Shown: positions 1 to 64,000 of the stretch, in pieces
Layout of the letters: each line of letters opens with the position of its first letter
Position numbering within the stretch: position 1 is the first letter of the stretch
The notes under the pieces: model-generated
Told to the model about the DNA's origin: nothing
Seen by the model: only the letters and a program-made list of their open reading frames with translations
Databases searched by the model: none
Position numbers and translations under genes: made by a program
NCBI GenBank assembly: GCA_015059285.1
Contig: SVAS01000001.1
Span: forward strand, 327,291 to 391,290
Reading direction: 5' to 3'
Source of the DNA: Bacillota bacterium
Lineage (GTDB): Bacteria; Bacillota_I; Bacilli_A; RF39; UBA660
DNA: 64,000 nt

Positions 1-120
1 AATCATATATATCTAGAATTGAAAAGAAAGTTATAAAAAAATTAAAAAATTTAACAAAAATATAATTTATTGAATATTAAATCTCTTTTTACATCAAAAC
101 AATGTGAAAGGAGATTTTTT

Positions 121-897
121 ATGGCACGTCACAAAGTAGAAATAAGTGGCGTGAATACTGCGAATATTGAAGTGTTATCTAATGAAGAACAATTAGAATT
201 ATTTAAAAGAATGCATAGTGGTGATGTATTGGCTAAAGACCGTTTGATTAATTGCAATTTAAAATTAGTTCTTAGTATTTTAAAAAAATTTAATAATAGA
301 AATGAAAATATGGATGATCTATTTCAAGTTGGTTGTGTAGGTTTAATTAAAGCAATTGAAAACTTTGATTTAAGCTATGATGTTAAGTTTTCAACTTATA
401 GTGTTCCCATGATTATGGGTGAAATAAAAAGATATTTAAGAGATAACAGTAGTGTAAGAGTTTCCAGAAGTATTAAAGATTTGGCTTTTCATGCTATTCA
501 AAAAAAAGAAGAGTTAACAACTATAAATGGAAAAGAACCAAGTGTAAAAGAAATAGCTAAAGCTATGAATATTCCTGAAATAGATATATCTATGGCACTA
601 GATTCTATGAAAGATACTATTAGTATGTTTGAACCTATTTATAATGATGGAAGTGATACAATTTATTTATCTGATCAATTAGAAGATAAAAAAAATAATA
701 CCTATGATTTAAATACAAAATTAGCAGTTAAAGAAGCTTTAAAAAAATTAAGAGAAAAAGAAAAATTTATTTTATATGAAAGGTTTTTGGTAGGTAAAAC
801 ACAAGTTGAACTTGCTCAAGAACTTGGTATTTCTCAAGCTCAAATATCAAGATTAGAAAAAAGTGGGATTGAAAATATTAAAAAAATGGTAGAATAA
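121..897 (+). CDS. sigG: Sporulation sigma factor SigG (forespore sigma-70 family). Start trimmed to the ATG at 121, which follows the RBS AAAGGAG.
   Basis: Translation MARHKVEISGV...NEEQLELFKR...DDLFQVGCVGLIKAIENFDLSYDVKFSTY..PMIMGEIKRYLRDNSS.. closely matches Bacillus/Clostridium SigG over regions 2-4. GAAAGGAG lies 6 nt upstream of the ATG at 121. Confidence 0.85.
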   Translation: MARHKVEISGVNTANIEVLSNEEQLELFKRMHSGDVLAKDRLINCNLKLVLSILKKFNNRNENMDDLFQVGCVGLIKAIENFDLSYDVKFSTYSVPMIMGEIKRYLRDNSSVRVSRSIKDLAFHAIQKKEELTTINGKEPSVKEIAKAMNIPEIDISMALDSMKDTISMFEPIYNDGSDTIYLSDQLEDKKNNTYDLNTKLAVKEALKKLREKEKFILYERFLVGKTQVELAQELGISQAQISRLEKSGIENIKKMVE

Positions 898-971
898 TCA
901 AAAATCAACTAATGGTTTGTTGATAAATGATAGATATTTTTGTATACTTTTATTATATAGTAGGAGGTATT

Positions 972-1892
972 ATGGATAATCAAAAAATAGGTACTTTTAT
1001 TAAAGAGTTAAGAAAAGAAAAAAATTTAACGCAAAAAGATTTAGCAGGTAAACTAAATATAACAGATAGAGCTATTTCTAAATGGGAAAGAGGAATTAAC
1101 TGTCCAGATATTTTTCTTTTAGATGATTTGTCACAAATATTAGATGTATCAGTAATTGAAATTTTAAAAGGAAGAAGATTAAGTAAGGAAGAAATAATTA
1201 ATAATAAAGAATTGGTAGAAACTATGTCTTTTGCAAATAAAACTTTAAAAGAAAAATTAAAAAAAGTAATTGATACTGTAACTATATCAATAGTAGTTTT
1301 TATATCGTTATTACTTCTTTTATATAATATTAGAGGAATATATTATAGCAATAAAGTTTATAATACAGATTCTAATCAAGAAATTTCTTTACAAGATAAA
1401 TATATAAATAAAATTAATAATAATATTAATCTTATTGAAAACAATCAAGGAAAATATAATTATGAAGAATATCAGCTTATCTTAAATTTTATAAATGATA
1501 TTAAATATTTAACTAATAAAAATATAGAGCAAGAATTAATTAATAAAACACAATTTACAATAAAAGATTTTAATAACTTTTTTGATAATATGTCTATATA
1601 TGATATATATGGTTATGACGGTTCAAATTCTTACAAGCAAATATATAAAATAATATTAAAATATGATATTAATAAATATGATAATATGTTAAATTATAAT
1701 TTAGCTCAACGTTATTATGCAAACAGCTATCAAGAATTATCAGAAATATATTATCCAATATATTTATATAATTATAATTTTAAAGAACATATAGGGTATG
1801 AAATTTATATAAAAAATTTAATTCAAATAAAATATAGTTCTTATTTATTAATTCTTAATGATATTGTTGAAGTGGGAGGTATTTATGAATAA
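972..1892 (+). CDS. Membrane-anchored XRE-family HTH transcriptional regulator: N-terminal HTH, one TM segment, Asn/Tyr-rich extracytoplasmic domain.
   Basis: Cro/C1-type HTH (TQKDLAGKLNITDRAISKWERG), then hydrophobic segment ISIVVFISLLLLLY. AGGAGG RBS before the ATG at 972. Paralog of the 45003-45872 gene. Confidence 0.7.
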   Translation: MDNQKIGTFIKELRKEKNLTQKDLAGKLNITDRAISKWERGINCPDIFLLDDLSQILDVSVIEILKGRRLSKEEIINNKELVETMSFANKTLKEKLKKVIDTVTISIVVFISLLLLLYNIRGIYYSNKVYNTDSNQEISLQDKYINKINNNINLIENNQGKYNYEEYQLILNFINDIKYLTNKNIEQELINKTQFTIKDFNNFFDNMSIYDIYGYDGSNSYKQIYKIILKYDINKYDNMLNYNLAQRYYANSYQELSEIYYPIYLYNYNFKEHIGYEIYIKNLIQIKYSSYLLILNDIVEVGGIYE

Positions 1893-2439
1893 AAGAAGTT
1901 TAATCAAATTTGTTTTAAGTTTACTGGCTTTAATTTTCATCTTATCTTTTGAAATAAAAATAGAAAATTTTAGTTGGGTAATTCTTTTACCACTACTACC
2001 CCTTATAACAATTTATATGTATAAATATAAAAATAACATAAAAAAATATAATTTTATTTATAACGTAATTTTATTATTATTAATATTTTTTACGTTTTTA
2101 ATAAGTGCTTATTTAATTATAGTTATGGTACAAACCTTAGACTATCTTTTATATGATGGTTCAATATTTTTTAATATATTTAATTTATATTTAATATTAA
2201 AAATATTAATTGATAGTATTATTGATTTCAAAAATAATACTAATAAACTAAATGATTATTTAGCTATGTTAGTACTTATAATAATTAATTTAATTTTTGT
2301 AAGATATTATTTAAATATTAATTTAATAATTAATCGTTTTGATGCACCTAAGTTTATATATCAAAATTATGCATATTTCTTTATGATGTTACTTATAACT
2401 GAATGCCATAGATATTTTAGTAACAATTTATCTAAATAG
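1885..2439 (+). CDS. Hypothetical polytopic membrane protein
   Basis: Highly hydrophobic 184-aa ORF; GGGAGG RBS before the ATG at 1885; hairpin terminator downstream. Confidence 0.55.
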   Translation: MNKRSLIKFVLSLLALIFILSFEIKIENFSWVILLPLLPLITIYMYKYKNNIKKYNFIYNVILLLLIFFTFLISAYLIIVMVQTLDYLLYDGSIFFNIFNLYLILKILIDSIIDFKNNTNKLNDYLAMLVLIIINLIFVRYYLNINLIINRFDAPKFIYQNYAYFFMMLLITECHRYFSNNLSK

Positions 2440-2463
2440 ATAGGAACTCCTATCTATTTTTTC
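2438..2463 (+). terminator. Rho-independent terminator (hairpin AGATAGG-AACT-CCTATCT plus T-run)
   Basis: Perfect inverted repeat followed by TTTTTT, read directly in the sequence. Confidence 0.6.
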
Positions 2464-2535
2464 TATTTATGTTGTACTTCTGTTCTAAAAAGTAAAAGAA
2501 TATATAATAAGACTTGTTAGAATAGGAGTAAGTTT

Positions 2536-3555
2536 ATGAATAAAAAAGGATTTACATTGATCGAGTTACTAGCAGTAATCGTAATACTAGCAATTATTGC
2601 ATTAATAGCCGTACCAGTTATTATGAATATAATAAGTAGTGCAAGAAAAAGTGCATTTGAAGATACAGCATATGGACTAATAAGTGCTGGGGAAATGTAT
2701 TATGCTCAAGAATTATTAGAAAATGGAATGACTTCAGATAAAGAATTTATCATAGAAGGTGGAGAATTTGTTGGAGAAAACAAACTAGAAGTTAAAGGGT
2801 CTTTACCAATAAATGGAAAAATAACTGTAACAAAGGATGGTAAAGTTGCAATAGCAGTAGAAAATGGAGCACATTGTGTAACAAAAGCAACAAGTGAAAG
2901 TGCAATCACAACAACAAAATATGAAGGAAGTTGTGAATATAAAAAGGTAGCCAATCCAATCATTACAACAAATACATTTTGTTTAATAGATGGAAGTGAA
3001 TGTGCGGTAGGAACAGAATTAGTAGTACAGGTAAATGCAACAACAACAAACACATTCTTTGTAATAGACGATGCTGAAAACACTTTAACTTTGCTTATGA
3101 ATAGAAATGTAGATGAAGAAACAGTAGCGTGGATAGCAAAAACAGATTATTTAACAGCAGGAGGAACAGAAGCAGATTATGGTGAATATGGAAATAACAC
3201 AACGGGGCCAATCACAGCTTTAAATTATTTAGAAAGAAAAACAAGTAGTTGGACAAATATATCAGCGAAAACATATACATTAGCAGATGATCAAGGAAGG
3301 TACACAATAGAAAGAACAAATGCAAGAGCAAGAATGTTAACAGAAACAGAAGCAACCAAAATAAAATCTTATGATTGGTCACATGACAATTTGGTTGCAC
3401 CATTATATGGTTATTGGACAAGTACTAGTGCAGGAAATTATTACACTGCTTTAGTAATGTATGTTGGTGGCATGGTTCGTGGTGGCTATGGTGTATATAG
3501 TGATAATTATTTTGGTGTTCGCCCAGTAATAGAAATACCTAAAACAATTATTTAA
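2536..3555 (+). CDS. Type IV pilin / pseudopilin-like protein: prepilin N-terminal cleavage/methylation domain plus a large Thr-rich C-terminal domain containing Cys pairs.
   Basis: N-terminus MNKKG|FTLIELLAVIVILAIIALIAVP is a class III signal peptide (G-1, E+5). Full length is 339 aa, much larger than ComGC-type pseudopilins. Confidence 0.75.
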   Translation: MNKKGFTLIELLAVIVILAIIALIAVPVIMNIISSARKSAFEDTAYGLISAGEMYYAQELLENGMTSDKEFIIEGGEFVGENKLEVKGSLPINGKITVTKDGKVAIAVENGAHCVTKATSESAITTTKYEGSCEYKKVANPIITTNTFCLIDGSECAVGTELVVQVNATTTNTFFVIDDAENTLTLLMNRNVDEETVAWIAKTDYLTAGGTEADYGEYGNNTTGPITALNYLERKTSSWTNISAKTYTLADDQGRYTIERTNARARMLTETEATKIKSYDWSHDNLVAPLYGYWTSTSAGNYYTALVMYVGGMVRGGYGVYSDNYFGVRPVIEIPKTII

Positions 3556-3556
3556 A

Positions 3557-3579
3557 AATGAGTTAAGCTCATTTTTTTA
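3557..3579 (+). terminator. Rho-independent terminator after the pilin-like gene
   Basis: AATGAG-TTAAG-CTCATT hairpin followed by TTTTTTT. Confidence 0.55.
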
Positions 3580-3611
3580 TTTATTATAAATATACTTAAA
3601 TAGGTGGTAAT

Positions 3612-3842
3612 ATGAGGCTTTCTGATTTACAAAACAAAGATATAATTAATATTAATGATGGCAAAAAAATAGGTAATATTATAGATATAAATATTGATAT
3701 GAATGGGAAAATGTCAGGTTTAGTTGTAGAAAAGAGTAAATTTTTAGTTTCTATGTTTAGTAATAAGGATGAAATAGAAGTTAAGTGGGAGCAAATTGAA
3801 AAAATTGGTGAAGATGTTATTTTAGTTAGATTAAATATTTAG
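3612..3842 (+). CDS. ylmC: YlmC/YmxH-family sporulation protein (PRC-barrel)
   Basis: MRLSDLQNKDIININDGKKIGNI.D.NID...G fits the YlmC/YmxH family pattern; 76 aa. Confidence 0.7.
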   Translation: MRLSDLQNKDIININDGKKIGNIIDINIDMNGKMSGLVVEKSKFLVSMFSNKDEIEVKWEQIEKIGEDVILVRLNI

Positions 3843-3890
3843 TTTTACTAAAATTAATAATAATGTTATAATGAATTTGGAGATGGTTAA

Positions 3891-4934
3891 ATGAAAAAGA
3901 TAACAATAAATATGCTTTCTAGTGCTGATAAAGTAGATGGTCAAGGAGTTGGAAGTGCTTATTTAGAACAAGTGGCTTTAGTAAAAGAAGGGGCAACTGA
4001 TATATTTGATGTAGTAATTAATAGTAAGAAAAAAACAGATATCATTCATCATCACACAATAGATTTGGATCATTTTTTCAAAATGCAGATGAGTGATGCT
4101 ATTAATGTTGCGTATGTACATTTTTTGCCTACAACTTTAGATGGTAGTATTAAATTACCTAAAGCTATTTTTCCAGTATTTAAAAAGTATGTAATTAGTT
4201 TTTATAATAGTGCGGATTATTTAGTTGTAGTAAATCCAAGTTTTATTAAAGAATTAGTATCATGTGGTATTGATGAAGAAAAAATAATATATATTCCAAA
4301 TTATGTTTCAAAAGAAAACTTTTATAGTAAGAAAAAAGCAGAAATATTAGAAATTAGAAAAAAATATGGTTTTACTGAAAAAGATTTTATTGTTTTAGGT
4401 GCGGGACAAGTACAAACTAGAAAAGGTGTTCAAGATTTTGTTGAAGTAGCGAAAAAAACTCCTGATATTTCTTATGTATGGTGTGGAGGTTTTTCGTTTG
4501 GCAAAATTACAGATGGTTATGAAGAATTGAAAGAAATAGTTGAAAACCCACCAAAAAATGTTAAATTTTTAGGTATAATTCCAAGAGAAGAAATGAACGA
4601 TATTTATAATATGGCGGACGTTTTATTTGTTCCTTCATATAACGAATTATTTCCGATGACTATATTAGAGGCAGTAAATTCTAAAAAGCCTTTGTTATTA
4701 AGAGATTTAGAATTATATGAAGAAATTTTATTTAAGAAGTATCTATTAGGTCATGATAATAAAGATTTTATAAAAAAATTAAATGAGTTAAAAGATAATA
4801 AAGAATTATATAAAAAATATAGCAATTATTCTAAAGAGATTAGCGAATTTTATTCTAAAGAAAATGTTTTAAATCTATGGATTGAGTTTTATACTAAAAT
4901 TTATAATGAACGTAAGGAAAAAATTAATTCATAA
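3891..4934 (+). CDS. Family 4 (GT-B fold) glycosyltransferase, CpoA/diacylglycerol-glycosyltransferase-like
   Basis: N-terminal MKKITINMLSSADKVDGQGVGSAY and C-terminal FVPS..ELFPMTILEAV motifs typical of retaining GT4 enzymes. Confidence 0.65.
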   Translation: MKKITINMLSSADKVDGQGVGSAYLEQVALVKEGATDIFDVVINSKKKTDIIHHHTIDLDHFFKMQMSDAINVAYVHFLPTTLDGSIKLPKAIFPVFKKYVISFYNSADYLVVVNPSFIKELVSCGIDEEKIIYIPNYVSKENFYSKKKAEILEIRKKYGFTEKDFIVLGAGQVQTRKGVQDFVEVAKKTPDISYVWCGGFSFGKITDGYEELKEIVENPPKNVKFLGIIPREEMNDIYNMADVLFVPSYNELFPMTILEAVNSKKPLLLRDLELYEEILFKKYLLGHDNKDFIKKLNELKDNKELYKKYSNYSKEISEFYSKENVLNLWIEFYTKIYNERKEKINS

Positions 4935-4941
4935 GTGCTTC

Positions 4942-4968
4942 AAAAACTAGTATTTAACTAGTTTTTTT
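4942..4968 (+). terminator. Rho-independent terminator (AAAAACTAGT-ATTT-AACTAGTTTTT)
   Basis: Inverted repeat plus T-run immediately after the GT4 stop. Confidence 0.55.
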
Positions 4969-4992
4969 GATATAATCTATTTTGGTGGTAGT

Positions 4993-5970
4993 ATGAATAA
5001 GTGCTTAAAATATATAATTAGTATCTTTATAATAAATTTACTAATTATAGGTTTTATATATAAAAAAAATAAACAAGAATTATATACAACTAATTTATTT
5101 TATATGGATACTTATATTAATATAAAGTTTTATAGTAATAATGAAAAAAATGCCATAAAAGCTTTAGAAGAAGCAGAAAATTTATATGAAACTTATCACA
5201 ATTTGACTGATCGTTATAATAGTTCTAGTGAACTTTATTTAGTAAATCATACATTCAGTGAACTTGAAATAGATGAAAGATTATATAATTTAATTGATTA
5301 TTCTAAAAATTGGCATTCTAAAAGTAATGGACTTTTTAATATTAATATGGGAGATGTGATTGATATTTGGAAAAAATATCGTGATAGTGGTACTGGAATA
5401 CCTACTAAAGAAGAACTTAAGGTTAATATAGATATAAATAGTTTTACTTTACTGGAAAATAATACAATTTTAAATAAAAATGCTAATATTGATTTAGGTG
5501 GCATTGTTAAAGGATATGTTACTAATTTAGTAGGAGAGGCTTTTTCTAAACTTGGAATAGAGGACTATATTATTAATGCTGGAGGTAATGTTTTAGTTGG
5601 TAAAAAAGCTAAAGGTAAATATAAAATTGGTATTGAGAGTCCTATAAATACTGGAGAAATATATCAAGTAGTTACTGGAAATAATATTAGTGTAGTAACA
5701 AGCGGTAGTTATGAAAGATTTTATGAGTATAATGGAAAAATGTATCATCACATTATTAATCCTAATACTTTGTATCCAAGTGGATTTATGAAAAGTGTTA
5801 CTGTTGTTTGTGAAGATAGTGCTTTAGCTGATATATTATCTACAACTTTATTTTTAATGCCTATTGAAGATGGTAAAAATTATTTAAAACAATTTGAAAA
5901 TGTAGAAGCTGTTTGGTTTGATAATAATAACAATATAATAAAATCAGAGGGTTTTAATAAATATGAATAA
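4993..5970 (+). CDS. apbE: FAD:protein FMN transferase (ApbE family), membrane-anchored
   Basis: ApbE signatures: MDTYINIKFY..., DLGGIVKGYV, and a C-terminal ...DILSTTLFLM segment. N-terminal hydrophobic anchor. Confidence 0.8.
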   Translation: MNKCLKYIISIFIINLLIIGFIYKKNKQELYTTNLFYMDTYINIKFYSNNEKNAIKALEEAENLYETYHNLTDRYNSSSELYLVNHTFSELEIDERLYNLIDYSKNWHSKSNGLFNINMGDVIDIWKKYRDSGTGIPTKEELKVNIDINSFTLLENNTILNKNANIDLGGIVKGYVTNLVGEAFSKLGIEDYIINAGGNVLVGKKAKGKYKIGIESPINTGEIYQVVTGNNISVVTSGSYERFYEYNGKMYHHIINPNTLYPSGFMKSVTVVCEDSALADILSTTLFLMPIEDGKNYLKQFENVEAVWFDNNNNIIKSEGFNKYE

Positions 5971-6322
5971 AACTGATATAAAACTAATAGGTATTATTTT
6001 ATTAATCGCGTTAATCTTTCTATTAAGTTTTAAATTGTTTGAAAAAAATGATAATAAGCAAGCCATAGTATATTATGAAAATAAAAAAGTATTAACGGTT
6101 AATCTTAATGAAAAAAAAGAATATAAAGTAGATGGTTATAATGGTGAAGTTATTATTATTGTTAATAATGGGAAAATAAAAGTAGAACAAGAAAATAGTC
6201 CTTTGCATTTATGTTCTAAACAAGGGTATATTAGTAAGTCTTATGAAACAATAGTATGCTTACCAAATAAAATATCAATTAAAATAATAGGAAATGAAGA
6301 ATTAGATGTAGTAGTAAATTAG
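5963..6322 (+). CDS. NusG domain II-containing small membrane protein (ApbE/Gx-transporter-associated)
   Basis: N-terminal TM helix. Position between apbE and the Gx-transporter gene is the conserved synteny for this family. Overlaps the apbE stop by 8 nt. Confidence 0.55.
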   Translation: MNKTDIKLIGIILLIALIFLLSFKLFEKNDNKQAIVYYENKKVLTVNLNEKKEYKVDGYNGEVIIIVNNGKIKVEQENSPLHLCSKQGYISKSYETIVCLPNKISIKIIGNEELDVVVN

Positions 6323-6329
6323 GTGATTT

Positions 6330-6824
6330 ATGGAAATAAAAAAATATGCAAGATTATCACTTTTATTAGCGCTTTCTGTAGTTTTAAATTTAATAGAAAG
6401 TTCAATTCCTATTTTTAATGGTTTTATACCAGGATTGAAGCTTGGTTTGGCCAATACAGTTATTTTATTTGTTTTATATGTTTTTTCTTTTAAAGATGCT
6501 TTATATGTATCGATAACAAGAGTATTTATTGTTGGTATACTCAGAACTGGATTATTTTCAATTACATTTTTCTTTAGTTTAGGGGGAGCAATTTTAAGTA
6601 TACTTGCTATGAGCATATGTAAAAAAATATCTAAACTATCAATTATAGGAACTAGTATTATTGGTTCGATTTTCCATAGTTTAGGTCAAATATTAATAGC
6701 TATTCTATTAATAAAAACAACTAATATGATTTATTATTTACCATGGTTACTTTTATTTTCAATTCCAACAGGTATAATTACAGGTTTAATTACAAAAGAA
6801 TTAATTAAGTATTTTCAAAAATAA
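6330..6824 (+). CDS. Gx transporter family protein (heptaprenyl diphosphate synthase component I-like membrane protein)
   Basis: 164-aa polytopic membrane protein, MEIKKYARLSLLLALSVVLNLIESSIP..; typical partner of ApbE/FMN-binding proteins. Confidence 0.6.
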   Translation: MEIKKYARLSLLLALSVVLNLIESSIPIFNGFIPGLKLGLANTVILFVLYVFSFKDALYVSITRVFIVGILRTGLFSITFFFSLGGAILSILAMSICKKISKLSIIGTSIIGSIFHSLGQILIAILLIKTTNMIYYLPWLLLFSIPTGIITGLITKELIKYFQK

Positions 6825-6893
6825 AAATAGATACTTGAAATAAAATAAAAATTATTATACAATTATATTGTTATATGATCGAGGAGGTTAATT

Positions 6894-7367
6894 ATGAAAA
6901 AGATTTTAGCATTTGTTGCACTTATTTGTTTAATAGGTATTTCTGGATGTACACCAGTAGAAGAAGGAATTTATAAAGAAGGAACATATTATGGAACAGC
7001 AACTGATAATTATGGTGGTGAAACAAATACAGCTACTGCTATTGTTTATGTAGATGCTTCTGGAGTAATTAAATCCGTTACTTTAGATACTACTTATGTC
7101 AAAGATGGTGTTGTTACTACTAAAAAATCATTAGGTAATGAATATGGTATGAAAGGTGTTTCTGCTTCTAAAGGAACTATTGCAGGTGGTGCTGAATGGT
7201 TTGAACAAGTAGCAAATTTAGAAAAGAAGATTGTTTCAGAACAAGGTTTAGATTGGTTAGTTTGGTCTGATACAGACAAAACAGTTACTGATTCTGTAAG
7301 TGGTGTAACAATTAAAATCAATGCTTTAGTTGAAGCAGCAAACAATGCAATTAATCAAGCAAAATAA
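6894..7367 (+). CDS. FMN-binding domain lipoprotein (extracytoplasmic flavoprotein, PplA/RnfG-like FMN_bind)
   Basis: Lipobox LIGISGC. Gly/Thr-rich FMN_bind-like sequence T.TDNYGGETNTATAIVYVDASGVIKSV. Directly downstream of apbE. Confidence 0.65.
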   Translation: MKKILAFVALICLIGISGCTPVEEGIYKEGTYYGTATDNYGGETNTATAIVYVDASGVIKSVTLDTTYVKDGVVTTKKSLGNEYGMKGVSASKGTIAGGAEWFEQVANLEKKIVSEQGLDWLVWSDTDKTVTDSVSGVTIKINALVEAANNAINQAK

Positions 7368-7402
7368 TTATGTAAATTAAAATTACTGTTAAAGCAGTAA
7401 TT

Positions 7403-7428
7403 TTTTTGTTTATATAATTAAATTGTAT
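7403..7428 (+). terminator. Rho-independent terminator (ATTACTG-TTAAAG-CAGTAAT plus T-run)
   Basis: Inverted repeat and TTTTTTT after the FMN-binding gene stop. Confidence 0.6.
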
Positions 7429-7783
7429 TAGCATATTTTATGTCGTATAATGTATATAATAGCAAGCCTTTTAGCTATGAGTATATAAATGAAATTAAAA
7501 ATAGAATTTTTGTAGTTAGTAGTATATTTCTATTTTAGGTGATTTATATTATTTAGCTGTAAAAATAAATGATACATAGATTTTGCAGTATTTTCTAGTA
7601 TGTATTTATAAGGAATTGCTCTGAAATGAGGAATTCAATGATAATTAAAAAATACTGCACTAAAAAATTATTGTTTCAAAACTTAAAAAAATGTAAAGCA
7701 AATTGTTTTTCAATTTTAATATGGAAAATAATTTGTTTTTGTTTTGTAATAAAAGGTAAATCTAATTGTAGATCACCCCCTTT

Positions 7784-7812
7784 TATCAATTTAATACGAA
7801 ATTAAATTGATA
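7784..7812. promoter_or_regulatory. Perfect 12-bp inverted repeat TATCAATTTAAT-acgaa-ATTAAATTGATA, candidate operator ending 1 nt before the RBS of the sigma-like regulator gene
   Basis: Seen directly in the sequence: the right arm is the exact reverse complement of the left arm, ends 1 nt before GGAGG, and is 13 nt upstream of the ATG at 7825. Confidence 0.55.
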
Positions 7813-7824
7813 GGAGGAATATAT

Positions 7825-8310
7825 ATGGCAAAAATGCCTAAAAGAAGAAAAAATAAGGATAATCCTTATACTCTAGAATACATAGAAGATAAAAACATTT
7901 ATAAAGTTAATTTTAAAGATAACAAAGGAAAATTAAATACGTTAGAAATAAGTGCTGATGTATATAAAGCAATGGATAAATTTGAACTAGAAGACATATC
8001 TCAAATGCATCAATTTGAGCGTCATATAGAACATTCTGAACTATTTGAAGGAACATTAAATGAAAGAGCTGTGGACAAGCCTCTTGCAGTAGAAGAAATA
8101 GTTGAAAATACTATTATAAATGAAGAACTTATAAGGGCAATTGGTGGTTTATCGGAAGTACAAAAAAGAAGAATAAAGTTATATTATTTTGAAGGTTTAA
8201 CACAAAAAGAAATCGCTAATAGAGAAGGAACTTCTTTGAGGGCAGTACAATATACTTTAAATAGCGCAATTAATAAATTGAAAGAAATTCTAAAAAATTT
8301 GCAAATTTGA
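7825..8310 (+). CDS. Sigma-70 region-4-only transcriptional regulator, phage ArpU/RinA-like or TcdR-like late/toxin-gene activator
   Basis: C-terminal HTH LSEVQKRRIKLYYFEGLTQKEIANREGTSLRAVQYTLNSAINKLKE is sigma region 4-like. No region 2 recognisable. Start trimmed to MAKMPKRR after GGAGG. Confidence 0.6.
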   Translation: MAKMPKRRKNKDNPYTLEYIEDKNIYKVNFKDNKGKLNTLEISADVYKAMDKFELEDISQMHQFERHIEHSELFEGTLNERAVDKPLAVEEIVENTIINEELIRAIGGLSEVQKRRIKLYYFEGLTQKEIANREGTSLRAVQYTLNSAINKLKEILKNLQI

Positions 8311-8337
8311 CTTCGTAAAATTGCTTTTGAGTGGGGA

Positions 8338-8374
8338 AACAGGTGAAAGGATAGATTGTATCCTTTCACCTGTT
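8338..8374 (+). terminator. Very strong 14-bp perfect hairpin (AACAGGTGAAAGGA-tagattgta-TCCTTTCACCTGTT) with a weak U-tract; terminator or RNA-processing/regulatory stem-loop
   Basis: Perfect inverted repeat 27 nt after the regulator stop; the downstream T-run is poor (CTTTGAAAA). Confidence 0.5.
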
Positions 8375-8687
8375 CTTTGAAAATTGAATAATGATAATTG
8401 AATACATAATGCTTCTTTTAAGCACGTTAGTAAGTTCGCTTGCGACTAATACTTGACTATGAATGCTAACAGATTATTAGCAATGCAATGATGAAGAAGT
8501 GTGATAATGATACTTCCACCTAGCGACAGTCTCAAACAATCGGAGTGGTTCTGATAAATACAGAAAGGTGAAATCCCTATGGTGCTGACATATCATCAGC
8601 CATTCAATTATCATGTGTAATAAAATTTTAGAAGAATTGCTAAATATTAGACTAAAACATAAAAAATATAGAAAGGTCGTGTAACGT

Positions 8688-9287
8688 ATGAACGAAACAG
8701 AACAAACTACAACTAATACAGGAGATTTTACTTTAGAAGATATTTATTTTAAAGATGCATTTACCCAAACTGAGGATAAATTAAATTTAGAAGTTGATAA
8801 TGCAAATATTAGTTGTTTAACTTCAAAAAACAATAAATTTAGTCTAGATGAGGATGGAAATTTAATTGTTAATAGCATCACATGCAGTCAAAGTGGGGAA
8901 ACAAGTGAAAGTTTGGATTTTAATCAAATATATCCAATTGGGTCAATTTACTTATCGGTAAACGATAGCAACCCTTCAATTTTATTTGGTGGTATTTGGG
9001 AACAACTTAAAGATCGTTTTTTGTTGGGTGCGGGAGATAATTATGCTAATACTTCTACTGGTGGTGAAGCATCTCATATTTTAAGTGTGTCAGAAATGCC
9101 GGCTCATAATCATAGAATTGGTTATGACCAAATATGGGGATATGGTGGTACTGCAAGTATTGCTTTAACTTCTGGTGGACCTTATTATGTGAGTTCAACA
9201 AATTATATTGGAAACACTGGCGGAAATCAAGCACATAACAATATGCCGCCTTATTTAACCGTATACATGTGGAAAAGAGTTAGTTAA
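8688..9287 (+). CDS. Phage tail-collar domain protein (tail-fiber-like, receptor-binding-type module)
   Basis: YPIGSIYLSVNDSNP..FGGIWEQLKDRFLLGAG....GGEASHILSVSEMPAHNH....GGNQAHNNMPPY matches the Collar domain consensus (G.W..L..RFLLG...GGE..H.L...EMP.H.H). Confidence 0.75.
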   Translation: MNETEQTTTNTGDFTLEDIYFKDAFTQTEDKLNLEVDNANISCLTSKNNKFSLDEDGNLIVNSITCSQSGETSESLDFNQIYPIGSIYLSVNDSNPSILFGGIWEQLKDRFLLGAGDNYANTSTGGEASHILSVSEMPAHNHRIGYDQIWGYGGTASIALTSGGPYYVSSTNYIGNTGGNQAHNNMPPYLTVYMWKRVS

Positions 9288-9336
9288 TTAATATATTACA
9301 ATTCTTCTAAAATGTATAATTTAAAGGAGAAATTTT

Positions 9337-12300
9337 ATGAAAGAAATAGAATTAAAAGAGTTAAGAAAAAAAAGAGAGAAACATTTTCTACAGGAAAATG
9401 GTAATATCGTAGCAAAAATATATGATGATGATGTACATTTTTTTAAAGATGGAAAATATGAAGAAATTGACAACACAATAATAATCAAAGATAATTACTA
9501 TACCAATAAGAGTAATGATTATAATGTATATTTTGGTAATGATAGTTATTTGATGAGAATGGAAAAAGATGATTGTTTTCTTAAATTTAAATTAGAAAAT
9601 GGTAATCATGATATAGTAAAAAAAGAAAACGGAAATGTTTGCTATGAAAATATATTAGATAACGTAGATATAAAATATTTTATTAAGTCTAATAAAGTTA
9701 AAGAAGATATTATTATTAAAAACAAAGAGGCAAACATTAAAAAAGTAAGTTTTATTATTGAAACCAACTTATCTTTATATGTGGTTAATAATAAAATTAA
9801 TGCGTTTAAAAATGATGATATTATTTTTGTTTTAGATGCTCCTTTCATGTATGATGCTAATGGTAACATAAATAAAAATATTTATTATGAATTAAAAAAA
9901 ACAGACAATCTTTATAAATTAGATTTGACATTAGATGAAAAATGGTTAACCCAAGCTGCTTATCCAGTTATAATTGACCCTACTATTACTGAGTATAGTG
10001 AAAATGATAGTGTAGTTGACACTTATATTTATCCTGGGGATACTGGTGTTGATAGAAATAGTCAGGACATTTTAAAAGCTGGTGTTGAAAGAATAAATGG
10101 CGTAGATAGAATTAATAGGACTCTATTAAGGTTTAACTTGCCGGAAATTGGAACCGGTAGCCAAATTATTAAAGCAGAATTGAGATTAATTGGTTACCCA
10201 CATATAGGAGAAACTTCTGAAAGTGATATCGTAAACATTCATAGTCTTACAACAGAATGGGAAGAAGATGAAGCTAATTGGGAAAATATGAATGATAAAT
10301 TTAATCCTAGATTAGAAGGTTCTTTCTATAGTGCCAGAAGTGTTAGAATGACATTAGAAGATGTTACTCCAAGAGAATGTACAGAAGATATAACAAATTT
10401 AGTAAAGAAGTGGTATTCAAGTAAAGAAAATTATGGAATAATGCTAAAAATGAATACAGAAGTGTATAGAAGTGACGTTATTCCAGCATTTTTTTCAAAA
10501 AACAATTCAGTATCTAATTATAATCCTAAACCACTTTTAGCAATTACATATAGAAACCAGAATGGTTTGGAAGATTATATGAATTATAAGAAACAAGCAT
10601 TTAGTAATGGAATGTCATATGTTAATACTTACAATGGAAATTTAACTACAATTTTTGATGTTGGTGCAACTATTGGTGGGATTAATCCGGTTAATTTAAG
10701 TTTAGTCTATAATACTAACGATGTTGTGTTGGAAAATAATTTAGGTGATGGTTTAGGATATAGATTTAATTTTAATCAAACGATAAAGCTCTTACCAATA
10801 GAAGAAGTTGAATATTTAGAATATATTGATGGTGATGGAACAATTCATTATTTTTACGAAACTGATGGAATCTACAAAGACGAAGATAACTTAAATATGA
10901 TTATAACTAAAGTTAATAATGAATACATTTTAGCGGATAAGAATGATAATAGAATGAAATTTGCAATTATCAATGAAGTTGGCTATTTAACTGAATTAGA
11001 AAATTTGAACCATGATAAAATTCAAATATTATATAATTCTAATAATCAAATAATAAAGATAATAGATCCAAATCTAGAAGAAATAAATATTTCAAGAGAA
11101 ACAAATAAAACAATCATTAGTAGTCCTGGAAAAACAGCTAATTTGATTTATAACGGAAATAAGCTCATATCTATACAAACTATTTTAGGTAATACAACAA
11201 TTACATATAATGATAAAAATATTATAGAAAGTATAACAGATGAGAATAATCAAAAATTGGCATATCAATATTATGAACAACAACCTTATCGTATGAAGAC
11301 AGTGACCGAATATGGCTTAAACAACGAAATGGGTAATTATTTTACTTTAGAATATAATTTTAATTCAACAACTATAGTTGATAATAAAGATAGAGCAAAT
11401 ACAATGACTTTTAATAATTTTGGAAATGCTGTTTCTATTACAACCTTAAAATCTAAAGAAGATGTAAAAGAAGCGTATGGGAAAAGGCTAATTTATGGTA
11501 GTAGTTATATAACTTCAGAAGGAGAGTATGCGCCTTATAAAAACAAACTACTTAACGAAGAAGTTTTTAATAAATGTATCAAAAATCACTTTCCTAACTC
11601 TAACTTTGAGGAAGATGACTTTGTATTTACCCCATGCGCGAACAATATTTTATACATTGTTGATGACGAATACTTAGAAGGTCCAAAATCTTTAGCGTTT
11701 ATAACTAAAGATTATAATCAATATATAACAAAAACAATATCTGTCCCTAAAGGAAAATATTACACATTTAGTTTTAATTTAATCAACCACATGTCTTTTA
11801 CAATATCACTTTCATATAAGGATGCCAATGATTATACTGTTAGCGAACGAACTTATGTTGACTATATAAATTTAGAATTTGAAAAACAGGAAGTAAGCAT
11901 TTTCTATCCTGAAGATGCAAAATCAGATTTAACAATAATGATTTCCGCTTATGAAATGGGGACATCCTATATAAATTCTATTCAATTAGAAGAAGGTGAT
12001 GTTGCTAATAGTTATAATTACATTTCTAATTCAGATTTTTCAAATGGTCTTAGTGACTGGGAATTAAGAGCACAAATTAATGATCAAGGGGACTATGTTA
12101 ATGCTGATGATAAATTTGAAGTAGTTACATTAGACAATGGATTAAATGCACTTAAAGTCAAGATGAATCCACTATATTCTACTGGTTTTTCAAAAACGTT
12201 TAAAGTTAGAGGTAAACCTGGTGATATTTTTACAATTGCTTTTTGGTATAAACATCAAGGATATAAAGGTTCGGATTACGCACAAGCGCCGAGACATAAT

Positions 12301-15300
12301 AACGTTATTATTAGATTTAACTATATTGACCAAAGTTATGGACATTGTATATCACCAAGTAGTTCATTTAATCCGAATGAAAATGAATGGCAATATTTTT
12401 CTGCCGATTTCGTAGCAGAAAAAGAATTTGATTCACTATATTTATCATTTTCACAAGGTTTTAATGGCAATGATTTTTATATAACTAATTTAAGTTTAGT
12501 TAAAGATAGTGGTAGTGTTAGTTTTAATTATGATGAAAAAGGAAATATAATTGGAAAGAGCGGTTTAAATAACGAATTAAGCGAATTTAATTATGATAAG
12601 AATAATCAATTAATAAAAATGACTGATTCCATGGGAAACAATCACACGTTTGAATATGATAAAGATGTTAGTGATAGAGTTATAAATGGCATATCTGCAA
12701 CTGGCATATCTAATAAAATAAAATATAATAGCGATGGAAATCCAATTGTTACAAAAATAGTTAATCATGGTAAAAATGAAGAAATATTATCCGGATTTTA
12801 TAAAGTTAAAGCAAAAGGTGCTAATAAATATATAAAAAACAATTATAACGTTTTAATATTAAAAGAAACTAATTGTAATCATCATTTATGGTTGCTTGAA
12901 AAAGTTGATGAAAACTATAGGATAAAACATTCTTTATTAAATAAATATATAAATATTTTGAATAATACGTTAATATTATCAGAAGAATATGCATTATTCA
13001 GTTTAATAAAAAATCAATGTAATAGTTTTTTGATCAAAGAAATAGAAAGTGGTAACTACATTAAAAACAATAATGATGTATTGGAAATTACTTCTTTGAT
13101 TGAAGATGATGATAGTTTTGAATTTTATTTTGAAAATGGAAACGAACTATTTATAGAAAACAACGCTGAATATACATCGGATAAAAGATTTATTAAAGAG
13201 ACTACGGATACTTTATTACATAAAACAGAATATGAAGTTGATGAGGGGACTGGATTAATTAAATCCGTAATAAATCCTAAAGGACAATTAACAACTTATG
13301 AATACAACGATAAACAACAATTATCAAAAATAATCACTAATGCAAAAACTATTGATTATGTTTATAATAGTAACAATTTGTTGGATAAGATAGTAGAAGG
13401 TAACAAAAGCTACCAATTTCAATATGATAATTTCTTAAATGTTAATCAAATTAAAATTGGCGATAATATTACCTTAATAACCAATAATTATGCACCAAAT
13501 AATGGAAATTTAATTAATTCAGTATATGGAAATAATGATATTGTTAGTTATGAATATGATGATTTTGATAGAGTCAGCAAAATATTTAGAATGAATGATA
13601 CCTATAATTATAAATATGATAATAATGGTAATGTTGCAAAAGTTTTTGGCAATGTAGACAAATGGAAATATTTCTATGATTCTGCCAAAAGACTGAATGA
13701 ATATAGATTAAATAATTTTAAAATAAAATATTTTTATGATAAAAATGATAACCTATATAGAAAAACTTATTGGCTTGATGACACAAATATCAACATTTGG
13801 AATAATGTACCTAGCTCAAGAATAGCTATTTATGGTATAGAGCAAATCAACGAATTTAATGATGATGACTGTATTACAAAAACGACAATAGGAAATGTTT
13901 CTCTTGATTATGATTATGATTATTTAGGTAGATTAACAAGCAGAAGTATAAATAATAATTATAAAACAGATTATCAATATGTAACTAATGGCAAAAGAAC
14001 ATCACTATTAGTAAAAAGTATTAAAAACAATAATGATTTATATAATTACAGATATGATAAATTAAATAATATCACTCACGTATATTACAACAATAGTCTT
14101 ATAAATAGGTATTATTATGATGAGTATAATGAACTTATTAAAGAAAACAATTATGTAACTAATGAAACAACAGAATATACTTATGATAACTATGGAAACA
14201 TATTAAATAAAAAAGTATATGCATTAAATACTAATAACTTATTAAGTCAAGACACTTATGAATATAATAATTCTAATTGGGTTGACCAATTAACTAGATT
14301 TAATAATGAAACTATCGTGTATGATGAAATAGGAAACCCACTTGCTATTGGTTCAAAAACATTATCATGGATAAACGGAAGACAATTGAGTGGTTATAAT
14401 GACTCAACAATTAATGCTAACTACAGATACGATAAAGATGGATATAGGATAAGTAAAATTGTAAATAATCAAGAAACAAAATATTACCTTGAAAATAATA
14501 AAATAATACTTGAAATTAAAGGTGATGATATTATATACTATATGTATAATGAAGTTGATGACATAATAGGATTTAAATATAATAATGATGTATATTATTA
14601 TATAAAAAATGTTAAAAATGATATAATTGGTATATTAGATAGCAGTCATACTCAAGTCGTAAAATATAATTATGATTCTTGGGGCAATATTATATCAATA
14701 ACAGATAATAATAATAATGACATAAGTAATACTTTAAATCATATAGGCAATATTAATCCATTTAGATATAGAAGTTATTATTATGATTCGGAAACAAATT
14801 TTTATTATTTAAACTCAAGATATTACAATCCTGTTTGGGGTAGATTTTTGAATGCTGATGGCATTGTTAATGATGGAGAAATTATAGGCTGCAATTTGTT
14901 CGCTTATTGTAATAATAATCCTATAAATTTAGTTGACCCTACTGGAGAGCTTGCACTTGCAGGCACTATAGGCGGAGTTTTGGGTGTGGTTGCAATTGTT
15001 GGTTCTATTTATTATGCAAGCAAAAGTCTGATAAAAAGTGCCACAAGTATTCCGAATGTAATATATGATACTAAAACAAAAATAGAAAATGCTATTGGTT
15101 CCATAGAGATTAACAAAACAGAAACTAAAACACAAACGCCTGCAATATCCGTTCCTAAAATAGAAAGTATTGACTTGGGCACACCTAAGTATAAACCTTG
15201 TACTGAGGCATGGCTATCTAATGGCGACGTGGCAAGAGGAAATAGATTAACAATTGATGAATCATATATCCATGTAAGCAATGGTCATGATGTAATGTGT

Positions 15301-15456
15301 GACAATCAGTTTTCTGCACATCAAGTAGCACAAAGATTTGTTGGTTATATTGGTCCGGAAATAGACAAAAAACAATTGCCTGGCAATAAGTATTATTGTC
15401 ACTATCATCCGGATAGAACGTCGCATAGACATATTTGGTTCTATTCAATGCAATAA
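9337..15456 (+). CDS. RHS/YD-repeat polymorphic toxin, 2039 aa. No signal peptide. N-terminal DNRLRE-like domain, about 30 YD repeats, RHS core ending at a DPTGE autoprocessing motif, then a C-terminal TM helix and a toxin tip of unknown family.
   Basis: Repeated YxYDxxGN/R motifs (e.g. YDEIGNPLAIGSKTLSWINGRQLSGY...YRYDKDGYRISKI). RHS core signature YYNPVWGRFLNADGIV...NPINLVDPTGE. C-terminal 170 aa comprise LALAGTIGGVLGVVAIVGSIYY... through ...YYCHYHPDRTSHRHIWF. Confidence 0.9.
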   Translation: MKEIELKELRKKREKHFLQENGNIVAKIYDDDVHFFKDGKYEEIDNTIIIKDNYYTNKSNDYNVYFGNDSYLMRMEKDDCFLKFKLENGNHDIVKKENGNVCYENILDNVDIKYFIKSNKVKEDIIIKNKEANIKKVSFIIETNLSLYVVNNKINAFKNDDIIFVLDAPFMYDANGNINKNIYYELKKTDNLYKLDLTLDEKWLTQAAYPVIIDPTITEYSENDSVVDTYIYPGDTGVDRNSQDILKAGVERINGVDRINRTLLRFNLPEIGTGSQIIKAELRLIGYPHIGETSESDIVNIHSLTTEWEEDEANWENMNDKFNPRLEGSFYSARSVRMTLEDVTPRECTEDITNLVKKWYSSKENYGIMLKMNTEVYRSDVIPAFFSKNNSVSNYNPKPLLAITYRNQNGLEDYMNYKKQAFSNGMSYVNTYNGNLTTIFDVGATIGGINPVNLSLVYNTNDVVLENNLGDGLGYRFNFNQTIKLLPIEEVEYLEYIDGDGTIHYFYETDGIYKDEDNLNMIITKVNNEYILADKNDNRMKFAIINEVGYLTELENLNHDKIQILYNSNNQIIKIIDPNLEEINISRETNKTIISSPGKTANLIYNGNKLISIQTILGNTTITYNDKNIIESITDENNQKLAYQYYEQQPYRMKTVTEYGLNNEMGNYFTLEYNFNSTTIVDNKDRANTMTFNNFGNAVSITTLKSKEDVKEAYGKRLIYGSSYITSEGEYAPYKNKLLNEEVFNKCIKNHFPNSNFEEDDFVFTPCANNILYIVDDEYLEGPKSLAFITKDYNQYITKTISVPKGKYYTFSFNLINHMSFTISLSYKDANDYTVSERTYVDYINLEFEKQEVSIFYPEDAKSDLTIMISAYEMGTSYINSIQLEEGDVANSYNYISNSDFSNGLSDWELRAQINDQGDYVNADDKFEVVTLDNGLNALKVKMNPLYSTGFSKTFKVRGKPGDIFTIAFWYKHQGYKGSDYAQAPRHNNVIIRFNYIDQSYGHCISPSSSFNPNENEWQYFSADFVAEKEFDSLYLSFSQGFNGNDFYITNLSLVKDSGSVSFNYDEKGNIIGKSGLNNELSEFNYDKNNQLIKMTDSMGNNHTFEYDKDVSDRVINGISATGISNKIKYNSDGNPIVTKIVNHGKNEEILSGFYKVKAKGANKYIKNNYNVLILKETNCNHHLWLLEKVDENYRIKHSLLNKYINILNNTLILSEEYALFSLIKNQCNSFLIKEIESGNYIKNNNDVLEITSLIEDDDSFEFYFENGNELFIENNAEYTSDKRFIKETTDTLLHKTEYEVDEGTGLIKSVINPKGQLTTYEYNDKQQLSKIITNAKTIDYVYNSNNLLDKIVEGNKSYQFQYDNFLNVNQIKIGDNITLITNNYAPNNGNLINSVYGNNDIVSYEYDDFDRVSKIFRMNDTYNYKYDNNGNVAKVFGNVDKWKYFYDSAKRLNEYRLNNFKIKYFYDKNDNLYRKTYWLDDTNINIWNNVPSSRIAIYGIEQINEFNDDDCITKTTIGNVSLDYDYDYLGRLTSRSINNNYKTDYQYVTNGKRTSLLVKSIKNNNDLYNYRYDKLNNITHVYYNNSLINRYYYDEYNELIKENNYVTNETTEYTYDNYGNILNKKVYALNTNNLLSQDTYEYNNSNWVDQLTRFNNETIVYDEIGNPLAIGSKTLSWINGRQLSGYNDSTINANYRYDKDGYRISKIVNNQETKYYLENNKIILEIKGDDIIYYMYNEVDDIIGFKYNNDVYYYIKNVKNDIIGILDSSHTQVVKYNYDSWGNIISITDNNNNDISNTLNHIGNINPFRYRSYYYDSETNFYYLNSRYYNPVWGRFLNADGIVNDGEIIGCNLFAYCNNNPINLVDPTGELALAGTIGGVLGVVAIVGSIYYASKSLIKSATSIPNVIYDTKTKIENAIGSIEINKTETKTQTPAISVPKIESIDLGTPKYKPCTEAWLSNGDVARGNRLTIDESYIHVSNGHDVMCDNQFSAHQVAQRFVGYIGPEIDKKQLPGNKYYCHYHPDRTSHRHIWFYSMQ

Positions 15457-15482
15457 TTAAAATAGAAATTGGGGGAATTTAT

Positions 15483-16238
15483 ATGTATATAAACAAGGTA
15501 ACTACTGAGGTTTATAAAAAGATACTTGATTATAAGTTAGAAAAGTGCAATTATGCATCTTTGACTGTATATACAGATCAACATTTAGATGAACATCTAG
15601 ATATTATTAATATTATTACATCCAATCCTAAATACTCTAAACAATATATTTTATCTAATTATTCAGAAATACTGTTAGGACAAATTTATAATGATTTTAA
15701 GAATGATAAAAGAATATATAATGTTAAGGAACATGTAAGAAAAATAAAAAAAAGTTCTTTTAGAAAATGTGAATCTAATGATGAATTGGAAAACTTTCTA
15801 TATCAGCATGAATCTGAAAATAGAAAATCATCTATATTTAGCGCCATACAAAGCTTTGTTTATAATAATTTTACAACCCAATTTATTGAAGAATATAGGA
15901 GTAAAATTGTAAAAATAAAGGATGAATTATATGAGCATGAACTCACACCATTCCATAAAAAAGAAGCGTTTTATAAAAAAGAATATATATTTCAGCTTGA
16001 TGATGAATTAAAACAAATTATACATAACACTTATTTATATGACTGGAGTTTTCCAATGAAATTAGAAGATTTAAGCTTGTTTGTTGAAAATTATTTGTGG
16101 ATATATTCAGTTACACATGAAGAACTATGCTATATTTATTGTGAAACAGAGGAAGAATATAATTATTTAAAATCAATGGGTGTTGAGTTCTATGAAGAAC
16201 ACTTTATTCCACAAGAAAAGCAAGAAATCGTTTTTTAA
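15483..16238 (+). CDS. Putative cognate immunity protein for the RHS C-terminal toxin (cytoplasmic, 251 aa)
   Basis: Sits immediately downstream; the long ORF's ATG at 15435 overlaps the RHS stop. The likely true start, ATG at 15483, follows RBS GGGGGA. No TM or signal peptide. The toxin-then-immunity order is typical. Confidence 0.6.
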   Translation: MYINKVTTEVYKKILDYKLEKCNYASLTVYTDQHLDEHLDIINIITSNPKYSKQYILSNYSEILLGQIYNDFKNDKRIYNVKEHVRKIKKSSFRKCESNDELENFLYQHESENRKSSIFSAIQSFVYNNFTTQFIEEYRSKIVKIKDELYEHELTPFHKKEAFYKKEYIFQLDDELKQIIHNTYLYDWSFPMKLEDLSLFVENYLWIYSVTHEELCYIYCETEEEYNYLKSMGVEFYEEHFIPQEKQEIVF

Positions 16239-16253
16239 TAAAATAAAACAAAA

Positions 16254-16283
16254 AACAATCAAATTAAATTTGATTGTTTTTTG
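16254..16283 (+). terminator. Rho-independent terminator (AACAATCAAAT-TAA-ATTTGATTGTT plus T-run) separating the toxin-immunity unit from the lysis cassette
   Basis: 11-bp perfect inverted repeat followed by TTTTT. Confidence 0.6.
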
Positions 16284-16466
16284 TATATAGGATATGATAT
16301 TTGAAATCAAATATAACACACAATATATTCTATAGTTTATGATGGATTTGATGGTATGATAATGATTAAATAAAAATTTATGCAGTAATATAATAGTAAA
16401 CATTTTAAAAGGACACAATCTTAAACTTGATTAAGTCTTTTTATTTTTATTATGGAGGTGATATAT

Positions 16467-16772
16467 ATGATAGAAATAATATGTAGATATTGGCTAGAAA
16501 TATTATTAACTACTATCACAAGCGGTTTTATATATGTTATCAAAGAACATATAGGATTAAAAAATGGAGTGAAAGCTTTACTTAGAAATGAGATAGTTAG
16601 AATATATGAAACGTATTCTAAATTAGGATATTGTCCAAGTTATATGAAAGAAAATGCAAATGAAATTTATATTAATTATCATAGATTAGAAAAAAATGGT
16701 ATGATAACATCTATGCTAGAAGAAATAAATAAATTACCTGTTGAGATAAAAGTGGAGGTTATAAATGCATAA
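16467..16772 (+). CDS. Small N-terminally membrane-anchored protein, holin-associated (phage lysis-module accessory protein)
   Basis: Start trimmed to MIEIICRYW.. (ATG at 16467 after GGAGGTG). One N-terminal TM segment. Its stop overlaps the holin start. Confidence 0.45.
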   Translation: MIEIICRYWLEILLTTITSGFIYVIKEHIGLKNGVKALLRNEIVRIYETYSKLGYCPSYMKENANEIYINYHRLEKNGMITSMLEEINKLPVEIKVEVINA

Positions 16773-16995
16773 AATTTTAAACGACAAGTATGTAAGTAAA
16801 ATTATAAAAACATTTATTGAAGGTTTTCTTGCATCTTTAATTGTAAGTTTTCAGACCATAGAAAATTTATCTGATTTGAATTTAATTAAAACAGTATTAG
16901 TTGGTGCAATTGCTATGGGGATTTCAGCTGTACTAAACTTATTTCAAATGTATTTAAATAAAGAGAAAGTTGAATATGGAAAAAGCAATACTTAA
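16765..16995 (+). CDS. Phage holin, phi-LC3/LL-H-like family
   Basis: 76 aa. SKIIKTFIEGFLASLIVSF fits the ..KTF.Q.F.A.L motif of this holin family. Two hydrophobic segments and a charged C-terminus (NKEKVEYGKSNT). Confidence 0.65.
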   Translation: MHKILNDKYVSKIIKTFIEGFLASLIVSFQTIENLSDLNLIKTVLVGAIAMGISAVLNLFQMYLNKEKVEYGKSNT

Positions 16996-17782
16996 TTTAG
17001 ATATATTAAATATAAGTCAAGGAATGAATGATAGCTTTTCCCATCCAGGTAATTTAGCAATAGATGTAACAGGTTGTTCTTATTTAAAAGCCCCATTTAC
17101 AGGTGTTATAAAAAAGATTTATTCAGAGTGCAATGCTGTTTGGCTAGAAAGTGTAGAAAAGGTAGAGTATGCAGATGGAACTATAGATTATATGACAATT
17201 ATGACAATGCATGATAATGATATATCAGATCTTTATGTTGGTAAATTAATAAAACAAGGAGATATATTTTATCAACAAGGAATGAAAGGTTACGCAACAG
17301 GACCACATATTCAGATTTCAGTAGGAAAAGGTAAATTTAGTGGTTCGGGTTGGTATGAAAATAAACAAGGTTCTTGGTGCATTAATAATCAATATGATAT
17401 AACTAGGGCACTATTTTTACACACCGATGTTAGAATAATTTATAGTATGTATAATTGGAAAATAACTGTTTATTCAAAACTTGTTAATAAAAATAAGTCT
17501 ATTGATGAAATGGCTAATGAAGTTATTCAAGGTAAATGGGGAAATAATCCTGAAAGAAAACAAAGATTAATTCAAGCTGGATATGATTATACAGCTATAC
17601 AAAATAGAGTTAATGAGTTATTAAGTACTTCATCTGAAATAATACATACAGTAGAAAAAGGCGAATATTTAATCAAAATAGCTGCAAAGTATAACAAGAA
17701 TTGGCGTAAAATTGCAAGCGATAATAATATAAAATCTCCGTGGATAATATATCCAGGGCAAAAGTTAATAATATATAAATAG
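16976..17782 (+). CDS. Endolysin: N-terminal M23 metallopeptidase domain, CW_7 (Cpl-7) cell-wall-binding repeat, C-terminal LysM
   Basis: M23 HxxxD/H.H-type motifs (SFSHPGNLAIDVTG; GPHIQISV). CW_7 repeat DEMANEVIQGKWGNNPERKQRLIQAGYDYTAIQ. LysM HTVEKGEYLIKIAAKYNKNWRKIASDNN...YPGQKLII. The ORF-track start is a TTG at 16970; the ATG at 16976 with RBS AAGAGAAAG is preferred. Confidence 0.8.
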   Translation: MEKAILNLDILNISQGMNDSFSHPGNLAIDVTGCSYLKAPFTGVIKKIYSECNAVWLESVEKVEYADGTIDYMTIMTMHDNDISDLYVGKLIKQGDIFYQQGMKGYATGPHIQISVGKGKFSGSGWYENKQGSWCINNQYDITRALFLHTDVRIIYSMYNWKITVYSKLVNKNKSIDEMANEVIQGKWGNNPERKQRLIQAGYDYTAIQNRVNELLSTSSEIIHTVEKGEYLIKIAAKYNKNWRKIASDNNIKSPWIIYPGQKLIIYK

Positions 17783-17789
17783 TTGAGTG

Positions 17790-17819
17790 AGATAACCATT
17801 TTGGTTATCTTGCTTTTTT
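17790..17819 (+). terminator. Rho-independent terminator after the endolysin gene (AGATAACCA-TTTT-GGTTATCT plus T-run)
   Basis: Inverted repeat followed by TGCTTTTTTATTT. Confidence 0.6.
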
Positions 17820-17896
17820 ATTTGGTAAATTTCACGTTTTTTTCTTGACTAAATAGTTTTTTTAATATAAACTTATTTAGGATGCTAGGTGATGAT

Positions 17897-18595
17897 ATGA
17901 AAAAAATATTAATATTAATTACACTAATGATTGTTACTTTATTTAGTTTTTTTTCATTTAAAGATAAAAATAAAATTGAAGCAAAAGAAGAAAATCTTTG
18001 TATAAAAGATTGTATGTCTGGTGATAAAATTAGACTAAAAGATGGTAGTTACTGGCATATAATTACAACTTCTTCTGAAAAAACAATTTTATTTAGTGAT
18101 GCAAATATTGATTTAGAAGGTAATTATTTACCTGTAAATTATATGAGTTATGAAAATACTGGACAACCTGTAGCATTTGACACAATAAATGCTAGAACAA
18201 AAGAAAAAAATCCTTATTGTATTTATCCTGATTTAGGTTGTAGTGCTTATGAAAAAAATGCTAAAGATGTTTTAGAAGATAGTAATATTAAAAAAATAAT
18301 TGATGAAAATTTTGTTCCTAAAATTCAAGAATTATTTAAAACGGAAGATATAACAGTAAGACTTTTAAAAACAAAAGAATTTTGGTATTTACAAAGATTA
18401 GAAGTTATAAAAGAAGAAAAATTTTCTTGGTTATATCATAGTGCTTATTGGCTTATGGACGCGTATAGTCCTTATAGTGTATATTTATTAAAAGAAGGGG
18501 ATAAAAGTCTTTCTGTTTTAGCGCCTTATATTTTATATCAAGCTGGAATTAGACCGGTTATCGAACTTGATTCAAATCTTTTATTTGAAGCTTAA
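17897..18595 (+). CDS. Secreted/exported hypothetical protein (signal peptide) at the island edge
   Basis: MKKILILITLMIVTLFSFFSF signal-like N-terminus; no family recognised; start trimmed to the ATG at 17897. Confidence 0.5.
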   Translation: MKKILILITLMIVTLFSFFSFKDKNKIEAKEENLCIKDCMSGDKIRLKDGSYWHIITTSSEKTILFSDANIDLEGNYLPVNYMSYENTGQPVAFDTINARTKEKNPYCIYPDLGCSAYEKNAKDVLEDSNIKKIIDENFVPKIQELFKTEDITVRLLKTKEFWYLQRLEVIKEEKFSWLYHSAYWLMDAYSPYSVYLLKEGDKSLSVLAPYILYQAGIRPVIELDSNLLFEA

Positions 18596-19563
18596 TAAAA
18601 AATATTAAATAAAAAGTATACTAACGTTCCTGAAATTAAAGCATGAATAATACGGGCAAATAAAAACGGCAAATATTTAATTTTAGTATCACCTAAAATA
18701 CTCATTATTTGCATATGCCCACTTAGTCCACCAAAAGAAATAATCATTGTGCATATAGTTGTTTTTATTTTAAGAGATATTGGCAGATTACTTATAGATT
18801 TTAATCCTTGTGTTATTTCAAAAATACCATTTAAGATACTTTGACGGTATAAACTTAAATTAATATTGCAATTAATGATAGTTGTAATAACTAAAAAGAA
18901 AGTTATTACTCCTAATATTAAAAGTAATGTATTAATAGTATTAATTAAAGAATTAGTAAGAATGTTTCCAAAACTTTTATTATTACTAATTCTTTTATTA
19001 TGCATAGCTAAAATAGCTTTTTGAAAATTTATTTTTGTATTATTTTCTTTTGTAGGATAATAATTCCTAAATATAATTCCAATAATAATATTAGCTATAT
19101 AGTGACAAAATAGGATTAAAATACCAACATTTTTATTATTTAAAAATAAAATTGAGACAGTGCCTAAAATAAATAGAGGATTAGAAAAATGGGTAAACAT
19201 AAGTAGTTTAGTACCTTCTTTTTCATCTATAAGATTGTTTTGATATAATTCTTTTATATACTTGGCATTTGATGGCATTCCTGATATAATACTCATTATA
19301 AAGATAAATGAACAAACACCCCTTGTTTTAAATAATAAGTTCATTAAGGGTTTGAAAATTTCACTTAATAATTCTACAAATCCATAATTAATTAATAGTT
19401 CGGATAAAACAAAAAAAGGAAATAGAGATGGGAAAATATTATTTTTCCATATATCAAACGAAAAGGCTACAGAAGTTAAAATATTAGAAGATCTTATTAG
19501 TATTTGGCTTCCAATAAATATTAAAATTATTATAATAATAATACTGGTACTAATTTTTTTCAT
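18592..19563 (-). CDS. ylbJ: Sporulation integral membrane protein YlbJ (nucleoside-recognition-domain membrane protein)
   Basis: Polytopic membrane protein with YlbJ-like sequence (..GVCSFIFIMSIISGMPSNAKY.., ..SGHMQIMSILGDT..) and conserved adjacency to ylbL. Confidence 0.65.
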   Translation of the reverse strand: MKKISTSIIIIIILIFIGSQILIRSSNILTSVAFSFDIWKNNIFPSLFPFFVLSELLINYGFVELLSEIFKPLMNLLFKTRGVCSFIFIMSIISGMPSNAKYIKELYQNNLIDEKEGTKLLMFTHFSNPLFILGTVSILFLNNKNVGILILFCHYIANIIIGIIFRNYYPTKENNTKINFQKAILAMHNKRISNNKSFGNILTNSLINTINTLLLILGVITFFLVITTIINCNINLSLYRQSILNGIFEITQGLKSISNLPISLKIKTTICTMIISFGGLSGHMQIMSILGDTKIKYLPFLFARIIHALISGTLVYFLFNIFY

Positions 19564-19600
19564 TTTATCACCATATATTCTATATTGAAAGGAGTTTCTT

Positions 19601-20611
19601 ATGTTTACTAAAGTATATGAAAAAATAAAAGAAATTTTTAAAGAAAATTATAAAGCTTTTATAACTATGTTAGTAGTTTTTATAGTATGTACAGTAGAAT
19701 TTCCATATTACATTAATACACCGGGCGGCCTTATTAATGTAAATGATAGAGTTTCTATTGATGGTGCTTATCATGTAGAAGGAAGCTTAAACATGGCTTA
19801 TGTAACTGAAATAAAAGCAACACTACCAACTCTTTTAATTAGTTTATTTAATAAAGATTGGGATGTTTTAAAAGAAGAAGATATTGTTTATGAAAACGAA
19901 ACAATAGAAGATGCTTATTATAGAGATCATTTATTACTTGAAGAAAGTATTAATAATGCTATTATAGTAGGTTTTTCTAAAGCAGGTAAACAAGTAGAAA
20001 TCACATCATCTAGTTTACTTGTTACTTATGTAGATTTAGATAGTGAAACAAATTTAAAAATAGGCGATGAAATTATTAGTGTTAATGGAATAGAAATTAA
20101 TAATAGTAAAGATATTAGTGAAGTGCTGAAGAATAAAAAAGCGGGAGACCAAATTTATCTGCAAGTCTTAGAAGACAACAAAGAATTAACTAAGGTAGCC
20201 ACTTTAAAAGAAGAAGATGGTAAAGTTATTATTGGTATTTTAATTACTGAGAAAAAAGAAGTTGAAACAATACCAGAAGTAAAACTAAAATTTAAAAAAT
20301 CCGAATCTGGTCCTTCTGGTGGATTAATGACTTCTCTTGCTATATATAATTATTTAACGGAAGAAGATATTACTCATGGTAAAAAGATAGTTGGTACTGG
20401 TACTATTGATAATTATGGTAATGTTGGATCTATTGGCGGAATTAAATATAAATTAAAAGGTGCTATTAAAAATGGTGCTGAAATATTTATTGTACCTAAC
20501 GGAGAAAATTATAAAGATGCTATTCGGTTAAAAGAAGAAAATAACTATAAAATAGAAATAATAGGAGTATCTACAATTGATGATGCCCTAAATTATTTAA
20601 TGGACTTATAG
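19601..20611 (+). CDS. ylbL: YlbL/SepM-family PDZ-domain Lon-like S16 serine protease
   Basis: N-terminal TM, PDZ segment (IGDEIISVNGIEI), Lon-type catalytic motif SGPSGGLMTSLAIYN. Confidence 0.75.
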   Translation: MFTKVYEKIKEIFKENYKAFITMLVVFIVCTVEFPYYINTPGGLINVNDRVSIDGAYHVEGSLNMAYVTEIKATLPTLLISLFNKDWDVLKEEDIVYENETIEDAYYRDHLLLEESINNAIIVGFSKAGKQVEITSSSLLVTYVDLDSETNLKIGDEIISVNGIEINNSKDISEVLKNKKAGDQIYLQVLEDNKELTKVATLKEEDGKVIIGILITEKKEVETIPEVKLKFKKSESGPSGGLMTSLAIYNYLTEEDITHGKKIVGTGTIDNYGNVGSIGGIKYKLKGAIKNGAEIFIVPNGENYKDAIRLKEENNYKIEIIGVSTIDDALNYLMDL

Positions 20612-20645
20612 TCTTTTTTTTGATAAAATAATTACAGGTGGTTTT

Positions 20646-23189
20646 ATGAAACGTAGTGAAGTTGATATAGAAAAAGTAACGCCTATGATGCGTCAATATT
20701 TGGAAATTAAAAATGAAAATCCTGATGTCATCATCTTTTTTCGTTTAGGTGATTTTTATGAAATGTTTTTTGAAGATGCTGTTTTAGCCTCTAGAGAATT
20801 AGAACTTACTTTAACAGGAAAGAATGCAGGTTTATCTGAAAGAATTCCTATGTGTGGAGTACCGCATCATGCCGCTAATATGTACATTGAAAAATTAACA
20901 GAAAAAGGTTATAAAGTTGGTATTTGTGAACAAATGGAAGACCCAAGAAGCGTTAAAGGTATTGTAAAAAGAGATTTAACGCAAATAGTAAGTATAGGAA
21001 CTGTTATTGATAATAATGCATTAATAGAAAATGATTTTAATTATATTGGTAATGTGGTTGATTTTAATCATGCCTATGGACTTTCTTATATGGATATTTC
21101 AACAGGAATAATTTATGTTTCTTTAGTAGAACATAATATAACAAAACTAGTTAGTGAAATTGTAAGTAATGGTATTAAGGAAGTAATAATAACTGATAAA
21201 GTTGATAAAAGTATATATTCACTTTTAAAAAATCAATTTAGAATAACAGTAACTATTACAAATCATATTGATACATATAATGAATATAATTATATCTATG
21301 AAGACATAGAAGATGTTAGATATGTTGAAACGGTTAAACATTTATTAACTTATATTATGGATACACAAAAAAGAAGTTTATCGCATTTTCAAAAAGCCAT
21401 TATTAAAGAAAATAAGAAATATTTAAAAATGGATGTTCATACTAAAAGAAATTTAGAACTTACTGAAACATTAAGATTGAAAGAGCGAAATTATTCATTA
21501 ATTTGGTTACTCGATAAAACTAAAACAGCAATGGGTTCTAGAATGCTTAAAAATATATTAGAAAACCCATTAACTGATAAAGTAGAAATTAATAAACGCT
21601 ATGATTTGGTTGAGACCCTATTAAAAGAATTTATTTTAAAAGAAGAATTACAGAATTATTTATATGAAGTATATGATTTAGAAAGACTTAGTGGTCGTGT
21701 AGCGTATGGTAATGCCAATGCAAGAGATTTGTTACAATTAAAAAACTCTTTAAAAGTATTACCTGCTATTAAAGATATATTAGAACAAATAAATTTTTAT
21801 CATACTTTTACCCCTGTTTATGAACTTTATGATTTACTTGAAAAAAGTATTTATGAAAACCCACCAATTGGTTTAAAAGAAGGATTTTTAATTAAAGAAG
21901 GATATAATAGTGAATTAGATGAGTTAAAAGATTTACGTAAAGGTGGTAAGGATTTTGTAGCTCGTTTTGAAGCTTTTGAGCGAGAAAAAACAGGTATTAA
22001 AAATTTAAAAGTTGGGTATAATAAAGTATTCGGATATTTCATAGAAGTATCTAAAGGAAATACTAATTTAGTAAAAGAAGAATATGGTTATGAAAGAAAG
22101 CAAACTTTAAGTAATTGTGAAAGATATATTAGTCCAATTTTAAAAGAAAAAGAAGCATTAATTTTAAATGCTGAAGAAAAAATTGTTGAACTTGAATATG
22201 AACTTTTTATAAATATCCGTGATAAAATTAAAGAATATATTCCACAGTTACAAGAAATTTCTAAAGTTATTAGTGAAATAGACGTTTTACAATCTTTTGC
22301 AACTGTTGCTGAAAATAATAATTATGTAAGACCTACAATAGTAGAAGATAGAACTATTTCTATTATCAATGATAGACACCCTGTTATTGAAAAAGTAATA
22401 GATGGAGAATTTGTTCCAAATGACATAATTATGGATGAAAATACTAATATTTTACTTATTACAGGACCAAATATGGCTGGTAAAAGTACTTATATGAGGC
22501 AAATGGCTATAACTGTTATAATGGCTCAAATTGGTTGTTTTGTCCCTGCTGACAAAGCTAAATTACCAATATTTGATCAAATATTTACAAGAATTGGCGC
22601 TTCTGATGATTTGGTTAGCGGAGAATCGACATTTATGGTTGAAATGACTGAAGCTAATAATGCTATTACAAACGCTACTGAAAATAGTTTGATATTATTT
22701 GATGAATTAGGAAGAGGAACAGCTACTTTTGATGGTATGGCTTTAGCGCAATCAATTATTGAATATATTCATGAAAATATTAAAGCTAAAACTTTTTTCT
22801 CAACACATTATCATGAACTTACTGATTTAGAAAATAATTTAGTGGGTCTTAAAAACATTCATGTTAGTGCTTATGAAGAAAATGGCAATATTACATTTTT
22901 ACATAAAATTAAAAATGGTAGTGTGGATAAAAGTTATGGTATATATGTTGCTAAAATTGCCAAATTACCAACTAGTCTTATTAAAAGGGCTGATCAAATA
23001 TTAAAAGTATATGAAAACAAAGAAACAAAACGTGATATAAAAATTCAACAGGCTCTACCTTTAGAAGAACTTACAATAAATAAAAATGTTTTAGAAGAAG
23101 AATTAGAAAAAATTAATCCTTTAGAAATAACACCAATAGAAGCTTTAAATATACTTTATAAACTAAAGGAACAAATAAAAAACAAATAG
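20646..23189 (+). CDS. mutS: DNA mismatch repair protein MutS
   Basis: TPMMRQYLEIKNENPDVIIFFRLGDFYEMFFEDA mismatch-binding N-terminus. Walker A GPNMAGKSTYMRQ. ...STHYHELT. 847 aa. Confidence 0.92.
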   Translation: MKRSEVDIEKVTPMMRQYLEIKNENPDVIIFFRLGDFYEMFFEDAVLASRELELTLTGKNAGLSERIPMCGVPHHAANMYIEKLTEKGYKVGICEQMEDPRSVKGIVKRDLTQIVSIGTVIDNNALIENDFNYIGNVVDFNHAYGLSYMDISTGIIYVSLVEHNITKLVSEIVSNGIKEVIITDKVDKSIYSLLKNQFRITVTITNHIDTYNEYNYIYEDIEDVRYVETVKHLLTYIMDTQKRSLSHFQKAIIKENKKYLKMDVHTKRNLELTETLRLKERNYSLIWLLDKTKTAMGSRMLKNILENPLTDKVEINKRYDLVETLLKEFILKEELQNYLYEVYDLERLSGRVAYGNANARDLLQLKNSLKVLPAIKDILEQINFYHTFTPVYELYDLLEKSIYENPPIGLKEGFLIKEGYNSELDELKDLRKGGKDFVARFEAFEREKTGIKNLKVGYNKVFGYFIEVSKGNTNLVKEEYGYERKQTLSNCERYISPILKEKEALILNAEEKIVELEYELFINIRDKIKEYIPQLQEISKVISEIDVLQSFATVAENNNYVRPTIVEDRTISIINDRHPVIEKVIDGEFVPNDIIMDENTNILLITGPNMAGKSTYMRQMAITVIMAQIGCFVPADKAKLPIFDQIFTRIGASDDLVSGESTFMVEMTEANNAITNATENSLILFDELGRGTATFDGMALAQSIIEYIHENIKAKTFFSTHYHELTDLENNLVGLKNIHVSAYEENGNITFLHKIKNGSVDKSYGIYVAKIAKLPTSLIKRADQILKVYENKETKRDIKIQQALPLEELTINKNVLEEELEKINPLEITPIEALNILYKLKEQIKNK

Positions 23190-23199
23190 GAGGAATATT

Positions 23200-23589
23200 A
23201 TGAATTTATTAAAAAGGGAAAATTGGTGGATTTGGTTATTATTAACTATTTTTTCAGGTGGTAGTAGTGCTATTGTTTTGGGAGCGCTATTAGATTGTTT
23301 TGATAAAAAAGCTTGGTATGCAAATTATAAAAATTGGTTAATTGGATTTTTATGTTTTATATTTCCACTTTCAATTATGTTTGCAGTTTTCCAAATACAA
23401 TTTTTATGTATGACATCTGCTAAATTAGATGTTCCTGGTAAAGAAATATATCTTTCGCCATATATTTGGCTTTTATGTATTATCATTCCTATAATAGGAT
23501 GGATAATGTTTATAGTAATGCTTGTTTATTTAGAAGTATGGATTTTAGTAGTACTATATAAAGGTAATGGAGAAAAATATGTAAAATAG
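23200..23589 (+). CDS. Hypothetical small membrane protein (4 predicted TM segments)
   Basis: Hydrophobic 129-aa ORF with AGGAGG RBS, occupying the position where mutL is usually found. Confidence 0.5.
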   Translation: MNLLKRENWWIWLLLTIFSGGSSAIVLGALLDCFDKKAWYANYKNWLIGFLCFIFPLSIMFAVFQIQFLCMTSAKLDVPGKEIYLSPYIWLLCIIIPIIGWIMFIVMLVYLEVWILVVLYKGNGEKYVK

Positions 23590-23678
23590 AATGATGACAT
23601 TCTATTTTTCTTTCTAAATAAAGATTGTTTAAAATAATATTTAATGATATAATTAATGCTAGTGAAAAAGGTGATTAG

Positions 23679-24092
23679 ATGGAACAACAAAACAGAAGTG
23701 AATTAAGAAAAAAAATAATGACAATTTTATATCAAATTAATATTTATGAAAAAAATAAGATGGAATATAGTGTTGAAGATGTAATTAAAGAAGTAATAGA
23801 AATAGATAATGAATTTGTTAAAGATATCGTATATGGTGTAATTACATATAAAAATGATATTGATACATTAGCAAACGAATCTTTAAATAATTGGACAATT
23901 GATCGTTTAGGAAACACAGATCAGGCTATTTTAAGAATGGGCATATATGAACTTTTATATACTGATACACCATCAATTGTATCAATAAACGAAGCTGTTG
24001 AACTTGCTAAAGATTATAGTGATGATGATGTTCGTAAAATGATTAATGGTGTATTAGATAAAATATATCACGATAAAGAAAATGAGCGATAA
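23679..24092 (+). CDS. nusB: Transcription antitermination factor NusB
   Basis: 137 aa; NusB-like ..DRLGNTDQAILRMGIYELLY.. core. Confidence 0.85.
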   Translation: MEQQNRSELRKKIMTILYQINIYEKNKMEYSVEDVIKEVIEIDNEFVKDIVYGVITYKNDIDTLANESLNNWTIDRLGNTDQAILRMGIYELLYTDTPSIVSINEAVELAKDYSDDDVRKMINGVLDKIYHDKENER

Positions 24093-25284
24093 TAAGTATT
24101 TAACTGTTTCGGTATTAACTAAGTATTTAAAACATAAATTTGATACTGATGAACATTTAAGATGTGTTTTTATAAAAGGTGAGTTATCTAATTTTAAATT
24201 TCATACTTCTGGGCATTTATATTTTTCTATTAAAGATGAAAATAGTAAAATTAATGCTATTATGTTTAGTAATAATGCTAAAAAATTAACATTTAAACCC
24301 GCTGATGGCACAAAAGTTTTAATTATGGGAAGGGTTTCAATATATGAAACAACAGGCAACTACCAAATTTATGTAGAAGAAATGCAAGAAGATGGCGTTG
24401 GTAATTTATATATAGCTTTTGAAAAATTAAAAGAACAATTATCAAAAGAAGGTCTATTTAATCCTGAACATAAACTTAAAATACCTAAAATACCACACAA
24501 AATAGGAGTTATTACTGCTCCTACAGGAGCAGCTATTAAAGATATAATCTCAACTTTAAAAAGACGTTTTCCAATATGTGAAATTATTTTATTTCCTAGT
24601 TTGGTTCAAGGAGAAAACGCAGCAAGTGATATTGTTAAAAAGATTGAACTTGCTAAGAGTTATAATTTGGATTTATTAATTGTTGGCCGTGGTGGTGGTT
24701 CAATAGAAGATTTATGGCCATTTAACGAAGAAATAGTAGCTCGTGCTATATATAACTGTCAAATTCCTACTATTAGTGCTGTTGGTCATGAAATAGATTA
24801 TACAATAGCTGATTTTGTAGCCGATTTAAGGGCTCCAACTCCAACAGGCGCTGCAGAAATGGCAGTTCCAAATATTAATGATGTTATTAAACATATAGAA
24901 CAATTAAAAATTAGAACAAATGAAAGTTTATTTAAAAATATTAATTATAAAAAATTAATGTTAGATGCTATCAAAAATTCTTTTGTTTTAAAAAATCCAT
25001 TAATTTTATACGAAAATAAAAAACAACGTTTAGATATGTACTATGAAAAAATTGAAAACATTTTGAAATTTAAACTTGGGGACGCTAAAAATAAATATAG
25101 TATTATTTTAGATAAATTAGAACTATTAAATCCTATTAACACATTAAAAAGAGGCTATAGTGTTACATATTTAAGTGGAAAAGTAATAACTGATGTTAAA
25201 AAACTGAAAGAAAAAGATGAGATAAATATTAAACTTTCTAAGGGTAGTGTTTTAGCTGAAGTAAAAAAAATAGTAGAGGAATGA
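24082..25284 (+). CDS. xseA: Exodeoxyribonuclease VII large subunit
   Basis: N-terminal OB-fold motif LTVSVLTKYLKHKF...FIKGELSNFKFHTSGHLYFSIKD; 400 aa; followed by xseB. Confidence 0.9.
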   Translation: MSDNKYLTVSVLTKYLKHKFDTDEHLRCVFIKGELSNFKFHTSGHLYFSIKDENSKINAIMFSNNAKKLTFKPADGTKVLIMGRVSIYETTGNYQIYVEEMQEDGVGNLYIAFEKLKEQLSKEGLFNPEHKLKIPKIPHKIGVITAPTGAAIKDIISTLKRRFPICEIILFPSLVQGENAASDIVKKIELAKSYNLDLLIVGRGGGSIEDLWPFNEEIVARAIYNCQIPTISAVGHEIDYTIADFVADLRAPTPTGAAEMAVPNINDVIKHIEQLKIRTNESLFKNINYKKLMLDAIKNSFVLKNPLILYENKKQRLDMYYEKIENILKFKLGDAKNKYSIILDKLELLNPINTLKRGYSVTYLSGKVITDVKKLKEKDEINIKLSKGSVLAEVKKIVEE

Positions 25285-25288
25285 TTTT

Positions 25289-25507
25289 ATGAAAGAATTA
25301 AAATTTGAAGATAAAATAAATTTATTAGAAAAAATTGTTAATGATTTAGAAAATGACAATGTTAATTTAGATGAATCAATTGAAAAATACACTAAAGCTA
25401 TGAATTTGATTAAAGAATGTGATTTAGAACTTAAAAACATTGAAGAAAAAATAGCTAAAATAGTAAAAGATGATGGTTCTTTAGAAGAGTTTGAAATTGA
25501 AAATTAA
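25289..25507 (+). CDS. xseB: Exodeoxyribonuclease VII small subunit
   Basis: 72-aa coiled-coil protein ...FEDKINLLEKIVNDLENDNVNLDESIEKYTKAMNLIKEC; conserved xseA-xseB pair. Confidence 0.85.
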   Translation: MKELKFEDKINLLEKIVNDLENDNVNLDESIEKYTKAMNLIKECDLELKNIEEKIAKIVKDDGSLEEFEIEN

Positions 25508-25527
25508 TGCCAAATTGGCATTTTTTT
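25507..25527 (+). terminator. Rho-independent terminator (ATGCCAA-A-TTGGCAT plus TTTTTTT)
   Basis: Inverted repeat directly after the xseB stop. Confidence 0.6.
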
Positions 25528-25599
25528 AAATTTATATTTAAATTAATTTGTTTCATAATAATAATGTAGTCTGTAAAATATAAAAAAGGAGATGAAAGT

Positions 25600-26583
25600 G
25601 TGTTTTTTAAAAATTTTAAAAAAACTACTTTATTTATTCTTCTAACATTAATTAGTATACCAATAAATGCATTTGCCTATTCAGACTATATTATAGTAGG
25701 TGGACAAAACATCGGTATTGAAATTAAATCAAAAGGTGTTTTAGTTGTTGGGACTTATGAAATAAATAATCAAAATATTGCTTATGATGCAGGAATACGT
25801 ATTGGAGATGTAATCGTTTCTATCGATGATGAAAAAATTTCTAATGTTCAGGAAATGATTACCAAAATTAATAATTCTGATGGTAATATCAAATTAGGTT
25901 ACGTTCGTAATGATATTAATAAATATGCTAATTTAAAACTTTATAGAGAAAATAATAGTTATAAAACAGGTATATATGTTAAAGATAGTATTACTGGTAT
26001 TGGGACATTAACTTTTATAGATCCCAATACTAAACTTTTTGGTGCCTTAGGACATGAAATTATTGAAAGAAATTCAGGTCAAATACTAGAAGCCTCAGGT
26101 GGTACTATTTTTGATTCTGAAGTGATTGGTATTTCACCGAGTACTAATGGTTCAGCTGGAGAAAAAAACGCTAAATATTATATAGAACGTATCCAAGGGA
26201 ATATATTTGAAAATACAACTCAAGGCATTTTTGGTAAATATACCTCTGCTATTGATGAAAATAAATTATATAAAGTAGCAAATATTGATGAAGTAAAAAA
26301 AGGCGAAGCAAAAATTCTCACTGTTTTAAATGGTACTGATGTAAAAGAATATACAATTGATATTACTAAAATAACTTCAAATCAAAAAGTTAAAAATATA
26401 ACATTTAATATAACTGATAAAGAATTATTAAGTAAAACCGGTGGTATTGTTCAAGGTATGAGTGGTAGTCCAATTATTCAAGACGATAAAATTATAGGTG
26501 CAGTTACTCATGTAGTTTTAGATAATCCAACTAAAGGTTATGGAATATTCATTAGAAATATGTTAGAAGAGGCTGAAAATTAA
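25600..26583 (+). CDS. spoIVB: SpoIVB peptidase (S55 family), sporulation signalling serine protease; GTG start
   Basis: Signal peptide, PDZ domain (GIRIGDVIVSIDDEKI), catalytic GMSGSPI motif, GHEI motif. GTG at 25600 follows RBS AAGGAGA. Confidence 0.85.
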   Translation: MFFKNFKKTTLFILLTLISIPINAFAYSDYIIVGGQNIGIEIKSKGVLVVGTYEINNQNIAYDAGIRIGDVIVSIDDEKISNVQEMITKINNSDGNIKLGYVRNDINKYANLKLYRENNSYKTGIYVKDSITGIGTLTFIDPNTKLFGALGHEIIERNSGQILEASGGTIFDSEVIGISPSTNGSAGEKNAKYYIERIQGNIFENTTQGIFGKYTSAIDENKLYKVANIDEVKKGEAKILTVLNGTDVKEYTIDITKITSNQKVKNITFNITDKELLSKTGGIVQGMSGSPIIQDDKIIGAVTHVVLDNPTKGYGIFIRNMLEEAEN

Positions 26584-26612
26584 GATGAATTTTTTAAATT
26601 CATCTTTTTTTT
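26584..26612 (+). terminator. Rho-independent terminator after spoIVB
   Basis: AGATGAATTT...AAATTCATCT inverted repeat followed by TTTTTTTT. Confidence 0.6.
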
Positions 26613-26799
26613 GAGCCTTTATTTTTCAAAGGAAAAATTGACTTTTGACTAAAAATATGATATAATTACTCTACATCTAGAAAAAGACATAAATCAAATT
26701 AAAAAATTGATTATTACATTTTTATTTAACAAATTTGATTTAAGTTGACAAGTAGGGATTATTGTGGTAGTATATACCGTACTCAAAGGGGGAATTTAT

Positions 26800-28080
26800 A
26801 TGTATAATGAAAGATATGAGAGTAAAAAAGATGGTTTTTCTATTAAAGATATAATCGTCCAATTATTATTTATTGTATTATTTGTTTTTATCTTAATTTG
26901 GTTATTTCCAACTAAAAATAGCTTAAATGGAAAATTTGATTCAATTGATAAAGTAAATGAAAAGTTTGATGTTTTAACAAATCGTATTTTTAATGATAAT
27001 CTTCAAACAATGAAAGATGCTGCTATAAATTACTATACAACACCAAGATTACCAAAAAATGTTAACGATGTTAAATCAATGACTTTGCGTGAAATGCTTA
27101 AAGAAAAATTATTGGTTGAATTTAAAGATGCTAACAATAAATCATGTGATTTAGATGATTCATATGTAGAAGTTACAAAACTTGATGATGAATTCTTATT
27201 AAAAGTTAATTTAAGCTGTACTGATAATGATGCATATATTTTAGTTCATTTAGGATGTTATGATTATTGTAGTACTGATGTTTGTGAAAAGAAAGATACA
27301 AAAACAAATCCTGTTGTAAATGTACAACCAACTGTAACTCCAAGTGTTCCAAGTAAACCAAGTACTCCAGTGCAAAAAACATGTTCTTATAAATATCAAA
27401 AAGTAGTTACTGATTCTAAATGGTCTGGCTGGTCAAAATGGTCTACAAAACAAGTGAGTGCTACAAGTACTAGAAAAGTAGATACAAAAACAGAAGTTGA
27501 AACTGTATATAAAGACGTATTAAAAGGTTACCAAAAAACAACTTATAGAGATATGGATAATCCAATTGTTGAAAATGTTCAAGTTCAAACTGAAACTGTA
27601 AGTTCAACATACTGTACATCTTATACATCTCAATATACATCTACTGGTCAAAAGAAATATGAATGGATTGATCAAGGTACTTCTTACTACAATTCACAAC
27701 CTCAACCAGATTCAAATACAAAATATGAATATGTAGGAAAAACTACTGTTGACTGTGCTGATTGTTATAATGGGGTATTATATATTTATAGAAAATATAC
27801 TTTAAAAGTTTATGATGTTGTTTCTGCTAATAGTGTATGTGCTTCATGGGGAACTGTCTCAGCTCCTATTTATATAACTGTACCAAAAATCGTAGGTTAT
27901 AACACATATACAAAAGTAGTTCCTGTTTATGAAAAACAACAAGTAACAGAAAAAGTTAAATACTATAGATATAAAACTTTATCAACTACTAGTGAAACTT
28001 TAACAAAATGGAGTTCAAGTAGTAATGATACAACTTTAATCAATCAAGGTTATAAATATGTAACTAGTGTTTGTAACTAA
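26800..28080 (+). CDS. Hypothetical membrane-anchored protein with a Cys-rich module and a Thr/Ser/Tyr-rich C-terminal region
   Basis: Start trimmed to MYNERYE after RBS AAAGGGGGA. One TM segment. CTDNDAYILVHLGCYDYCSTDVCEKKD cluster. No family recognised. Confidence 0.5.
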   Translation: MYNERYESKKDGFSIKDIIVQLLFIVLFVFILIWLFPTKNSLNGKFDSIDKVNEKFDVLTNRIFNDNLQTMKDAAINYYTTPRLPKNVNDVKSMTLREMLKEKLLVEFKDANNKSCDLDDSYVEVTKLDDEFLLKVNLSCTDNDAYILVHLGCYDYCSTDVCEKKDTKTNPVVNVQPTVTPSVPSKPSTPVQKTCSYKYQKVVTDSKWSGWSKWSTKQVSATSTRKVDTKTEVETVYKDVLKGYQKTTYRDMDNPIVENVQVQTETVSSTYCTSYTSQYTSTGQKKYEWIDQGTSYYNSQPQPDSNTKYEYVGKTTVDCADCYNGVLYIYRKYTLKVYDVVSANSVCASWGTVSAPIYITVPKIVGYNTYTKVVPVYEKQQVTEKVKYYRYKTLSTTSETLTKWSSSSNDTTLINQGYKYVTSVCN

Positions 28081-28100
28081 TAGAAAGGGGTACAATCATT

Positions 28101-29840
28101 ATGGAAAAAAGAGTTTATGAATATACTGGCCCTGATGGAAAAAAAATCAAGGTTCCAGTTAAGGTTAATAGTAAATTAAAATCTAAAAAAGATAAAAAAG
28201 TTAAAGAAAAGAAAGAAAAAACTAATAAATCAGAACTTGCTAAAAAAATAGCTACAGGTGCTTTAGTTTTAAGTATAGGAACAGGGGTAGTATTAGGTGG
28301 TGCAGCTTTATGGAATAAAATCAGTGAAAATGAACCTACTGCTATCGTTCAACAAGATGTACAACATGGTATAAGATTTAATCCAAATGGACAAGAAAAT
28401 ATTGTTGATAAAGCTGTTTTCTTAATTGAAGATGCTGCGAAGGCAGGACATGCAATAGATGCAGAAGATGCCGTTCTTGCCGTAATAGTTGCAAACTCTA
28501 ATGAAATTACTCCTGGATTTATGGGACAACTATTTGGTGAAAAAGCAGATCAAAAATATACTTATGGTCAATTAGTTGATGCCTTCTTAAGAGTAGGTAT
28601 GATGGAGTCTGAAAACATTGGTGTTGCTACTGATGATGAACTTGCAATCAATACTGAAAGTATTTTTGCAAGTGAGGAAGATTATGCATATTTATCTAAA
28701 ATAAGAAGCTTAACTGCTCGCCTTAATAGTACAACAGACGAAACTGAAAAAGCTAGTATTGCTGAAGAATTAAATAAATTAGCATTTGATTTATGTACTT
28801 ATGAAGCATATGATATTAGTAGTCCTGCTGGAGTATTTGCTATGCTATCTTTAGATGGTATGCGTACAACAACAAATACTAATAGCAAATACACTGTGCT
28901 TCCAGATGATATTCGTGATGAAATGTTTGGTGACGGTGATTATAGTTGTCGTACTGAATCAACATTTATAACAGATGATGGCCAAGTACTACAAACTCAT
29001 TATTCTTACCGTGTAAATGATTTAAAATTAGATAGCGTTAAATCAAAATTAGATGATGCTGTATTAAAAGATGGTAAAACAGTTATTTTAGATGATATTA
29101 TTGCTGAAGTAACTGAAAGAACTAAAGATGTAGTAGTATCAGACTTTAATGTAGTAGATGCTATCAATGAAACAATGGAAGCAAATAGAAATATTACTTA
29201 TGAATATGAAGCTTCAAAAGGAGTTGTTAAACCTAACTATTCTCCAAAAACATCTTCAGATAAAGTAACAACTGTAAATGGTAAAGAAGTCATAGTTGGA
29301 AAAGATAACACTTCAACGGCACCAACAGGCAAAACTCAATCGCAAGCCCAAGCTGAAGTTGATAATAAAGCAGCTGTTGCTCAAGCAGAAGCTAATAAAG
29401 GTGCCGCAGATGGTAAATATTATGGTGAAAATGGTTTAGCAAAACCTTCACTTAGTGGTAAATCAGATTCATATGTAAAAGCTTTCAATGTTGCATACGA
29501 TGCTTATAAAGCTGTATATGATGCTAAACATTCTAAACAACCAGATGAAGTAGTTAGTTCAGAATTTGTACCTACTAATTCTTATGCTAACAACAGTAGT
29601 TATAATAATGGATATAAAAATAATCATACAAACAACAATAATAATGATAGAAATACTTCACGTAATGATCGTAACACCAATAGTTATAATGATAGAACAA
29701 CAAGTTCAAATAGAGGTTCTAGTGAAGTAGTTAGTTCAGAATTTATTCCATTAGATGGCTTATCTAAAGAAGAGTTAAGAGAATTAGAAAGAGCTGCTGC
29801 TGGTGAAACACCAATATATACTGATGGGAAAACTAGATAA
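28101..29840 (+). CDS. Hypothetical protein: Lys-rich N-terminus, one TM, internal duplicated EVVSSEF(V/I)P motif, Asn/Arg/Ser low-complexity tract
   Basis: 579-aa ORF; repeats and low complexity visible in the translation; no family recognised. Confidence 0.5.
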   Translation: MEKRVYEYTGPDGKKIKVPVKVNSKLKSKKDKKVKEKKEKTNKSELAKKIATGALVLSIGTGVVLGGAALWNKISENEPTAIVQQDVQHGIRFNPNGQENIVDKAVFLIEDAAKAGHAIDAEDAVLAVIVANSNEITPGFMGQLFGEKADQKYTYGQLVDAFLRVGMMESENIGVATDDELAINTESIFASEEDYAYLSKIRSLTARLNSTTDETEKASIAEELNKLAFDLCTYEAYDISSPAGVFAMLSLDGMRTTTNTNSKYTVLPDDIRDEMFGDGDYSCRTESTFITDDGQVLQTHYSYRVNDLKLDSVKSKLDDAVLKDGKTVILDDIIAEVTERTKDVVVSDFNVVDAINETMEANRNITYEYEASKGVVKPNYSPKTSSDKVTTVNGKEVIVGKDNTSTAPTGKTQSQAQAEVDNKAAVAQAEANKGAADGKYYGENGLAKPSLSGKSDSYVKAFNVAYDAYKAVYDAKHSKQPDEVVSSEFVPTNSYANNSSYNNGYKNNHTNNNNNDRNTSRNDRNTNSYNDRTTSSNRGSSEVVSSEFIPLDGLSKEELRELERAAAGETPIYTDGKTR

Positions 29841-29856
29841 AATGATATAAATATTA

Positions 29857-29888
29857 AAAGGAGATAATGACACATTATCTCCTTTTAA
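29857..29888 (+). terminator. Rho-independent terminator (AAAGGAGATAATG-ACAC-ATTATCTCCTTTT)
   Basis: 13-bp inverted repeat after the stop of the 28101-29840 gene. Confidence 0.6.
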
Positions 29889-30144
29889 GTAAAACTTGAT
29901 TTAAAAATTAAGATATACTAAAAAATAAGGTAAACCTTATTTGTAATTATTTAGTATATTTTTATATGAACATAATACTTGCTACAAACATCGCTATCAT
30001 AGCTATAAGCATAATATATACAAATATTTTTTGAATATTAATTTTTTTCTTTCTTTTTTTACTCATTGTTTCACCTCTATAAATATTATAATACAATTTA
30101 GTCATATTTTAAATAGTTTTTAATAAAATTAAGTAGGTGATATA

Positions 30145-30774
30145 ATGAAAAAAACAATGGACAAACTATTAAATAAAATTAAAATTAATAAAAAAATATT
30201 TGTATTTTTATTAGTATTATCAACAGTCGCACTTATATCTGGTTCTATATTAGTAGTAATGCTAGATAAGACAGATAAAACAACAATAACGAGTTATTTA
30301 AATGAGTTTATAACAAATATTGAACAAAATAAAATAGAATATATTGGTGTTTTTAAAAGTACATTAATTACTAATATTTTTTTAGTTTTAAGTATTTGGT
30401 TATTAGGAATATCAGTAATTGGTTTACCAATAATAGTATTTTTATATTTTGCTCAAATTTTTACATTTGGTTTTGCTTTAGCAAGTATTATTTTGAAATT
30501 TAAATTAAAAGGAACTATATTTGCATTCATTTATACTTTTCCAAGCTATTTAATATATATATTTGTACTTTTAATTCTAACATCATATGCTTTGTTATTA
30601 TCTTTAAAATTCATAAATACTATATTAAAGAAAAAACAAATTGACTTTAAACCTATATTCAATAGATATGGCTTGATTTTAGTTATTTCTTTAATTATAA
30701 CATGTATAACTTCATTATATGAAGTGTTTGTATTCCCAAATATTATCAAACTAATTGTGCCTATTTTAAAGTAA
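30145..30774 (+). CDS. spoIIM: Stage II sporulation protein M-like polytopic membrane protein (SpoIIM/DUF95 family)
   Basis: 209-aa membrane protein of SpoIIM-like size and topology, close to xerD. Confidence 0.5.
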   Translation: MKKTMDKLLNKIKINKKIFVFLLVLSTVALISGSILVVMLDKTDKTTITSYLNEFITNIEQNKIEYIGVFKSTLITNIFLVLSIWLLGISVIGLPIIVFLYFAQIFTFGFALASIILKFKLKGTIFAFIYTFPSYLIYIFVLLILTSYALLLSLKFINTILKKKQIDFKPIFNRYGLILVISLIITCITSLYEVFVFPNIIKLIVPILK

Positions 30775-30812
30775 TTTTAGATAATTGTGGTATAATATAT
30801 GTGGTGAGATGT

Positions 30813-31919
30813 ATGAAAACAGTTGTAATTGGAATGAGTGGGGGAGTAGACAGTAGTGTTGCGGCTATTATACTTAAAAATCAAGGTTATAATGTAATTG
30901 GTTTATTTATGCGTAACTGGGATAGTAGTATTAATAACGACATTTTAGGTAATCCTACATTGAATAATAATATATGCCCACAAGAGCAAGATTATAATGA
31001 TGCTTTAGAGGTATGTAAAAAAATTGATATTCCATTACATAGAGTAGATTTTGTTAAGGAATATTGGGATTATGTTTTTACTTATTTTTTGGATGAATTA
31101 AAAAAAGGAAGAACTCCAAACCCTGATATAATGTGTAATAAATATATTAAATTTGATATGTTTATTAAAGAAGCTAAAAAATTAAACGCTGATTATATTG
31201 CTACAGGACATTATGCTAGGATAAAAGATGGTAAACTCTTAAGAGGAGTTGACAATAATAAAGATCAAACATATTTTCTATCGCAATTAAGCAATAAACA
31301 ATTGGAAAATGTTTTGTTTCCAATAGGAGATTTAGAAAAAACAGAAGTTCGCGAAATAGCTCAAAGATATAATTTGATAACAGCTAAGAAAAAAGATTCG
31401 ACAGGTATTTGTTTTATTGGAGAAAGAAACTTTAAACAATTTTTAGAAAATTATCTTCCGAATATTCCAGGTGATATTGTTAATATAGAAACAGGCGAAA
31501 AGGTAGGTAGTCATGTTGGATTAATGTATTATACAGTAGGTCAAAGAAAAGGGTTAAATCTAGGAGGTAACTCTGATAGATTATTTACAGTTGGTAAAGC
31601 CTTAGAAAAAAATATTTTATATGTTGCTTATGGTGATGATAATGACTATTTGTATACTGACAGTGCTCTTATTGAACAAATGAATTGGATAAGCAAAGAA
31701 AAACCTAAAAAATGTACTGCTAAATTTAGATATCGTCAACAAGATAACGATGTTGAAATAGAAATAGTAGATGAAGAACATATTTTAGTAAAATATCCAC
31801 AAGGTGTTAAAGCTGTCACTCCTGGACAAGCTTGTGTGCTATATTTAGGTGAAGAATGTCTAGGTGGTGGAATTATTAAAGAAGTTTATAAAAATGGAGA
31901 AAAAACATGGTATTTGTAA
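30813..31919 (+). CDS. mnmA: tRNA-specific 2-thiouridylase MnmA
   Basis: PP-loop VVIGMSGGVDSSVAA; catalytic Cys region; conserved C-terminal barrel. Start trimmed to MKTVVIG. Confidence 0.9.
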   Translation: MKTVVIGMSGGVDSSVAAIILKNQGYNVIGLFMRNWDSSINNDILGNPTLNNNICPQEQDYNDALEVCKKIDIPLHRVDFVKEYWDYVFTYFLDELKKGRTPNPDIMCNKYIKFDMFIKEAKKLNADYIATGHYARIKDGKLLRGVDNNKDQTYFLSQLSNKQLENVLFPIGDLEKTEVREIAQRYNLITAKKKDSTGICFIGERNFKQFLENYLPNIPGDIVNIETGEKVGSHVGLMYYTVGQRKGLNLGGNSDRLFTVGKALEKNILYVAYGDDNDYLYTDSALIEQMNWISKEKPKKCTAKFRYRQQDNDVEIEIVDEEHILVKYPQGVKAVTPGQACVLYLGEECLGGGIIKEVYKNGEKTWYL

Positions 31920-32020
31920 TCATGTTTTTAATTTACACAACTTTTCTAATATATACTATTACTTTACACTTGACAATTGACATAAACGTGATAAAATGAT
32001 AGTAGGAGGTTATACATAAT

Positions 32021-32800
32021 ATGGAAAGACTGAATGAAATATTACACGAATTAGGTATATCAAAAGTTAAATTGGCTAAATTTTTAGGTGTATCAAGACA
32101 AATGATTTATAATTATTTAGAACTAGACGATATAAACAAATGGCCTAAAGATAAAAAAGTAATGTTATTAAATTTATTAGGAGTAAAATCTGCAGAAGAA
32201 GTTAATAATATAAAAGTGGATACTGATTATATTTTAGATGTAGAAACAAGATTAAATAATATTGTTCAAGTAAGTAACAAGACATCATTAAATAGTAGTA
32301 ATTTATTTAATGATTTAGGCAAAAAACAAAAAGAATTGTTTTTAGATATAATGAATTTAGTTAAAGAACACTTAGAAGATGAAAAAAACGATAATATGTA
32401 TTATACATATAAATATTTACACCATTTTTTACAAACTATTGAAACTTCTAAAGAATTAAAATATATTTTAGCTTATATTTCAAAAGCTGCTGGTTTTGTT
32501 GATCCAATGGAGTTTAAATTTAATGAAGATGAACAATTTATTTTTGAAAGTATTATGTTTTCAGGGATGACTTTATATAATAGTGGGGGAGCATCTAAAA
32601 CCAGAATTGCCGAATCTCATCGTCGTTTTGTTAATCAAATTGAACATAAGTTAGAAGAAAAATTGAGCCGTACTTTGGAATTAAATACAATTAAAGCTCA
32701 AGCTTTAAAAGAACTTGGTTATACTACAATTACTGATGAAAATGCTGCTGAAGTATTCCAAAAAATTGCTGAAATAGAATCAAGAAAAGTTACTAATTAA
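32021..32800 (+). CDS. HTH domain-containing hypothetical regulator
   Basis: N-terminal HTH-like LGISKVKLAKFLGVSRQMIYNYLE; remainder unassigned. Confidence 0.5.
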   Translation: MERLNEILHELGISKVKLAKFLGVSRQMIYNYLELDDINKWPKDKKVMLLNLLGVKSAEEVNNIKVDTDYILDVETRLNNIVQVSNKTSLNSSNLFNDLGKKQKELFLDIMNLVKEHLEDEKNDNMYYTYKYLHHFLQTIETSKELKYILAYISKAAGFVDPMEFKFNEDEQFIFESIMFSGMTLYNSGGASKTRIAESHRRFVNQIEHKLEEKLSRTLELNTIKAQALKELGYTTITDENAAEVFQKIAEIESRKVTN

Positions 32801-33596
32801 ACCATATTAATGGTTTTTTTAATTCACTTCCCCTACTTTTAAATCAATATAATTTAATTAGGGTAGAGAAGGTTATTTTAATTAATAAAGAATAAATAAA
32901 CAATAATATGTATTTAATTTTATTTTTATGAATAATCTTATGATTATTTATATATACGAAACAGATATCACAATTATAAAAAATTAAAAATTTTTGATTA
33001 ATAAAGTTATAAATAATATATTTAAATAAATATATATATATTATAAATTATAGTTAAAATAATGATTTATATATTTTGTTTTAGGGTTAATAAGTGTTTG
33101 ATTTTCATCAAAATATAAAACTTTGTATAATATATATTATGTTAACTTGTCAAAAGAAGGAAAATTATGCTGCTGGTAATAATAGTTATGTGTATTTTAA
33201 TGATGATTATAGTGCTTAAGATATAAATAATTATTACTATTCTACTCTTTTTTTGTATATTTTAAAAAAATAAGTTAATACTATTACTGGGTGATGAAAA
33301 TGAAAAGAAATGAAAAAATGCAATCAAACAACAAAGTAAGTAATAAACAACAAAATAATATTACTAATAGAGAAAGTAACAAGATTTCAAATAGTAATAA
33401 TAGTAAAATTACTAATAAAAAGTCTTGTAACAATAATGTAACTAATAGTAATAAAAAAAGTGTTGGCTTTGTTTCAGATTCTTCTTCTTTTGAATTAGAT
33501 GAAGATTCAGATCATTCTTTCCAATTGAGAGATTGCAAGTAATTTTACCCAAAAAAAGAGATAATTATTATCTCTTTTTCTTATACTTACTCTACC

Positions 33597-34373
33597 CTAT
33601 TTATTGTTAATTTTTGTTATTATTTCTTCAATTTTTTCTTTATTTGCATTACCATCAAATGCCCTTAATATTTCAATAGGCAGCGCAAAAATAATTGTAT
33701 TTGATTGATCTGATGAAACATCATTAATTGTAGATAATGTACGTAAGTGTAATGCACCTGGAACGCTTGCCATAGTGCTTGCAGCTATAGCTAAATTTTT
33801 AGAAGCTTCTACTTCACCTTCAGCCTTAGTAATAACTGCCATTTTTTCTCTTTCTGCTTCTGCAGCTTTAGCAATTACACGTTTCATTTCTTCTGGTAAT
33901 GCTACATCTTTTAATTCTACATTTTCTACTTTAACACCCCATGGATCTGTTGCTTCATCAATTACTTGACAAATTTGATTAGATAATTTTTCTCTTTCAC
34001 TTAAAAGTTCATCAAGAGTAACAGAACCAACTACATTACGCATGGTAGTTTGCGCCAACTGGCTTACTGCATAATAATAGTTTTCTACAGCTAATATACT
34101 TTTAGATGCATCAAATATTTTATAGTAAATAACAGCGTTAATTCTAACTGAAACGTTATCTTTAGTTATAGCTTCTTGTTCAGGAACGTCTACAGCTTTT
34201 GTTCTAATATCAACTTTTTGATATGATTGGAATATTGGAAAAACTAAATTCCAACCTGGTTGCATAACACTGCTATATTTACCTAAAGTATATTTAACTC
34301 CTCTTTCGTATTCGTTAATTTGTTTAATAGACACTAAAATAAGTATAATTAAAAGTACCATAATTGTAATCAT
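33597..34373 (-). CDS. SPFH/band-7 (stomatin/slipin-like) membrane protein
   Basis: N-terminal TM followed by an SPFH-domain sequence (..RERGVKYTLGKYSSVMQPGWNLVFPIFQ..; ..AEGE.EA..). Confidence 0.8.
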   Translation of the reverse strand: MITIMVLLIILILVSIKQINEYERGVKYTLGKYSSVMQPGWNLVFPIFQSYQKVDIRTKAVDVPEQEAITKDNVSVRINAVIYYKIFDASKSILAVENYYYAVSQLAQTTMRNVVGSVTLDELLSEREKLSNQICQVIDEATDPWGVKVENVELKDVALPEEMKRVIAKAAEAEREKMAVITKAEGEVEASKNLAIAASTMASVPGALHLRTLSTINDVSSDQSNTIIFALPIEILRAFDGNANKEKIEEIITKINNK

Positions 34374-34442
34374 GTTTTCAATCCTCCTTCTATACTAATA
34401 ATAACAAAATCATATAAAAATGTAAATATCTATAATATAAAA

Positions 34443-35189
34443 TTACGATATAACAAAGTGATTAATAAGCATTACTCCTACCCCTATTATAAAAAAAGTA
34501 ATAGTTAATTTTTTATTATGGTAATTAAGTGAAGTTGGTATTAATTCGTATATAGCAATATGTATCATAATACCAGCAATAATACTAAATAACATCCCCA
34601 TGAAAATAGAATTAATAAGATTTCCTAAAAATAAGTATGTTATAATAGCACCTAATAGTTCAGACATTCCCGATAAAAACGTATAACCTAGTGCTTTTAA
34701 ACGGCTATTGGTTGAATAAAAAATTGGAATAGATATACTTATTCCTTCTGGTATGTTATGAAGCGCTATAGCAATTGCAAGTGATATTCCAAGGCTTATA
34801 TTAGTATTACTAGCCATAAAAGTAGCAATTCCTTCAGGAATATTATGTAGAATAATTGCTAACATAGAAATAATTCCTACTCTATATAGATTATTACTAT
34901 TATTTGGTAAATATTTATCTATAATCATAGAAGTAATTATTCCTATTATAATAAATATTAAACATATAAGAATAACTGGTATATAATGAAAAGTTTCCAT
35001 TAATAAATTAACCGATTCTGGAATAAGATCAGTTATTGAAACACATGTCATAACTCCTGACGCAAATGCAAGTGATGCAGTAATAATATTATTGTTTTTC
35101 TTTTTATAAAAAATTAATAAACTTCCAATCATTGTTGAAAGTCCTGCTAATGTAGTAATTAAAAAAGCATAAATTACAGATGTTTCCAT
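34443..35189 (-). CDS. zupT: ZIP-family metal (zinc) transporter, ZupT-like
   Basis: Repeated HNIPEG motifs (LHNIPEGIATFMAS; LHNIPEGISISIP); 8 TM segments. Confidence 0.8.
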   Translation of the reverse strand: METSVIYAFLITTLAGLSTMIGSLLIFYKKKNNNIITASLAFASGVMTCVSITDLIPESVNLLMETFHYIPVILICLIFIIIGIITSMIIDKYLPNNSNNLYRVGIISMLAIILHNIPEGIATFMASNTNISLGISLAIAIALHNIPEGISISIPIFYSTNSRLKALGYTFLSGMSELLGAIITYLFLGNLINSIFMGMLFSIIAGIMIHIAIYELIPTSLNYHNKKLTITFFIIGVGVMLINHFVIS

Positions 35190-35251
35190 AATATCACCTA
35201 GTAATTATATGCTTTTTTAATTTTAGTTTATTCAAAATAATAAAATTATAT

Positions 35252-36154
35252 TTATGCATTTGTATGATAATTATCATAGTTTTCTCTTAATTTTTCAGTA
35301 GATAAATGAGTATATATTTGGGTAGTAGAAATATTTGAATGTCCAAGTAGTTCTTGAATAGTTCTTAAATCTGCTCCATATTCTAACATATGGGTTGCAA
35401 AAGAATGTCTTAAAGTATGAGGTGAAAACTTAGTTTTTATGTTTTTTTGTTTAGCTAAATTTTGAATAATTTTGAAAAACATTTGTCTAGATATATTAGT
35501 TCCACTTTTATTTAAAAAGACATATTCACTATTATATTTTTTTATAAATTTTAAACGATGATTATAAATATATTCTTTTAAATATTCAGTTGCATAATCT
35601 CCTATTGGTATAATTCTTTCTTTATTTCCTTTACCAATAGTTTTAATCAAATTAAGTTCTAAGTCAACGTTAGAAAGCTTAAGATTGATTAATTCACTTA
35701 TTCTAAGTCCTGTTGCGTACATTAATTCAAGCATTGCTTTATTACGGTAATCATAATGATTATTTAAAGGAATATCTAAAAGAATTAATATTTCTTCAAT
35801 TGAAAGTACAGTTGGTAATGTTTTTTTTTGTTTGGGTATTATTATAAATTCTAAAGGATTATTATTAATTTTTTTAGTAATAATTAAATATTTATAATAT
35901 GTTTTTAAAGTAGATATTTTTCTAGCAATACTTCTATCACTAATATTATTTGTTTTTAAGTTTTTAATATAGTTTCTAATATCTGTTTCTTTAAGTTTGT
36001 ATAAATCTTTTTCTTGTCCATTTGGATTAAAAAAATTTAAAAAATTATATAGATCATTTATATATGATGAAATAGTATTTATACTATAGTTTTTATCAAA
36101 TAATAAATAGTTATAGAAATCTTTAAAAAGCTCTTGTTTTATATCCTTTAGCAT
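35252..36154 (-). CDS. xerD: Site-specific tyrosine recombinase XerD (chromosome dimer resolution)
   Basis: C-terminal catalytic region HTLRHSFATHMLEYGADLRTIQELLGHSNISTTQIYTHL; 300 aa. Confidence 0.85.
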   Translation of the reverse strand: MLKDIKQELFKDFYNYLLFDKNYSINTISSYINDLYNFLNFFNPNGQEKDLYKLKETDIRNYIKNLKTNNISDRSIARKISTLKTYYKYLIITKKINNNPLEFIIIPKQKKTLPTVLSIEEILILLDIPLNNHYDYRNKAMLELMYATGLRISELINLKLSNVDLELNLIKTIGKGNKERIIPIGDYATEYLKEYIYNHRLKFIKKYNSEYVFLNKSGTNISRQMFFKIIQNLAKQKNIKTKFSPHTLRHSFATHMLEYGADLRTIQELLGHSNISTTQIYTHLSTEKLRENYDNYHTNA

Positions 36155-36235
36155 ACCCTCACCTATTAATAATTATATCAAATTTACTTTTGTTTTACTA
36201 TGATTTTTGGTAAAATATAAATAGGAAGTGATTAT

Positions 36236-37447
36236 ATGAATGAACCTTTAGCAGTTAAAATAAGACCTATGTGCATTGATGATATTATAGGTCAACAACA
36301 TTTAGTTGGTGAAAATAAAGTAATTCGTAATCTAGTTAAAAATAAAAAATTATTTTCTATGATTTTTTATGGTAAACCTGGTATTGGTAAAACTTCACTA
36401 GCTACTGCAATAGTTACAGAATTAAATTTAAAATATCGTATGCTAAATGCAGTTATTAATAATAAAAAAGATTTTGATGTTGTTATAGAAGAAGCAAAAA
36501 TGTATAATGGTATGGTTGTTATAATGGATGAAATTCATAGACTAAATAAAGATAAACAAGACCTACTTTTACCTTATTTAGAAAATGGATTAATTACTTT
36601 AATTGGTCTTACTTCATCTAATCCGTATCACAAAATAAATCCTGCTATTAGAAGTAGATGTCAAATATTTGAATTACAAGAACTTGATTGCAATGATATA
36701 GAAATAGGTATAAAAAAAGTTATACAAAAAGGTATTTTAAAAGATATTCAAATAGAAGATGACGTTATTAAATATATTGCTAAAGTGTCATCAGGTGATT
36801 TAAGAAGTGCTTTAAATTTATTAGAAGTCGCATATTATGGATCAAGTGATTTTAACATAACTATAGATGGTGTTAAAAATATTAATGCTAAACCAGTATT
36901 TTTTCATGACAAAAATGAAGATGGTCATTATGATGTATTAAGTGCTTTTCAAAAATCTATTCGTGGTAGTGATGTAAATGCTGCCTTGCATTATTTAGCG
37001 CGTTTAATAGAAGTTGAAGATTTAGATAGTATTTACCGTAGAATGAGTGTTATCGCATATGAGGATATCGGGCTTGCTAATCCTAGTATGGGACCTAAAG
37101 TAGATGCTGCTATTAATGCGTGTGAAAGATTAGGTCTTCCAGAAGCCAGAATTCCCCTTGCTGTGGTTGTTACCGAGCTTGCCTTATCTCCTAAATCAAA
37201 TAGTGCTTATTTAGCTTTAGACGCTGCTTTAAACGATATTAAAAGTGGTAATGTAGGCAATGTACCACATCACATTAAAACGTCTTCTACAACCTATTTA
37301 TATCCTCATGATTATCCTAATGGATATGTTAAACAACAGTATTTACCAGATAATATTAAAAATAAAAAATATTATAAACCAAAAACAACTAGTAAATATG
37401 AACAAACGTTAAAAAATGTATATGATAAACTAAATTTGACAAAATAA
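36236..37447 (+). CDS. rarA: Replication-associated recombination protein A (RarA/MgsA AAA+ ATPase)
   Basis: Walker A GKPGIGKTSLA; the RarA-specific C-terminal region is conserved. Confidence 0.88.
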   Translation: MNEPLAVKIRPMCIDDIIGQQHLVGENKVIRNLVKNKKLFSMIFYGKPGIGKTSLATAIVTELNLKYRMLNAVINNKKDFDVVIEEAKMYNGMVVIMDEIHRLNKDKQDLLLPYLENGLITLIGLTSSNPYHKINPAIRSRCQIFELQELDCNDIEIGIKKVIQKGILKDIQIEDDVIKYIAKVSSGDLRSALNLLEVAYYGSSDFNITIDGVKNINAKPVFFHDKNEDGHYDVLSAFQKSIRGSDVNAALHYLARLIEVEDLDSIYRRMSVIAYEDIGLANPSMGPKVDAAINACERLGLPEARIPLAVVVTELALSPKSNSAYLALDAALNDIKSGNVGNVPHHIKTSSTTYLYPHDYPNGYVKQQYLPDNIKNKKYYKPKTTSKYEQTLKNVYDKLNLTK

Positions 37448-37489
37448 CTAATTTATTATATTATATACCTTGTTTTAAGAGGTGTTATT

Positions 37490-37639
37490 ATGTTATTTAA
37501 GACAAAGAATGTACTTTATTTCATTTGTACAATTATTTCTTTGATTACATTTAATAAAATAGATAAAACCATATTATTTATGGCTATATTATATTTAATT
37601 TATAAAATTATAAATAAAAAAGCAGAAAATATCTGCTAA
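37490..37639 (+). CDS. Candidate 49-aa small membrane protein (not in the ORF track)
   Basis: ATG preceded by AAGAGGTG. Translation MLFKTKNVLYFICTIISLITFNKIDKTILFMAILYLIYKIINKKAENIC has two hydrophobic stretches. Converges on the holA stop with a 4-nt overlap. Confidence 0.3.
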   Translation: MLFKTKNVLYFICTIISLITFNKIDKTILFMAILYLIYKIINKKAENIC

Positions 37640-38574
37640 AGATTTATTATAAATAATTCTAGTCCAATTTCTTTATTGATATTACCAGTTTTAATACCAA
37701 TATCTAAATCGGCTAGTTTTTTTATATATTCTAATAAGTTTTGATTACTATAATTTCTACTGCTATTTAAAGCAAGCTTAATTCTATACGGATGAATTGC
37801 TAAAGTAGATGCTATATCATTTTCAGTATAACCTTTTTTATACATTTCTTTAGTTTGATAAATAATTCTAAACTGATTAGAAAGCATTACGATGATTTTA
37901 ATTGGTTCTTCATTAAGTTTAAGCATTTCATGATATATATTTAAAGCTTGCAATTTATCTTTTTTTATAATAGCATCAATTAAAGCAAAAATATCTATAT
38001 CAAAACTTTTATGAGTAAGACTAACAACATCTTCATCTGTTATATTAATATCGTCTCCCTTATAAGTTATTATTTTGTTTGCTTCTTGTTCTAAAATAGC
38101 TAAATTTTTACCTACCCTATCAATTAAAAGATTAATTGTATTAAAATTTATTTGATAACCACTAAACATTTCCTTAACTAAATTATGAATATTGGTGTTA
38201 TTAGAAAATAATTGCACTTGCCCTTTTTGTTTAAAAACTTTAACTATTTTTTTTCGTTCATCCAATTTTTCTTCATATAAAACAAAAATTAATATAGTAT
38301 CCGGATTAATATTTTCTAAATATTGTTCAAAAACTTGGGTATTTTGCTCAATATTATTTTTTTTAGCGGTAAAAATATTACTATTATTAATAATTATGAC
38401 TTTTTTATCATTAAATAAGGATATTGTTTGAGCATCATCAATTATATTTTCTAAAGTATCTAAGTTTAAGTCAAAATGATTTACATTCAAACTATCTATT
38501 TGCTCATTTTTAATTATTTTTTTAATTTCTTTATCAATTAAAAACTTTTCTGTTCCGTATAATAAATATAACAT
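37636..38574 (-). CDS. holA: DNA polymerase III subunit delta
   Basis: MLYLLYGTEKFLIDKEI N-terminus and delta-subunit length (312 aa). Confidence 0.8.
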   Translation of the reverse strand: MLYLLYGTEKFLIDKEIKKIIKNEQIDSLNVNHFDLNLDTLENIIDDAQTISLFNDKKVIIINNSNIFTAKKNNIEQNTQVFEQYLENINPDTILIFVLYEEKLDERKKIVKVFKQKGQVQLFSNNTNIHNLVKEMFSGYQINFNTINLLIDRVGKNLAILEQEANKIITYKGDDINITDEDVVSLTHKSFDIDIFALIDAIIKKDKLQALNIYHEMLKLNEEPIKIIVMLSNQFRIIYQTKEMYKKGYTENDIASTLAIHPYRIKLALNSSRNYSNQNLLEYIKKLADLDIGIKTGNINKEIGLELFIINL

Positions 38575-39512
38575 TATAACATATCTCTCTTTCTTAAGAT
38601 AAATGCAATGATGATAGCTACAACTAAAGATATACCAGCTAAAATGACAAATGCGTATGGATTATTAGCAAGTGGTCCTAAAGGGACATTCATACCCATA
38701 AAAGAAGAAATCATAGTTGGAATAGAACAAACAATTGTAATACTTGCTAAAAATTTCATTACCTCGTTTAGATTGTTTGAAATAATTGAAGCATAAGTAT
38801 CAGTCAAACTGCTAGTAATTTCCCTAAAAATATTTGCAGTTTCTATCCCTTGTTTATTTTCAATTATAGCATCTTCTAGTAAATCACGATCTTCTTCATA
38901 TAAGTTAATGACATTTCCTCTAGATAATTTTTCTAAAATCATATCATTTGACTTTAAACTTGTTACAAAATAGACTAAACTCTTTTGAATATTCATTAAA
39001 CTAATTAATTCTTTATTGCTCGTTGATTTAATCAAAGTTTTTTCACGAGTTTCAATCTCTTTATTAATAATATTTAAGTATTTAACGTAAAGACCTGATA
39101 TTCTAAGTAACATTTGAATAACAAATCTAGTTTTTTTATATGTATATAAACTTTTTATTTTATTTTTCTTAATTTCATTTAACACTTCTACTTCTTTCGT
39201 TGAAATAGTTACCAAATATCCTTTATTTAAAATAATACCTAAAGGTAATGTATAGTATTTATTTTTTGCTTTTCTATCTTCAACATAAGGAACGTCTATA
39301 ACAATTAAAGTAGCGTCCCCTTCGGTTTCAATACGAGGAAGTTCTTCAACGTCCAGTAGTTTTTCTAGTAAGCTTTTAGGTATTTTTGTTTTAGATTCTA
39401 CTTCTTCAATTTCATTGATATTAGGATTAATTAAATCAATCCAAGCATTGTTTTCATAAGCTTTAATATTCTCAATTTCGCCATTAATATTACTCTTATA
39501 TATCTTAATCAT
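38574..39512 (-). CDS. corA: CorA-family magnesium/cobalt transporter
   Basis: C-terminal two TM segments with the GMN motif (FMGMNVP). Start trimmed to MIKIYK after RBS AAAGGGGTGA. Confidence 0.85.
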   Translation of the reverse strand: MIKIYKSNINGEIENIKAYENNAWIDLINPNINEIEEVESKTKIPKSLLEKLLDVEELPRIETEGDATLIVIDVPYVEDRKAKNKYYTLPLGIILNKGYLVTISTKEVEVLNEIKKNKIKSLYTYKKTRFVIQMLLRISGLYVKYLNIINKEIETREKTLIKSTSNKELISLMNIQKSLVYFVTSLKSNDMILEKLSRGNVINLYEEDRDLLEDAIIENKQGIETANIFREITSSLTDTYASIISNNLNEVMKFLASITIVCSIPTMISSFMGMNVPLGPLANNPYAFVILAGISLVVAIIIAFILRKRDML

Positions 39513-39614
39513 AATATCACCCCTTTCATTATACAATAAAAGTGAGTATTTATATAGTTTTAATTTGCTAAAATTAAAAAAATCTGTTAAAATAGTCTAC
39601 CTAGAGGTGGTTTT

Positions 39615-40265
39615 ATGATAAAAATCAATTATAAAAAAGATAATACGTATGGTAATACCATGTACGAATTTTTAAATCAAGATTTAATTATGAAGTGGTT
39701 TACTGATCGTTCTGGAGATTTATATTGGGTTTTATTTGATAAAGCTATCTCTCATAACGATGAATATGATTTTAGAGTTCCTATTCAAAACTATAAATTT
39801 TATTCAATTATTGAAAGAATATATAATGATTTCAAAAATGGTAAAATATTTTATCAAACAGAAATAGATGCGGATTTAAAATATAATGCTGCTACTTTAA
39901 ATAGAAATCAGTATGTGAGAGAAGCTGTTCATGATATTTTTAATTCTAATACAGAAGAAGTTACTTGGGACAGTGATGAAGATATTAGAAATAAAACCAA
40001 TAGTCTTAAAATAATAAAAGAACATGATGCTTTTATATTGAGATTCACTGATGTCATTCATGGAAATTTAATTAGAGTATGTTTTAAAAAAAATAGAGGT
40101 CACTATGGACCTTGTAGTATGCCTTTTTTTAGAGCTTATGAGCATATGGATAAAATTAAAGATGCATACGATATATCTTTTGAAGAATATTTTAATAAAG
40201 TTAAACCAACGTTAGATAATCCAGTACCAGAAACAAAAACATATCTTAAAAAGAGCGAAAATTAA
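39615..40265 (+). CDS. Hypothetical cytoplasmic protein
   Basis: 216-aa ORF with RBS AGAGGTGG; no recognisable family. Confidence 0.5.
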   Translation: MIKINYKKDNTYGNTMYEFLNQDLIMKWFTDRSGDLYWVLFDKAISHNDEYDFRVPIQNYKFYSIIERIYNDFKNGKIFYQTEIDADLKYNAATLNRNQYVREAVHDIFNSNTEEVTWDSDEDIRNKTNSLKIIKEHDAFILRFTDVIHGNLIRVCFKKNRGHYGPCSMPFFRAYEHMDKIKDAYDISFEEYFNKVKPTLDNPVPETKTYLKKSEN

Positions 40266-40714
40266 TTTTCTCGCTCTTTTTTATTAGAAATAATGAGTTG
40301 TTCTAAAGTATCAAGAAATATTTTATTTATTTCTTTAGTTCTTTTTTTAAGCTTTTTAGTTTTAATATTTTGTTTTCTATTTAAAATATTTAAGTATCTT
40401 TGTTCTAATAAAGTATCAATATTTTTATTATCATATACTATACCGCTTGGACTTATTACTAAAGAGTTTTTAGACAAACCAATACAAGCTAGTCCATAAT
40501 CTGCTGTAATCAAAAGATCATTTGTTTTGATGAAATTACTTATAGCTATATCAACCATTTGATATCCTTCGCTAATATAATGAATTTCAGCATTAATTAT
40601 ATTAAGATTATGGTTATAATCACAAAAAAGATGACACTCAATATTATTTTTAAAAGCTATATTAGTAATACTTTCTAATGAAGGACAAGCATCCGCATCT
40701 ACAATTATTCGCAT
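40262..40714 (-). CDS. YaiI/YqxD-family protein (DUF188/UPF0178)
   Basis: N-terminal MRIIVDADACP motif characteristic of the family; 150 aa. Confidence 0.75.
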   Translation of the reverse strand: MRIIVDADACPSLESITNIAFKNNIECHLFCDYNHNLNIINAEIHYISEGYQMVDIAISNFIKTNDLLITADYGLACIGLSKNSLVISPSGIVYDNKNIDTLLEQRYLNILNRKQNIKTKKLKKRTKEINKIFLDTLEQLIISNKKEREN

Positions 40715-41946
40715 ATATTTTCTAAAATAGCTTTGGAAATAGCTGTAATATAATTATCCATGTTATTTTTTATATCTTGAGTATCTTTAGGATTAGTGAT
40801 ATAACCCAATTCTAAAATATAACTTTCAAGTCCAACGTTAGTATCATAATGTTTATTATAATCATCTTCTCTTCCATCGGTATAAGCACCAGTAATAATT
40901 CCGCCTGTTTCTCTAATAATGTAATAATAAGTAGTGTTAGTAGTTATATTATAAGAATCATAGCCTTCTTCTTCAGCGTCTTTAATAACATCGCTTATTT
41001 CATATTTTTGAAATGTTCTTGTGTAAATCCCCTTATCTACTTTAAAAATAGGATTATTTGAATAATTAGTATTAGTACTTATTACAATATTATCAACTAT
41101 AGACTTAGCTAAAGTATAATCAATATTATTAGTAGTATATATTTCTGTACCAGTTCTTGAAGATAAACCGCTATTTAAATGAAATGAAAATAAATATTTA
41201 GCTTTAGAACTCATAGCGCGATCAATACGACCATTATCTCCATATGTTTCAAACTTTTTACCCTTTTTATCACTATCATCACGAGTAAGTTTAACTTTTA
41301 AACCATTTTCTTCTAATTTTTCTTTAAGTTTTTTGCTTAAATCTAAAGTAAAATCTGTTTCACATATTCCTTTATAACAAGCTCCAGTATCAATACCACC
41401 ATGACCTGCATCAATTACAACATCATAAATCTCTTTTTTCTTTGAAGATTTAACTTCTATATTTAAAGTATCTTCTAATTCACTAATTAAAATATAATTA
41501 AATTTATTATCTTTTCTAATAGTATAATATTCTGTTTCAGAATATTTTGTATTATTTTTAAGCTTATAATAGGCGTTAGAATTATTTTCAAATGTAATTT
41601 TGATATAAACTTGATAATTACCTTTATCTAAATTATCTAAATAAATACCATTATTTTTTTTATCACTAATATAAAAATTAATTTGATTATTATCATTTTT
41701 ATAATTAAGGTTGTAAGTTTGCTCTATAGTATCAAATAAAACTAGTTCAATAGTATTAATATTTTGATTAATATTTAAAGATCCTTTTAAATTTAAATGA
41801 TTACCATAAATATATAATTCGTTAATGTCTGCTTTTATTTCTTCAAAATTAATATTTACTTTATCACTTTTAAAATAAAAGTATAATAAAATTATTAAAG
41901 CAATTAAAATAATTGGTAATAATATTTTAAATATTAGTTTTTTCAT
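40705..41946 (-). CDS. N-acetylmuramoyl-L-alanine amidase (Amidase_3 family) with N-terminal membrane anchor
   Basis: DVVIDAGHGGIDTGA zinc-binding motif and ..ELGYITN C-terminal motif. Start trimmed to MKKLIFK. Confidence 0.8.
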   Translation of the reverse strand: MKKLIFKILLPIILIALIILLYFYFKSDKVNINFEEIKADINELYIYGNHLNLKGSLNINQNINTIELVLFDTIEQTYNLNYKNDNNQINFYISDKKNNGIYLDNLDKGNYQVYIKITFENNSNAYYKLKNNTKYSETEYYTIRKDNKFNYILISELEDTLNIEVKSSKKKEIYDVVIDAGHGGIDTGACYKGICETDFTLDLSKKLKEKLEENGLKVKLTRDDSDKKGKKFETYGDNGRIDRAMSSKAKYLFSFHLNSGLSSRTGTEIYTTNNIDYTLAKSIVDNIVISTNTNYSNNPIFKVDKGIYTRTFQKYEISDVIKDAEEEGYDSYNITTNTTYYYIIRETGGIITGAYTDGREDDYNKHYDTNVGLESYILELGYITNPKDTQDIKNNMDNYITAISKAILENICE

Positions 41947-42565
41947 ATTGCTCTTCTCTACTCCTTTTTGAATAAATACAACCACAATAGTCTTGGCGAT
42001 ATAAATTATATTTTTTAGATAATTCTATTGATCTTTTATAACCATTTTTCTTTTTAAAATCAGCTCTTAAAAAATTAATATTATATTTTTCTTCTAAATA
42101 GGATCCAATTTCATTTAATTTATCGCTATTTTTATAAGGACTTACTGAAAGTGTTGTTGTAAAATAATCAAAATTATGTTCTTTAGAATATAAACAAGTC
42201 TTTTCCAAACGTAAGTTATAACATTTAAAACATCTAGGTCCGCCTTCTAATTCATTTGTTAATCCAACAACTATTTGTTCAAATTCATCATTATTATATT
42301 TTTCAATAATATAGTTTATAGGATTTTTAGTCTTAAGTTTTTTTATTAAATTAACTTGTTCTAAAGCTCTTTTTTCAAACTCCTCATAAGGACTTATATT
42401 GGGATTATAGTAATAGATAGTAATATTAAAGTAATTACTCAAATATTCTAAAACATAACTACTACAAGGAGCACAACAACTATGTAGTAAAAGGTTTGGT
42501 ATTTTATCATTTTTTACAATTTTTTCTAGTGTTTCATCTAATATAACTTGATAATTTGGTTTCAT
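41927..42565 (-). CDS. queH: Epoxyqueuosine reductase QueH (DUF208)
   Basis: LLHSCCAPCSSYVLEYL Cys motif and a second Cys cluster (CFKCY...CGC) typical of QueH. Confidence 0.8.
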   Translation of the reverse strand: MKPNYQVILDETLEKIVKNDKIPNLLLHSCCAPCSSYVLEYLSNYFNITIYYYNPNISPYEEFEKRALEQVNLIKKLKTKNPINYIIEKYNNDEFEQIVVGLTNELEGGPRCFKCYNLRLEKTCLYSKEHNFDYFTTTLSVSPYKNSDKLNEIGSYLEEKYNINFLRADFKKKNGYKRSIELSKKYNLYRQDYCGCIYSKRSREEQYEKTNI

Positions 42566-42596
42566 AAACTCACATCCTTTAAAAAAAGAAATACAA

Positions 42597-43517
42597 TTAT
42601 TTCTTTATAAAAAGCTTATTAATGTTTTTTTTAGGTAATAATATTTTTACATCATTAATTGTTTCAATATCATAAAACTTAGTAGTTTCTTCTAACTTTT
42701 CTCCATCAATACACCAAGCATTTTTAGGATAATCTTTAAAGATTATCTTAAGTTCACTAGCACGATGAAATTCAAATCCTTCCATAGATGTAATATTTCC
42801 CGCTGTAATATGATATAAAGAACGTAAAATATCTTTTTTCTTTGTTAACTTACAAAATAGTATTTCAAATTGATTATCATCTAATTTTACATCTTTATGA
42901 AAATTATTAAACCCAGCTATAGAATCAGCATTAGAAATTAACATAAAAGAATATTTTCCTTTATATGTTTTATCATTTACTTTATAAGTTAATTCATATA
43001 AAGGGGTTGAACTAATAAAGTTCTTAACTGCATGGAAAAAATAAGCCATTCTACCAAGCATTTTTTTGTTTTTTCTAGGAGTTTCATAAGGAACATTCAT
43101 AAATTTACCAAAACCAGCCGAATATACAAATGGTTTATTATTTATAGTACAAATATCAATACCTTTTACTTCCCCATTTAAAGCTAGGTTTAAATTATTG
43201 ATGATATTTTTATTATAACCGAACATTGCGCCTAAATCATTAGTAGTACCAACTGGAATGTGTGCAAGTAGTAATCTATCTTCTCTTTGTAAATTTCCGA
43301 TCATAACTTCATTAAAAGTTCCGTCTCCTCCAATGGATATAACCAAATCAGCACTATCTAATTCATAGACAATTTCACTAGCATGACCATGATATCTAGT
43401 AAAATAAATACTAGTTTCATATCCTGAATTTGCTAATGTTTTAACATATTCTTCTAAAAAACTTTTATCTAATTTTTTACCACTATTAGGATTAAAAATA
43501 ATTACACACTTTTTCAT
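42597..43517 (-). CDS. Diacylglycerol/lipid kinase family protein (DagK/YegS-like)
   Basis: MKKCVIIFNPNSGKK and GGDGTFNEV catalytic-domain motifs. Confidence 0.8.
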   Translation of the reverse strand: MKKCVIIFNPNSGKKLDKSFLEEYVKTLANSGYETSIYFTRYHGHASEIVYELDSADLVISIGGDGTFNEVMIGNLQREDRLLLAHIPVGTTNDLGAMFGYNKNIINNLNLALNGEVKGIDICTINNKPFVYSAGFGKFMNVPYETPRKNKKMLGRMAYFFHAVKNFISSTPLYELTYKVNDKTYKGKYSFMLISNADSIAGFNNFHKDVKLDDNQFEILFCKLTKKKDILRSLYHITAGNITSMEGFEFHRASELKIIFKDYPKNAWCIDGEKLEETTKFYDIETINDVKILLPKKNINKLFIKK

Positions 43518-43674
43518 ATAAACGCTCCTTTTTATATAATAAAGTATAGCACATATATAAAAAAATAACTAGTATTTTACTAATTATTTGCTATTTAAAA
43601 ATGGAAAAACTTTACTATGAATAGTAATAAATATTTTATATGTTTTATTGCGTTTTTTTAAAATTAAACATATA

Positions 43675-44901
43675 TCACCTCGTTAATTTGATATCTAAAT
43701 CATCTTTCTTTAAGATTTTTAAAAAACACTCTTGAAATTTTTTGTCATCTATGTTTGAATTTATAACAATATTTAAGTAATTATTATAAGAACATATAGT
43801 ACATTTAATTTTTTGCGTTTTAACAGGTTTAACTTTTACATATATATTATCAATATATTTTTGATATTGTTTATCAATATCTATTATTCCTAAATTTGAT
43901 AAAGTGGAAGTAGATGTTTTACAAAAGTTATTACCTAAATAATTCATAAATATCTTTTTAACATATAAAGGTATTAGTCTAATTATAACATTAGTACCTA
44001 AACAGATATCTCTATTAAGGTATTTTTGTATTTTGATTTTATTCAGTTTCTTTTTAAATTCTTGTTTTACTTGGTTTAAAACGTTATCAAAAGTTAAAGT
44101 AGTATTAGTTTTACAATTAATATTCATGCATACAAAAAAATTATTTAAAGTATCAATCTTAAAATATTTTCTCAAATTAATAGGTACTGCTATAACAATA
44201 TCTTTCTTAGAATTTATATTATACTTTGTTTTATATAATGCATAAATATAAGTAGTTATTAAATATTCTGAAACAGTGGTTTCATATTTTTTGCATATTT
44301 CTTTAATTTTATCAATTTTAATAATATAATGGTGTGTATTATTTATATTACTATTTATTTTGTCTGTTATTTGATATATTTTGTTATTCTTTAATTTGAA
44401 TTTAGTATTTTTTTTCTTATATTTTATAATATCAGGATTTTTATTAACAAACTTACTTTTTTCTATTTTTTTTAGTTTATATTTTAAATTTAAATAATTA
44501 TAAAGTAATTCCTTTACAAAATAAGTTGCTCCTATTCCATCTGTTAATACATGTAACATATCAATGTTAAGAATATTTTTATAATAAGTTATTTTAAATA
44601 AATAGTCGTTGTTTTCTTTTAAACTGATGCAGTTATTCCAATTATTATTATCTTGGTTTATTATTGGTACTTTTTTATTAAATTCTAAATAATTCCAAAA
44701 CATTCCTGTTCTTAACTTGACTTTAAAATCAGGATAAGTACTTAAAGTTTTATTAAGTGCTAAAGATAATATATATTTATTTACTTTTTGTTTTAAAATA
44801 ACAGTAAATCTAAATATATTGGTGTTTTTTTTATTACTTAATGAAAACAATTTAGCCATATTATCTAATTTTTGCCACTTGTTTTTTAGTATATCTTCCA
44901 T
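43675..44901 (-). CDS. HxxxD-type acyltransferase (condensation-domain / alcohol-acetyltransferase-like fold)
   Basis: Catalytic-motif-like HVLTDGIGA (HxxxDG) about 120 aa from the N-terminus; 408 aa; no closer assignment. Confidence 0.5.
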   Translation of the reverse strand: MEDILKNKWQKLDNMAKLFSLSNKKNTNIFRFTVILKQKVNKYILSLALNKTLSTYPDFKVKLRTGMFWNYLEFNKKVPIINQDNNNWNNCISLKENNDYLFKITYYKNILNIDMLHVLTDGIGATYFVKELLYNYLNLKYKLKKIEKSKFVNKNPDIIKYKKKNTKFKLKNNKIYQITDKINSNINNTHHYIIKIDKIKEICKKYETTVSEYLITTYIYALYKTKYNINSKKDIVIAVPINLRKYFKIDTLNNFFVCMNINCKTNTTLTFDNVLNQVKQEFKKKLNKIKIQKYLNRDICLGTNVIIRLIPLYVKKIFMNYLGNNFCKTSTSTLSNLGIIDIDKQYQKYIDNIYVKVKPVKTQKIKCTICSYNNYLNIVINSNIDDKKFQECFLKILKKDDLDIKLTR

Positions 44902-45002
44902 AAATCACCCATATTTATCAATATAATTATATTTGAAATTAGTGATATTATACTAAATTAATAAAAAGCTATTACTTACTAATAGCTTTTAAACTTTTAT
45001 AT

Positions 45003-45872
45003 TTATTTATGAAAGTATAATTTCACCTGTTCTTGTATATTTAATTCTAATTTTTCAATAGTACCATCCATATAAACTTTATTCATGTCATTTCTGACAC
45101 TTCTAGGAAAAATATTTGCCATATCGGCTTTATACAAATTACCATCTCTAGGTATTCTTGAATCAGTTACTATATACTTATCATCAATAAATTCCACAAT
45201 GAACTTATATGGTATAGAAGATCCGCTATCTTTTTTTAATTCATTATTTTCTAAATAATATTTTTCTTCTAAAACCCAAGCGTAAATTTCATAATGAAGA
45301 TTTTTCTTTTTTTCATTTAATAAGTAAATTCTAAAGCTTGCAAAACCTTTTTCATTTTTGTGATGCGTAGATTCACTATCCAACTTTTCACTTAAATAAT
45401 CATTTATAGCTATTTCAATTTCTTTTTCATGTAAATCTATAGCAGGTGTATAAGTATAACCCCAAGTACTAAATAATACAGGTTTATTATTTTTAATTCT
45501 ATTAATATCAACCAAAAATAAAGTAATAAAAATTATAAAACATAAAAGTATAAAACTAATAGTAGTTTTAAAAATTAATTTTATTTTATTAATCTTTTTT
45601 TCTGAATGTTTTATGGTGTTTAAAATATTTTCTTCAAATTTATCTTGGTAGTTTGTTTTGTTTAATTTTTCACCACTTAATAATTCATTAATTGTTATTT
45701 TTAATTCATCACATAATGGTTTTATTAATGATATATCTGGCATTCCACGGCCGTTTTCCCATTTGGAAATGGCACGATCAGTAACCCCTATTTTTTTAGC
45801 AAGCTCATCTTGGGTTAAATTTTGTTCTTTGCGAAGTTTAGCTATAAATTTTCCAATCTTATCTTGTTCCAT
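45003..45872 (-). CDS. Membrane-anchored XRE-family HTH regulator (paralog of the 972-1892 gene)
   Basis: N-terminal LTQDELAKKIGVTDRAISKWENG HTH aligns residue for residue with the 972-1892 product. One TM (ISFILLCFIIFITLFLV) plus an extracytoplasmic domain. Confidence 0.7.
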   Translation of the reverse strand: MEQDKIGKFIAKLRKEQNLTQDELAKKIGVTDRAISKWENGRGMPDISLIKPLCDELKITINELLSGEKLNKTNYQDKFEENILNTIKHSEKKINKIKLIFKTTISFILLCFIIFITLFLVDINRIKNNKPVLFSTWGYTYTPAIDLHEKEIEIAINDYLSEKLDSESTHHKNEKGFASFRIYLLNEKKKNLHYEIYAWVLEEKYYLENNELKKDSGSSIPYKFIVEFIDDKYIVTDSRIPRDGNLYKADMANIFPRSVRNDMNKVYMDGTIEKLELNIQEQVKLYFHK

Positions 45873-46001
45873 ATAATATTACTCCCTTCAAGAATAATTA
45901 TAATAGTAAAATAACTAAATTGCACCAAACGAATCGTAGAGTATTATGCTTTTAATTTGACAATATATAAAAAACTAGGTATATACCTAGTTATTATTTA
46001 T

Positions 46002-46047
46002 TGGTAGCGACGGAGAGATTCGAACTCACGACCTATCGGGTATGAAC
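46002..46047 (-). repeat. Displaced 3' half of a tRNA-Met(CAT) gene (anticodon loop to CCA). Left boundary of the integrated element; complementary to the 5' half at 52408-52445.
   Basis: Reverse complement GTTCATACCCGATAGGTCGTGAGTTCGAATCTCTCCGTCGCTACCA shows the anticodon-stem 3' side, T-arm, acceptor 3' strand and CCA. It pairs with the acceptor and anticodon-stem 5' strands of the truncated tRNA at 52396-52445. Confidence 0.65.
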
Positions 46048-46320
46048 TGTACTAAATGCTTTTTACATCCTTTTTTATGCTTTTATAACATTCATTTTTA
46101 TTGATGTAAAAATTATAATTTCCAAAAAACATTCAATAACTTTTAATATCTTTTCATAACTTTTATAAAAATATTGCCCCAAAAATTGCCACCACTTTAA
46201 TTATGCTTGAAATATTGTTTTATATTTATTTAAAAAATATACTTCCATTACTTCCATACTTCCACTAAATTATATCATATTTTGCTTATTTTTAATAAAA
46301 AAGATTAAACATTTTAGTAT

Positions 46321-46908
46321 TTAATCTTGGTTTTTAATAATTACTTGTAAAGTAGATATGAATTTTTGAGCTACTTCATAAGCATTTTTATATTTTTTAT
46401 TATTCTTATTAGTTTTTTTAGTAATAAATGTAATATATTCTTGTGGGCTTGATATTGAGTTTAAAACAACCTTTATTTGCAAATTAGTACAATAGTTATA
46501 TGTTATTGAACCACTGCTGTATGTTCTCTTAAATACTGCATTTTGTCTTGTCGCTGTATATGTTTGGTCTTTGTTATTTTCTACAATATCAGCTGAAACT
46601 ATATCTTTGAAATTATATTCATTATTATTTATAAGAACTTTCTTTTCAGTTTCATTTACATATAAATAAGCATTGTCATAACTTCCAATTTTTCGCCAAT
46701 TACCATTTGAATATTTAATATCAAGTGCTTTTATTTCTTTACTATCTACAACTTTATTATGTTTTTTTATATTTAAAACAAATAAAGCTACAACAATAAT
46801 CGTTGCTATACCAAAACCAACACTTTTTTCAGCAAAAGTCCCAGCACAAGTGAATATAAAAATTATTACTAATAATACATTTACAAACCAATAACCTAAT
46901 TTTTTCAT
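46321..46908 (-). CDS. Membrane-anchored hypothetical protein, cargo gene of the integrated element (possible exclusion/defence function)
   Basis: Two N-terminal TM segments, then a soluble domain; no family recognised. Confidence 0.5.
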   Translation of the reverse strand: MKKLGYWFVNVLLVIIFIFTCAGTFAEKSVGFGIATIIVVALFVLNIKKHNKVVDSKEIKALDIKYSNGNWRKIGSYDNAYLYVNETEKKVLINNNEYNFKDIVSADIVENNKDQTYTATRQNAVFKRTYSSGSITYNYCTNLQIKVVLNSISSPQEYITFITKKTNKNNKKYKNAYEVAQKFISTLQVIIKNQD

Positions 46909-47209
46909 ATTTAAACACCTCTTACAAATAAAAAAGGGACATTGTACTAACTGTCCCCGATACTACTATATCGGCTGACAATAAACTGCATACTACATCA
47001 TCTACCGATAATATACTGCATCGATTGATAGATTACTACATTTACTACATAATCAATCGATTTACTTCATCAAACAATAACAATAGACACTGCTGTTATC
47101 GTTTGACAATATAATTGTATCACAACTTTTGACAAAATGCAATACATTTTGCAATGCATACTTATTTTTATTTTTGCAATACTATAAATATGACTGGAGG
47201 TATTGCAAA

Positions 47210-47395
47210 ATGGCTTTTCAAATTAGACCAAATAGAAAAGAAACTGAAAATAAAACAATAAGATTTCCAATTAACTTGATAGAAAAAATAGAAGAGGCAA
47301 TCAAAGGAGAAGATGTATCATTTTCAAAATTTGTTATTCAAGCTTGTGAGTATGCTTTAACAAATATGAAGAAAGACAAAAAAGATAGCAAATAA
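47210..47395 (+). CDS. Small ribbon-helix-helix (CopG/Arc-like) DNA-binding protein
   Basis: Start trimmed to MAFQIRPNRKETENKTIRFPINLIEKIEEAIK after GGAGG. The beta-strand then helix pattern is typical of RHH proteins. Confidence 0.5.
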   Translation: MAFQIRPNRKETENKTIRFPINLIEKIEEAIKGEDVSFSKFVIQACEYALTNMKKDKKDSK

Positions 47396-47410
47396 CACTG
47401 CTATCTTCTT

Positions 47411-48658
47411 TTAATTATTAAATATATCACTCATTTTATTAGTCATAACATTTGAAAGTGTTTCTTTTGATTTATCAGTTGTTTTGATGTATATATTGCT
47501 TGTAGTACTTATATTAGAATGACCCAATGTTTTTGATATTGCATTTATTGGTTGTTTTTCTTCTAGTGATAAAGTGGCAAATGTATGCCTAAATGAATGT
47601 GGTGTATAATCTTTTAAATTATGTTTAGATGTAAATTTCTTTAACCAATGATGACAAGTACACGGGTTTATTGGCAAACCATTTTCTTGAGTAAATATTT
47701 TATCATTGTCTTTTATAAAACTATTTCCTTTTTCATCCTTTAACTCAATTTTATATTGCCATAAATCGCCCATAACACTTTTTAATTCGTTTTGTTCTAC
47801 TTGATGCATCTTTAATAATTCCAATACATCTTGACCGATATAAACTTCTCTTATTGAATTTTTAGTTTTTGGTGGTTTTTCAACCATACCTATTTTTGGT
47901 ATTCTTTGTATGGTTTTTGTTATCTTTGTTTTACCCGTTTTAAAGTTTATATCTTTCCATTCTAAAGCATTTATCTCGCCAATTCTTAACCCCGTATCTA
48001 AAGCAATTCTAACCATACATTGATATTTTAATTTTTCTTTTCCTAAATCTTGAGCTAAATATTTTAAATCGTTTTCATCTAAAAATACTATCTCTTTTTT
48101 TTCAGGTTTAGGAGTTGGAAAATTCTTTTTGTGTAAAGGGTTTTTAATAATGATTTCATCATCAACAGCACAATCTAAAATACTACAAAAAACATCGTGT
48201 ATATTCTTTAATGTCTTTTCACTTAAACCTTTATTACTATTATTTTTATTAGCACCTTTTTGTCTTAACTTTTCATAAAATCTAACAACCATTAAATCAG
48301 TTATTTCAACAAGTTTGTATTGACCGAACTCGCCAATCAATCTATTAACTGTATTTGAATAATCGGTATAAGTACTTGGAGCTAAACCCGATTGCTTTTT
48401 AATATATAGCCAATTTTCAGCATATTGCTTTAAAAATATACTTTTATTTGTTGTTTGATTGTTTTTTATTTCATTTTCAAATTTATAATTTTCTTCTTCT
48501 AAAAATTTTATAATTTTAGTATTACTTAAACCTAGTGGAACACGGACATCTCTTTTTGAATATTTTGTATTTCCGTTTTTCAATCTCCCGTTTGCCACTC
48601 TTAAAGTATATACTTTTTCGCCACTTTTTAGTGTTCTTTTTAATACTGGTTTTACCAT
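47411..48658 (-). CDS. int: Tyrosine-type site-specific integrase (phage integrase family)
   Basis: C-terminal catalytic region ..RIALDTGLRIGEI..HSFRHTFATLSLEEKQPINAISKTLGHSNISTTSNIYIK (R..H..R..Y); 415 aa. Confidence 0.88.
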   Translation of the reverse strand: MVKPVLKRTLKSGEKVYTLRVANGRLKNGNTKYSKRDVRVPLGLSNTKIIKFLEEENYKFENEIKNNQTTNKSIFLKQYAENWLYIKKQSGLAPSTYTDYSNTVNRLIGEFGQYKLVEITDLMVVRFYEKLRQKGANKNNSNKGLSEKTLKNIHDVFCSILDCAVDDEIIIKNPLHKKNFPTPKPEKKEIVFLDENDLKYLAQDLGKEKLKYQCMVRIALDTGLRIGEINALEWKDINFKTGKTKITKTIQRIPKIGMVEKPPKTKNSIREVYIGQDVLELLKMHQVEQNELKSVMGDLWQYKIELKDEKGNSFIKDNDKIFTQENGLPINPCTCHHWLKKFTSKHNLKDYTPHSFRHTFATLSLEEKQPINAISKTLGHSNISTTSNIYIKTTDKSKETLSNVMTNKMSDIFNN

Positions 48659-48786
48659 TTTTTTACCTCCTAATATAGATTTAATTTTAATTTAATGCTA
48701 TAATTGGAGTACATAAAAGAAATCTCGCCGAAAGTATTTTATGTACTCAAGACTTTACCATTGCCGTGGTATTGTCTTTTTTTATT

Positions 48787-49560
48787 CTATTTTTGAGAAT
48801 TTAACCATTTAATATAGTCATTTTTTGTAATCTTATTTTGATTAAATAAATCTACTTTTTTTGTATTTTCAATTTTAAATTTATTGAATTTTAATTCAGC
48901 ATCTTTTCGCTTTTCATCATCTTTTGTTCTTAATGCTTTATTTCTTAATGTATTATAAACTTGTTTATGAAGTTTAAAGATTTCATCATCTTTTATTTTT
49001 TGCTGATGCTGTATGTATTTATATGCTTGATTACATTGCATTGTCGTATATACTTCATCGTTTCTATAACAAAATTTTGTATCTTTGGTTGTTCTAGGAA
49101 TAAACCATTTTTTACAATTCTTACATCTTTTTACTATATAACCATATCTTGAAAAATGCAATATACATACTAAAGGGACATCGCTTATATCTTCTATTTC
49201 ATATATTGTAGTTGGCGAAGTTAAAGCCACTTTTTTTAGTTTGTTTGAATATTCTTTGATTTCTTTTTGAGTTGGTAGTTTTTCAAGTGTAGCATTTTCT
49301 AAATCGTTTGGAATAGGAAGTTCTATTCCTTTATTTATGTATTTAACATTATAGTTTTTAGCATACCAACTTAAATAAGCAACTACATTATTAAAATAAT
49401 CATCATTTGATTTGTTTAAATCATCTAAAACATTTAAAAATATATTTTGATGCTTACTTAAATGATTAAACACTTCAATATTTGCATCCATTCTAATATC
49501 TTTTTTACCATTTTCTTTAATAGTTATATCAAGATTTTTTCCCTCGATGTGTACTTCCAT
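48787..49560 (-). CDS. Hypothetical protein with Cys4 cluster (CKNCKKW..C..C), divergent from the cro/xis genes; candidate master repressor by position
   Basis: Divergent arrangement across a 140-bp intergenic region, as for stl/str of PICIs; no recognisable HTH. Confidence 0.4.
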   Translation of the reverse strand: MEVHIEGKNLDITIKENGKKDIRMDANIEVFNHLSKHQNIFLNVLDDLNKSNDDYFNNVVAYLSWYAKNYNVKYINKGIELPIPNDLENATLEKLPTQKEIKEYSNKLKKVALTSPTTIYEIEDISDVPLVCILHFSRYGYIVKRCKNCKKWFIPRTTKDTKFCYRNDEVYTTMQCNQAYKYIQHQQKIKDDEIFKLHKQVYNTLRNKALRTKDDEKRKDAELKFNKFKIENTKKVDLFNQNKITKNDYIKWLNSQK

Positions 49561-49702
49561 TTTATCAACTGCCTTTCGTTTGGTTGTTTACCTTAAAAAT
49601 AGATTTATATTTTAGTTATTGCAACAATGTTGTTGTTAACTAATATAAATTATATAATAGAAACAACTAGATGTCAATAGGTATATGAAAGGAAGTGTTA
49701 AA

Positions 49703-49894
49703 ATGACAATCTATGAAATTAAAATTGAAATGATGAAAGCTAATATTAAACAATATGAGGTTGCTGAAAAGCTAGGTTATAGTGAAACGGTTTTCTCTAA
49801 AAAGTTAAGAAAAGGGCTTTCAAAAGAAGAATTGGAAAAGGTTTTAATGATTATAAAGGATGCGAAAGGAAGTGTTAAAAATGGCGAGAATTAG
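49703..49894 (+). CDS. Small Cro/XRE-like HTH regulator
   Basis: MTIYEIKIEMMKANIKQYEVAEKLGYSETVFSKKLRKG HTH. ATG after AAAGGAAG, the same RBS-start cassette as the next gene. Confidence 0.55.
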   Translation: MTIYEIKIEMMKANIKQYEVAEKLGYSETVFSKKLRKGLSKEELEKVLMIIKDAKGSVKNGEN

Positions 49895-50096
49895 AACATT
49901 AAAAAAAGCAATTATCGAGTTAAAACAAGATGACCCAAATTGTGATTTAACATATTCAGCTTTAAGGAAAATGGTATTGGCTAAAAAAGTGCCTTTTGCT
50001 ATGAGTGGCACAAAATACTTGGTTGATGTAGATATTATTAAAGATGCCATTTTTAACATAAAAGAGGTGGCTACAAATGGAATTGAAAGAATTTAA
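49881..50096 (+). CDS. xis: Excisionase-family (MerR-like winged HTH) DNA-binding protein
   Basis: ..LTYSALRKMVLAKKVPFAMSGTKYLVDVDII.. resembles Xis/AlpA-type excisionases. Start trimmed to MARIRTLKK. Confidence 0.55.
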   Translation: MARIRTLKKAIIELKQDDPNCDLTYSALRKMVLAKKVPFAMSGTKYLVDVDIIKDAIFNIKEVATNGIERI

Positions 50097-51501
50097 TAAT
50101 ATTGAAAACGAAAGAATAAGACTAATATTAAATATATTAGATGATTACCCTAAATATATTGATGAAAATAACATCCCGTATATATTTATTGGAAATAATA
50201 GTTATACTTTAAATAGCACCGAATTTAAGCAAGAATTACAAAGTATATGTTTTGATAATAATATCAACTATACTACTACTCTAATAAATAAAGTGGTTGG
50301 CATATTGAGTAGTAAAATAAGAAAAGATGCTAATAAATTAGAATTAGATTATAGAATAACAAAAGATATTAACGGCGATTTTCTTTATCAGCTTACAAAA
50401 GATGAAATGGTTGTCATAAATGAAAATGGGTATAAAATAGCACCTATTTTGAAACCAACTTTTAAAGTAGATAATACTTTTACTAATCAAGTGAAACCAA
50501 GCAACAAACCAAGTATGAAAAGAATTTTAGATATATTAAATTTAAGTGATGATGATAAAAAGTTATTACAAGTAATTATTATAACTTTATTTGTACCAGA
50601 CATTCAAAAAATATCTTTAGTTTTTGCATCTCCAACTGGAACTGGAAAATCAACTATAACTGATATTATAAAAAGAATTATTGACCCAGCACCTAATAAA
50701 AAAGCTAAAGCACCAAAAAGTTTAAATGAATTAGAACAAATAATATCTAAATCATATTTACCGTGTTTTGATAATATAGATTATATTTCAACCGAGCAAT
50801 CAAATGTTCTTTGTAGAGCAATTACTGGCGATACTCATATAAAATATGAAAAAAATAAAACTATCGCATCATCATATACTAGACCAATAATACTAAATGG
50901 TATTAAATGTCCCGTATATAAAGAAGATTTAATCGATAGATTACTTATAATTGAACCTCCAAAAATAAGTACTCCACTAACTAGAGAAGAAATTGACAAA
51001 ATAATTGATGAAGAATTACCAAATGTTTTAGCTTATATTTTTAATACTTTAGCAAAAGCAAAAGAAATATACAAAGATTTAAAAATTGATGTTGCTGATA
51101 GAATGGCTGATAGTTATAAATGGGCTTATGCCATTGCTGAAGCTATCGAGTATGGTAGTGGTTGGATGTTTGATAGTTTGTTTAGAAAAAATCGTGCTAA
51201 ACAAAATGAAATTATTATCAATAATAACTATTCGGCTTTAGCTTTATGTGATTATATTAAAAATGGTGGTTTATTCGTTGGAGAAACCAAAGAAATGACT
51301 TCAACTGAACTATTTAATATATTATCATCAGTAGCCCGAGAAAACGGCTATATAAAGCATTTTAGAGGCGATATAACTTGGTTTATTAAAGATTTAAAAA
51401 GTCTTGTAAATATACTTGAAAAAGAGGGCATCGTTCTTGAATTTCCCCGAAGAGCCAATGCTAACTATGTAAAAATCACAAAAACACCACCAAAGGAATG
51501 A
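50077..51501 (+). CDS. Replication initiator: P4/D5-type primase-helicase-like NTPase
   Basis: Walker A FASPTGTGKSTITDII; the DNID...ITGD...... region is consistent with a D5_N/primase C-terminal (PriCT) NTPase; 474 aa. Confidence 0.55.
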   Translation: MELKEFNNIENERIRLILNILDDYPKYIDENNIPYIFIGNNSYTLNSTEFKQELQSICFDNNINYTTTLINKVVGILSSKIRKDANKLELDYRITKDINGDFLYQLTKDEMVVINENGYKIAPILKPTFKVDNTFTNQVKPSNKPSMKRILDILNLSDDDKKLLQVIIITLFVPDIQKISLVFASPTGTGKSTITDIIKRIIDPAPNKKAKAPKSLNELEQIISKSYLPCFDNIDYISTEQSNVLCRAITGDTHIKYEKNKTIASSYTRPIILNGIKCPVYKEDLIDRLLIIEPPKISTPLTREEIDKIIDEELPNVLAYIFNTLAKAKEIYKDLKIDVADRMADSYKWAYAIAEAIEYGSGWMFDSLFRKNRAKQNEIIINNNYSALALCDYIKNGGLFVGETKEMTSTELFNILSSVARENGYIKHFRGDITWFIKDLKSLVNILEKEGIVLEFPRRANANYVKITKTPPKE

Positions 51502-51507
51502 TGAAAA

Positions 51508-51891
51508 ATGTATGATTATGTAGAGAATTTTAAAAAATTAAATGATAAACAGCAACAAGCTATAATATTGCTTTTAATTGGAGATAATAACAAAACCGTA
51601 GCATCTAAAGTTGGAGTTGATGAAAATACTGTTTATAGGTGGAGAAATAGCGAACCATTTAAAAGTATATTGGTTGAAATGAGATTACAAGCCGTTGAAA
51701 GTTTAGAGTTAAAATTGAATAGTTTAGGAAATAAAGCGATAGATAAATTATTATATATATTAGAAAATGCCGAAAATGAAAACAACCAATTAAAAGCATC
51801 AACTTTTATTCTTGATAAAACATTACAATATAATCAATTAGAAATACTTAAAAGATTAGATAATATCGAGGAGCGATTAAAAAATGAATAA
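51508..51891 (+). CDS. HTH protein, candidate small terminase subunit / packaging-redirecting factor of the satellite
   Basis: N-terminal HTH (..VASKVGVDENTVYRWRNSEPFKS..) followed by a coiled coil, as in PICI/phage TerS proteins. Confidence 0.4.
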   Translation: MYDYVENFKKLNDKQQQAIILLLIGDNNKTVASKVGVDENTVYRWRNSEPFKSILVEMRLQAVESLELKLNSLGNKAIDKLLYILENAENENNQLKASTFILDKTLQYNQLEILKRLDNIEERLKNE

Positions 51892-52111
51892 TATAGAAAG
51901 AAGATTAAAAAATATTGAAACTATATTGCAAAAGAAATTTAATCATCACGGAGCATTTGTTATATTGGTTGAAAATGGCAAATATAAAATTTTAAATAAA
52001 GAAGTTAAAAAACAAATATTTGATAGTAAAAAAGAATTGGAAGATTATATATATGAAAAATATGATTGTGAGAAGTATGTTTTTATTATTATTGATACAT
52101 CTAAAATATAA
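51884..52111 (+). CDS. Hypothetical small protein
   Basis: 75-aa ORF overlapping the upstream stop; no family recognised. Confidence 0.35.
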   Translation: MNNIERRLKNIETILQKKFNHHGAFVILVENGKYKILNKEVKKQIFDSKKELEDYIYEKYDCEKYVFIIIDTSKI

Positions 52112-52297
52112 AAAAAGAATTAAATACTTTTATTTGTAAATTTCTAAATGGAACTATGGAGCAAATGGAAGTATTTTTTTGTTGTCTTGAAAATTTATTA
52201 TTTTACAAAAAAACTAACTTTTTGATTAAATGTTGCCCCAAAAGTTGCCCCCAAGCATAAAAAAAAGAATACCTTTCAGTATTCTAAAATTTCAAAT

Positions 52298-52374
52298 TGG
52301 TAGCGAGAGAGGGACTTGAACCCCCGACTTTTCGGGTATGAACCGAACGTTCTAGCCAACTGAACTATCTCGCC
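52298..52374 (-). tRNA. tRNA with CAT anticodon (Met / fMet / lysidine-modified Ile2 type), 77 nt with encoded CCA
   Basis: Reverse complement GGCGAGATAGTTCAGTTGGCTAGAACGTTCGGTTCATACCCGAAAAGTCGGGGGTTCAAGTCCCTCTCTCGCTACCA folds as a cloverleaf: D-arm AGTTCAGTTGG, anticodon loop TTCATAC, T-loop GGTTCAAGTCC. Confidence 0.85.
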
Positions 52375-52395
52375 ATAACTGGCTGTTTAACTCAC

Positions 52396-52445
52396 TGGTC
52401 GCACGGGTATGAACCGATTGCTCTAGCCAACTGAGCTACATCGCC
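52396..52445 (-). pseudogene. Truncated tRNA-Met(CAT) gene: intact 5' half through the anticodon loop, then joined to ...CCGTGCGACCA with no T-arm. Right boundary of the integrated element.
   Basis: Reverse complement GGCGATGTAGCTCAGTTGGCTAGAGCAATCGGTTCATACCCGTGCGACCA is only 50 nt. Its 5' acceptor and anticodon-stem strands pair with the fragment at 46002-46047. Confidence 0.6.
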
Positions 52446-52524
52446 AAAAAAAGAACAATATAATAATATCATAATTGTCGCGTTTTAGCAAGACTTTTTT
52501 TAAGTTTTTATTATAAAATTATAT

Positions 52525-53382
52525 TTAATCTTTTTTATTCATCATATTATAACTTTTTAAAGTATTATTTAAAAGGATAGCTATTGTCACAGGTCCTACT
52601 CCACCTGGCACCGGAGTAATATATGAAACTTTATCTAATACATCGTTAAAATTAACATCCCCATATAGTTTATTATCAATTTTGTTAATGCCAACATCAA
52701 TAATAATTGCCCCATTTTTTACCATTTCTGAGCATATTAAATGCTTTTTACCAGCCACGACTATAAGTATATCTGCTTTGGTTGTAAATCGCTTTAAATC
52801 AACTGTTTTTGAGTGACAAACAACAACAGTAGCATTTTCTTTTAATAACATGTGAATTAATGGTTTTCCTACTAATGTAGACCTACCTACAATAGTAACA
52901 CATTTACCTTCTAATTTAATGTTATATGCTTTTAATAACTCTATAATACCAGCTGGTGTACATGAAGTTAGACATTCTTCATCATTAAATAGTTTTCCCA
53001 AATTAATAGTAGTTAATCCATCTACATCTTTGATAGGAACGATATGATTTATAATTTTATTAGAGTTTAAGTGGTGTGGTAATGGTAACTGAACAATAAT
53101 TCCGTTAACTGTATTATCTTTATTTAATTTTTCTATCGTTTTTATTATTTCTTGTTCATTAATGGTTTCTTCAAAATGAATATGGTTAAAATTCATACCT
53201 ACATTAATAGCAGCATTTTTTTTATTTTTAACATATACATTACTAGCTTCATTATTACCAACTTGAATTACTACTAAAGTTGGTTTTACATCGAGATTTT
53301 GAATTTTTTCTTTTATCTTTTCTTTAATTTTAGAACTTATTAATTTACCATCAATAATTTTATTCATATTTAACACCTTCAT
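52525..53382 (-). CDS. folD: Bifunctional methylenetetrahydrofolate dehydrogenase/cyclohydrolase
   Basis: ..[22 protein letters not shown].. and ..[13 protein letters not shown].. FolD signatures; 285 aa. Confidence 0.9.
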
Positions 53383-54595
53383 ATAATGGAAATTTGGAAG
53401 TTATATCTTCAACTTCTCTTTTTAATTCATTTAAAATATCTTTATTTTTACTATTTTTTAAAGCTTTAGATATTATTAATCCAATTTTAATAAAATCTTT
53501 TTCTTTTAGTCCTCTACTAGTCATAGCAGGGCTTCCTAAACGAATACCGCTTGTTTTAAATGGGTTTTCTAAATCATTTGGTATCATATTTTTATTACAA
53601 GTAATATTAATTTGTTCTAAAATGGTTTCAGCATCTTTTCCAGTTAGGTTAACACTAGTAACATCTACTAGTATTAAATGATTATCAGTACCATCTGATA
53701 TTATTTTAAAACCTTCGTTCATTAAAGTACTTGATAGAGCTTTTATATTTTTTAATACTTGATTTTGATAACTTTTAAAACTTGGATTCAAAGCCTCATA
53801 AAAACACTCTGCTTTAGCAGCAATAACATGCATTAAAGGTCCGCCTTGGATACCAGGAAATATTGTTTTATTAATTTTAGTTATTATTTCTTCATTATTA
53901 GTTAGAATTAAACCACCTCTAGGACCTCTTAAGGTTTTATGTGTAGTTGAAGTTACTATATCAGCATATGGGAATGGTGATGGGTGAAAATTAGTTGCTA
54001 CTAAACCTGCTATATGAGCTATATCAACCATTAAAATAGCACCACAACTATCAGCAGCTTCTCTAAATTTTTTAAAATCAATTATACGTGAATACGCACT
54101 AGCGCCCGCTATAATCATTTTTGGCTTTTCTTTTTTAGCAGTTTCTATCAATTTATCATAATCAATTAAACCCGTATTTATATCAACGTCATAAGAAATA
54201 ACATTATATTCTAAACCACTAAAATTAATTTTATGACCGTGAGTTAAATGACCACCATGATCTAAATTCATACCCATAACTTTGTCCCCTGGTTTTAATA
54301 ATGCTTTATATACTGCCATATTAGCACTACTACCGCTATGAGGTTGTACATTAGCATATTTACAGTTAAATAGCTTACAAACATAAGAAATAGCTAAACT
54401 TTCTATTTCATCAACATTAGAGCATCCTCCATAATATCGTTTATTTGGATAACCTTCAGCATATTTGTTAGTTAATATACTCCCTTGTAATTTAAGAATA
54501 TCTTCACTTACAAAATTTTCAGAAGCAATTAATTCTATATTATTTTGTTGCCTTTTAAGTTCATTTTTTAAAGCATTTAATATTTTATTATCCAT
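53360..54595 (-). CDS. glyA: Serine hydroxymethyltransferase
   Basis: ..[16 protein letters not shown].. and PLP-lysine region ..[18 protein letters not shown]..; 411 aa. Confidence 0.92.
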
Positions 54596-54658
54596 TGAAT
54601 CACCTCTTAAATTATTATAACATTTAAACTAAAAAAAACGGAGTAAATCCGTCTTAAA

Positions 54659-55198
54659 TTAATAATTTTGTTTACGTACTTCAAAATATGCTTTTGGATG
54701 AGCACATACAGGACATAATTCCGGAGCGTTTTCTCCATAATGTATATGCCCACAATTACGACAAATCCACATTGTAGGAACATCTTTTTTAAATACCGTA
54801 TCATTTTCAATATTAGCAACTAATGCTTTATATCTTTCTTCGTGTTCTTTTTCTATTTTAGCAACTTCAGCAAATAGATATGCAATATGGTCAAAACCTT
54901 CTTCTTTAGCAGTTTCAGCAAATGATGCATACATATCTGTCCATTCGTAGTTTTCACCAGCAGCAGCATCTTTTAAATTTTCTAAAGTTGATGGAACACT
55001 CCCACCATGCAATTCTTTGAACCACATTTTAGCATGTTCTTTTTCATTATCAGCAGTTTCAGAAAATATTGCTGCTATTTGTTCAAAACCTTCTTTTTTA
55101 GCTTTAGAAGCATAATAAGTATATTTATTTCTAGCTTGACTTTCACCAGCGAAAGCAGCCATTAAATTTTTTTCTGTTTTAGATCCTTTTAATTCCAT
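54659..55198 (-). CDS. rbr: Rubrerythrin (ferritin-like diiron domain plus C-terminal rubredoxin-like Cys4)
   Basis: [10 protein letters not shown] / E.EH. diiron motifs and C-terminal [20 protein letters not shown]. Confidence 0.88.
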
Positions 55199-55265
55199 TT
55201 TATCAATTCCTTTCTTAATCTATATAATTAAATTGTATAAAAATTAGTATATTTTGTCAATATTG

Positions 55266-56375
55266 TTATTTTTTAAATTTTTCAATAATGGCATCAACAA
55301 TTCTTTTACTAGCGTGTCCATCTCCATAAGGATTACTTGCTTTGCTCATTTGATTATATACATCTTTATCAGATAATAATTCTTTTGTAAGTTCATATAT
55401 TTTTTCTTCATCAGTACCTGATAACTTAAGAGTTCCTGCTTCTATTCCTTCAGGTCTTTCTGTAGTATCTCTAAGAACTATTACTGGTTTTCCAAGTGAA
55501 GGAGCTTCTTCTTGAATACCACCGCTATCAGTTAATATGATATATGATTTATTTTGAAAATTATGAAAGTCAAATACTTCTAATGGTTCAATTAATTTAA
55601 CTTTGTCTGAACCATTTAACACTTCATTAGCAATTGCTCTAACTTTCGGATTTAAATGAATTGGATATACAACTTTTACATCTTCAAATTCATCAACTAT
55701 TCTTTTAACAGCTTTGAAAATATTATACATAGGTTCACCAAGATTTTCTCTTCTGTGAGCAGTTAAAAGTATCATTCTGCTATCTCCAACCCAATCTAGT
55801 ACTTCATGTTTATAATTATCATCAACTGTCGTTTTCATAGCATCAATAACTGTATTACCAGTTATATATATTTTTTCTTCACTTTTACCTTCATTTATAA
55901 GATTTGTTGCACTTAATTTAGTAGGCGCAAAAAACATATCAGTCATACAGTCTACCATTTGTCTATTCATTTCTTCTGGATATGGAGAGTATTTATTATG
56001 TGTTCTAAGACCTGCTTCAACATGACCAATTGCTACTTGGTTATAAAAAGCAGCAAGACCACCTACAAAAGTTGTAGTAGTATCACCATGTACTAAAACA
56101 ATATCAGGTTTAACTTCTTTAATAACATTATCTAAACCAATTAAAGCATTGCATGTTATTTCTCCTAATGTTTGATTTTGTTTCATAATATTTAAATCAT
56201 AATCAGCTTTAATATTAAATGTAGTCATTACTTGATCTAACATTTCCCTGTGTTGTGCTGTTACACATACAATTGACTCTATTTCTTCTCTTTTTTCTAA
56301 TTCTTGAACAAGAGGAGCCATTTTAATAGCTTCTGGTCTTGTTCCAAATACAGTCATAACTTTAATCTTATTCAT
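55266..56375 (-). CDS. wecB: UDP-N-acetylglucosamine 2-epimerase (non-hydrolysing), WecB/MnaA type
   Basis: MNKIKVMTVFGTRPEAIKMAPLV N-terminus and ..HVEAGLRT.. catalytic region. Start trimmed from the longer ORF. Confidence 0.85.
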   Translation of the reverse strand: MNKIKVMTVFGTRPEAIKMAPLVQELEKREEIESIVCVTAQHREMLDQVMTTFNIKADYDLNIMKQNQTLGEITCNALIGLDNVIKEVKPDIVLVHGDTTTTFVGGLAAFYNQVAIGHVEAGLRTHNKYSPYPEEMNRQMVDCMTDMFFAPTKLSATNLINEGKSEEKIYITGNTVIDAMKTTVDDNYKHEVLDWVGDSRMILLTAHRRENLGEPMYNIFKAVKRIVDEFEDVKVVYPIHLNPKVRAIANEVLNGSDKVKLIEPLEVFDFHNFQNKSYIILTDSGGIQEEAPSLGKPVIVLRDTTERPEGIEAGTLKLSGTDEEKIYELTKELLSDKDVYNQMSKASNPYGDGHASKRIVDAIIEKFKK

Positions 56376-57132
56376 TTGGCACCTTATTAAATTTTTTATA
56401 TATTTTATGAATAAAAGAAGAAATTTTATCGCCAAACACTCTATTAATAAATCTATATATTCTTAATTTAAATTTAGCAGATGGTTTTAACCAAGATGCA
56501 GCAAAATGATGAATACAATAAGTATTCTTTGTAATATGAATTTTATTTGTCAAATGATCTTTAGGACAAAAATAATCTTTTGGATAAAAAGTTACATCTT
56601 TAAAATCTTGAAATGAATTTTTTTCTTTTAACGGAAACATTTCTTTAGTTATATTTGTTATAGTTACTACATTAGTTGTATAGTCAAAAGAACCATCTTC
56701 TAATACGAAATGTCTATTATCATAATATTTTAATTGTTCTGTAACCCAACGTCCATTTTTTTCTGAAGCAATTATTCCAGTTGGAATTTGAGTATCATTT
56801 TCAAACCCAGAAAATGCTTTTAAATTTAAAAATTCATCTAAATTTTTTATTACTTCAACATCAGTGTCCATATATATTCCGCCATATTCTTTCAAAACAT
56901 ATAAACGAACATAATCTGTTATAAAAGCCCACTTTTTATTTTCATAAGCTTCTTTTACATATGAATTAGAATTTAAATCAAAGTTAGTTTCATCCCATCT
57001 TTTAATCTCGTAATCTGGTAAATACTTTTTCCAAGAATCGATACATTTAACAGCTAATTCTGGTAATTCTTTACCACCAAACCAACAATAATGTATTATT
57101 TTGGGTATATTAGTTTTTTTCATTTTTATCAC
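56368..57132 (-). CDS. Glycosyltransferase family 32-like (Gly_transf_sug, DXD-motif sugar transferase)
   Basis: IIHYCWFGG....W.K.LPDYEI..W N-terminus and YMDTD (DxD) motif; paralog of the 62015-62779 gene. Confidence 0.65.
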   Translation of the reverse strand: MIKMKKTNIPKIIHYCWFGGKELPELAVKCIDSWKKYLPDYEIKRWDETNFDLNSNSYVKEAYENKKWAFITDYVRLYVLKEYGGIYMDTDVEVIKNLDEFLNLKAFSGFENDTQIPTGIIASEKNGRWVTEQLKYYDNRHFVLEDGSFDYTTNVVTITNITKEMFPLKEKNSFQDFKDVTFYPKDYFCPKDHLTNKIHITKNTYCIHHFAASWLKPSAKFKLRIYRFINRVFGDKISSFIHKIYKKFNKVPNE

Positions 57133-58381
57133 TTGTTCCTTTCTTAAAAATACTAAATATTAATGGTATGTAACAAATAGTTCTAAAAATCATGGTAATT
57201 AAATAACTATAGATACCTCCACTCAAACCCAATTTAGGTACTAAAACATTAGAAATGACATAAGCAAATATTGAACATAATACAGCAATGACAAGTTGTA
57301 TTTTTATTTTTCTAAATGCTATTAAAATTTGACCTAAAATAGTAACAAAAGTATATAAAATAGCCCCAACTATTACTATTAATAATTCAGTTTTATATTT
57401 TGTAAAACTTAAACCATAAATTATACCTAAAGCCCATGTTCCTAAAAAATATGAAGCAATTAATGCTAAAACACCAAACAATAATAAATAGCAAATAACT
57501 TTTGTTATCATTGATTTTAATTCATTATTTTTTCTTTTTTCGTACTTTTCTGCAACGTCTACTAATATTGGATTTATAATAAACCCACCAATTAAAAGCA
57601 TTAAAGTAGCCGGCATAATAAGCATATTAAATATTGCTTGTATATCATTTGTTAAATAAGTATCTATTGCATATTTAGGAGCATTTATTAAATAAGTTGA
57701 GAAAAAAGTAAACCCACAAATATAAAAATTAACTTCTAATAGTGCTATAATTTCTTTTTTATCAAATTTTAAATGCCATGTTTCTAATTTTTCCGCTTTT
57801 TTTCTTTCAATACAAAATAGAAATATTGTATTATTTAAAGTTATTAGTAAAACTGTTACAATTAAGTTTTTAATAAATATAATACCTATACAAAACAAAA
57901 TTATATTAATAATTGATTTTATAAATTGATATTGTCCAACTTTATATAATTTTTTACGTTTTTGTAATATACCATAATAAACATCGCTTAATTCTTCTAA
58001 AAATTTAAATATGCATAGAATTAAAATAATTAATGTTTTTTCTATATTATAATTTTTAATTAGTGCAAAAATAATTACTAATAAATAACTTAATAGTACA
58101 GTTATATAACGTGTGATAATGTATGTTGATGTTTTGATTTCACCTTTAGTATCTGTAACCTGAAAAGTTCTACCGCCAAATGAAGCTAGTGTAACAATCA
58201 TACATGCAAATGAAAATGCAAACGAAAATATTCCTACATCGTTTAAATTACAAAATCTAGACATTATTACTGTATAAATTAATGAGGTCGCAGAAATTGT
58301 TAAAGCTCCGACAGTATTCCAAATGTAATCTTTTTTTAAACTATTTGTTTTCATAATTTTTAATTCCTGTCTTGATATCAT
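57110..58381 (-). CDS. wzx: Polysaccharide flippase, Wzx-like (MOP superfamily)
   Basis: 423 aa with about 12 predicted TM segments and the PST/Wzx-type N-terminal hydrophobic pattern; located in a glycan cluster. Confidence 0.6.
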   Translation of the reverse strand: MISRQELKIMKTNSLKKDYIWNTVGALTISATSLIYTVIMSRFCNLNDVGIFSFAFSFACMIVTLASFGGRTFQVTDTKGEIKTSTYIITRYITVLLSYLLVIIFALIKNYNIEKTLIILILCIFKFLEELSDVYYGILQKRKKLYKVGQYQFIKSIINIILFCIGIIFIKNLIVTVLLITLNNTIFLFCIERKKAEKLETWHLKFDKKEIIALLEVNFYICGFTFFSTYLINAPKYAIDTYLTNDIQAIFNMLIMPATLMLLIGGFIINPILVDVAEKYEKRKNNELKSMITKVICYLLLFGVLALIASYFLGTWALGIIYGLSFTKYKTELLIVIVGAILYTFVTILGQILIAFRKIKIQLVIAVLCSIFAYVISNVLVPKLGLSGGIYSYLITMIFRTICYIPLIFSIFKKGTSDKNEKN

Positions 58382-59477
58382 TTATAATTTTCTCAGATGT
58401 TTTATCCCATACGAACGTATCTAAAATAGTTCTTTTTAAATTTTTGGCATATTTATTTCTTGATTTAGGATTATCAATCAATGTTTTTAAAGCGTTAGTT
58501 AATTCTTCTTCACTATTTACCATTAAACCGTTTTCTTCATGAATAACAATTTCTTTATTTCCACCTTGGGGTGAAGAAATAACGGCACATTCCATTAATC
58601 CAGCTTCTAAAACACTTGTAGGAAGCCCTTCCGGCCAATTTGGAGCATACACAAAAATGTCTGTTTTGGTATATAGTTCACAAAGAGTATTAAAATCTAA
58701 TTTACCATAGAAAATAATACGTTCATTATTATTTTCTTTTTTTAAACTTTCTAATAAATTACCATCTCCTGCAATATGAAGGTAAATGTTATCGTAATTT
58801 TTACTTAATTTATTAAAACTATTAATTAATTCATTAATTCCTTTTTGTTTCAAAATTCTACCTGCGTAACAGATATTTATTTTGTCTTTTTCTTTTTCAA
58901 TTTTATAATTACTTGAAAAATCATTTATAGAATTATACCAAACACCATTAGAATTTATTTTAAAATGTTTTTGCCAATTACAAGCTTCTTTTGATACACC
59001 ATAATAATAATTAACAAATCTTTTTATGTAACTCGTTAAAACGTGTTCATATATTGCACCAAAATAATCTAATACTTTATTATCTACAGTTAAGTGTTCA
59101 GAACCATGTTCAATTAAAAATACTGGAATATTATGTTTTTTTCCGTATTTGGCACCCACTAAGGATGTTAAATGAAATCTAGTGTTTACAATAATAGCAT
59201 CTATATTAAATTGTTCTAATTTTTTTAAAACTTCTCTGTAATCTTTGTTAAGGTTTGGGATTGGATATCTTGAAACAAATAATTTATGAACTGGAATTTT
59301 TAAAAAAATAATTCCATCTTTTTCTTCATAATAGTTTTTATCAAATTGATAATCTGAACTAATAATAATTACTTTATAACCTTTATTAATAAGTTTTTTT
59401 GAAAGATTATCAGTATATCTTTCAATACCACCTAAATGAGGAAGATGATATCCAGAGAAAATTGCAATTGTTTTCAT
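58341..59477 (-). CDS. Glycosyltransferase family 4 (GT-B)
   Basis: MKTIAIFSGYHLPHLGGIERYTDNLSK N-terminus and E...EGLPTSVLEAGLMECAVISS C-terminal motif. Confidence 0.7.
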   Translation of the reverse strand: MKTIAIFSGYHLPHLGGIERYTDNLSKKLINKGYKVIIISSDYQFDKNYYEEKDGIIFLKIPVHKLFVSRYPIPNLNKDYREVLKKLEQFNIDAIIVNTRFHLTSLVGAKYGKKHNIPVFLIEHGSEHLTVDNKVLDYFGAIYEHVLTSYIKRFVNYYYGVSKEACNWQKHFKINSNGVWYNSINDFSSNYKIEKEKDKINICYAGRILKQKGINELINSFNKLSKNYDNIYLHIAGDGNLLESLKKENNNERIIFYGKLDFNTLCELYTKTDIFVYAPNWPEGLPTSVLEAGLMECAVISSPQGGNKEIVIHEENGLMVNSEEELTNALKTLIDNPKSRNKYAKNLKRTILDTFVWDKTSEKIINDIKTGIKNYENK

Positions 59478-59812
59478 TATTTAATCTTCTCCTTTAACAT
59501 AGAAACTTCTTGAATTAATAATCTGATTTTTTCATTTTGACCTGAGACAATTACTGTTAAAACAATAGTTATAAACATAAGCATCGCTATTAAACCTGCA
59601 AAAATCATATTAGAACCAATATCAAATCCTAGTAGATGTGTTAACCAATTAAAAAGATTAGGAAACGCTAAGAAAAGAAGTAAAACAAATGAGGCAAATA
59701 ACCATACAAGTGAATATTTAATAGCCATTCTACCTTTTCTTAAAATGTAAAATATACAAAATAATATAATAAGTATAAAAATTAAAGAAACAATGATTAA
59801 ATTTAAATTCAT
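59477..59812 (-). CDS. DUF2304-like small membrane protein associated with polyprenyl-phosphate glycosyltransferase
   Basis: 111 aa with 3-4 TM segments, translationally coupled between the GT2 and GT4 genes. Confidence 0.5.
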   Translation of the reverse strand: MNLNLIIVSLIFILIILFCIFYILRKGRMAIKYSLVWLFASFVLLLFLAFPNLFNWLTHLLGFDIGSNMIFAGLIAMLMFITIVLTVIVSGQNEKIRLLIQEVSMLKEKIK

Positions 59813-60510
59813 TATTTATACCTCCTAATACTTACAACAAATATTGATAATATAACATTTATCATATAATAAGCGTTTTTCCAAGCTCTAATTGAAGACA
59901 CTCCGCCTTCTCTATCTTTCATTTTTACAGGAATTTCTTCAACTTGATATCCTTTTTTTAACAGTTCTGTAGTTGAAACAGGCTCTGGATATTCAGTAGG
60001 ATAATAACGAGCAAATTCTTTAATTATTTTTTTGTTCATTGCTCTAAATCCGCTAGTAGTGTCATAGATTTTAACACCTGTAAATAATTTTATAAAAAAT
60101 GAAATAACTTTAATACCAAATCTTCTCATACCAGTAGATTTGAATTCACTTAGATCACTTACAAATCTAGATCCAATTACAAAATCAGCTTGTCCTTCTA
60201 AAATAGGTTTAATAATATCTTCTACATATTTAACTTCATGTTGACCATCACCATCAAATTGAACAGCAATATCATAACCATTTTCATAAGCATATTTATA
60301 TCCTGTTTGAACAGCCCCACCTATTCCTAAATTGTGTACTAAATTAATACATGGTAGTTTATTTTCACGACAAATTTCGCCAGTTTTATCTTTGGAACCA
60401 TCATTAATAACAATAAAATCAAACTTTTTTGAATATTTTTTAATGTCAGTACAAGTTTTTAAAATATTAGCTTCTTCATTATAAGCTGGTATAATCAATA
60501 ATACTTTCAT
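59812..60510 (-). CDS. Glycosyltransferase family 2, polyprenyl-phosphate sugar synthase type (GtrB/CsbB/DPM1-like)
   Basis: MKVLLIIPAYNEEANI...DFIVINDGSKDKT and DGDGQH motifs typical of GT2 polyprenol-P glycosyltransferases. Confidence 0.75.
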   Translation of the reverse strand: MKVLLIIPAYNEEANILKTCTDIKKYSKKFDFIVINDGSKDKTGEICRENKLPCINLVHNLGIGGAVQTGYKYAYENGYDIAVQFDGDGQHEVKYVEDIIKPILEGQADFVIGSRFVSDLSEFKSTGMRRFGIKVISFFIKLFTGVKIYDTTSGFRAMNKKIIKEFARYYPTEYPEPVSTTELLKKGYQVEEIPVKMKDREGGVSSIRAWKNAYYMINVILSIFVVSIRRYK

Positions 60511-60621
60511 AATTACTCCTCTTTCAAATTAATACCTTTCAATTAATATCACTATATTAATTATACATTATTTTTTATAATATATAAAGTAAATATTAGT
60601 TTTAAAGACAAAAAAAAGAGC

Positions 60622-62034
60622 TTATGCTCTTTTAAATTTACATTTTTTAAATAGATTTTTTAAATATGTAAGAACTTCTTTATAATTTAATACTATTAGT
60701 AGTCCTACAAACCCTAAAGTTAAATAATTAATGTAAACATATCTTAAATCTTGGGCTAAATTAATTGGGAGTAATGATGTTATGTTTGCAAGCATTGGAG
60801 TTAAAATAACCCATAATTTTTTATTTTTCAAGCTTTTTACTAATATAAATGTAAGTATTATACTAATATACATAATAGTAGCTGGTTGATACATAATAAC
60901 TCTAATTGGTCTTTTCATAGTAATTGTTATAACCTTTTCATAAGCTTTATTTAAAAATGGAAATAAACTAGTATCTCTTACATCAAAACCATAATCAGGG
61001 CCCCATAATTTAAAATCGTATTGATATACATATCCAACTGGTATAGGGCTCCATAACAAAGCATCTGCTTTCATATAGTGTTCTACAACTGTTAATGGAT
61101 GTTTTAATGAGTATTTTATAAATATGTTTCTAAATTCATCTAAATTATCTAGCACATACTGGTTATCTCTAGTTGATGCTAAATTAGTTGCATTTATTAA
61201 AAATGGTGAATAAACTTTTTTCCATTCTTTTATATCAATAAATTCGTTTAAAAATTCTAAATCTTCATCTGTAATATAATTTTTATTTATATGAGCTCCC
61301 ATAATCCAAGCAGCATAAGAATCAATAGTACCTAAACTTGGCTTATCATCTTCAACATTCAAATTACTTAAGTAATGATTTTTAGGAATAGATATAACCG
61401 TAAAAGAAATTATAAAAGTAATTGGTATAATTATACTTCTTTTTAAATTATCTTTGTTTTTTCCTTTAATCATTAGAATCATTAATAATATAAAGAGTAA
61501 AGGCGCAACTATCATACCATTATGTCTATAACTAAAAATCAAAAATAGTAATAAGCCTATAAATACATACTCTTTTTTATTATAATTGTAATCTTTCTTA
61601 CTTCCTATATACAAAAAGTAAACAATTGCTAGTAAAAAATATGAATATAAAACATCTTTCCAAGCAGTAATTGAATATATAGAAATAATTGGTACCAAAC
61701 ATAAAATAACGCTATATATAATAATTAATTTAATATTTTTCTTTTCTTTTAATAATTCGCTACAAATGTTACCCCAAATAAGAGAAAAAATAATGATTTG
61801 AAAAATAAATAATATTGTATTTGAATTCCAAATTTTAGATAAAATTAATAATACAAAAGTTGATAGAAATGGATGAGCATTTGAAATATTATTAGTAGCC
61901 ACTTGATTCCATTGATTATTACCATCATAAGTGTATATTCCTGGCCAAAAAACAAGTAAAGTACCAATTAATATAATAAACGGAATTAAATATAATAAAG
62001 TTTTTTGAATTTTATTATTTTTTAGTATTTTCAC
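60622..62034 (-). CDS. Large polytopic membrane protein, putative GT-C-type glycosyltransferase or polymerase partner of the GT2/DUF2304 pair
   Basis: 470 aa with more than 10 TM segments. The GT2 - small membrane protein - large membrane protein order matches three-component glycosylation systems. Confidence 0.45.
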   Translation of the reverse strand: MKILKNNKIQKTLLYLIPFIILIGTLLVFWPGIYTYDGNNQWNQVATNNISNAHPFLSTFVLLILSKIWNSNTILFIFQIIIFSLIWGNICSELLKEKKNIKLIIIYSVILCLVPIISIYSITAWKDVLYSYFLLAIVYFLYIGSKKDYNYNKKEYVFIGLLLFLIFSYRHNGMIVAPLLFILLMILMIKGKNKDNLKRSIIIPITFIISFTVISIPKNHYLSNLNVEDDKPSLGTIDSYAAWIMGAHINKNYITDEDLEFLNEFIDIKEWKKVYSPFLINATNLASTRDNQYVLDNLDEFRNIFIKYSLKHPLTVVEHYMKADALLWSPIPVGYVYQYDFKLWGPDYGFDVRDTSLFPFLNKAYEKVITITMKRPIRVIMYQPATIMYISIILTFILVKSLKNKKLWVILTPMLANITSLLPINLAQDLRYVYINYLTLGFVGLLIVLNYKEVLTYLKNLFKKCKFKRA

Positions 62035-62779
62035 TCTTATCTCCAGTTAATCTTTTTTTAATTCTTCTATATTTATCTAAAACAATCCAAGCAGGTTTAA
62101 CAGCCCATCCCATTTTATGACGTCTAAGCCAAACGGCTGTTCTTTCACCAATATCTGTCCAACTAGCACTAAATAAATGTATAGTGTGAGTGTTTTCTGT
62201 AAATACATTGTTTTTCATATCATAACTTAAAGGATAAAAATATTCACGAGGATAAATTGTTATATCACCATTTAAAACTTGTATTTCATTACATCCTTTT
62301 TTAAATCCATATTCCTTAAATACTTTTTCTAATTGTCTAGGAATAGCTATATCAAATAAATTACCAGTTTCATTAAATTTGCTGTTTTGATAAATTTCTA
62401 ATAATTTTTTCATATATTTATTTTTTTTATTTTTACAAATAACTATAGCAGCATTTGCATCTCCTGAATCTTCAAGTCCTACAACAAACTCTTTATCAAA
62501 GAATTCATCCATATTCTTAATAACTTCCATATCAGTATCAAAATATATACCACCATATTCATATAAAGCCTTACTACGCACATAATCAGCTACATAAGCC
62601 CATTTTTTTTGAGCATAAGCTTCTTTTATAAATTCACATTCTTCTAAGTCAACGTTTTCTTCTGACCATTTCATAATTTTATAATCAGGTAGATATTTTT
62701 CCCAACTTTTCAAACATTTCTTTTCTAATTTTCCCAACGGTCTTGGTCCAAACCAACAATAATGTATAATTTTAGTCAT
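62015..62779 (-). CDS. Glycosyltransferase family 32-like (paralog of the 56368-57132 gene)
   Basis: MTKIIHYCWFGPRP....W.KYLPDYKI..W and YFDTD (DxD) motif. Confidence 0.65.
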   Translation of the reverse strand: MTKIIHYCWFGPRPLGKLEKKCLKSWEKYLPDYKIMKWSEENVDLEECEFIKEAYAQKKWAYVADYVRSKALYEYGGIYFDTDMEVIKNMDEFFDKEFVVGLEDSGDANAAIVICKNKKNKYMKKLLEIYQNSKFNETGNLFDIAIPRQLEKVFKEYGFKKGCNEIQVLNGDITIYPREYFYPLSYDMKNNVFTENTHTIHLFSASWTDIGERTAVWLRRHKMGWAVKPAWIVLDKYRRIKKRLTGDKSENTKK

Positions 62780-62782
62780 AAA

Positions 62783-63721
62783 TTACTCCTTTACAAATTT
62801 TTCTATTAATTTTTTAACTTCTTTATCATAGTTTTCTTTTTCTTTAATATAAATATTATTTATTTGCTCAATATTTTCTAAACAATACTTCATTTTTAGA
62901 GCTATTTCATTAATATCGTCATCACTACTCACTATAACCATTTTTTCAAGTTCAGTACCCTTAAAAAATAAATTATTATTACCAAGTACTACCGGAATTC
63001 CATGATTATAAGTATCAATAACCAGTAGATCATATAAATTTGAAAACTCTACACAAGATGCTATATCAAAGTGATTATAAGATAATCTAATATTTGTGAC
63101 ATTTGTCTTTTTCTTAAAATTAATATATTTTATTTCAAAAGAATTACAAAATCTTCTTGCTATATTTTTAACATCCAATAGAAATGCTTTATAATTATCC
63201 ATTAGTTTAATTGCGGATAATTGATTAAAAATATTACTTTGCCAGTTATAAGCATCACCATACACGCAAATATTATTTGTTTTTTCTTTTACTATTTTTT
63301 CTTTATTTTTTACGGTCAATTTTATATGCATAACATTTTTCAAATCTTTATATGTTTCATACATACTAACATCTGTAAAAGCAAGGCATTTGATTTGTTT
63401 AAACTTTAGTAAATCTAAAATAGTTAATAAATTACCTAGATCAATTTCTTCTATTAAAGTAGCAAGCCCACCTGTCCAAACAACTTTAACAGTAATGTTT
63501 TTATTATTTAATTCTTTTACAAAATATTTAATACCTATAAAATAATCTTCTATAATAACTTGGCATATATTTTCTTTGACAACTTTATTAATGATTTTTT
63601 TTAAAGTAGATTTAAATGGTGCGGAACTAATGAAGATGGTATTAACAAAGTTATCTTGTATATATTCTTTTATATTTTTTCTAGAAGAAATATAAATGGT
63701 TTTATTTTCCATCTTTATCAC
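62783..63721 (-). CDS. Hypothetical protein in the glycan cluster
   Basis: 312-aa ORF, no clear family; overlaps the neighbouring genes by a few nt (operon-like). Confidence 0.4.
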   Translation of the reverse strand: MIKMENKTIYISSRKNIKEYIQDNFVNTIFISSAPFKSTLKKIINKVVKENICQVIIEDYFIGIKYFVKELNNKNITVKVVWTGGLATLIEEIDLGNLLTILDLLKFKQIKCLAFTDVSMYETYKDLKNVMHIKLTVKNKEKIVKEKTNNICVYGDAYNWQSNIFNQLSAIKLMDNYKAFLLDVKNIARRFCNSFEIKYINFKKKTNVTNIRLSYNHFDIASCVEFSNLYDLLVIDTYNHGIPVVLGNNNLFFKGTELEKMVIVSSDDDINEIALKMKYCLENIEQINNIYIKEKENYDKEVKKLIEKFVKE

Positions 63722-64000
63722 CTCCTATAAAAATTTCAACTTGTTTTTTAGTTGATAAATCATTATCTTTTTTCCATTTTTCATAAAGTTCTAGAATTTC
63801 TTGTTTATTTTTTATACAACCTTCAATTTTTTCTTTTATTTCAATTACATCCGTTTCATTACTAATAACTAAATATTTTTCAAGAGGTGTATTTTTAAAA
63901 TAGTGATGATTATTACCTGATAAACAAGGAACACCTACTTCCAAACTTTCAAGTGGTACCATTGGTGCACATTCAGAAAAAGTAACATATAAATTCACAT
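63702..64000 (-). CDS. Glycosyltransferase family 1/4, C-terminal portion only; gene continues beyond the window end
   Basis: ..YVTFSECAPMVPLESLEVGVPCL.. matches the GT-B C-terminal nucleotide-sugar-binding motif. The ORF runs to the window edge. Confidence 0.5.
   Translation of the reverse strand, partial: VNLYVTFSECAPMVPLESLEVGVPCLSGNNHHYFKNTPLEKYLVISNETDVIEIKEKIEGCIKNKQEILELYEKWKKDNDLSTKKQVEIFIGGDKDGK

Follow-up and report, generated by a model that had tools for sequence, protein, structure and literature searches.

A conserved apbE-eetA-eetB-lipoprotein cassette with a predicted role in surface protein flavinylation in uncultured gut Bacilli

Described systems for extracytoplasmic flavinylation

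The locus for extracellular electron transfer (EET) in Listeria monocytogenes was reportedly the subject of work by Light in 2018. The flavin branch of EET in this bacterium comprises the ApbE protein FmnB, EetA, EetB, FmnA and PplA (Rivera-Lugo 2023, PMC9973259). Homologues of EetB were defined in that study as members of Pfam PF07456, and its Data Set S1 applies the label EetA to PF07009 (NusG_II); lmo2639 has been noted to contain DUF1312. FAD binding and export have been shown only for Listeria EetB, and deletion of eetA in Listeria gave no phenotype (PMC9973259). The catalytic residues of FmnB have been named as Ser257, Arg262, His273 and Asp301 (reviewed in PMC12052999). Listeria-type EET has been defined operationally by a transmembrane K03885 protein encoded within five genes of apbE/FMN_bind (Meheust 2021, PMC8238504).

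In T. pallidum, Ftp (TP0796) was shown experimentally to flavinylate TP0171 (Tp15) on a threonine residue (Deka 2015, PMC4436053), and neither ftp nor TP0171 has been described in an operon with eetAB. SaFMN3 and CbFMN4 (PDB 8P2A and 8P2B) possess tandem domains with three to four flavins, for which longer-range transfer has been proposed (PMC10339131).

Organization of the cassette and its products

The window, which is the whole 64-kb stretch of DNA that was analysed, contains four genes on the plus strand which form one co-directional cluster, as do the genes of the Listeria EET locus. These encode an ApbE/FmnB-type FAD:protein FMN transferase (4993-5970, 325 amino acids), an EetA-family protein (NusG_II/DUF1312; 5963-6322, 119 amino acids), an EetB-family polytopic membrane protein (Hpre_diP_synt_I or 'Gx transporter'; 6330-6824, 164 amino acids) and a divergent lipoprotein of the FMN_bind fold which is the predicted ApbE substrate (6894-7367, 157 amino acids). 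The apbE and eetA genes overlap by 8 nt and the next two intervals are 7 and 69 nt, in agreement with the tight spacing originally predicted. A ribosome-binding site (GAGGAGG) precedes the lipoprotein gene, the last of the four, and a terminator-like hairpin with an 11-bp AT-rich stem and a U-run (7379-7407, plus strand) starts 12 nt past the lipoprotein stop codon. RNA folding gave this hairpin a minimum free energy of -10 kcal/mol (z -2.89), which 2 of 200 shuffled sequences equalled. A consensus scan of the window returned no terminators and missed the hairpin because the scan demands three G-C pairs, and its promoter-like sites (58) were barely above the number in shuffled sequences (44.7 +/- 6.8). 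Consensus scanning for promoters and terminators is uninformative in DNA of 24 % GC.

The ApbE, NusG_II and Gx transporter assignments of the original prediction clear their Pfam cut-offs widely, whereas FMN_bind does not on the single sequence. ApbE matches PF02424 over its full length (profile 1-266 of 266) with 221 bits against a cut-off of 25.6, and its best PDB match is 7ESA (E 1e-32). In that alignment Ser237, Arg242, His253 and Asp280 pair with Ser257, Arg262, His273 and Asp301 of FmnB, a constant offset of +19 on the 7ESA numbering reproducing the published residue numbers, so that the window enzyme shares the Ser/Arg/His/Asp catalytic residues of the Listeria locus. Tyr75 aligns with the N55 site of T. 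pallidum Ftp, where the treponemal protein differs in having the asparagine of a pyrophosphatase; judged by this residue, the window ApbE would be of the transferase type. Hydropathy points to an N-terminal signal-anchor helix (residues 4-22), and no lipobox was found at the N-terminus. The enzyme is thus predicted from hydropathy to be extracytoplasmic and anchored by a helix, unlike Listeria FmnB, which is a lipoprotein.

EetA scores 94.6 bits against PF07009 (cut-off 29.6), has a single N-terminal transmembrane helix by hydropathy (residues 8-26) and matches the structures of Lin0431 (3LD7/2KPP) and 4ESN in the PDB with E of about 3e-7. EetB covers the entire PF07456 profile (1-147 of 147) with 137.3 bits (cut-off 30) and has several hydrophobic segments by hydropathy; a sequence search returned no relative of it in the PDB. 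Since PF07456 is EetB and PF07009 is EetA, the two middle genes are the eetA/eetB pair also found in Listeria, and by homology they would match those Listeria genes whose products export FAD, with EetB as a predicted ECF-S-like subunit for FAD export. A literature search that joined flavinylation, ApbE and NusG found nothing under these terms, and the link between flavinylation and NusG_II surfaced through PF07456 and PF07009 in PMC9973259 and its supplement.

The lipoprotein carries an I-S-G-C19 lipobox (6939-6950, plus strand) with Cys19 as the predicted lipidated residue, and both G18 and C19 are invariant among 52 homologues. Searches of Pfam and NCBIfam with the single sequence returned no significant family; the score against FMN_bind (PF04205) was 12.9 bits, below the cut-off of 22 (E 0.18), and Foldseek found nothing in the PDB. 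Of the homologues, however, 38 of 52 match FMN_bind at E<=0.01 (best 1e-6), and the originally predicted assignment, which fell short in the direct HMM comparison, survives on profile, family and structural evidence. The protein has one divergent FMN_bind-like domain with a helical insertion of about 40 residues. Two structural-genomics proteins, CPE2226 of C. perfringens (PDB 3O6U) and A3DHT5 of C. thermocellum (PDB 2KZX), are 23-28 % identical to it; both are uncharacterised, and 2KZX bears the canonical alanine in its motif. The lipid anchor and the single domain with its insertion distinguish the window protein from SaFMN3 and CbFMN4.

As with the Listeria lipoprotein, a putative D-x-x-S-G-x-T acceptor motif lies near the C-terminus, here as D133-S-V-S-G-V-T139 (7290-7310, plus strand) in place of the canonical D-x-x-[S/T]-G-A-[S/T]. 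The acceptor threonine or serine that the original prediction had called for would be Thr139, which is invariant among homologues of 45-99 % identity; D133 and S136 are conserved in at least 90 % and G137 is highly conserved. Among the reference-genome loci in which the motif pattern was found, the alanine position is occupied by valine (49) or cysteine (15). No ORF in the window except that of the lipoprotein matches D..[ST]G[AVC][ST], and the motif marks this protein as a predicted ApbE substrate with Thr139 as the putative FMN acceptor. It resembles TP0171, a lipoprotein of about 15 kDa with one NqrC-type motif near the C-terminus, although the treponemal motif is the canonical T-G-A-T. An hhalign comparison with a TP0171 sequence confirmed at T114/Cys19 only paired the two lipoboxes and the two motifs within 126 collinear columns (E 0.0018, probability 15 %), and BLASTP against the same sequence was not significant; relatedness of the two sequences is only suggestive.

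Conservation and genomic neighbourhood

The cassette is a genuine arrangement with good conservation among uncultured gut Bacilli. Of the 70 reference-genome loci that could be evaluated, 67 have the four genes in this order, with eetB likewise next to eetA and apbE, and lipoprotein identity across the cassette loci is 45-73 %. Since the ordered cassette recurs at this frequency, and also at loci whose flanks are unrelated, the arrangement is not due to chance. All of the hosts are uncultured low-GC Bacilli or Mollicutes-like MAGs. Three loci (L028, L045 and L084) have the lipoprotein without the cassette, and no obvious redox neighbour was seen there as judged from the N-termini of the ORFs.

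The original prediction held that the ApbE-lipoprotein pair occurs without ndh2, eetAB and dmkAB. This is correct for ndh2 and dmkA/B, which together with fmnA (ECF-T) were absent from the Pfam results for the scanned ORFs of the window, in contrast to the Listeria EET locus, but eetAB is present. The five genes upstream of the cassette encode sigma factors, an HTH protein, a pilin-like protein, a PRC-barrel protein and a GT4 protein, those downstream encode sigma-like, Gp10_C and RHS proteins, and no transmembrane K03885 lies within five genes on either side. The flanks of 14 relatives were pooled (109 ORFs) and compared through their 25 most frequent families, a scale at which singletons are beyond reach. 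Neither the scanned window ORFs nor these families included ECF-T (FmnA-like) or ECF-A/A' subunits, RnfB-, NqrF-, NosZ- or PceA-like genes, or the key genes of the other nine flavinylation systems (RNF, NQR, Nos, organohalide, NapH-like, MsrQ-like, PepSY-like, DsbD and NQR/RNF-like). PF12801, PF01794, PF03929/PF16357, PF02683 and PF03116 had no match among the scanned window ORFs, in which no membrane electron-transfer gene was found, and none was recurrent in the flanks of relatives. As neither an ECF-T/ECF-A gene nor a membrane electron-transfer gene is nearby, the neighbourhood explains neither how export would be powered nor how electrons would travel. The different extracytoplasmic redox role raised in the original prediction gains no support from this lack of a nearby partner gene, nor does it lose any. 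Genes for the ECF-T and EcfA-A' subunits of EetB may lie at another locus, which is the case for ecfA/A' in Listeria. Insertion of a toxin island downstream of the cassette, another part of the original prediction, is plausible, as the block is missing downstream of the cassette from 80 reference loci and from L087, and a conspecific contig carries it.

Proposed function and alternative explanations

The cassette is probably a stand-alone four-gene operon, apbE(fmnB)-eetA-eetB-lipoprotein, for extracytoplasmic protein flavinylation. The FAD export, covalent flavinylation and redox role that we infer would begin with EetB, which by homology to its Listeria counterpart would bind FAD from the cytosol and carry it across the membrane to the outer side, presumably energised by a shared ECF-T/EcfA-A' module encoded elsewhere. 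EetA would be its conserved single-pass partner with a NusG_II beta-domain. ApbE, held by its N-terminal helix with the catalytic domain outside, would use FAD and Mg2+ to link FMN to the lipoprotein at Thr139 as a phosphoester, with release of AMP, and the lipid-anchored flavoprotein could then serve as a surface carrier of one or two electrons analogous to PplA or TP0171, in keeping with the FmnB/PplA analogy drawn originally. Observations against this reading are the sub-threshold FMN_bind score, the lack of a Foldseek match and the family-wide lack of the motif alanine, as well as the absence of a delta-eetA phenotype in Listeria and of ECF-T/ECF-A and membrane electron-transfer genes from the scanned window ORFs and the frequent families of the flanks.

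All four gene families are common to the Listeria EET locus and the match of ApbE to 7ESA fits FmnB numbering, which would also suit a flavin half of a complete Listeria-type EET chain whose ndh2, dmkA/B and fmnA genes lie elsewhere in the genome; the lipoprotein would then do the work of PplA, with iron, flavin shuttles or flavinylated reductases as its electron acceptors. This has some weight but is unlikely. PplA has two FMN_bind domains and the window lipoprotein has one such domain, and MAG-only hosts with apparently small genomes would often lack quinones. Neither a transmembrane Ndh2 nor a quinone-biosynthesis gene was found among the scanned ORFs of the 64 kb or recurs in the pooled flanks, and the neighbourhood falls outside the operational definition of Listeria-type EET (PMC8238504). 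It is quite improbable that the lipoprotein binds flavin non-covalently or has another job while ApbE and EetAB serve a target elsewhere such as RnfG/RnfD. The low Pfam score, the valine or cysteine that replaces alanine throughout the family and the colocalization of eetB with Rnf in 572 Clostridia genomes (PMC9973259) fit such an arrangement, but rnf genes were not found among the scanned window ORFs or the 25 most frequent families of the pooled flanks, and the lipoprotein gene is inherited with apbE in 67 of 70 genomes with its motif conserved. Moreover, substitution of the alanine by valine in a model substrate keeps about 50 % flavinylation, albeit in a non-cognate system (PMC12052999). 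A module for flavin salvage of the kind suggested for T. pallidum, in which ApbE is mainly an FAD pyrophosphatase, the lipoprotein captures flavin and EetB imports it, would suit hosts that look like reduced-genome, host-associated Bacilli or Mollicutes-like MAGs, and Ftp_Tp does have both transferase and pyrophosphatase activities. The pyrophosphatase activity needs Asn55 and is abolished by N55Y, however, and the window enzyme has tyrosine there; EetB did not replace RibU when flavin uptake was tested, and strict directionality was seen for substrate-binding subunits (PMC9973259); and an Rfam search found no FMN riboswitch, all of which makes salvage highly improbable.

Read as a flavinylation operon, the cassette is an ordinary instance of a kit that has already been described and reveals no new mechanism. 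It indicates that ApbE, EetA, EetB and substrate can exist as a minimal, conserved operon of their own, and this lends support to a published proposal in which EetB supplies FAD specifically to ApbE. The cassette also flags a predicted surface redox protein in uncultured gut Bacilli, and since the lipoprotein subfamily with the Val/Cys acceptor motif falls under the Pfam FMN_bind threshold, surveys that use this threshold would under-count such predicted substrates. It is doubtful, with a small chance of being right, that S-G-[V/C]-T lipoproteins and the ApbE, EetA and EetB inherited with them constitute a separate system of surface flavoproteins, with no partner, in uncultured gut Bacilli whose genomes appear reduced. 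If so, Pfam surveys would miss the lipoprotein and some 'orphan apbE' genomes could be explained, the altered motif would be the sign of an ApbE and a substrate that are specific to each other as a cognate pair, and electrons would follow a route different from those of the ten defined systems, such as one straight through EetA/EetB or one to acceptors that come from host or diet. One homologue of the lipoprotein (P0035) is named 'major membrane immunogen (membrane-anchored lipoprotein)' by one source.

Organization of the cassette

Judged from its sequence, the locus represents a compact, well-conserved case of the apbE-eetA-eetB association, which is already known from published work, together with its predicted substrate. 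Four plus-strand ORFs encode ApbE (4993-5970; 325 aa), EetA (5963-6322; 119 aa), EetB (6330-6824; 164 aa) and a lipoprotein (6894-7367; 157 aa), in exact agreement with the original prediction. The ApbE and EetA ORFs overlap by 8 nt, 7 nt separate EetA from EetB, and the 69-nt gap between EetB and the lipoprotein contains a GAGGAGG ribosome-binding site. The window is very AT-rich (GC ~24%). A hairpin with a U-run at 7379-7407 starts 12 nt past the lipoprotein stop and has an 11-bp AT-rich stem (-10 kcal/mol fold; z = -2.9 versus shuffles); it was overlooked by a consensus scanner because the scanner needs three G-C pairs. No FMN riboswitch was found in the window with Rfam.

Pfam matches bear out the first three genes as predicted, with 221 bits for ApbE (PF02424, full-length), 94.6 bits for NusG_II and 137 bits for Hpre_diP_synt_I (full-length). 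The original prediction viewed the locus as a surface flavinylation module lacking eetAB. The flavinylation reading is right, but the absence of eetAB is incorrect because PF07009 (NusG_II) and PF07456 (Hpre_diP_synt_I) are labelled EetA and EetB in Data Set S1 of Rivera-Lugo et al. 2023 (PMC9973259). Lmo2639, encoded within the Listeria extracellular electron transfer (EET) locus, was described in an older Listeria screen as one that 'contains DUF1312', as NusG_II was formerly known. By domain content the middle two genes are assigned to eetA and eetB, and the cassette is apbE(fmnB)-eetA-eetB-substrate. Among 4,214 genomes, eetB adjoins eetA in 3,328 and apbE in 2,169 (PMC9973259). Listeria EetB is a FAD-binding, ECF-S-like membrane protein, and FAD export for flavinylation of PplA by FmnB depends on EetB, the ECF-T-like FmnA and EcfA/A' (PMC9973259). 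EetA of the window has a single N-terminal helix and EetB several hydrophobic segments. The EetA beta-domain (..LHLCSKQGYIS...IVCLPN..) contains two cysteines that pair in alignment with cysteines of PDB 4ESN and might form a disulfide or metal site.

The closest counterpart in function and composition is the Listeria EET locus, specifically its flavin branch. The window cluster differs from that locus in lacking ndh2, dmkA/B and fmnA, and the predicted absence of ndh2 and dmkA/B holds at the cluster. Its acceptor motif is a variant shared family-wide, and a cis-encoded electron path is lacking.

The flavin transferase and its putative substrate

Assigning the lipoprotein to FMN_bind (PF04205) requires more than a Pfam scan. 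The single sequence has no Pfam match at E<=0.01, and the predicted FMN_bind call fails on the HMM search named for its refutation because the score at a permissive threshold, 12.9 bits, falls below the curated cut-off of 22. The call is sustained instead by the family profile, homologue matches and the conserved motif. Phmmer matched the lipoprotein to PDB 2KZX (A3DHT5, C. thermocellum; E 1e-5), a match that strengthens to 1e-13 with a 52-sequence family profile, and 38 of the 52 members reach E<=0.01 against PF04205 on their own. The predicted acceptor motif was found as D-S-V-S-G-V-T, which aligns to D-A-I-S-G-A-T of 2KZX. Acceptor Thr139 and the lipobox Gly18-Cys19 are invariant in the family, with Asp133 and Ser136 conserved in at least 90%, and the lipoprotein is the sole ORF in the 64-kb window matching D..[ST]G[AVC][ST]. 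The lipoprotein thus carries a divergent FMN_bind-type domain.

The published flavinylation motif is D-x-x-[S/T]-G-A-[S/T]. The window lipoprotein has Val at the canonical Ala position, and among reference-genome loci with the motif pattern this position is Val in 49, Cys in 15 and a genuine Ala in none. The Val variant is compatible with flavinylation since an Ala-to-Val change in a model substrate leaves ~50% flavinylation (ApbE review, PMC12052999). Co-adaptation with the cognate enzyme may explain the Val/Cys variants.

The nearest precedent for the substrate comes from T. pallidum, whose ApbE flavinylates the ~15-kDa lipoprotein TP0171/Tp15 at Thr114 (PMC4436053). The lipoprotein profile is collinear with an approximate TP0171 sequence, with lipobox and motif in register, but the match is weak (E 0.0018, probability 15%), and BLASTP against the same approximate sequence was not significant. 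The TP0171 query was checked at Thr114 and Cys19 only. One source names homologue P0035 a 'major membrane immunogen (membrane-anchored lipoprotein)'. The closest solved structures, CPE2226 and A3DHT5, are both uncharacterised.

The top PDB match for ApbE is 7ESA (E 1e-32), and a constant +19 offset in this alignment recovers the published FmnB numbering. Ser237, Arg242, His253 and Asp280 align to the FmnB catalytic residues Ser257, Arg262, His273 and Asp301 (PMC12052999). At its N-terminal end ApbE carries a hydrophobic signal-anchor (residues 4-22) and no lipobox. The cassette might alternatively be read as serving flavin salvage. In T. pallidum Ftp, N55 confers FAD pyrophosphatase activity, which the N55Y variant loses while keeping transferase activity (PMC4436053). 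The ApbE alignments to wild-type Ftp (4IFU, lsaNrdds) and to the variant (4XDT, lsaYrdds), set side by side, located this site, which is occupied by Tyr75 in the window ApbE. On this basis the enzyme is predicted to act solely as a transferase, which speaks against flavin salvage.

Electron partners and distribution

Pfam placed the scanned window ORFs among housekeeping, sporulation, cell-wall and mobile-element genes, with no type-II NADH dehydrogenase, Rnf/Nqr, cytochrome, NapH-like, MsrQ-like, PepSY, DsbD, ECF-T or ABC ATPase among them; genes upstream of the cassette were examined through L086, a 99%-identical conspecific contig. The cluster fits none of the ten flavinylation systems operationally defined by Meheust et al. 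2021 (PMC8238504). In the pooled flanks of 14 loci with diverse contexts (109 ORFs), no Pfam family exceeded four occurrences, and those that recurred were housekeeping. Since no redox gene occurs in the scanned window ORFs or recurs in these flanks, neither the donor nor the acceptor of electrons for the presumed flavoprotein appears to be encoded in cis, in the window or in relatives.

Lipoprotein homologues (45-99% identity) come only from metagenomes or MAGs labelled Bacilli, Mollicutes/Tenericutes/Mycoplasmatota or 'Clostridium sp. CAG', and a scan by pattern picked up relatives in 401 species-level reference genomes. Among the best 80 loci, 70 had adequate upstream sequence, and 67 of these keep all four genes in order and strand. 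The cassette behaves as a unit, because it is found both in the window's context (ftsA-ftsZ-sigE-sigG-ylmC-GT4), shared with relatives, and in unrelated ones, for example with pnp/cysteine desulfurase upstream and a two-component system downstream. Three loci (L028, L045 and L084) have a lipoprotein homologue without the upstream genes and with no obvious redox neighbour; they could represent second copies or genes that have relocated.

An optional fifth gene, absent from the window cassette, lies between eetB and the lipoprotein in some lineages (L006:5908-6933, L087:3261-4343, L039:5963-6922 and L046:3984-4928). Its products (315-360 aa) are Lys/Asn/Glu-rich and coiled-coil-like, have no Pfam match or signal peptide, and form two groups, L006 with L087 (30% identity) and L039 with L046 (52%), with no BLAST link across them. 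Around the cassette, several relatives, L001 and L086 among them, repeatedly encode large type IV pilin-like proteins (N_methyl motif, 339-549 aa), which lie downstream of it in L001; in the window such a protein is encoded upstream (2536-3555, plus strand).

Neighboring elements

Downstream of the cassette, Pfam identified a sigma-70-region-4 protein (7807-8310) and a Gp10_C protein with a phage baseplate domain (8688-9287), followed by a 2,039-aa RHS/YD protein (9337-15456) whose end is overlapped by a small ORF with no Pfam match (15435-16238), possibly an immunity gene. L086 has this block (7807-16238), whereas none of the 80 reference loci carries it downstream of the cassette, and neither does L087, a 76% relative with comEA-comEC at that position; a lineage-specific acquisition is plausible. 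The Rfam 'pemK RNA' cis-regulatory motif (RF02913; 8504-8582, plus strand; 48.2 bits versus gathering 34.8) lies between the sigma-like and Gp10_C ORFs, upstream of the RHS/YD protein. Elsewhere in the window, an HTH regulator (45003-45872), a phage-type integrase (47411-48658) and a DUF6076 protein (48787-49560) suggest another integrated element. A tRNA is located at 52301-52374, and a separate XerC/D-like recombinase is encoded on the minus strand at 35252-36154.

Follow-up and report, generated by a model that had tools for sequence, protein, structure and literature searches.

The PaLoc of Clostridioides difficile carries TcdR, the toxins TcdA/B, the holin TcdE and the endolysin remnant TcdL. 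In the Bcn5 locus of Clostridium perfringens, a leaderless toxin is encoded with the sigma factor gene uviA, the BhlA-type holin gene uviB and an amidase endolysin (PMC9527704). Yersinia Tc toxins, which have a TcB/TcC cocoon of the Rhs type, are released by a holin/endolysin/spanin T10SS; in Yersinia entomophaga these lysis genes form YenLC, with the regulator RoeA (PMC10847048). Other Rhs toxins are Sec-dependent, such as WapA and its like in Bacillus subtilis and Streptococcus suis (PMC12704120). A preliminary description of the locus studied here likened it to PaLoc and held that release by a lysis cassette had not been described for RHS toxins. Bcn5 already shows the same logic of sigma factor, holin and endolysin (PMC9527704), and the YenTc T10SS makes the second statement too strong (PMC10847048).

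The locus lies in a window of 64,000 nucleotides (the whole stretch of DNA analysed) from an uncultured gut Bacillota bacterium. As judged by homology to a copy at another locus (L007), the conserved unit extends from 7440 to 17822 (10.4 kb). We propose, with a probability of roughly 0.55, that this cassette is a self-contained, horizontally mobile unit whose bacteriocin-like Rhs toxin is freed by programmed lysis of the producer. Its features are as follows.

7440-7824, + strand: left end of the unit, regulator upstream/promoter region (blastn block 78% identical with L007, continuous from 7440)
7825-8310, + strand: sigma-70 region-4-only regulator, 161 aa (PF08281 1.6e-9, PF04545)
8311-8640, + strand: conserved non-coding element (hairpin, box, multi-helix structure, pemK motif)
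8688-9287, + strand: tail-collar (Gp10_C) protein, 199 aa (PF21939 5.7e-22; PHROG tail-fibre families)
9337-15456, + strand: leaderless polymorphic Rhs toxin, 2039 aa (DNRLRE domain 3.7e-21, Rhs_assc_core 8.3e-19, RHS_repeat)
Within the toxin, aa 1-215: N-terminal beta domain
Within the toxin, aa 229-398 (nt 10021-10530): DNRLRE/CBM96-like glycan-binding module
Within the toxin, aa ~1167-1264 (nt 12835-13128): beta-trefoil lectin
Within the toxin, aa ~1286-1870: Rhs shell
Within the toxin, aa 1867-1871 (nt 14935-14949): DPTGE cleavage-type motif
Within the toxin, aa 1872-2039 (nt 14950-15453): variable C-terminal toxin
15483-16238, + strand: cognate immunity protein, 251 aa, without TM segment (co-occurrence with the C-terminal toxin)
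16248-16284, strand not assigned: perfect 18-nt palindrome between the toxin/immunity and lysis operons
16467-16772, + strand: holin-associated membrane protein (hap), 101 aa, one N-terminal TM segment (phrog_4105 1.6e-14)
16765-16995, + strand: putative class-II holin, 76 aa, two hydrophobic/TM segments and a charged C-terminus (phrog_443, weak, E = 0.002)
16976-17782, + strand: endolysin, 268 aa, M23-like endopeptidase with CW_7 and LysM (CW_7 3.5e-18, LysM 8e-12)
17785-17815, + strand: strong intrinsic terminator at the right end of the unit, a 14-bp stem then a T run (L007 homology stops at 17822)

All seven ORFs between 7825 and 17782 (7/7) were found where the preliminary description had placed them, on the + strand. 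Its 11-kb island survives as the recurrent unit 7440-17822 but not in its full extent, as the 232-aa gene at 17897-18595 falls beyond the stretch common to the window and L007, and the homologues found for it were all in contigs identical to the window. The FMN-binding gene preceding the unit has a terminator at 7379-7404. G+C is flat at ~25%, so there is no compositional island, and a clean empty site is not demonstrable because the only relatives found had at most 55% identity. As previously reported, capsid, terminase, portal and tail-tube genes were found neither in the Pfam annotation of an identical contig (the window up to ~25.4 kb) nor among 20 larger ORFs sampled from 25-64 kb. Purifying selection acts on every cassette gene (dN/dS 0.09-0.24). 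The host forms spores, and ylbJ, spoIIGA, sigE and sigG lie near the cassette.

The 2039-aa DNRLRE-Rhs protein is one of a family of polymorphic toxins; it has at least 593 relatives among species-representative genomes, nearly all of which are gut Bacilli MAGs. Its N-terminus, MKEIELKELRKKREKHF, is conserved family-wide. No signal peptide was found in the family, with a hydrophobic N-terminal stretch in 0/119 full-length homologues, so the earlier account of a giant leaderless RHS protein holds. We infer that the toxin is unable to use the Sec pathway.

The immunity gene proposed downstream is likewise supported by its strict pairing with the toxin. Whilst no family match was found for the 251-aa protein, in other loci a homologue follows seven of the eight ORFs that bear a homologue of the window's C-terminal toxin, the lone exception being an ORF whose contig ends 411 nt away. 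Immunity homologues outside this pairing were absent from the other loci. The L007 copy of block 7440-17822 is carried by a conjugative element, and only the toxin tip and immunity gene have been swapped: identity to the window is 78% over 7440-14859 and 92% over 16437-17822, whereas the tip and immunity gene are unrelated. At L042, orphan toxin/immunity modules lie between the Rhs core and copies of the hap 5' end. The palindrome at 16248-16284 could be either a terminator or an operator.

The tail-collar protein is the most constant partner of the toxin: of the 49 full-flank loci drawn from species-representative genomes, 42 have its gene adjoining the Rhs gene. Leftover phage debris, considered as an explanation for this gene, was rejected on that count. 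The fibre-like character first ascribed to the protein is borne out by PF21939 and the PHROG tail-fibre families, and antireceptors of Lactobacillus delbrueckii phages are 47-50% identical to it in their C-termini. Conservation is seen over residues 30-65, and residues 141-175 form a hypervariable loop region. In L061 the head of the collar shares 68% identity with the phage tail protein of that element itself. The collar protein is thus a phage receptor-binding-protein homologue, and we propose that it would associate with the toxin as its targeting partner. Natural collar-Rhs fusions were looked for and none was found.

In the regulator, PF08281 and PF04545 cover residues 106-160 and only the C-terminal half of TIGR02937 is matched. 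The region-4-only assignment therefore stands, but the ArpU/TcdR kinship first suggested was not found in the tests run. The protein is 89% identical to the L007 copy (dN/dS 0.09). Its paralogues adjoin serine recombinases and PemK in conjugative-element regulatory modules, each then followed by the same ~300-nt structured element. In the window this element comprises a hairpin (8338-8374), a near-invariant GTTCTTTGA(C/A)AAT box and a ~250-nt multi-helix structure, the 3' part of which (8504-8582) is the pemK motif (Rfam RF02913; 48.2 bits, gathering score 34.8). Searching with nhmmer gave 21 hits in 18 sources, 17 of them directly 3' of a called sigma_r4 gene, and RNAalifold gave 48 pairs, 41 with compensatory double changes. 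Regulator and pemK-motif leader together look like a conjugative-element module. The palindromic operator of the preliminary description exists as a perfect palindrome (16 nt, directly 3' of the sigma gene) but, at 8338-8374, resembles a terminator more than an operator.

Downstream, hap has homologues in gut Dorea and Clostridium phages, one annotated as a holin, and at 11 loci it precedes the holin gene. It has no Pfam match at E <= 0.01, and a BhlA-type holin was therefore not detected. The next gene overlaps both its neighbours; two TM segments and its place beside the endolysin favour the original holin call, whilst its family match is weak. Most lysis-bearing loci have a small membrane protein just upstream of the endolysin, and in 15 loci Phage_holin_4_1 holins replace the window type. 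The M23/CW_7/LysM endolysin was correctly named: the Pfam M23 model gave no hit, but a match to the M23 domain of phi29 gp13 (3csq, 1.6e-14) was obtained for the N-terminal domain, and one to Cpl-7 (5i8l) for the CW_7 region. Identity to the L007 copies is 95% for hap and 93% for the endolysin, with dN/dS of 0.10 and 0.14, respectively, and 0.13 for the holin.

Across the family, an endolysin of one of at least six catalytic types occurs near the Rhs gene in 25/49 loci. In the other 24/49 no recognisable holin or endolysin was present within ~5-6 kb of the Rhs locus, the distance over which absence was scored, and the neighbours are housekeeping genes. Lysis cassettes thus often accompany the toxin in cis, but the family can do without them there. 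Loci with an upstream sigma-region-4 gene are followed by a holin and endolysin in 11/11 cases, and a downstream endolysin is found in 11/11 loci with the sigma gene against 14/38 without it (Fisher p = 2.4e-4), counts which are not fully independent because the loci come largely from MAGs and have shared ancestry. The order sigma_r4, collar, Rhs, immunity, small membrane protein(s) and endolysin recurs in three unrelated neighbourhoods. Rhs orthologues at these loci are 72%, 51% and 43% identical to that of the window, and the endolysins are M23+CW_7+LysM, M23+LysM and GH25; an amidase, phrog_291, phrog_8781 and phrog_894 occupy the same position elsewhere. A permuted second architecture (HTH regulator, hap-like protein, holin, lysin, collar, Rhs) directly adjoins housekeeping genes, among them those for RNase J and Pol IV. 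Copies in conjugative elements carry the lysis genes too.

The cassette might instead be a decayed prophage end, a collar-Rhs-immunity moron beside a tail-fibre/lysis module that has lost its structural genes and whose lysis genes have no dedicated release role. This alternative, already raised in the preliminary description, does hold for some relatives. Both L061 and the IMG/VR contig L087/L095 have a phrog_372 tail protein, two holins and a lysin ahead of collar, Rhs and immunity genes, with a major-tail-protein match upstream, and the lysis linkage there could be inherited synteny. The collar, hap, holin and lysin genes also have phage homologues. However, at least 11 species share the cassette order although their lysins and holins are not orthologous, and the cassette is also found within conjugative elements and as an immediate neighbour of housekeeping genes. 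In this architecture the lysis genes follow the toxin, but they stand before collar and Rhs in L061 and L087. The lysis genes are moreover under purifying selection (dN/dS 0.10-0.14) and better conserved between window and L007 than the toxin body (92% against 78%). We thus consider a prophage end quite improbable for the cassette; the comparisons speak for a unit that recurs and is kept by selection, not for random decay of a prophage.

The half of family loci with only collar, Rhs and immunity genes would also suit another, unrecognised exit route, or a toxin with no action until the cell dies or the mother cell lyses in sporulation, as could happen in a spore former with sporulation genes near the cassette. 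On this view the collar would act as a chaperone or assembly factor and not in targeting, while the lysis genes would benefit the mobile element, e.g. in DNA release. We judge this distinctly unlikely, given the lysis genes in 11/11 sigma-type cassettes, the hap 5' end as downstream recombination flank of orphan toxin modules, and the receptor-binding pattern of the collar, with a conserved shaft and a variable head common to a phage tail protein. Recurrent order, changing endolysin types, the 11/11 sigma loci and purifying selection make functional coupling of the leaderless toxin to the phage-derived lysis module the best reading. The recurrence of this gene combination in many gut bacteria makes a lysis-released bacteriocin-like weapon the most likely function. 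Release by a lysis cassette, as first proposed, thus gains from the recurrent linkage and purifying selection and is weakened by the 24/49 loci without lysis genes.

For release by programmed lysis, the gene content suggests the following scheme. The sigma-region-4 protein and the structured leader 3' of its gene would turn on the collar-Rhs-immunity operon, and the same protein may also turn on the hap-holin-endolysin operon. The 230-kDa Rhs cage would fold in the cytoplasm with the C-terminal toxin inside, any free toxin being neutralised by the immunity protein. The holin and M23/CW_7/LysM endolysin would then breach membrane and wall, and we infer that toxin leaves by lysis of the sacrificed cell. 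Outside, the CBM96-like DNRLRE module, beta-trefoil and collar would bind surface glycopolymers of related bacteria, the probable targets, so that the Rhs lectin-like modules and phage-derived collar would set the target range, and the variable C-terminal domain would kill cells lacking the cognate immunity gene. In a less likely variant, export would use a local wall lesion and spare the producer. Holin(s) and endolysin would open a local passage for the folded Rhs, as proposed for TcdE-TcdA/B and Bcn5; holin-dependent non-lytic export has been proposed for clostridia (PMC9527704), and two small membrane proteins (hap and holin) could modulate pore behaviour. The endolysin is however complete, with two wall-binding modules, and YenTc, the best-studied Rhs-type case, was shown to be lytic (PMC10847048). 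No feature in the sequence distinguishes the two modes, and we regard non-lytic export as unlikely.

Like PaLoc, the cassette combines phage lysis genes with a sigma-like activator of its own and with one or more large leaderless toxins, in a setting free of phage structural genes. The PaLoc-like logic first suggested holds to that extent but not for the regulator, in which the tests run showed region 4 alone and yielded no match to the TcdR family. PaLoc toxins are moreover glucosyltransferases directed against host cells and have no immunity gene, whilst the window has one, and TcdL is a fragment whereas the window endolysin is intact. Bcn5 is similarly a Gram-positive leaderless bacteriocin tied to its own sigma-type regulator, holin and endolysin. 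It differs from an Rhs cage in being a ~100-kDa bacteriocin of peptidoglycan-hydrolase type. UviA belongs to the TcdR family of sigma factors and has both regions 2 and 4, and the receptor-binding partner and polymorphic toxin tip of the window are lacking from Bcn5.

WapA resembles the window toxin in its YD/Rhs shell, the DNRLRE domain in its N-terminal region, its polymorphic C-terminal toxin, downstream immunity gene and orphan modules. WapA has a Sec signal peptide, wall-anchoring domains and contact-dependent action, whereas the window family is leaderless and linked to collar and lysis genes. In R/F-type pyocins, diffocin and monocin, phage-derived receptor-binding proteins set the killing spectrum as proposed here, and phage-tail-like bacteriocins and colicin lysis proteins likewise involve a dedicated lysis cassette or protein and loss of the producer cell. 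The cassette has no tube, sheath, baseplate or tape-measure gene, and its killing moiety is an enzyme-carrying Rhs cage instead of a membrane-puncturing tail. The YenTc T10SS is like the cassette in its very large signal-less toxin around an Rhs-type cocoon (TcB/TcC), its phage-derived lysis genes outside any phage, a dedicated regulator that couples toxin and lysis, and the sacrifice of a subpopulation. YenTc is however Gram-negative, requires spanins, forms a tripartite A-B-C complex and targets insects, and its lysis cassette is not beside one toxin/immunity pair. By contrast, the cassette joins a single-chain polymorphic Rhs and its immunity gene to a phage receptor-binding homologue in a Gram-positive host, with the lysis genes inside the same 10-kb mobile unit.

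An FMN-binding lipoprotein gene, whose terminator is at 7379-7404, and the convergent sporulation gene ylbJ (18592-19563; TIGR02871, 1.9e-72) enclose eight plus-strand ORFs:

7825-8310, plus strand: regulator with sigma-70 region 4 only (sigma_r4), 161 aa (PF08281, PF04545)
8688-9287, plus strand: Gp10_C/tail-collar protein ("collar"), 199 aa (PF21939, 5.7e-22; PHROG tail-fibre families)
9337-15456, plus strand: Rhs protein, 2039 aa, with DNRLRE (aa 229-398), Rhs repeats, Rhs-associated core (aa 1779-1870) and a 168-aa C-terminus
15483-16238, plus strand: 251-aa protein without family match
16467-16772, plus strand: holin-associated protein (hap), 101 aa, one TM segment (phrog_4105)
16765-16995, plus strand: 76-aa protein with two TM segments and a weak holin match
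16976-17782, plus strand: endolysin with CW_7 and LysM, its N-terminal domain resembling the M23 endopeptidase domain of phi29 gp13 (3csq, 1.6e-14)
17897-18595, plus strand: 232-aa secreted or membrane protein without family match

Searches of Pfam, NCBIfam and PHROG gave no match for the 251-aa and 232-aa proteins and a single PHROG family, function-less in annotation, for hap; a Pfam search assigned no family to the C-terminal toxin of the Rhs protein. In the existing annotation of an identical metagenome contig, the neighbours on both sides are housekeeping and sporulation genes only, with spoIIGA, sigE, sigG, ApbE and NusG_II on one flank and ylbJ, a Lon-like protease, mutS, nusB and xseA beyond. 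None of 20 further ORFs sampled from 25-64 kb had a phage structural match. The ORF content, the housekeeping flanks and the lack of structural matches in the ORFs sampled therefore confirm the gene content of the preliminary description, including its absence of phage structural genes.

Within the window, and on the ORFs checked there, an intact or recently decayed prophage was considered and rejected. Within 7 kb upstream and in the ORFs checked over 45 kb downstream we found no integrase, att repeats, packaging, capsid or tail genes, other than the window's sole integrase gene (47411-48658), which lies 29 kb off on the opposite strand. This tyrosine integrase (minus strand; PF00589, 2.6e-27) is 3.6 kb from the window's only tRNA gene (tRNA-Met, 52298-52374, minus strand), and an XRE-type repressor-like gene and an Amidase_3 protein are nearby (45003-45872 and 40705-41985, both minus strand). 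The region may be a separate small integrated element. A compositional island was also rejected, as G+C is flat at ~25% across the window. The only stretch with raised G+C (0.29-0.32) is 26764-29840 (plus strand), where adjacent ORFs of 438 and 579 aa lack Pfam or PHROG matches. A promoter scan returned 96 sites against 95 expected and was uninformative because the DNA is AT-rich. The source organism is known from metagenomes only, and a metagenome scan with the flanking FMN-binding protein returned only relatives of up to 55% identity, from which an empty site or indel between this gene and ylbJ is not demonstrable. In the contig of the best relative (L098), unrelated housekeeping genes lie between the two.

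The limits of the cassette were set by blastn against L007, a locus whose Rhs protein is 72% identical (L-numbers denote loci carrying relatives of this gene). Positions 7440-14859 form a single block 78% identical to L007, 14860-16436 (toxin tip and immunity gene) show no similarity, and 16437-17822 (hap, holin and lysin) are 92% identical, ending at a terminator (17785-17815). This delimits the transferable unit as 7440-17822. Outside the shared block, between the cassette terminator and ylbJ, is the 232-aa gene, whose 3' end overlaps that of ylbJ by 4 nt and whose product has an N-terminal hydrophobic segment. This gene is missing from the L007 cassette, and all contigs in which it was found are identical to the window. 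Nei-Gojobori dN/dS against L007 was 0.09 for the regulator, 0.24 for the collar, 0.17 for Rhs, 0.10 for hap, 0.13 for the holin and 0.14 for the lysin, while dS was ~0.27 in the lysis module versus 1.06 in Rhs. All cassette genes are, on this comparison, kept by selection, in modules with separate recombination histories.

The Rhs protein has the shell, core, cleavage-type motif and variable tip of a predicted Rhs/YD polymorphic toxin, with a putative immunity gene directly downstream. It matches RHS_repeat (5.9e-16) and, over aa 1779-1870, TIGR03696 (8.3e-19), with a DPTGE cleavage-type motif (DPxG(L)-type) at aa 1867. A PDB profile search placed the shell at ~aa 1324-1875, matching solved shells (e.g. 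8h8a at 2e-38), and assigned aa 1167-1264 to a beta-trefoil lectin. Modelling of the first 430 residues gave beta-sandwich and CBM96-like domains. There were 700 protein matches at E <= 1e-20, the best 120 being nearly all ~2000-2170 aa long and 43-72% identical over ~92% of length with divergent C-termini. Among the listed homologues these C-termini match Ntox44, Tox-REase-7, AHH, PF15654 or Hydrolase_2, or have no known domain. When a single genome was scanned for each species, at least 593 relatives emerged, almost entirely from gut MAGs named 'Bacilli/Tenericutes/Mollicutes bacterium', Acholeplasma sp. CAG:878, Clostridium sp. CAG:1000 and Candidatus Coprovivens.

The N-terminus of the family is conserved and charged (MKEIELxELRKKREKHFLQENG). 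A simple hydropathy test, not SignalP, found no hydrophobic segment in the first 45 residues of any of 119 full-length homologues. The lack of a signal peptide thus characterises the family, and a WapA-type, Sec-dependent Rhs protein was rejected. Nor did Pfam or NCBIfam match LXG, WXG, PAAR, VgrG or secretion-system genes on the Rhs protein or its neighbours, which argues against a T7SS (LXG/WXG) or T6SS (PAAR/VgrG) effector. The preliminary claim of a toxin lacking both a signal peptide and such a context is thereby upheld. Several glycan-binding modules on a protein made in the cytoplasm imply an extracellular job.

Six other loci hold, between them, eight ORFs with a homologue of the window's C-terminal domain. 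In seven cases a homologue of the 251-aa protein comes next, the eighth ORF lying 411 nt from a contig end, and no homologue of the 251-aa protein occurs elsewhere in the loci examined. The 251-aa protein is thus, by co-occurrence with the toxin tip, the putative cognate immunity protein. Arrays of orphan Rhs C-terminal/immunity modules are present in L042 (800-5500) and L083 (16800-20700). The orphan modules of both loci have the 3' end of the Rhs core upstream, and those of L042 have copies of the hap 5' region as their downstream flank. This suggests that tips may be swapped by recombination between the Rhs-core 3' end and hap 5' end, with the start of the lysis operon as the handle for recombination on the downstream side of the polymorphic locus.

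Three orthologues checked in their contigs each comprise sigma_r4, collar, Rhs, small immunity-like gene(s), small membrane protein(s) and endolysin, in neighbourhoods that all differ:

L007: Rhs 72% identical; inside a conjugative element (VirD4, VirB4, PrgI, TrbL, then PemK and integrase); CW_7 and LysM endolysin
L008: Rhs 51% identical; chromosomal; M23 and LysM endolysin, with a Phage_holin_4_1 holin
L009: Rhs 43% identical; chromosomal; GH25 endolysin

We then drew loci from the best 80 of the at least 593 relatives, called ORFs in 75 of them and labelled these by phmmer and clustering; counts use the 49 loci whose contigs extend 3 kb or more upstream and 4 kb or more downstream. The collar gene is beside the Rhs gene in 42/49 loci (median gap ~16 nt). 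An endolysin gene lies within ~5-6 kb in 25 (18 downstream, 7 upstream), and a holin or hap homologue is present in 27. All 11 loci with an upstream sigma_r4 gene have a downstream endolysin, compared with an endolysin in 14/38 loci without one (Fisher p = 2.4e-4, counted over related loci that are mostly MAG contigs). PHROG added four further endolysin types in the same position (L070 amidase, L021 phrog_291, L030 phrog_8781, L049 phrog_894). That non-orthologous endolysins replace one another at a fixed position indicates that lytic function itself is selected. A second architecture runs HTH regulator, hap-like, holin, lysin, collar, Rhs and immunity (L017, L020, L037, L079 and others); it adjoins RNase J or DNA polymerase IV and so is also not a prophage end.

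Apparent phage homology of the neighbours was traced to tblastn matches in contaminated or unannotated 'phage' records, a PDB sequence search identifying RNase J and Pol IV. The phage-labelled records matching these two proteins, including OR844988.1 (a 386 kb 'Staphylococcus phage'), evidently contain bacterial chromosomal sequence, so matches in that collection need care. GenBank 'Bacteriophage sp.' contigs with Rhs matches (MT835902, MT836326) are unannotated, unverified and of higher G+C, and were set aside.

In 24/49 loci collar, Rhs and immunity genes are present and lysis genes were not found nearby. A Pfam scan of 142 neighbours from 27 loci without a homologue of the window endolysin recovered two GH25 proteins only, the rest being mostly housekeeping enzymes. 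Release in those 24 loci must therefore use something else or genes in trans. In L061 and L087/L095 the relatives follow the lysin at the end of a probable prophage, the classical moron position. The window cassette has the gene set of a type 10 secretion system (T10SS): an intact endolysin and a putative holin, assigned by topology, position and a weak PHROG match. By the window ORFs checked, the putative holin and the peptidoglycan hydrolase lie outside a functional prophage, and their linkage to the cargo recurs across species. The comparative evidence thus backs the core of the preliminary description, a leaderless Rhs toxin coupled to a lysis cassette.

By contrast, its likening of the regulator to TcdR of PaLoc needs correcting. 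Only region 4 was detected (residues 106-160), TIGR02937 aligns with the C-terminal half only, and the listed family matches include no TcdR-type family. A group-5 sigma factor (TcdR/UviA/BotR/TetR) was rejected because region 2 was not detected by sequence and the matches listed show no family-level similarity. ArpU (TIGR01637) is not among the best 25 of 42 NCBIfam matches. Paralogues of the regulator belong to conjugative-element modules.

Directly 3' of sigma_r4 is a conserved non-coding element of ~300 nt (window 8311-8640, plus strand). Its parts, and copies in other loci, are:

8338-8374, plus strand: variable terminator-like hairpin (part 1)
Part 2: near-invariant box GTTCTTTGA(C/A)AAT, also given as GTTCTTTGACAAT
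Part 3: multi-helix structure of ~250 nt, with compensatory changes at 41/48 predicted pairs
L007 19637-19957, L010 20641-20959, L021 20885-21170: element copies
L043 19998-20325, L049 19446-19752, L053 12004-12339: element copies, with others elsewhere

The Rfam pemK motif (RF02913; 8504-8582, 48 bits) covers only the 3' part of this larger conserved element, which gives the orphan RNA motif a defined genetic context. With nhmmer we found 21 matches in 18 sources, 17 of them directly 3' of a called sigma_r4 gene. The element precedes either collar-Rhs or, where it occurs in conjugative elements, PemK toxin/serine-recombinase modules. Since both it and sigma_r4 precede such modules there, the regulatory module appears to be borrowed from conjugative elements. 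The element might act as a leader RNA or in single-stranded DNA form. In many cassettes without a sigma gene (L013, L014, L016, L031, L051, L055), a ~250-aa protein (cluster 8) is encoded upstream of the collar; a TM segment is predicted for most members, and the one member tested begins with an HTH_3 domain. This protein may be a membrane-bound alternative to the sigma_r4 regulator.

The preliminary description listed the collar as a tail-fibre-like protein. That role must be revised, the gene adjoining Rhs in most loci. No tail, baseplate or capsid genes were found in the window ORFs checked or in most related loci, and a virion or tail part was rejected on these grounds. The collar shares 47-50% identity with the receptor-binding C-termini of Lactobacillus delbrueckii phage antireceptors, and it aligns end to end with the last third of streptococcal prophage tail proteins. 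It is 45% identical to the L061 phage tail protein, and the head domain of the L061 collar is 68% identical to that of the 649-aa phage tail protein encoded by the same element. Residues 12-65, at the N-terminal end of the collar, are missing from the L061 phage protein and 85% identical between distant cassettes. In the 38 short-form homologues compared, conservation covers residues 30-65 and the collar core, and residues 141-175 are hypervariable. The collar thus has the sequence pattern of a receptor-binding protein, a constant attachment part with an exchangeable head. We infer that it probably associates with the Rhs protein and sets target range; no natural collar-Rhs fusions, which would be Rosetta-stone evidence of interaction, were found. 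Tandem collar genes occur in several loci (three downstream of Rhs in L078; two in L034, L046, L018 and L039). Long-form collars of 380-400 aa are found in L010, L030, L044, L047, L049, L063 and L081. In most of these loci a further small ORF of ~120 aa (cluster 4), without family match, separates collar from Rhs; its product might be an assembly chaperone.

We propose tentatively, at a probability of roughly 0.35, a new and previously unrecognised class of bacteriocin, widespread in gut Bacilli: a collar-guided Rhs cage, or 'tail-less tailocin', released by its own regulator and holin/endolysin module. A trimeric phage receptor-binding protein would dock onto the lectin-decorated cage and steer it towards competitors' cell-wall glycopolymers. 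Production and release of the complete particle would both depend on the dedicated module, which would travel with the particle genes on conjugative elements, prophages and free islands. If true, this would account for both exit and target finding of signal-less Gram-positive Rhs toxins.

Rhs toxins are among the most widespread bacterial weapons. To our knowledge, every well-understood case uses a secretion machine: T6SS, T7SS, Sec or a Tc A-subunit. In the present family, mostly from uncultured gut Bacilli, signals for all four are missing, and the Rhs gene is instead linked to the gene of a phage receptor-binding homologue and, in roughly half the loci, to a holin/endolysin pair. If the model holds, type 10-like lysis release would extend to antibacterial polymorphic toxins of Gram-positive bacteria, phage receptor-binding modules would be reused in a new way, strain-level gut competition would gain a testable mechanism, and the swappable toxin tip and binding head could be engineered.

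The preliminary description held that such release had not been described for RHS toxins; this priority claim falls, as an Rhs-containing Yersinia Tc toxin is released by a T10SS (PMC10847048). Known Gram-positive Rhs toxins (WapA) use Sec signals (PMC12704120), whereas hydropathy detected none in the present family. A 2012 survey of polymorphic-toxin trafficking does not mention holins, and our full-text literature search found no link of Gram-positive Rhs/YD toxins to holins, endolysins or receptor-binding proteins, an absence that is not proof. The cassette shares its logic with the Yersinia Tc system, with the Bcn5 locus and its UviA, UviB and endolysin (PMC9527704), with PaLoc and with colicin/tailocin release. 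Lysis release by the cassette is predicted from gene content and by analogy. Unlike all of these known systems, the cassette joins a single-chain polymorphic Rhs toxin and its putative immunity protein with a phage receptor-binding homologue, in Gram-positive gut bacteria and in one compact mobile unit.

Follow-up and report, generated by a model that had tools for sequence, protein, structure and literature searches.

A phage fibre-tip protein paired with an RHS toxin in uncultured gut Bacilli, with a possible role in toxin targeting

Gene content of the cassette

The window, by which the whole 64,000-nucleotide stretch analysed here is meant, contains a cassette in which a gene for a sigma-like regulator and a leader with a pemK motif are followed by the genes of a stand-alone fibre-tip protein, an RHS toxin and a candidate immunity protein, and then by those of a small membrane protein, a holin-like and an endolysin-like protein, with terminators delimiting three predicted transcription units (Table 1). 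The same cassette recurs on 23 or more independent contigs, including a pair with 99.99% identity to the window, and is therefore no assembly artefact. A compositional island was considered and rejected, the GC content of the cassette being no different from that of its flanks, and a comparison of the cassette proteins with the PADLOC defence models gave no meaningful match.

The open reading frame of the regulator is listed from a TTG at 7807, with the gene calls on sister contigs beginning at the ATG at 7825, and a homologue occupies the same position in L001, L003, L012 and other related loci. Only generic sigma factors are matched in the PDB, and a tblastn search against plasmids for TcdR/UviA-type relatives gave three weak matches, none of which is a known toxin regulator. 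The strong hairpin following the gene is likely a terminator that separates the regulator from the toxin operon. In the operon leader, the pemK motif reaches at its 3' end into a mini-ORF of 13 codons (8579..8620), overlapping both the ATG and the ribosome-binding site of that frame. The motif recurs at the same place in L001, L003, L033 and L043 with 43-48.6 bits, and it occurs in none of seven loci without a regulator gene; the literature searched held nothing informative on it. Its position beside a sigma-like regulator offers a functional context for this orphan RNA motif. A shared promoter element, TGATAATGAT at 8502 and 16357, was rejected as unconvincing, because the 10-mer recurs in coding sequence and elsewhere in a window of 25% GC.

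Table 1. Genes, protein segments and RNA features of the cassette (nucleotide positions in window coordinates)
Feature	Position	Strand	Details
Sigma-70 region-4/ECF-like regulator	7825..8310	+	161 aa; Sigma70_r4_2 1.6e-09, TIGR02937 4.4e-14, PHROG sigma-factor families
Strong hairpin after regulator gene	8333..8378	+	dG -26.7 kcal/mol, z -6.2; 0/200 shuffles fold as well
pemK RNA motif (Rfam RF02913), leader of tip-RHS operon	8504..8582	+	48.2 bits (gathering score 34.8)
Tip gene, stand-alone fibre-tip protein	8688..9287	+	199 aa
Tip shaft segment	aa 15-65 (nt 8730-8882)	+	
Tip Gp10_C head	aa 78-199 (nt 8919-9284)	+	
Tip invariant HxH	aa 140-142 (nt 9105-9113)	+	
Tip hypervariable loop	aa 143-177 (nt 9114-9218)	+	
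RHS toxin	9337..15456	+	2039 aa; RHS_repeat 5.9e-16; TIGR03696 Rhs core 8.3e-19
RHS DUF7948-like N-domain	aa 1-220		
RHS CBM96/DNRLRE	aa 221-420		
RHS YD shell inserts	aa ~894-1039 (CBM_4_9-like)		CBM_4_9-like module; also fascin/beta-trefoil-like modules
Rhs core	aa 1779-1870		ends ...NLVDPTGE, with the DPxG cleavage motif
RHS C-terminal region	aa ~1871-2039		hydrophobic segment aa 1869-1899, then toxin domain
Candidate immunity protein	15483..16238 (ORF listed from 15435)	+	251 aa; directly after toxin; no Pfam family
Hairpin at boundary of immunity gene and lysis unit	16248..16284	.	17-bp perfect; dG -17.1 kcal/mol, z -7.6
Small protein with hydrophobic N-terminus, first gene of lysis unit	16452..16772	+	101-106 aa; phrog_4105 1.6e-14
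Holin-like membrane protein	16765..16995	+	76 aa; one predicted TM aa 38-64; phrog_443 holin weak, E 2.2e-3
Endolysin-like protein	16976..17782	+	268 aa; wall-binding modules CW_7 3.5e-18, LysM 8.2e-12
Intrinsic terminator closing cassette	17785..17815	+	14-bp stem + U-run; dG -16.4 kcal/mol, z -5.3

The original prediction for this locus placed a reading frame of 199 codons upstream of the RHS gene, and it is present exactly as claimed, beginning with an ATG. The protein had been said to contain a textbook Collar domain. The motif quoted in support is indeed found in it (GGIWEQLKDRFLLGAGDNYANTSTGGEASHILSVSEMPAHNH...AHNNMPPY), but the Pfam Collar family (PF07484) is not matched even at E<=10, and the family is instead Gp10_C (PF21939), matched by residues 78-198 with an E of 5.7e-22 and 79.6 bits (cut-off 27) over profile positions 2-139 of 139. 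The profile searches and structure prediction that had been proposed as checks agree on this fold: the C-terminal domain of T4 gp10 (2fkk) is matched by the tip profile (E 2.6e-8) and ranks top in a Foldseek search with the tip model (E 4.5e-4, prob 1.00), the TM of just 0.33 being attributable to the AF2 monomer model, which is of moderate confidence (mean pLDDT 66) and poor in the intertwined part. As had also been predicted, there is no domain for attachment to a baseplate: just 77 residues stand before the head, and in long phage fibres their counterpart is the distal part of the shaft, next to the head (phrog_5717, positions 929-1150 of 1150). The tip likewise aligns to the last ~200 residues, at the C-terminus, of a Streptococcus prophage fibre protein (620 aa). 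There is no tail-morphogenesis cluster around the gene, its neighbours being housekeeping genes, the regulator, the RHS gene and the lysis genes.

That the reading frame corresponds to no more than the C-terminal end (~200 residues) of longer phage fibres would also be expected of a vestigial remnant, i.e. a functionless 3' piece left over as a tail-fibre gene decays, which the prediction had allowed for, and one locus (L023) does retain a decayed tip fragment of 105 residues. Comparison across genomes nevertheless refutes such an origin for the window gene, which is provided with a start codon and a ribosome-binding site of its own and belongs to a family of ~2,900 homologues, mostly full-length, of 177-215 aa. 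In an alignment of 42 divergent members 35 columns are invariant, with H140 and H142 conserved in all 42 sequences; an identical protein occurs in at least 23 contigs, and the tip stands intact beside an RHS gene in 72 species genomes. The size of this full-length, stand-alone family and its invariant positions equally dispose of the truncated pseudogene that had been named as grounds for refutation.

The RHS protein has no PAAR/VgrG-binding or LXG/WXG domain at its N-terminus by Pfam or NCBIfam and no LysM in profile searches, and neither SpvB, a beta-propeller nor a TcA channel subunit was detected in it or its neighbours. A search for homologues of the N-terminus returned only contig-end fragments, which served as the alignment for structure prediction and, being contig ends, are useless for length statistics. 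With its CBM96, CBM_4_9-like and beta-trefoil-like modules, the RHS could engage receptors on its own. A hydrophobic segment begins the C-terminal toxin in the window and in 20 of 51 relatives, and some other relatives carry a Lys-rich amphipathic helix at the same place. The toxin domain itself (residues 1876-2039) and the immunity candidate (p267) match nothing in Pfam, NCBIfam or the PDB.

Homologues of the immunity candidate are confined to three loci: in L012 and L074 they accompany an RHS with the same C-terminal toxin as the window, and in L075 the gene follows an RHS C-terminal fragment. In L247, the RHS C-terminus is a different one and an unrelated 137-aa gene replaces the candidate, with RHS and immunity being exchanged as a block inside an otherwise ~100% identical frame. 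Other RHS relatives end in Ntox44 or Tox-WTIP domains, and orphan fragments occur as well. Gene content is thus that of a predicted variable C-terminal toxin with a candidate cognate immunity gene.

Conservation of the pair and variation of the tip

A full-length homologue of the window RHS lies directly downstream of the tip gene, on the same strand, in 72 of the 77 evaluable species-representative genomes listed, and the reciprocal search from the RHS N-terminus finds the tip gene upstream in 40 of 44 loci, so that the co-occurrence across genomes which had been proposed as a check proves strong in both directions. The stop codon of the tip gene ends at 9287 and the RHS ATG stands at 9337; the close spacing had been predicted correctly, with the gap measuring 49 nt rather than the 50 nt given. 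This gap includes a ribosome-binding site (AAAGGAG) and is free of terminators and stable hairpins (z = -0.08). With a median of 12 nt in the 72 genomes, a translational-coupling distance, it makes the co-transcription of the two genes likely, as had been anticipated. The common arrangement has exceptions: the order is reversed in L074 and L214, with the tip gene standing after both the RHS and the lysis genes in L074, and L088 has a different, phage-like array of head-only genes. In some loci, such as L009, the pair is found alone amid housekeeping genes.

The distances between shafts correlate with those between RHS proteins (Spearman rho 0.68, Mantel p 0.001), whereas those between heads do not track them (rho 0.14), even though the head DNA lies between shaft and RHS. 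It is conceivable that the two proteins are linked without forming a complex, being co-regulated and co-released and acting separately, with the tip serving e.g. as a lectin by which a wall receptor is masked or marked, or as an aid to lysis. Such a reading would accommodate the position of the tip gene in L074 and the carbohydrate-binding modules that the RHS has of its own. It would also accommodate L247, where an identical tip protein stands beside an RHS allele whose first 200 residues share only ~55% identity with those of the window RHS, which implies that docking either proceeds via conserved features or does not take place. Independent action is held to be rather unlikely, as the near-universal gene order, the coupling distance, the tracking of RHS distances by the shaft and not by the head, and a tip distribution complementary to that of signal peptides all speak against it.

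This last distribution is seen at the RHS N-termini. None of 51 tip-linked RHS proteins has a signal-like N-terminus, the consensus N-terminus of the family is charged, and in the window neither the RHS protein, which has no hydrophobic N-terminus, nor the tip has a signal peptide. Two distant RHS homologues without a tip gene (L222 and L236) start with one.

Variation of the tip is concentrated in its loop. In tandem tip paralogues, of which some loci have up to five, identity amounts to 75-94% in the shaft, 62-78% in the head core and 8-23% in the loop, and the near-identical strains L196 and L197 differ only in the loop (6% identity versus 91-100% elsewhere). In L173 and L174, the tip and an adjacent phage-type fibre of 650 aa have traded their two loop variants, and one relative carries an insertion of ~560 residues at the loop position. 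Judged by this variation, residues 143-177 would correspond to the variable distal region of a receptor-binding protein.

The comparative evidence points to a tip that would bind the RHS protein and target it to prey cells, because the hypervariable loop is common to phage fibres, the tip is homologous to phage antireceptors and its distribution is complementary to signal peptides. The chances that the tip was domesticated from the receptor-binding end of a Gram-positive phage tail fibre and acts as the targeting subunit of the RHS are put at about even.

Alternatively, the tip may attach to the wall of the producer itself and so keep the RHS on the outside of living or partly lysed cells for contact-dependent killing, as proposed for WapA. 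The characterised Gram-positive Rhs/WapA toxins are wall-associated and have the DNRLRE domain in common with the window RHS (PMC12704120). Since the wall polymers recognised by phage-type tips are those of the same species, one receptor may be present on producer and target alike. Surface display is nonetheless given a low probability: tip and RHS both lack a signal peptide, the cassette contains lysis-type genes, and the hypervariable loop, the up to five tandem paralogues and the loop exchange fit diverse foreign receptors better.

Lysis-type genes and a proposed mode of action

The hairpin that separates the lysis unit from the immunity gene is likely a (bidirectional) terminator or an attenuator. 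Homologues of the phrog_4105-type protein that opens the unit are found in L012, L014, L020, L033, L074, L187, L199, L203 and L204, and the holin-like gene occupies the slot that is taken in sister cassettes by clear matches to Phage_holin_6_1 or Phage_holin_4_1. The endolysin-like protein matches PHROG endolysin families (8e-19 and others), with its M23-like N-terminal domain being weak (E 0.046). Holin or endolysin homologues adjoin the tip-RHS pair in at least 25 of 72 related loci; this count, about a third to half of pairs, is a lower bound, with ~3.5 kb downstream covered.

Genes of this type invite the question of whether the pair is a prophage moron or virion accessory, in which the tip would dock on the fibre of a particle encoded elsewhere and the RHS would be released by, or ride on, that particle. 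In about a dozen loci the pair directly follows a holin-endolysin module (layout B), in L063, L069, L173 and L174 it adjoins tail-type proteins of 635-650 aa, and L173 and L174 are IMG/VR viral contigs. The RHS of L172 adjoins a phage terminase-like ORF, as read from its sequence alone, and the N-terminal two-domain module of the RHS resembles gut siphovirus proteins (Foldseek E 4.6e-23; phrog_37549). Against these stand the housekeeping flanks, with no capsid, portal, tape-measure or tube genes by the cassette in the window and most loci, the absence of an RHS from all 80 listed phage loci with a Gp10_C-type domain, and only two weak matches to the RHS N-terminus in 50,697 records of cultured phages, and such a role as phage cargo appears quite improbable. 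L173 as a prophage was rejected separately: PHROG annotation of the 10 kb upstream gave tail-type proteins and a lysis module and no capsid, portal or tape-measure genes.

The reading preferred here, to which roughly equal odds of being right or wrong are assigned, is that of an RHS bacteriocin which is released by lysis and targeted by a phage-derived receptor-binding tip. The tip would consist of a short shaft and a trimeric Gp10_C head with its hypervariable loop, and the sigma-like regulator would turn on the tip-RHS-immunity operon via the pemK-motif leader. Toxin-loaded RHS cocoons and tip trimers would then build up in the cytoplasm, with the immunity protein shielding the producer, until the unit of membrane protein, holin-like and endolysin-like protein lyses a fraction of the producer cells and frees both components. 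The tip, probably docked on the RHS, would bind a cell-wall glycopolymer of related bacteria via its variable loop, the carbohydrate-binding modules of the RHS may add affinity, and the C-terminal toxin would be cleaved off and subsequently cross the target membrane. Gene identities, domain and fold, two-way synteny, close spacing, the variation pattern, the lack of signal peptides and the lysis-type genes are observed, whereas the docking, the receptor binding, the release by lysis and the translocation step are inferred. A bolder formulation, which seems somewhat less likely to hold than to fail, is that a self-contained, diffusible and lysis-released bacteriocin of tip and RHS cocoon represents a new class of polymorphic-toxin delivery in Gram-positives, in which the tip docks on the N-terminal module of the signal-less RHS and the exchangeable loop sets the killing spectrum.

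Across uncultured gut Bacilli, in 72 or more species-level genomes, the module ties an RHS subfamily to a phage-antireceptor-like protein and in many loci also to lysis genes, which yields a testable model of release and targeting. If the model is true, loop sequences would predict killing spectra, and an exchange of loops could give the tip/RHS frame new targets, as is practised with tailocin fibres. The system would also be another clear case of phage receptor-binding hardware being reused in bacterial warfare of the gut microbiome.

Comparison with known systems

By profile and fold, tip residues 78-199 match the T4 gp10 head (PF21939; 2fkk) and the related heads of gp11 and gp12, and the gp10 head and the tip have the conserved framework IYP.GS...FGG.W...Y.WKR in common. 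T4 gp12 is a homotrimer in which metal is bound by an HxH motif. The tip has an invariant HxH, which gp10 lacks in the aligned stretch, and a hypervariable loop; it is a stand-alone protein of 199 residues encoded outside any tail-gene cluster, whereas gp10 is a 602-aa baseplate wedge protein of the virion. Closer in sequence are the antireceptors of Lactobacillus delbrueckii phages, to whose extreme C-terminus the tip head is 47-50% identical. Those of LL-H, LL-Ku, c5 and Ld3 are ~650 aa long and part of the virion, whereas the tip corresponds to their last ~200 residues only and is encoded by a separate, toxin-coupled gene. The antireceptor family is implicated in host specificity, and lipoteichoic acid is the receptor of LL-H (PMC3870949). 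Host-range mutations of this phage fall in antireceptor residues 380-543 of 656 aa (PMC3870949), a span that overlaps the tip-homologous head only partly.

The window RHS resembles WapA and other Gram-positive Rhs proteins (Bacillus subtilis, Streptococcus suis) in its YD-repeat cocoon, its Rhs core with the autoproteolysis motif and its DNRLRE/CBM96 domain, and both types have a variable C-terminal toxin followed by an immunity gene, with orphan toxin fragments occurring in relatives. WapA is equipped with a Sec signal peptide and with LysM repeats that anchor it to the wall (PMC12704120); the window RHS family has neither and is instead accompanied by a tip gene and often by lysis genes. For the Gram-positive Rhs/WapA proteins it is still unclear how they exit the producer, cross two thick walls and choose their target (PMC12704120).

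Phage-fibre-derived sequence has been noted in Firmicutes toxin systems before, with 'tail fiber' repeats being listed among the central regions of polymorphic toxins (Zhang et al. 2012, PMC3482391). Those repeats lie within the toxin polypeptide, which is exported by T7SS or PVC, whereas the tip is a separate protein, and that paper (PMC3482391) contains no occurrence of a tail-collar or Gp10_C head partner or of holins. As the original prediction had held, no description of a Gp10_C-type tip paired with an RHS was found in the searchable literature, and the partnership points to a means of directing such toxins against rival bacteria that has not been described before.

Colicins, S-pyocins, R/F-pyocins and diffocins combine a dedicated regulator and release by lysis genes with an immunity gene and a receptor-binding module that determines the killing spectrum, features for which the tip-RHS cassette has candidate counterparts. 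Unlike these lysis-released or tail-like bacteriocins, the cassette has no tail tube, sheath or colicin-type domains; its predicted lethal part is the encapsulated RHS toxin and its putative receptor-binding part is a separate small protein.

In the logic of their assembly, the Tc toxins offer a further analogy, in that they join an RHS cocoon and its toxin to a separate component that binds the receptor, and are released by lysis. In Yersinia entomophaga, a phage-derived holin/endolysin cassette (type 10 secretion) releases them in a subpopulation of producers (PMC10847048, PMC10847046). The tip-RHS system differs from them in having no TcA channel, SpvB or beta-propeller, in its Gram-positive host and in a putative receptor-binding part that is a phage fibre tip, and its target is probably bacterial because of the immunity gene and the polymorphic C-termini. 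In the bolder formulation given above, the cassette would functionally represent a minimal antibacterial counterpart of the Tc toxins that is built from phage parts.

Identity and fold of the fibre-tip protein

The open reading frame originally predicted upstream of the RHS toxin gene is present as described, and its 199-aa product, a stand-alone fibre-tip protein (shaft, residues 15-65; head, 78-199, with a loop at 143-177), matches over residues 78-198 the Pfam family Gp10_C (PF21939; E 5.7e-22, 79.6 bits against a cut-off of 27), which is the C-terminal head of the T4 baseplate protein gp10. The label "Collar" first attached to it came close but was not exact, because it is Gp10_C that is matched, while Pfam Collar (PF07484) gives no match even at E ≤ 10. 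The tip-family profile finds 2fkk, a crystal structure of the C-terminal domain of gp10 (E 2.6e-8). The same structure is the best Foldseek match of the AlphaFold2 monomer, for which the mean pLDDT is 66: residues 79-120 and 190-199 are modelled well, and the region that intertwines in trimers is modelled poorly. Two histidines invariant in the 42-member family alignment, H140 and H142, form an HxH motif through which, by analogy with T4 gp12, the tip may trimerise and bind metal.

The whole protein aligns to the C-terminal end of long PHROG tail proteins (positions 929-1150 of 1150 in phrog_5717), and all 199 residues align, at 30% identity, with the final ~200 residues of a fibre-like protein (620 aa) of Streptococcus pyogenes prophages, the gene of which sits between "tail fibers protein" and the holin. 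Over the head, identity is 47-50% to the far C-terminal end of the "antireceptor" (~650 aa) of the cultured Lactobacillus delbrueckii phages Ld3, LL-Ku, c5 and phiLdb. In the related phage LL-H the receptor is lipoteichoic acid, and host-range mutations lie at residues 380-543 of the 656-aa antireceptor (PMC3870949), a stretch that overlaps the tip-homologous head only partially. Taken together, these alignments to the C-termini of long fibre and antireceptor proteins identify the tip gene as a free-standing gene for what, in a fibre of Gram-positive phages, are the ~200 distal residues.

The original suggestion of a vestigial fibre is refuted and retains hardly any probability, and the gene is no pseudogene: 2,895 relatives emerged from 5.8 billion proteins searched, and among the top 120 most are full-length (177-215 aa, query coverage 90-100%), 35 columns are invariant across 42 members at 49-68% identity, and at least 23 independent contigs code for exactly this protein. 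Residues 1-77 alone find 190 cluster representatives among 1.84 billion, in which this segment always lies ~130-190 residues ahead of the C-terminus, being at the very N-terminus of the ~200-aa members; in the ~340-420- and ~465-540-aa forms an additional domain of 150 or 270 residues precedes it.

Several unusual forms were observed. P0257 (723 aa) carries a ~560-residue insertion in place of the variable loop, and P0277 (446 aa) has two heads behind one shaft. Where the tip is 350-400 aa long and has a further domain of ~170 residues at its N-terminus, the distance to the RHS gene tends to be ~400-490 nt, a spacing present in 12 loci (e.g. L013, L019, L020); in L012 the gap holds an additional ~135-aa ORF (10618-11025) without a family match, which may be a fibre-assembly helper. 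On the contig L088 (7033-10913), downstream of 579-aa and 372-aa fibre-like proteins, eight intact head-only Gp10_C genes of 124-138 aa stand in tandem, the loop being different in each; six of the eight begin with MKLNIDFIYP, and close variants of it open the remaining two. This array looks like a phage-type set of alternative fibre tips, and no RHS gene was seen up to the contig end.

Linkage of tip genes to RHS genes

Tip genes are obligately linked, at tight spacing, to an RHS subfamily without signal peptides. Scanning one genome per species (GTDB) with the tip-family alignment yielded at least 80 loci, almost all from uncultured gut MAGs labelled "Bacilli" or "Tenericutes". In 72 of the 77 that could be evaluated by our own ORF calling and blastp, a full-length homologue of the window RHS, residues 1-220 included, lies directly downstream of the tip on the same strand, with a median gap of 12 nt. 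Sixty-three loci have one tip gene, six have two and three have three; one metagenomic locus has five. When the RHS N-terminus was taken as the starting point instead, a tip gene was found upstream in 40 of 44 metagenome loci, so that the co-occurrence on which the original prediction hinged is borne out from both sides. Among 80 control viral contigs with a Gp10_C domain, the domain mostly ends fibre proteins of 400-670 aa, and none has an RHS neighbour; a role of the tip-RHS pair as phage-particle accessory or moron is held to be improbable.

Exceptions include L074 and L214, with the tip gene after the RHS gene, and L023, a cassette decayed through loss of the RHS gene. The L023 remnant (10010-10774) is a 105-aa fragment beside a 50-aa endolysin fragment; at 76% identity, it is the closest species-representative relative of the window tip gene among the matches listed.

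In the window RHS protein no signal peptide, PAAR or LXG domain was found, and a signal peptide is present in 0 of 51 tip-linked RHS proteins. Distant homologues of the RHS N-domain at L222 (1555-7647) and L236 (2840-7252) do have a Sec-type signal peptide, and no tip gene lies near either; these two cases suggest that signal peptide and tip linkage may be complementary. Display of the proteins on the surface of the producer is considered rather unlikely.

The RHS N-terminus consists of a DUF7948-like beta domain and a CBM96/DNRLRE domain (AF2 model, pLDDT 86.7), the second of which superposes in the model on CBM96 structures binding alginate and chondroitin sulfate; the two-domain module resembles gut siphovirus proteins (Foldseek E 4.6e-23). 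Matches to DUF6531, CBM_4_9 and a fascin-like domain are weak, all under Pfam cut-offs. The Rhs core ends in DPTGE, after which the C-terminal region opens with a hydrophobic segment (aa 1869-1899). Among the C-terminal regions of 51 loci (L027, L189 and L194 are examples), such a TM-like stretch directly follows the core cleavage motif in 20, and several others open with a Lys-rich amphipathic helix, such as FFKKLLKKAKKAIKKVVKTVKKVVKK; either may be a membrane-active pre-toxin element.

Variation of the loop and exchange of the toxin-immunity block

The loop is a swappable hypervariable cassette common to the tips and phage fibres. Tandem paralogues share 75-94% identity in the shaft, 62-78% in the head core and 8-23% in the loop, which is the most divergent segment across 88 tip/RHS pairs (mean distance 0.86), and closely related loci differ only there. 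Between L197 and the loci L196, L198 and L200, identity is 100% in the shaft, 91-93% in the head core and 95-97% in the RHS N-domain but 6% in the loop, the new loop of one paralogue being that of the other paralogue in the sister strain. In L173, L174, L063 and L069 the RHS-linked tip and an adjoining 650-aa phage-type fibre (phrog_372) carry the same two loop variants, and which of the two genes has which variant changes between loci (L173 6000-9955; L174 6009-9955). Such a pattern is what one expects of a segment that determines receptor specificity on a scaffold which stays constant. Distances in the shaft follow those in the RHS protein (residues 1-1270; Spearman 0.68, Mantel p 0.001), and the agreement is about as close as between RHS segments; distances in the head do not (Spearman 0.14), despite the head lying between shaft and RHS on the DNA.

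The RHS and immunity genes show polymorphic toxin/immunity behaviour, their block being exchangeable. The related locus L247 shares 89-95% identity with the window in its flanks and ~100% over window positions 6600-9300 (with the lipoprotein gene, the regulator, the leader and the tip) and 16600-17800 (the lysis unit). Its RHS, by contrast, is only 40-80% identical in DNA and 45-68% in protein along the full length, and its immunity gene has no relation to that of the window; one breakpoint coincides with the start of the RHS gene and the other falls shortly past the immunity gene. This suggests a cassette frame that spread recently with a swappable RHS-immunity cargo. It has to be noted that one tip thus accompanies RHS alleles whose N-terminal domains share ~55% identity, which limits the allele-specificity of any docking; that tip and RHS are co-released but uncomplexed is regarded as a fairly small possibility.

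Cassette organisation, proposed mechanism and known systems

Features of the tip-RHS cassette in the window
Feature	Position	Strand	Remarks
Sigma-70 region-4/ECF-like regulator	7825..8310	+	upstream of tip gene
Strong hairpin	8333-8378	+	after regulator; -26.7 kcal/mol
pemK RNA motif (Rfam RF02913)	8504-8582	+	48.2 bits vs 34.8
Tip gene	8688..9287	+	199 aa; PF21939 Gp10_C
RHS toxin gene	9337..15456	+	2039 aa; after tip gene
Candidate immunity gene	15483..16238	+	251 aa; after RHS gene
Perfect 17-bp palindromic hairpin	16248-16284		closes tip-RHS-immunity; between immunity and lysis genes
Intrinsic terminator	17785-17815	+	ends lysis unit, after endolysin-like gene

The cassette is flanked by housekeeping or sporulation genes, from which its GC does not differ (G+C of the whole window, ~25%; a single tRNA gene lies at 52301-52374 on the minus strand, Rfam 68.2 bits). 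The tip-RHS spacing, predicted as 50 nt, is 49 nt and contains an AAAGGAG ribosome-binding site, with no hairpin (z -0.08) or terminator found in it. The 377-nt leader of the tip gene contains the pemK motif, which recurs between sigma-like regulator and first tip gene at L001 7436-7492, L003 9841-9896, L033 9823-9878 and L043 9817-9872; since it is present in five of eight regulator-bearing cassettes examined and in none of seven without regulator, this orphan motif may be associated with phage-like regulators of this type. The consensus at its 5' end, which is unpaired (AUAAUGAUACUUCC), might even represent a promoter and not RNA. A mini-ORF of 13 codons (8579-8620, plus strand; MVLTYHQPFNYHV) supplies, with its ribosome-binding site and ATG, the 3' end of the motif and for that reason may be a leader peptide.

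Lysis-type genes form part of the window cassette: a small PHROG 4105 protein whose N-terminus is hydrophobic, a holin-like protein of 76 aa with one TM segment (weak phrog_443 match, E 2e-3) and an endolysin-like protein with CW_7, LysM and PHROG endolysin families. The palindromic hairpin before them could be an attenuator limiting their expression. Two layouts recur, namely regulator, tip(s), RHS, immunity, small membrane protein, holin and endolysin (window, L001, L003, L012), and holin, endolysin, tip and RHS (about a dozen loci); some loci carry the tip-RHS pair alone, which is the invariant core. With five endolysin and five holin queries, lysis genes were found within 3 kb upstream or 5 kb downstream in 25 of 72 loci; this is a minimum, since coverage on the far side of the RHS gene extended over only ~3.5 kb.

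The best-supported model, to which we assign about an even chance, is that of a lysis-released RHS bacteriocin whose recognition comes at least partly from a domesticated phage receptor-binding tip. The lysis-type genes would release RHS and tip from the producer, the tip would dock on the RHS protein and bind wall glycopolymers, and passage of the toxin through the membrane might be aided by the hydrophobic stretch or the Lys-rich helix. The original proposal of the tip as a putative targeting partner of the toxin has the support of comparisons across genomes.

No description of the pairing was found in the full-text articles searched, which include only a minority of subscription journals, so that it may have been described before. 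In the standard survey of how polymorphic toxins are trafficked, "tail fiber" repeats appear solely within toxin polypeptides, and neither tail-collar heads nor holins are mentioned (PMC3482391). The tip protein, a Gp10_C member, does not qualify as a complete tail fibre. The window RHS has the defining features of RHS polymorphic toxins; it differs from WapA in having neither signal peptide nor LysM, and lacks the defining features of T6SS/T7SS effectors and of Tc toxins. Similar logic is seen in Tc toxins released by lysis cassettes (PMC10847048, PMC10847046) and in lysis-released bacteriocins with receptor-binding modules, next to which the tip-RHS system stands as an RHS polymorphic toxin with a phage-tip partner and, often, lysis-based release.
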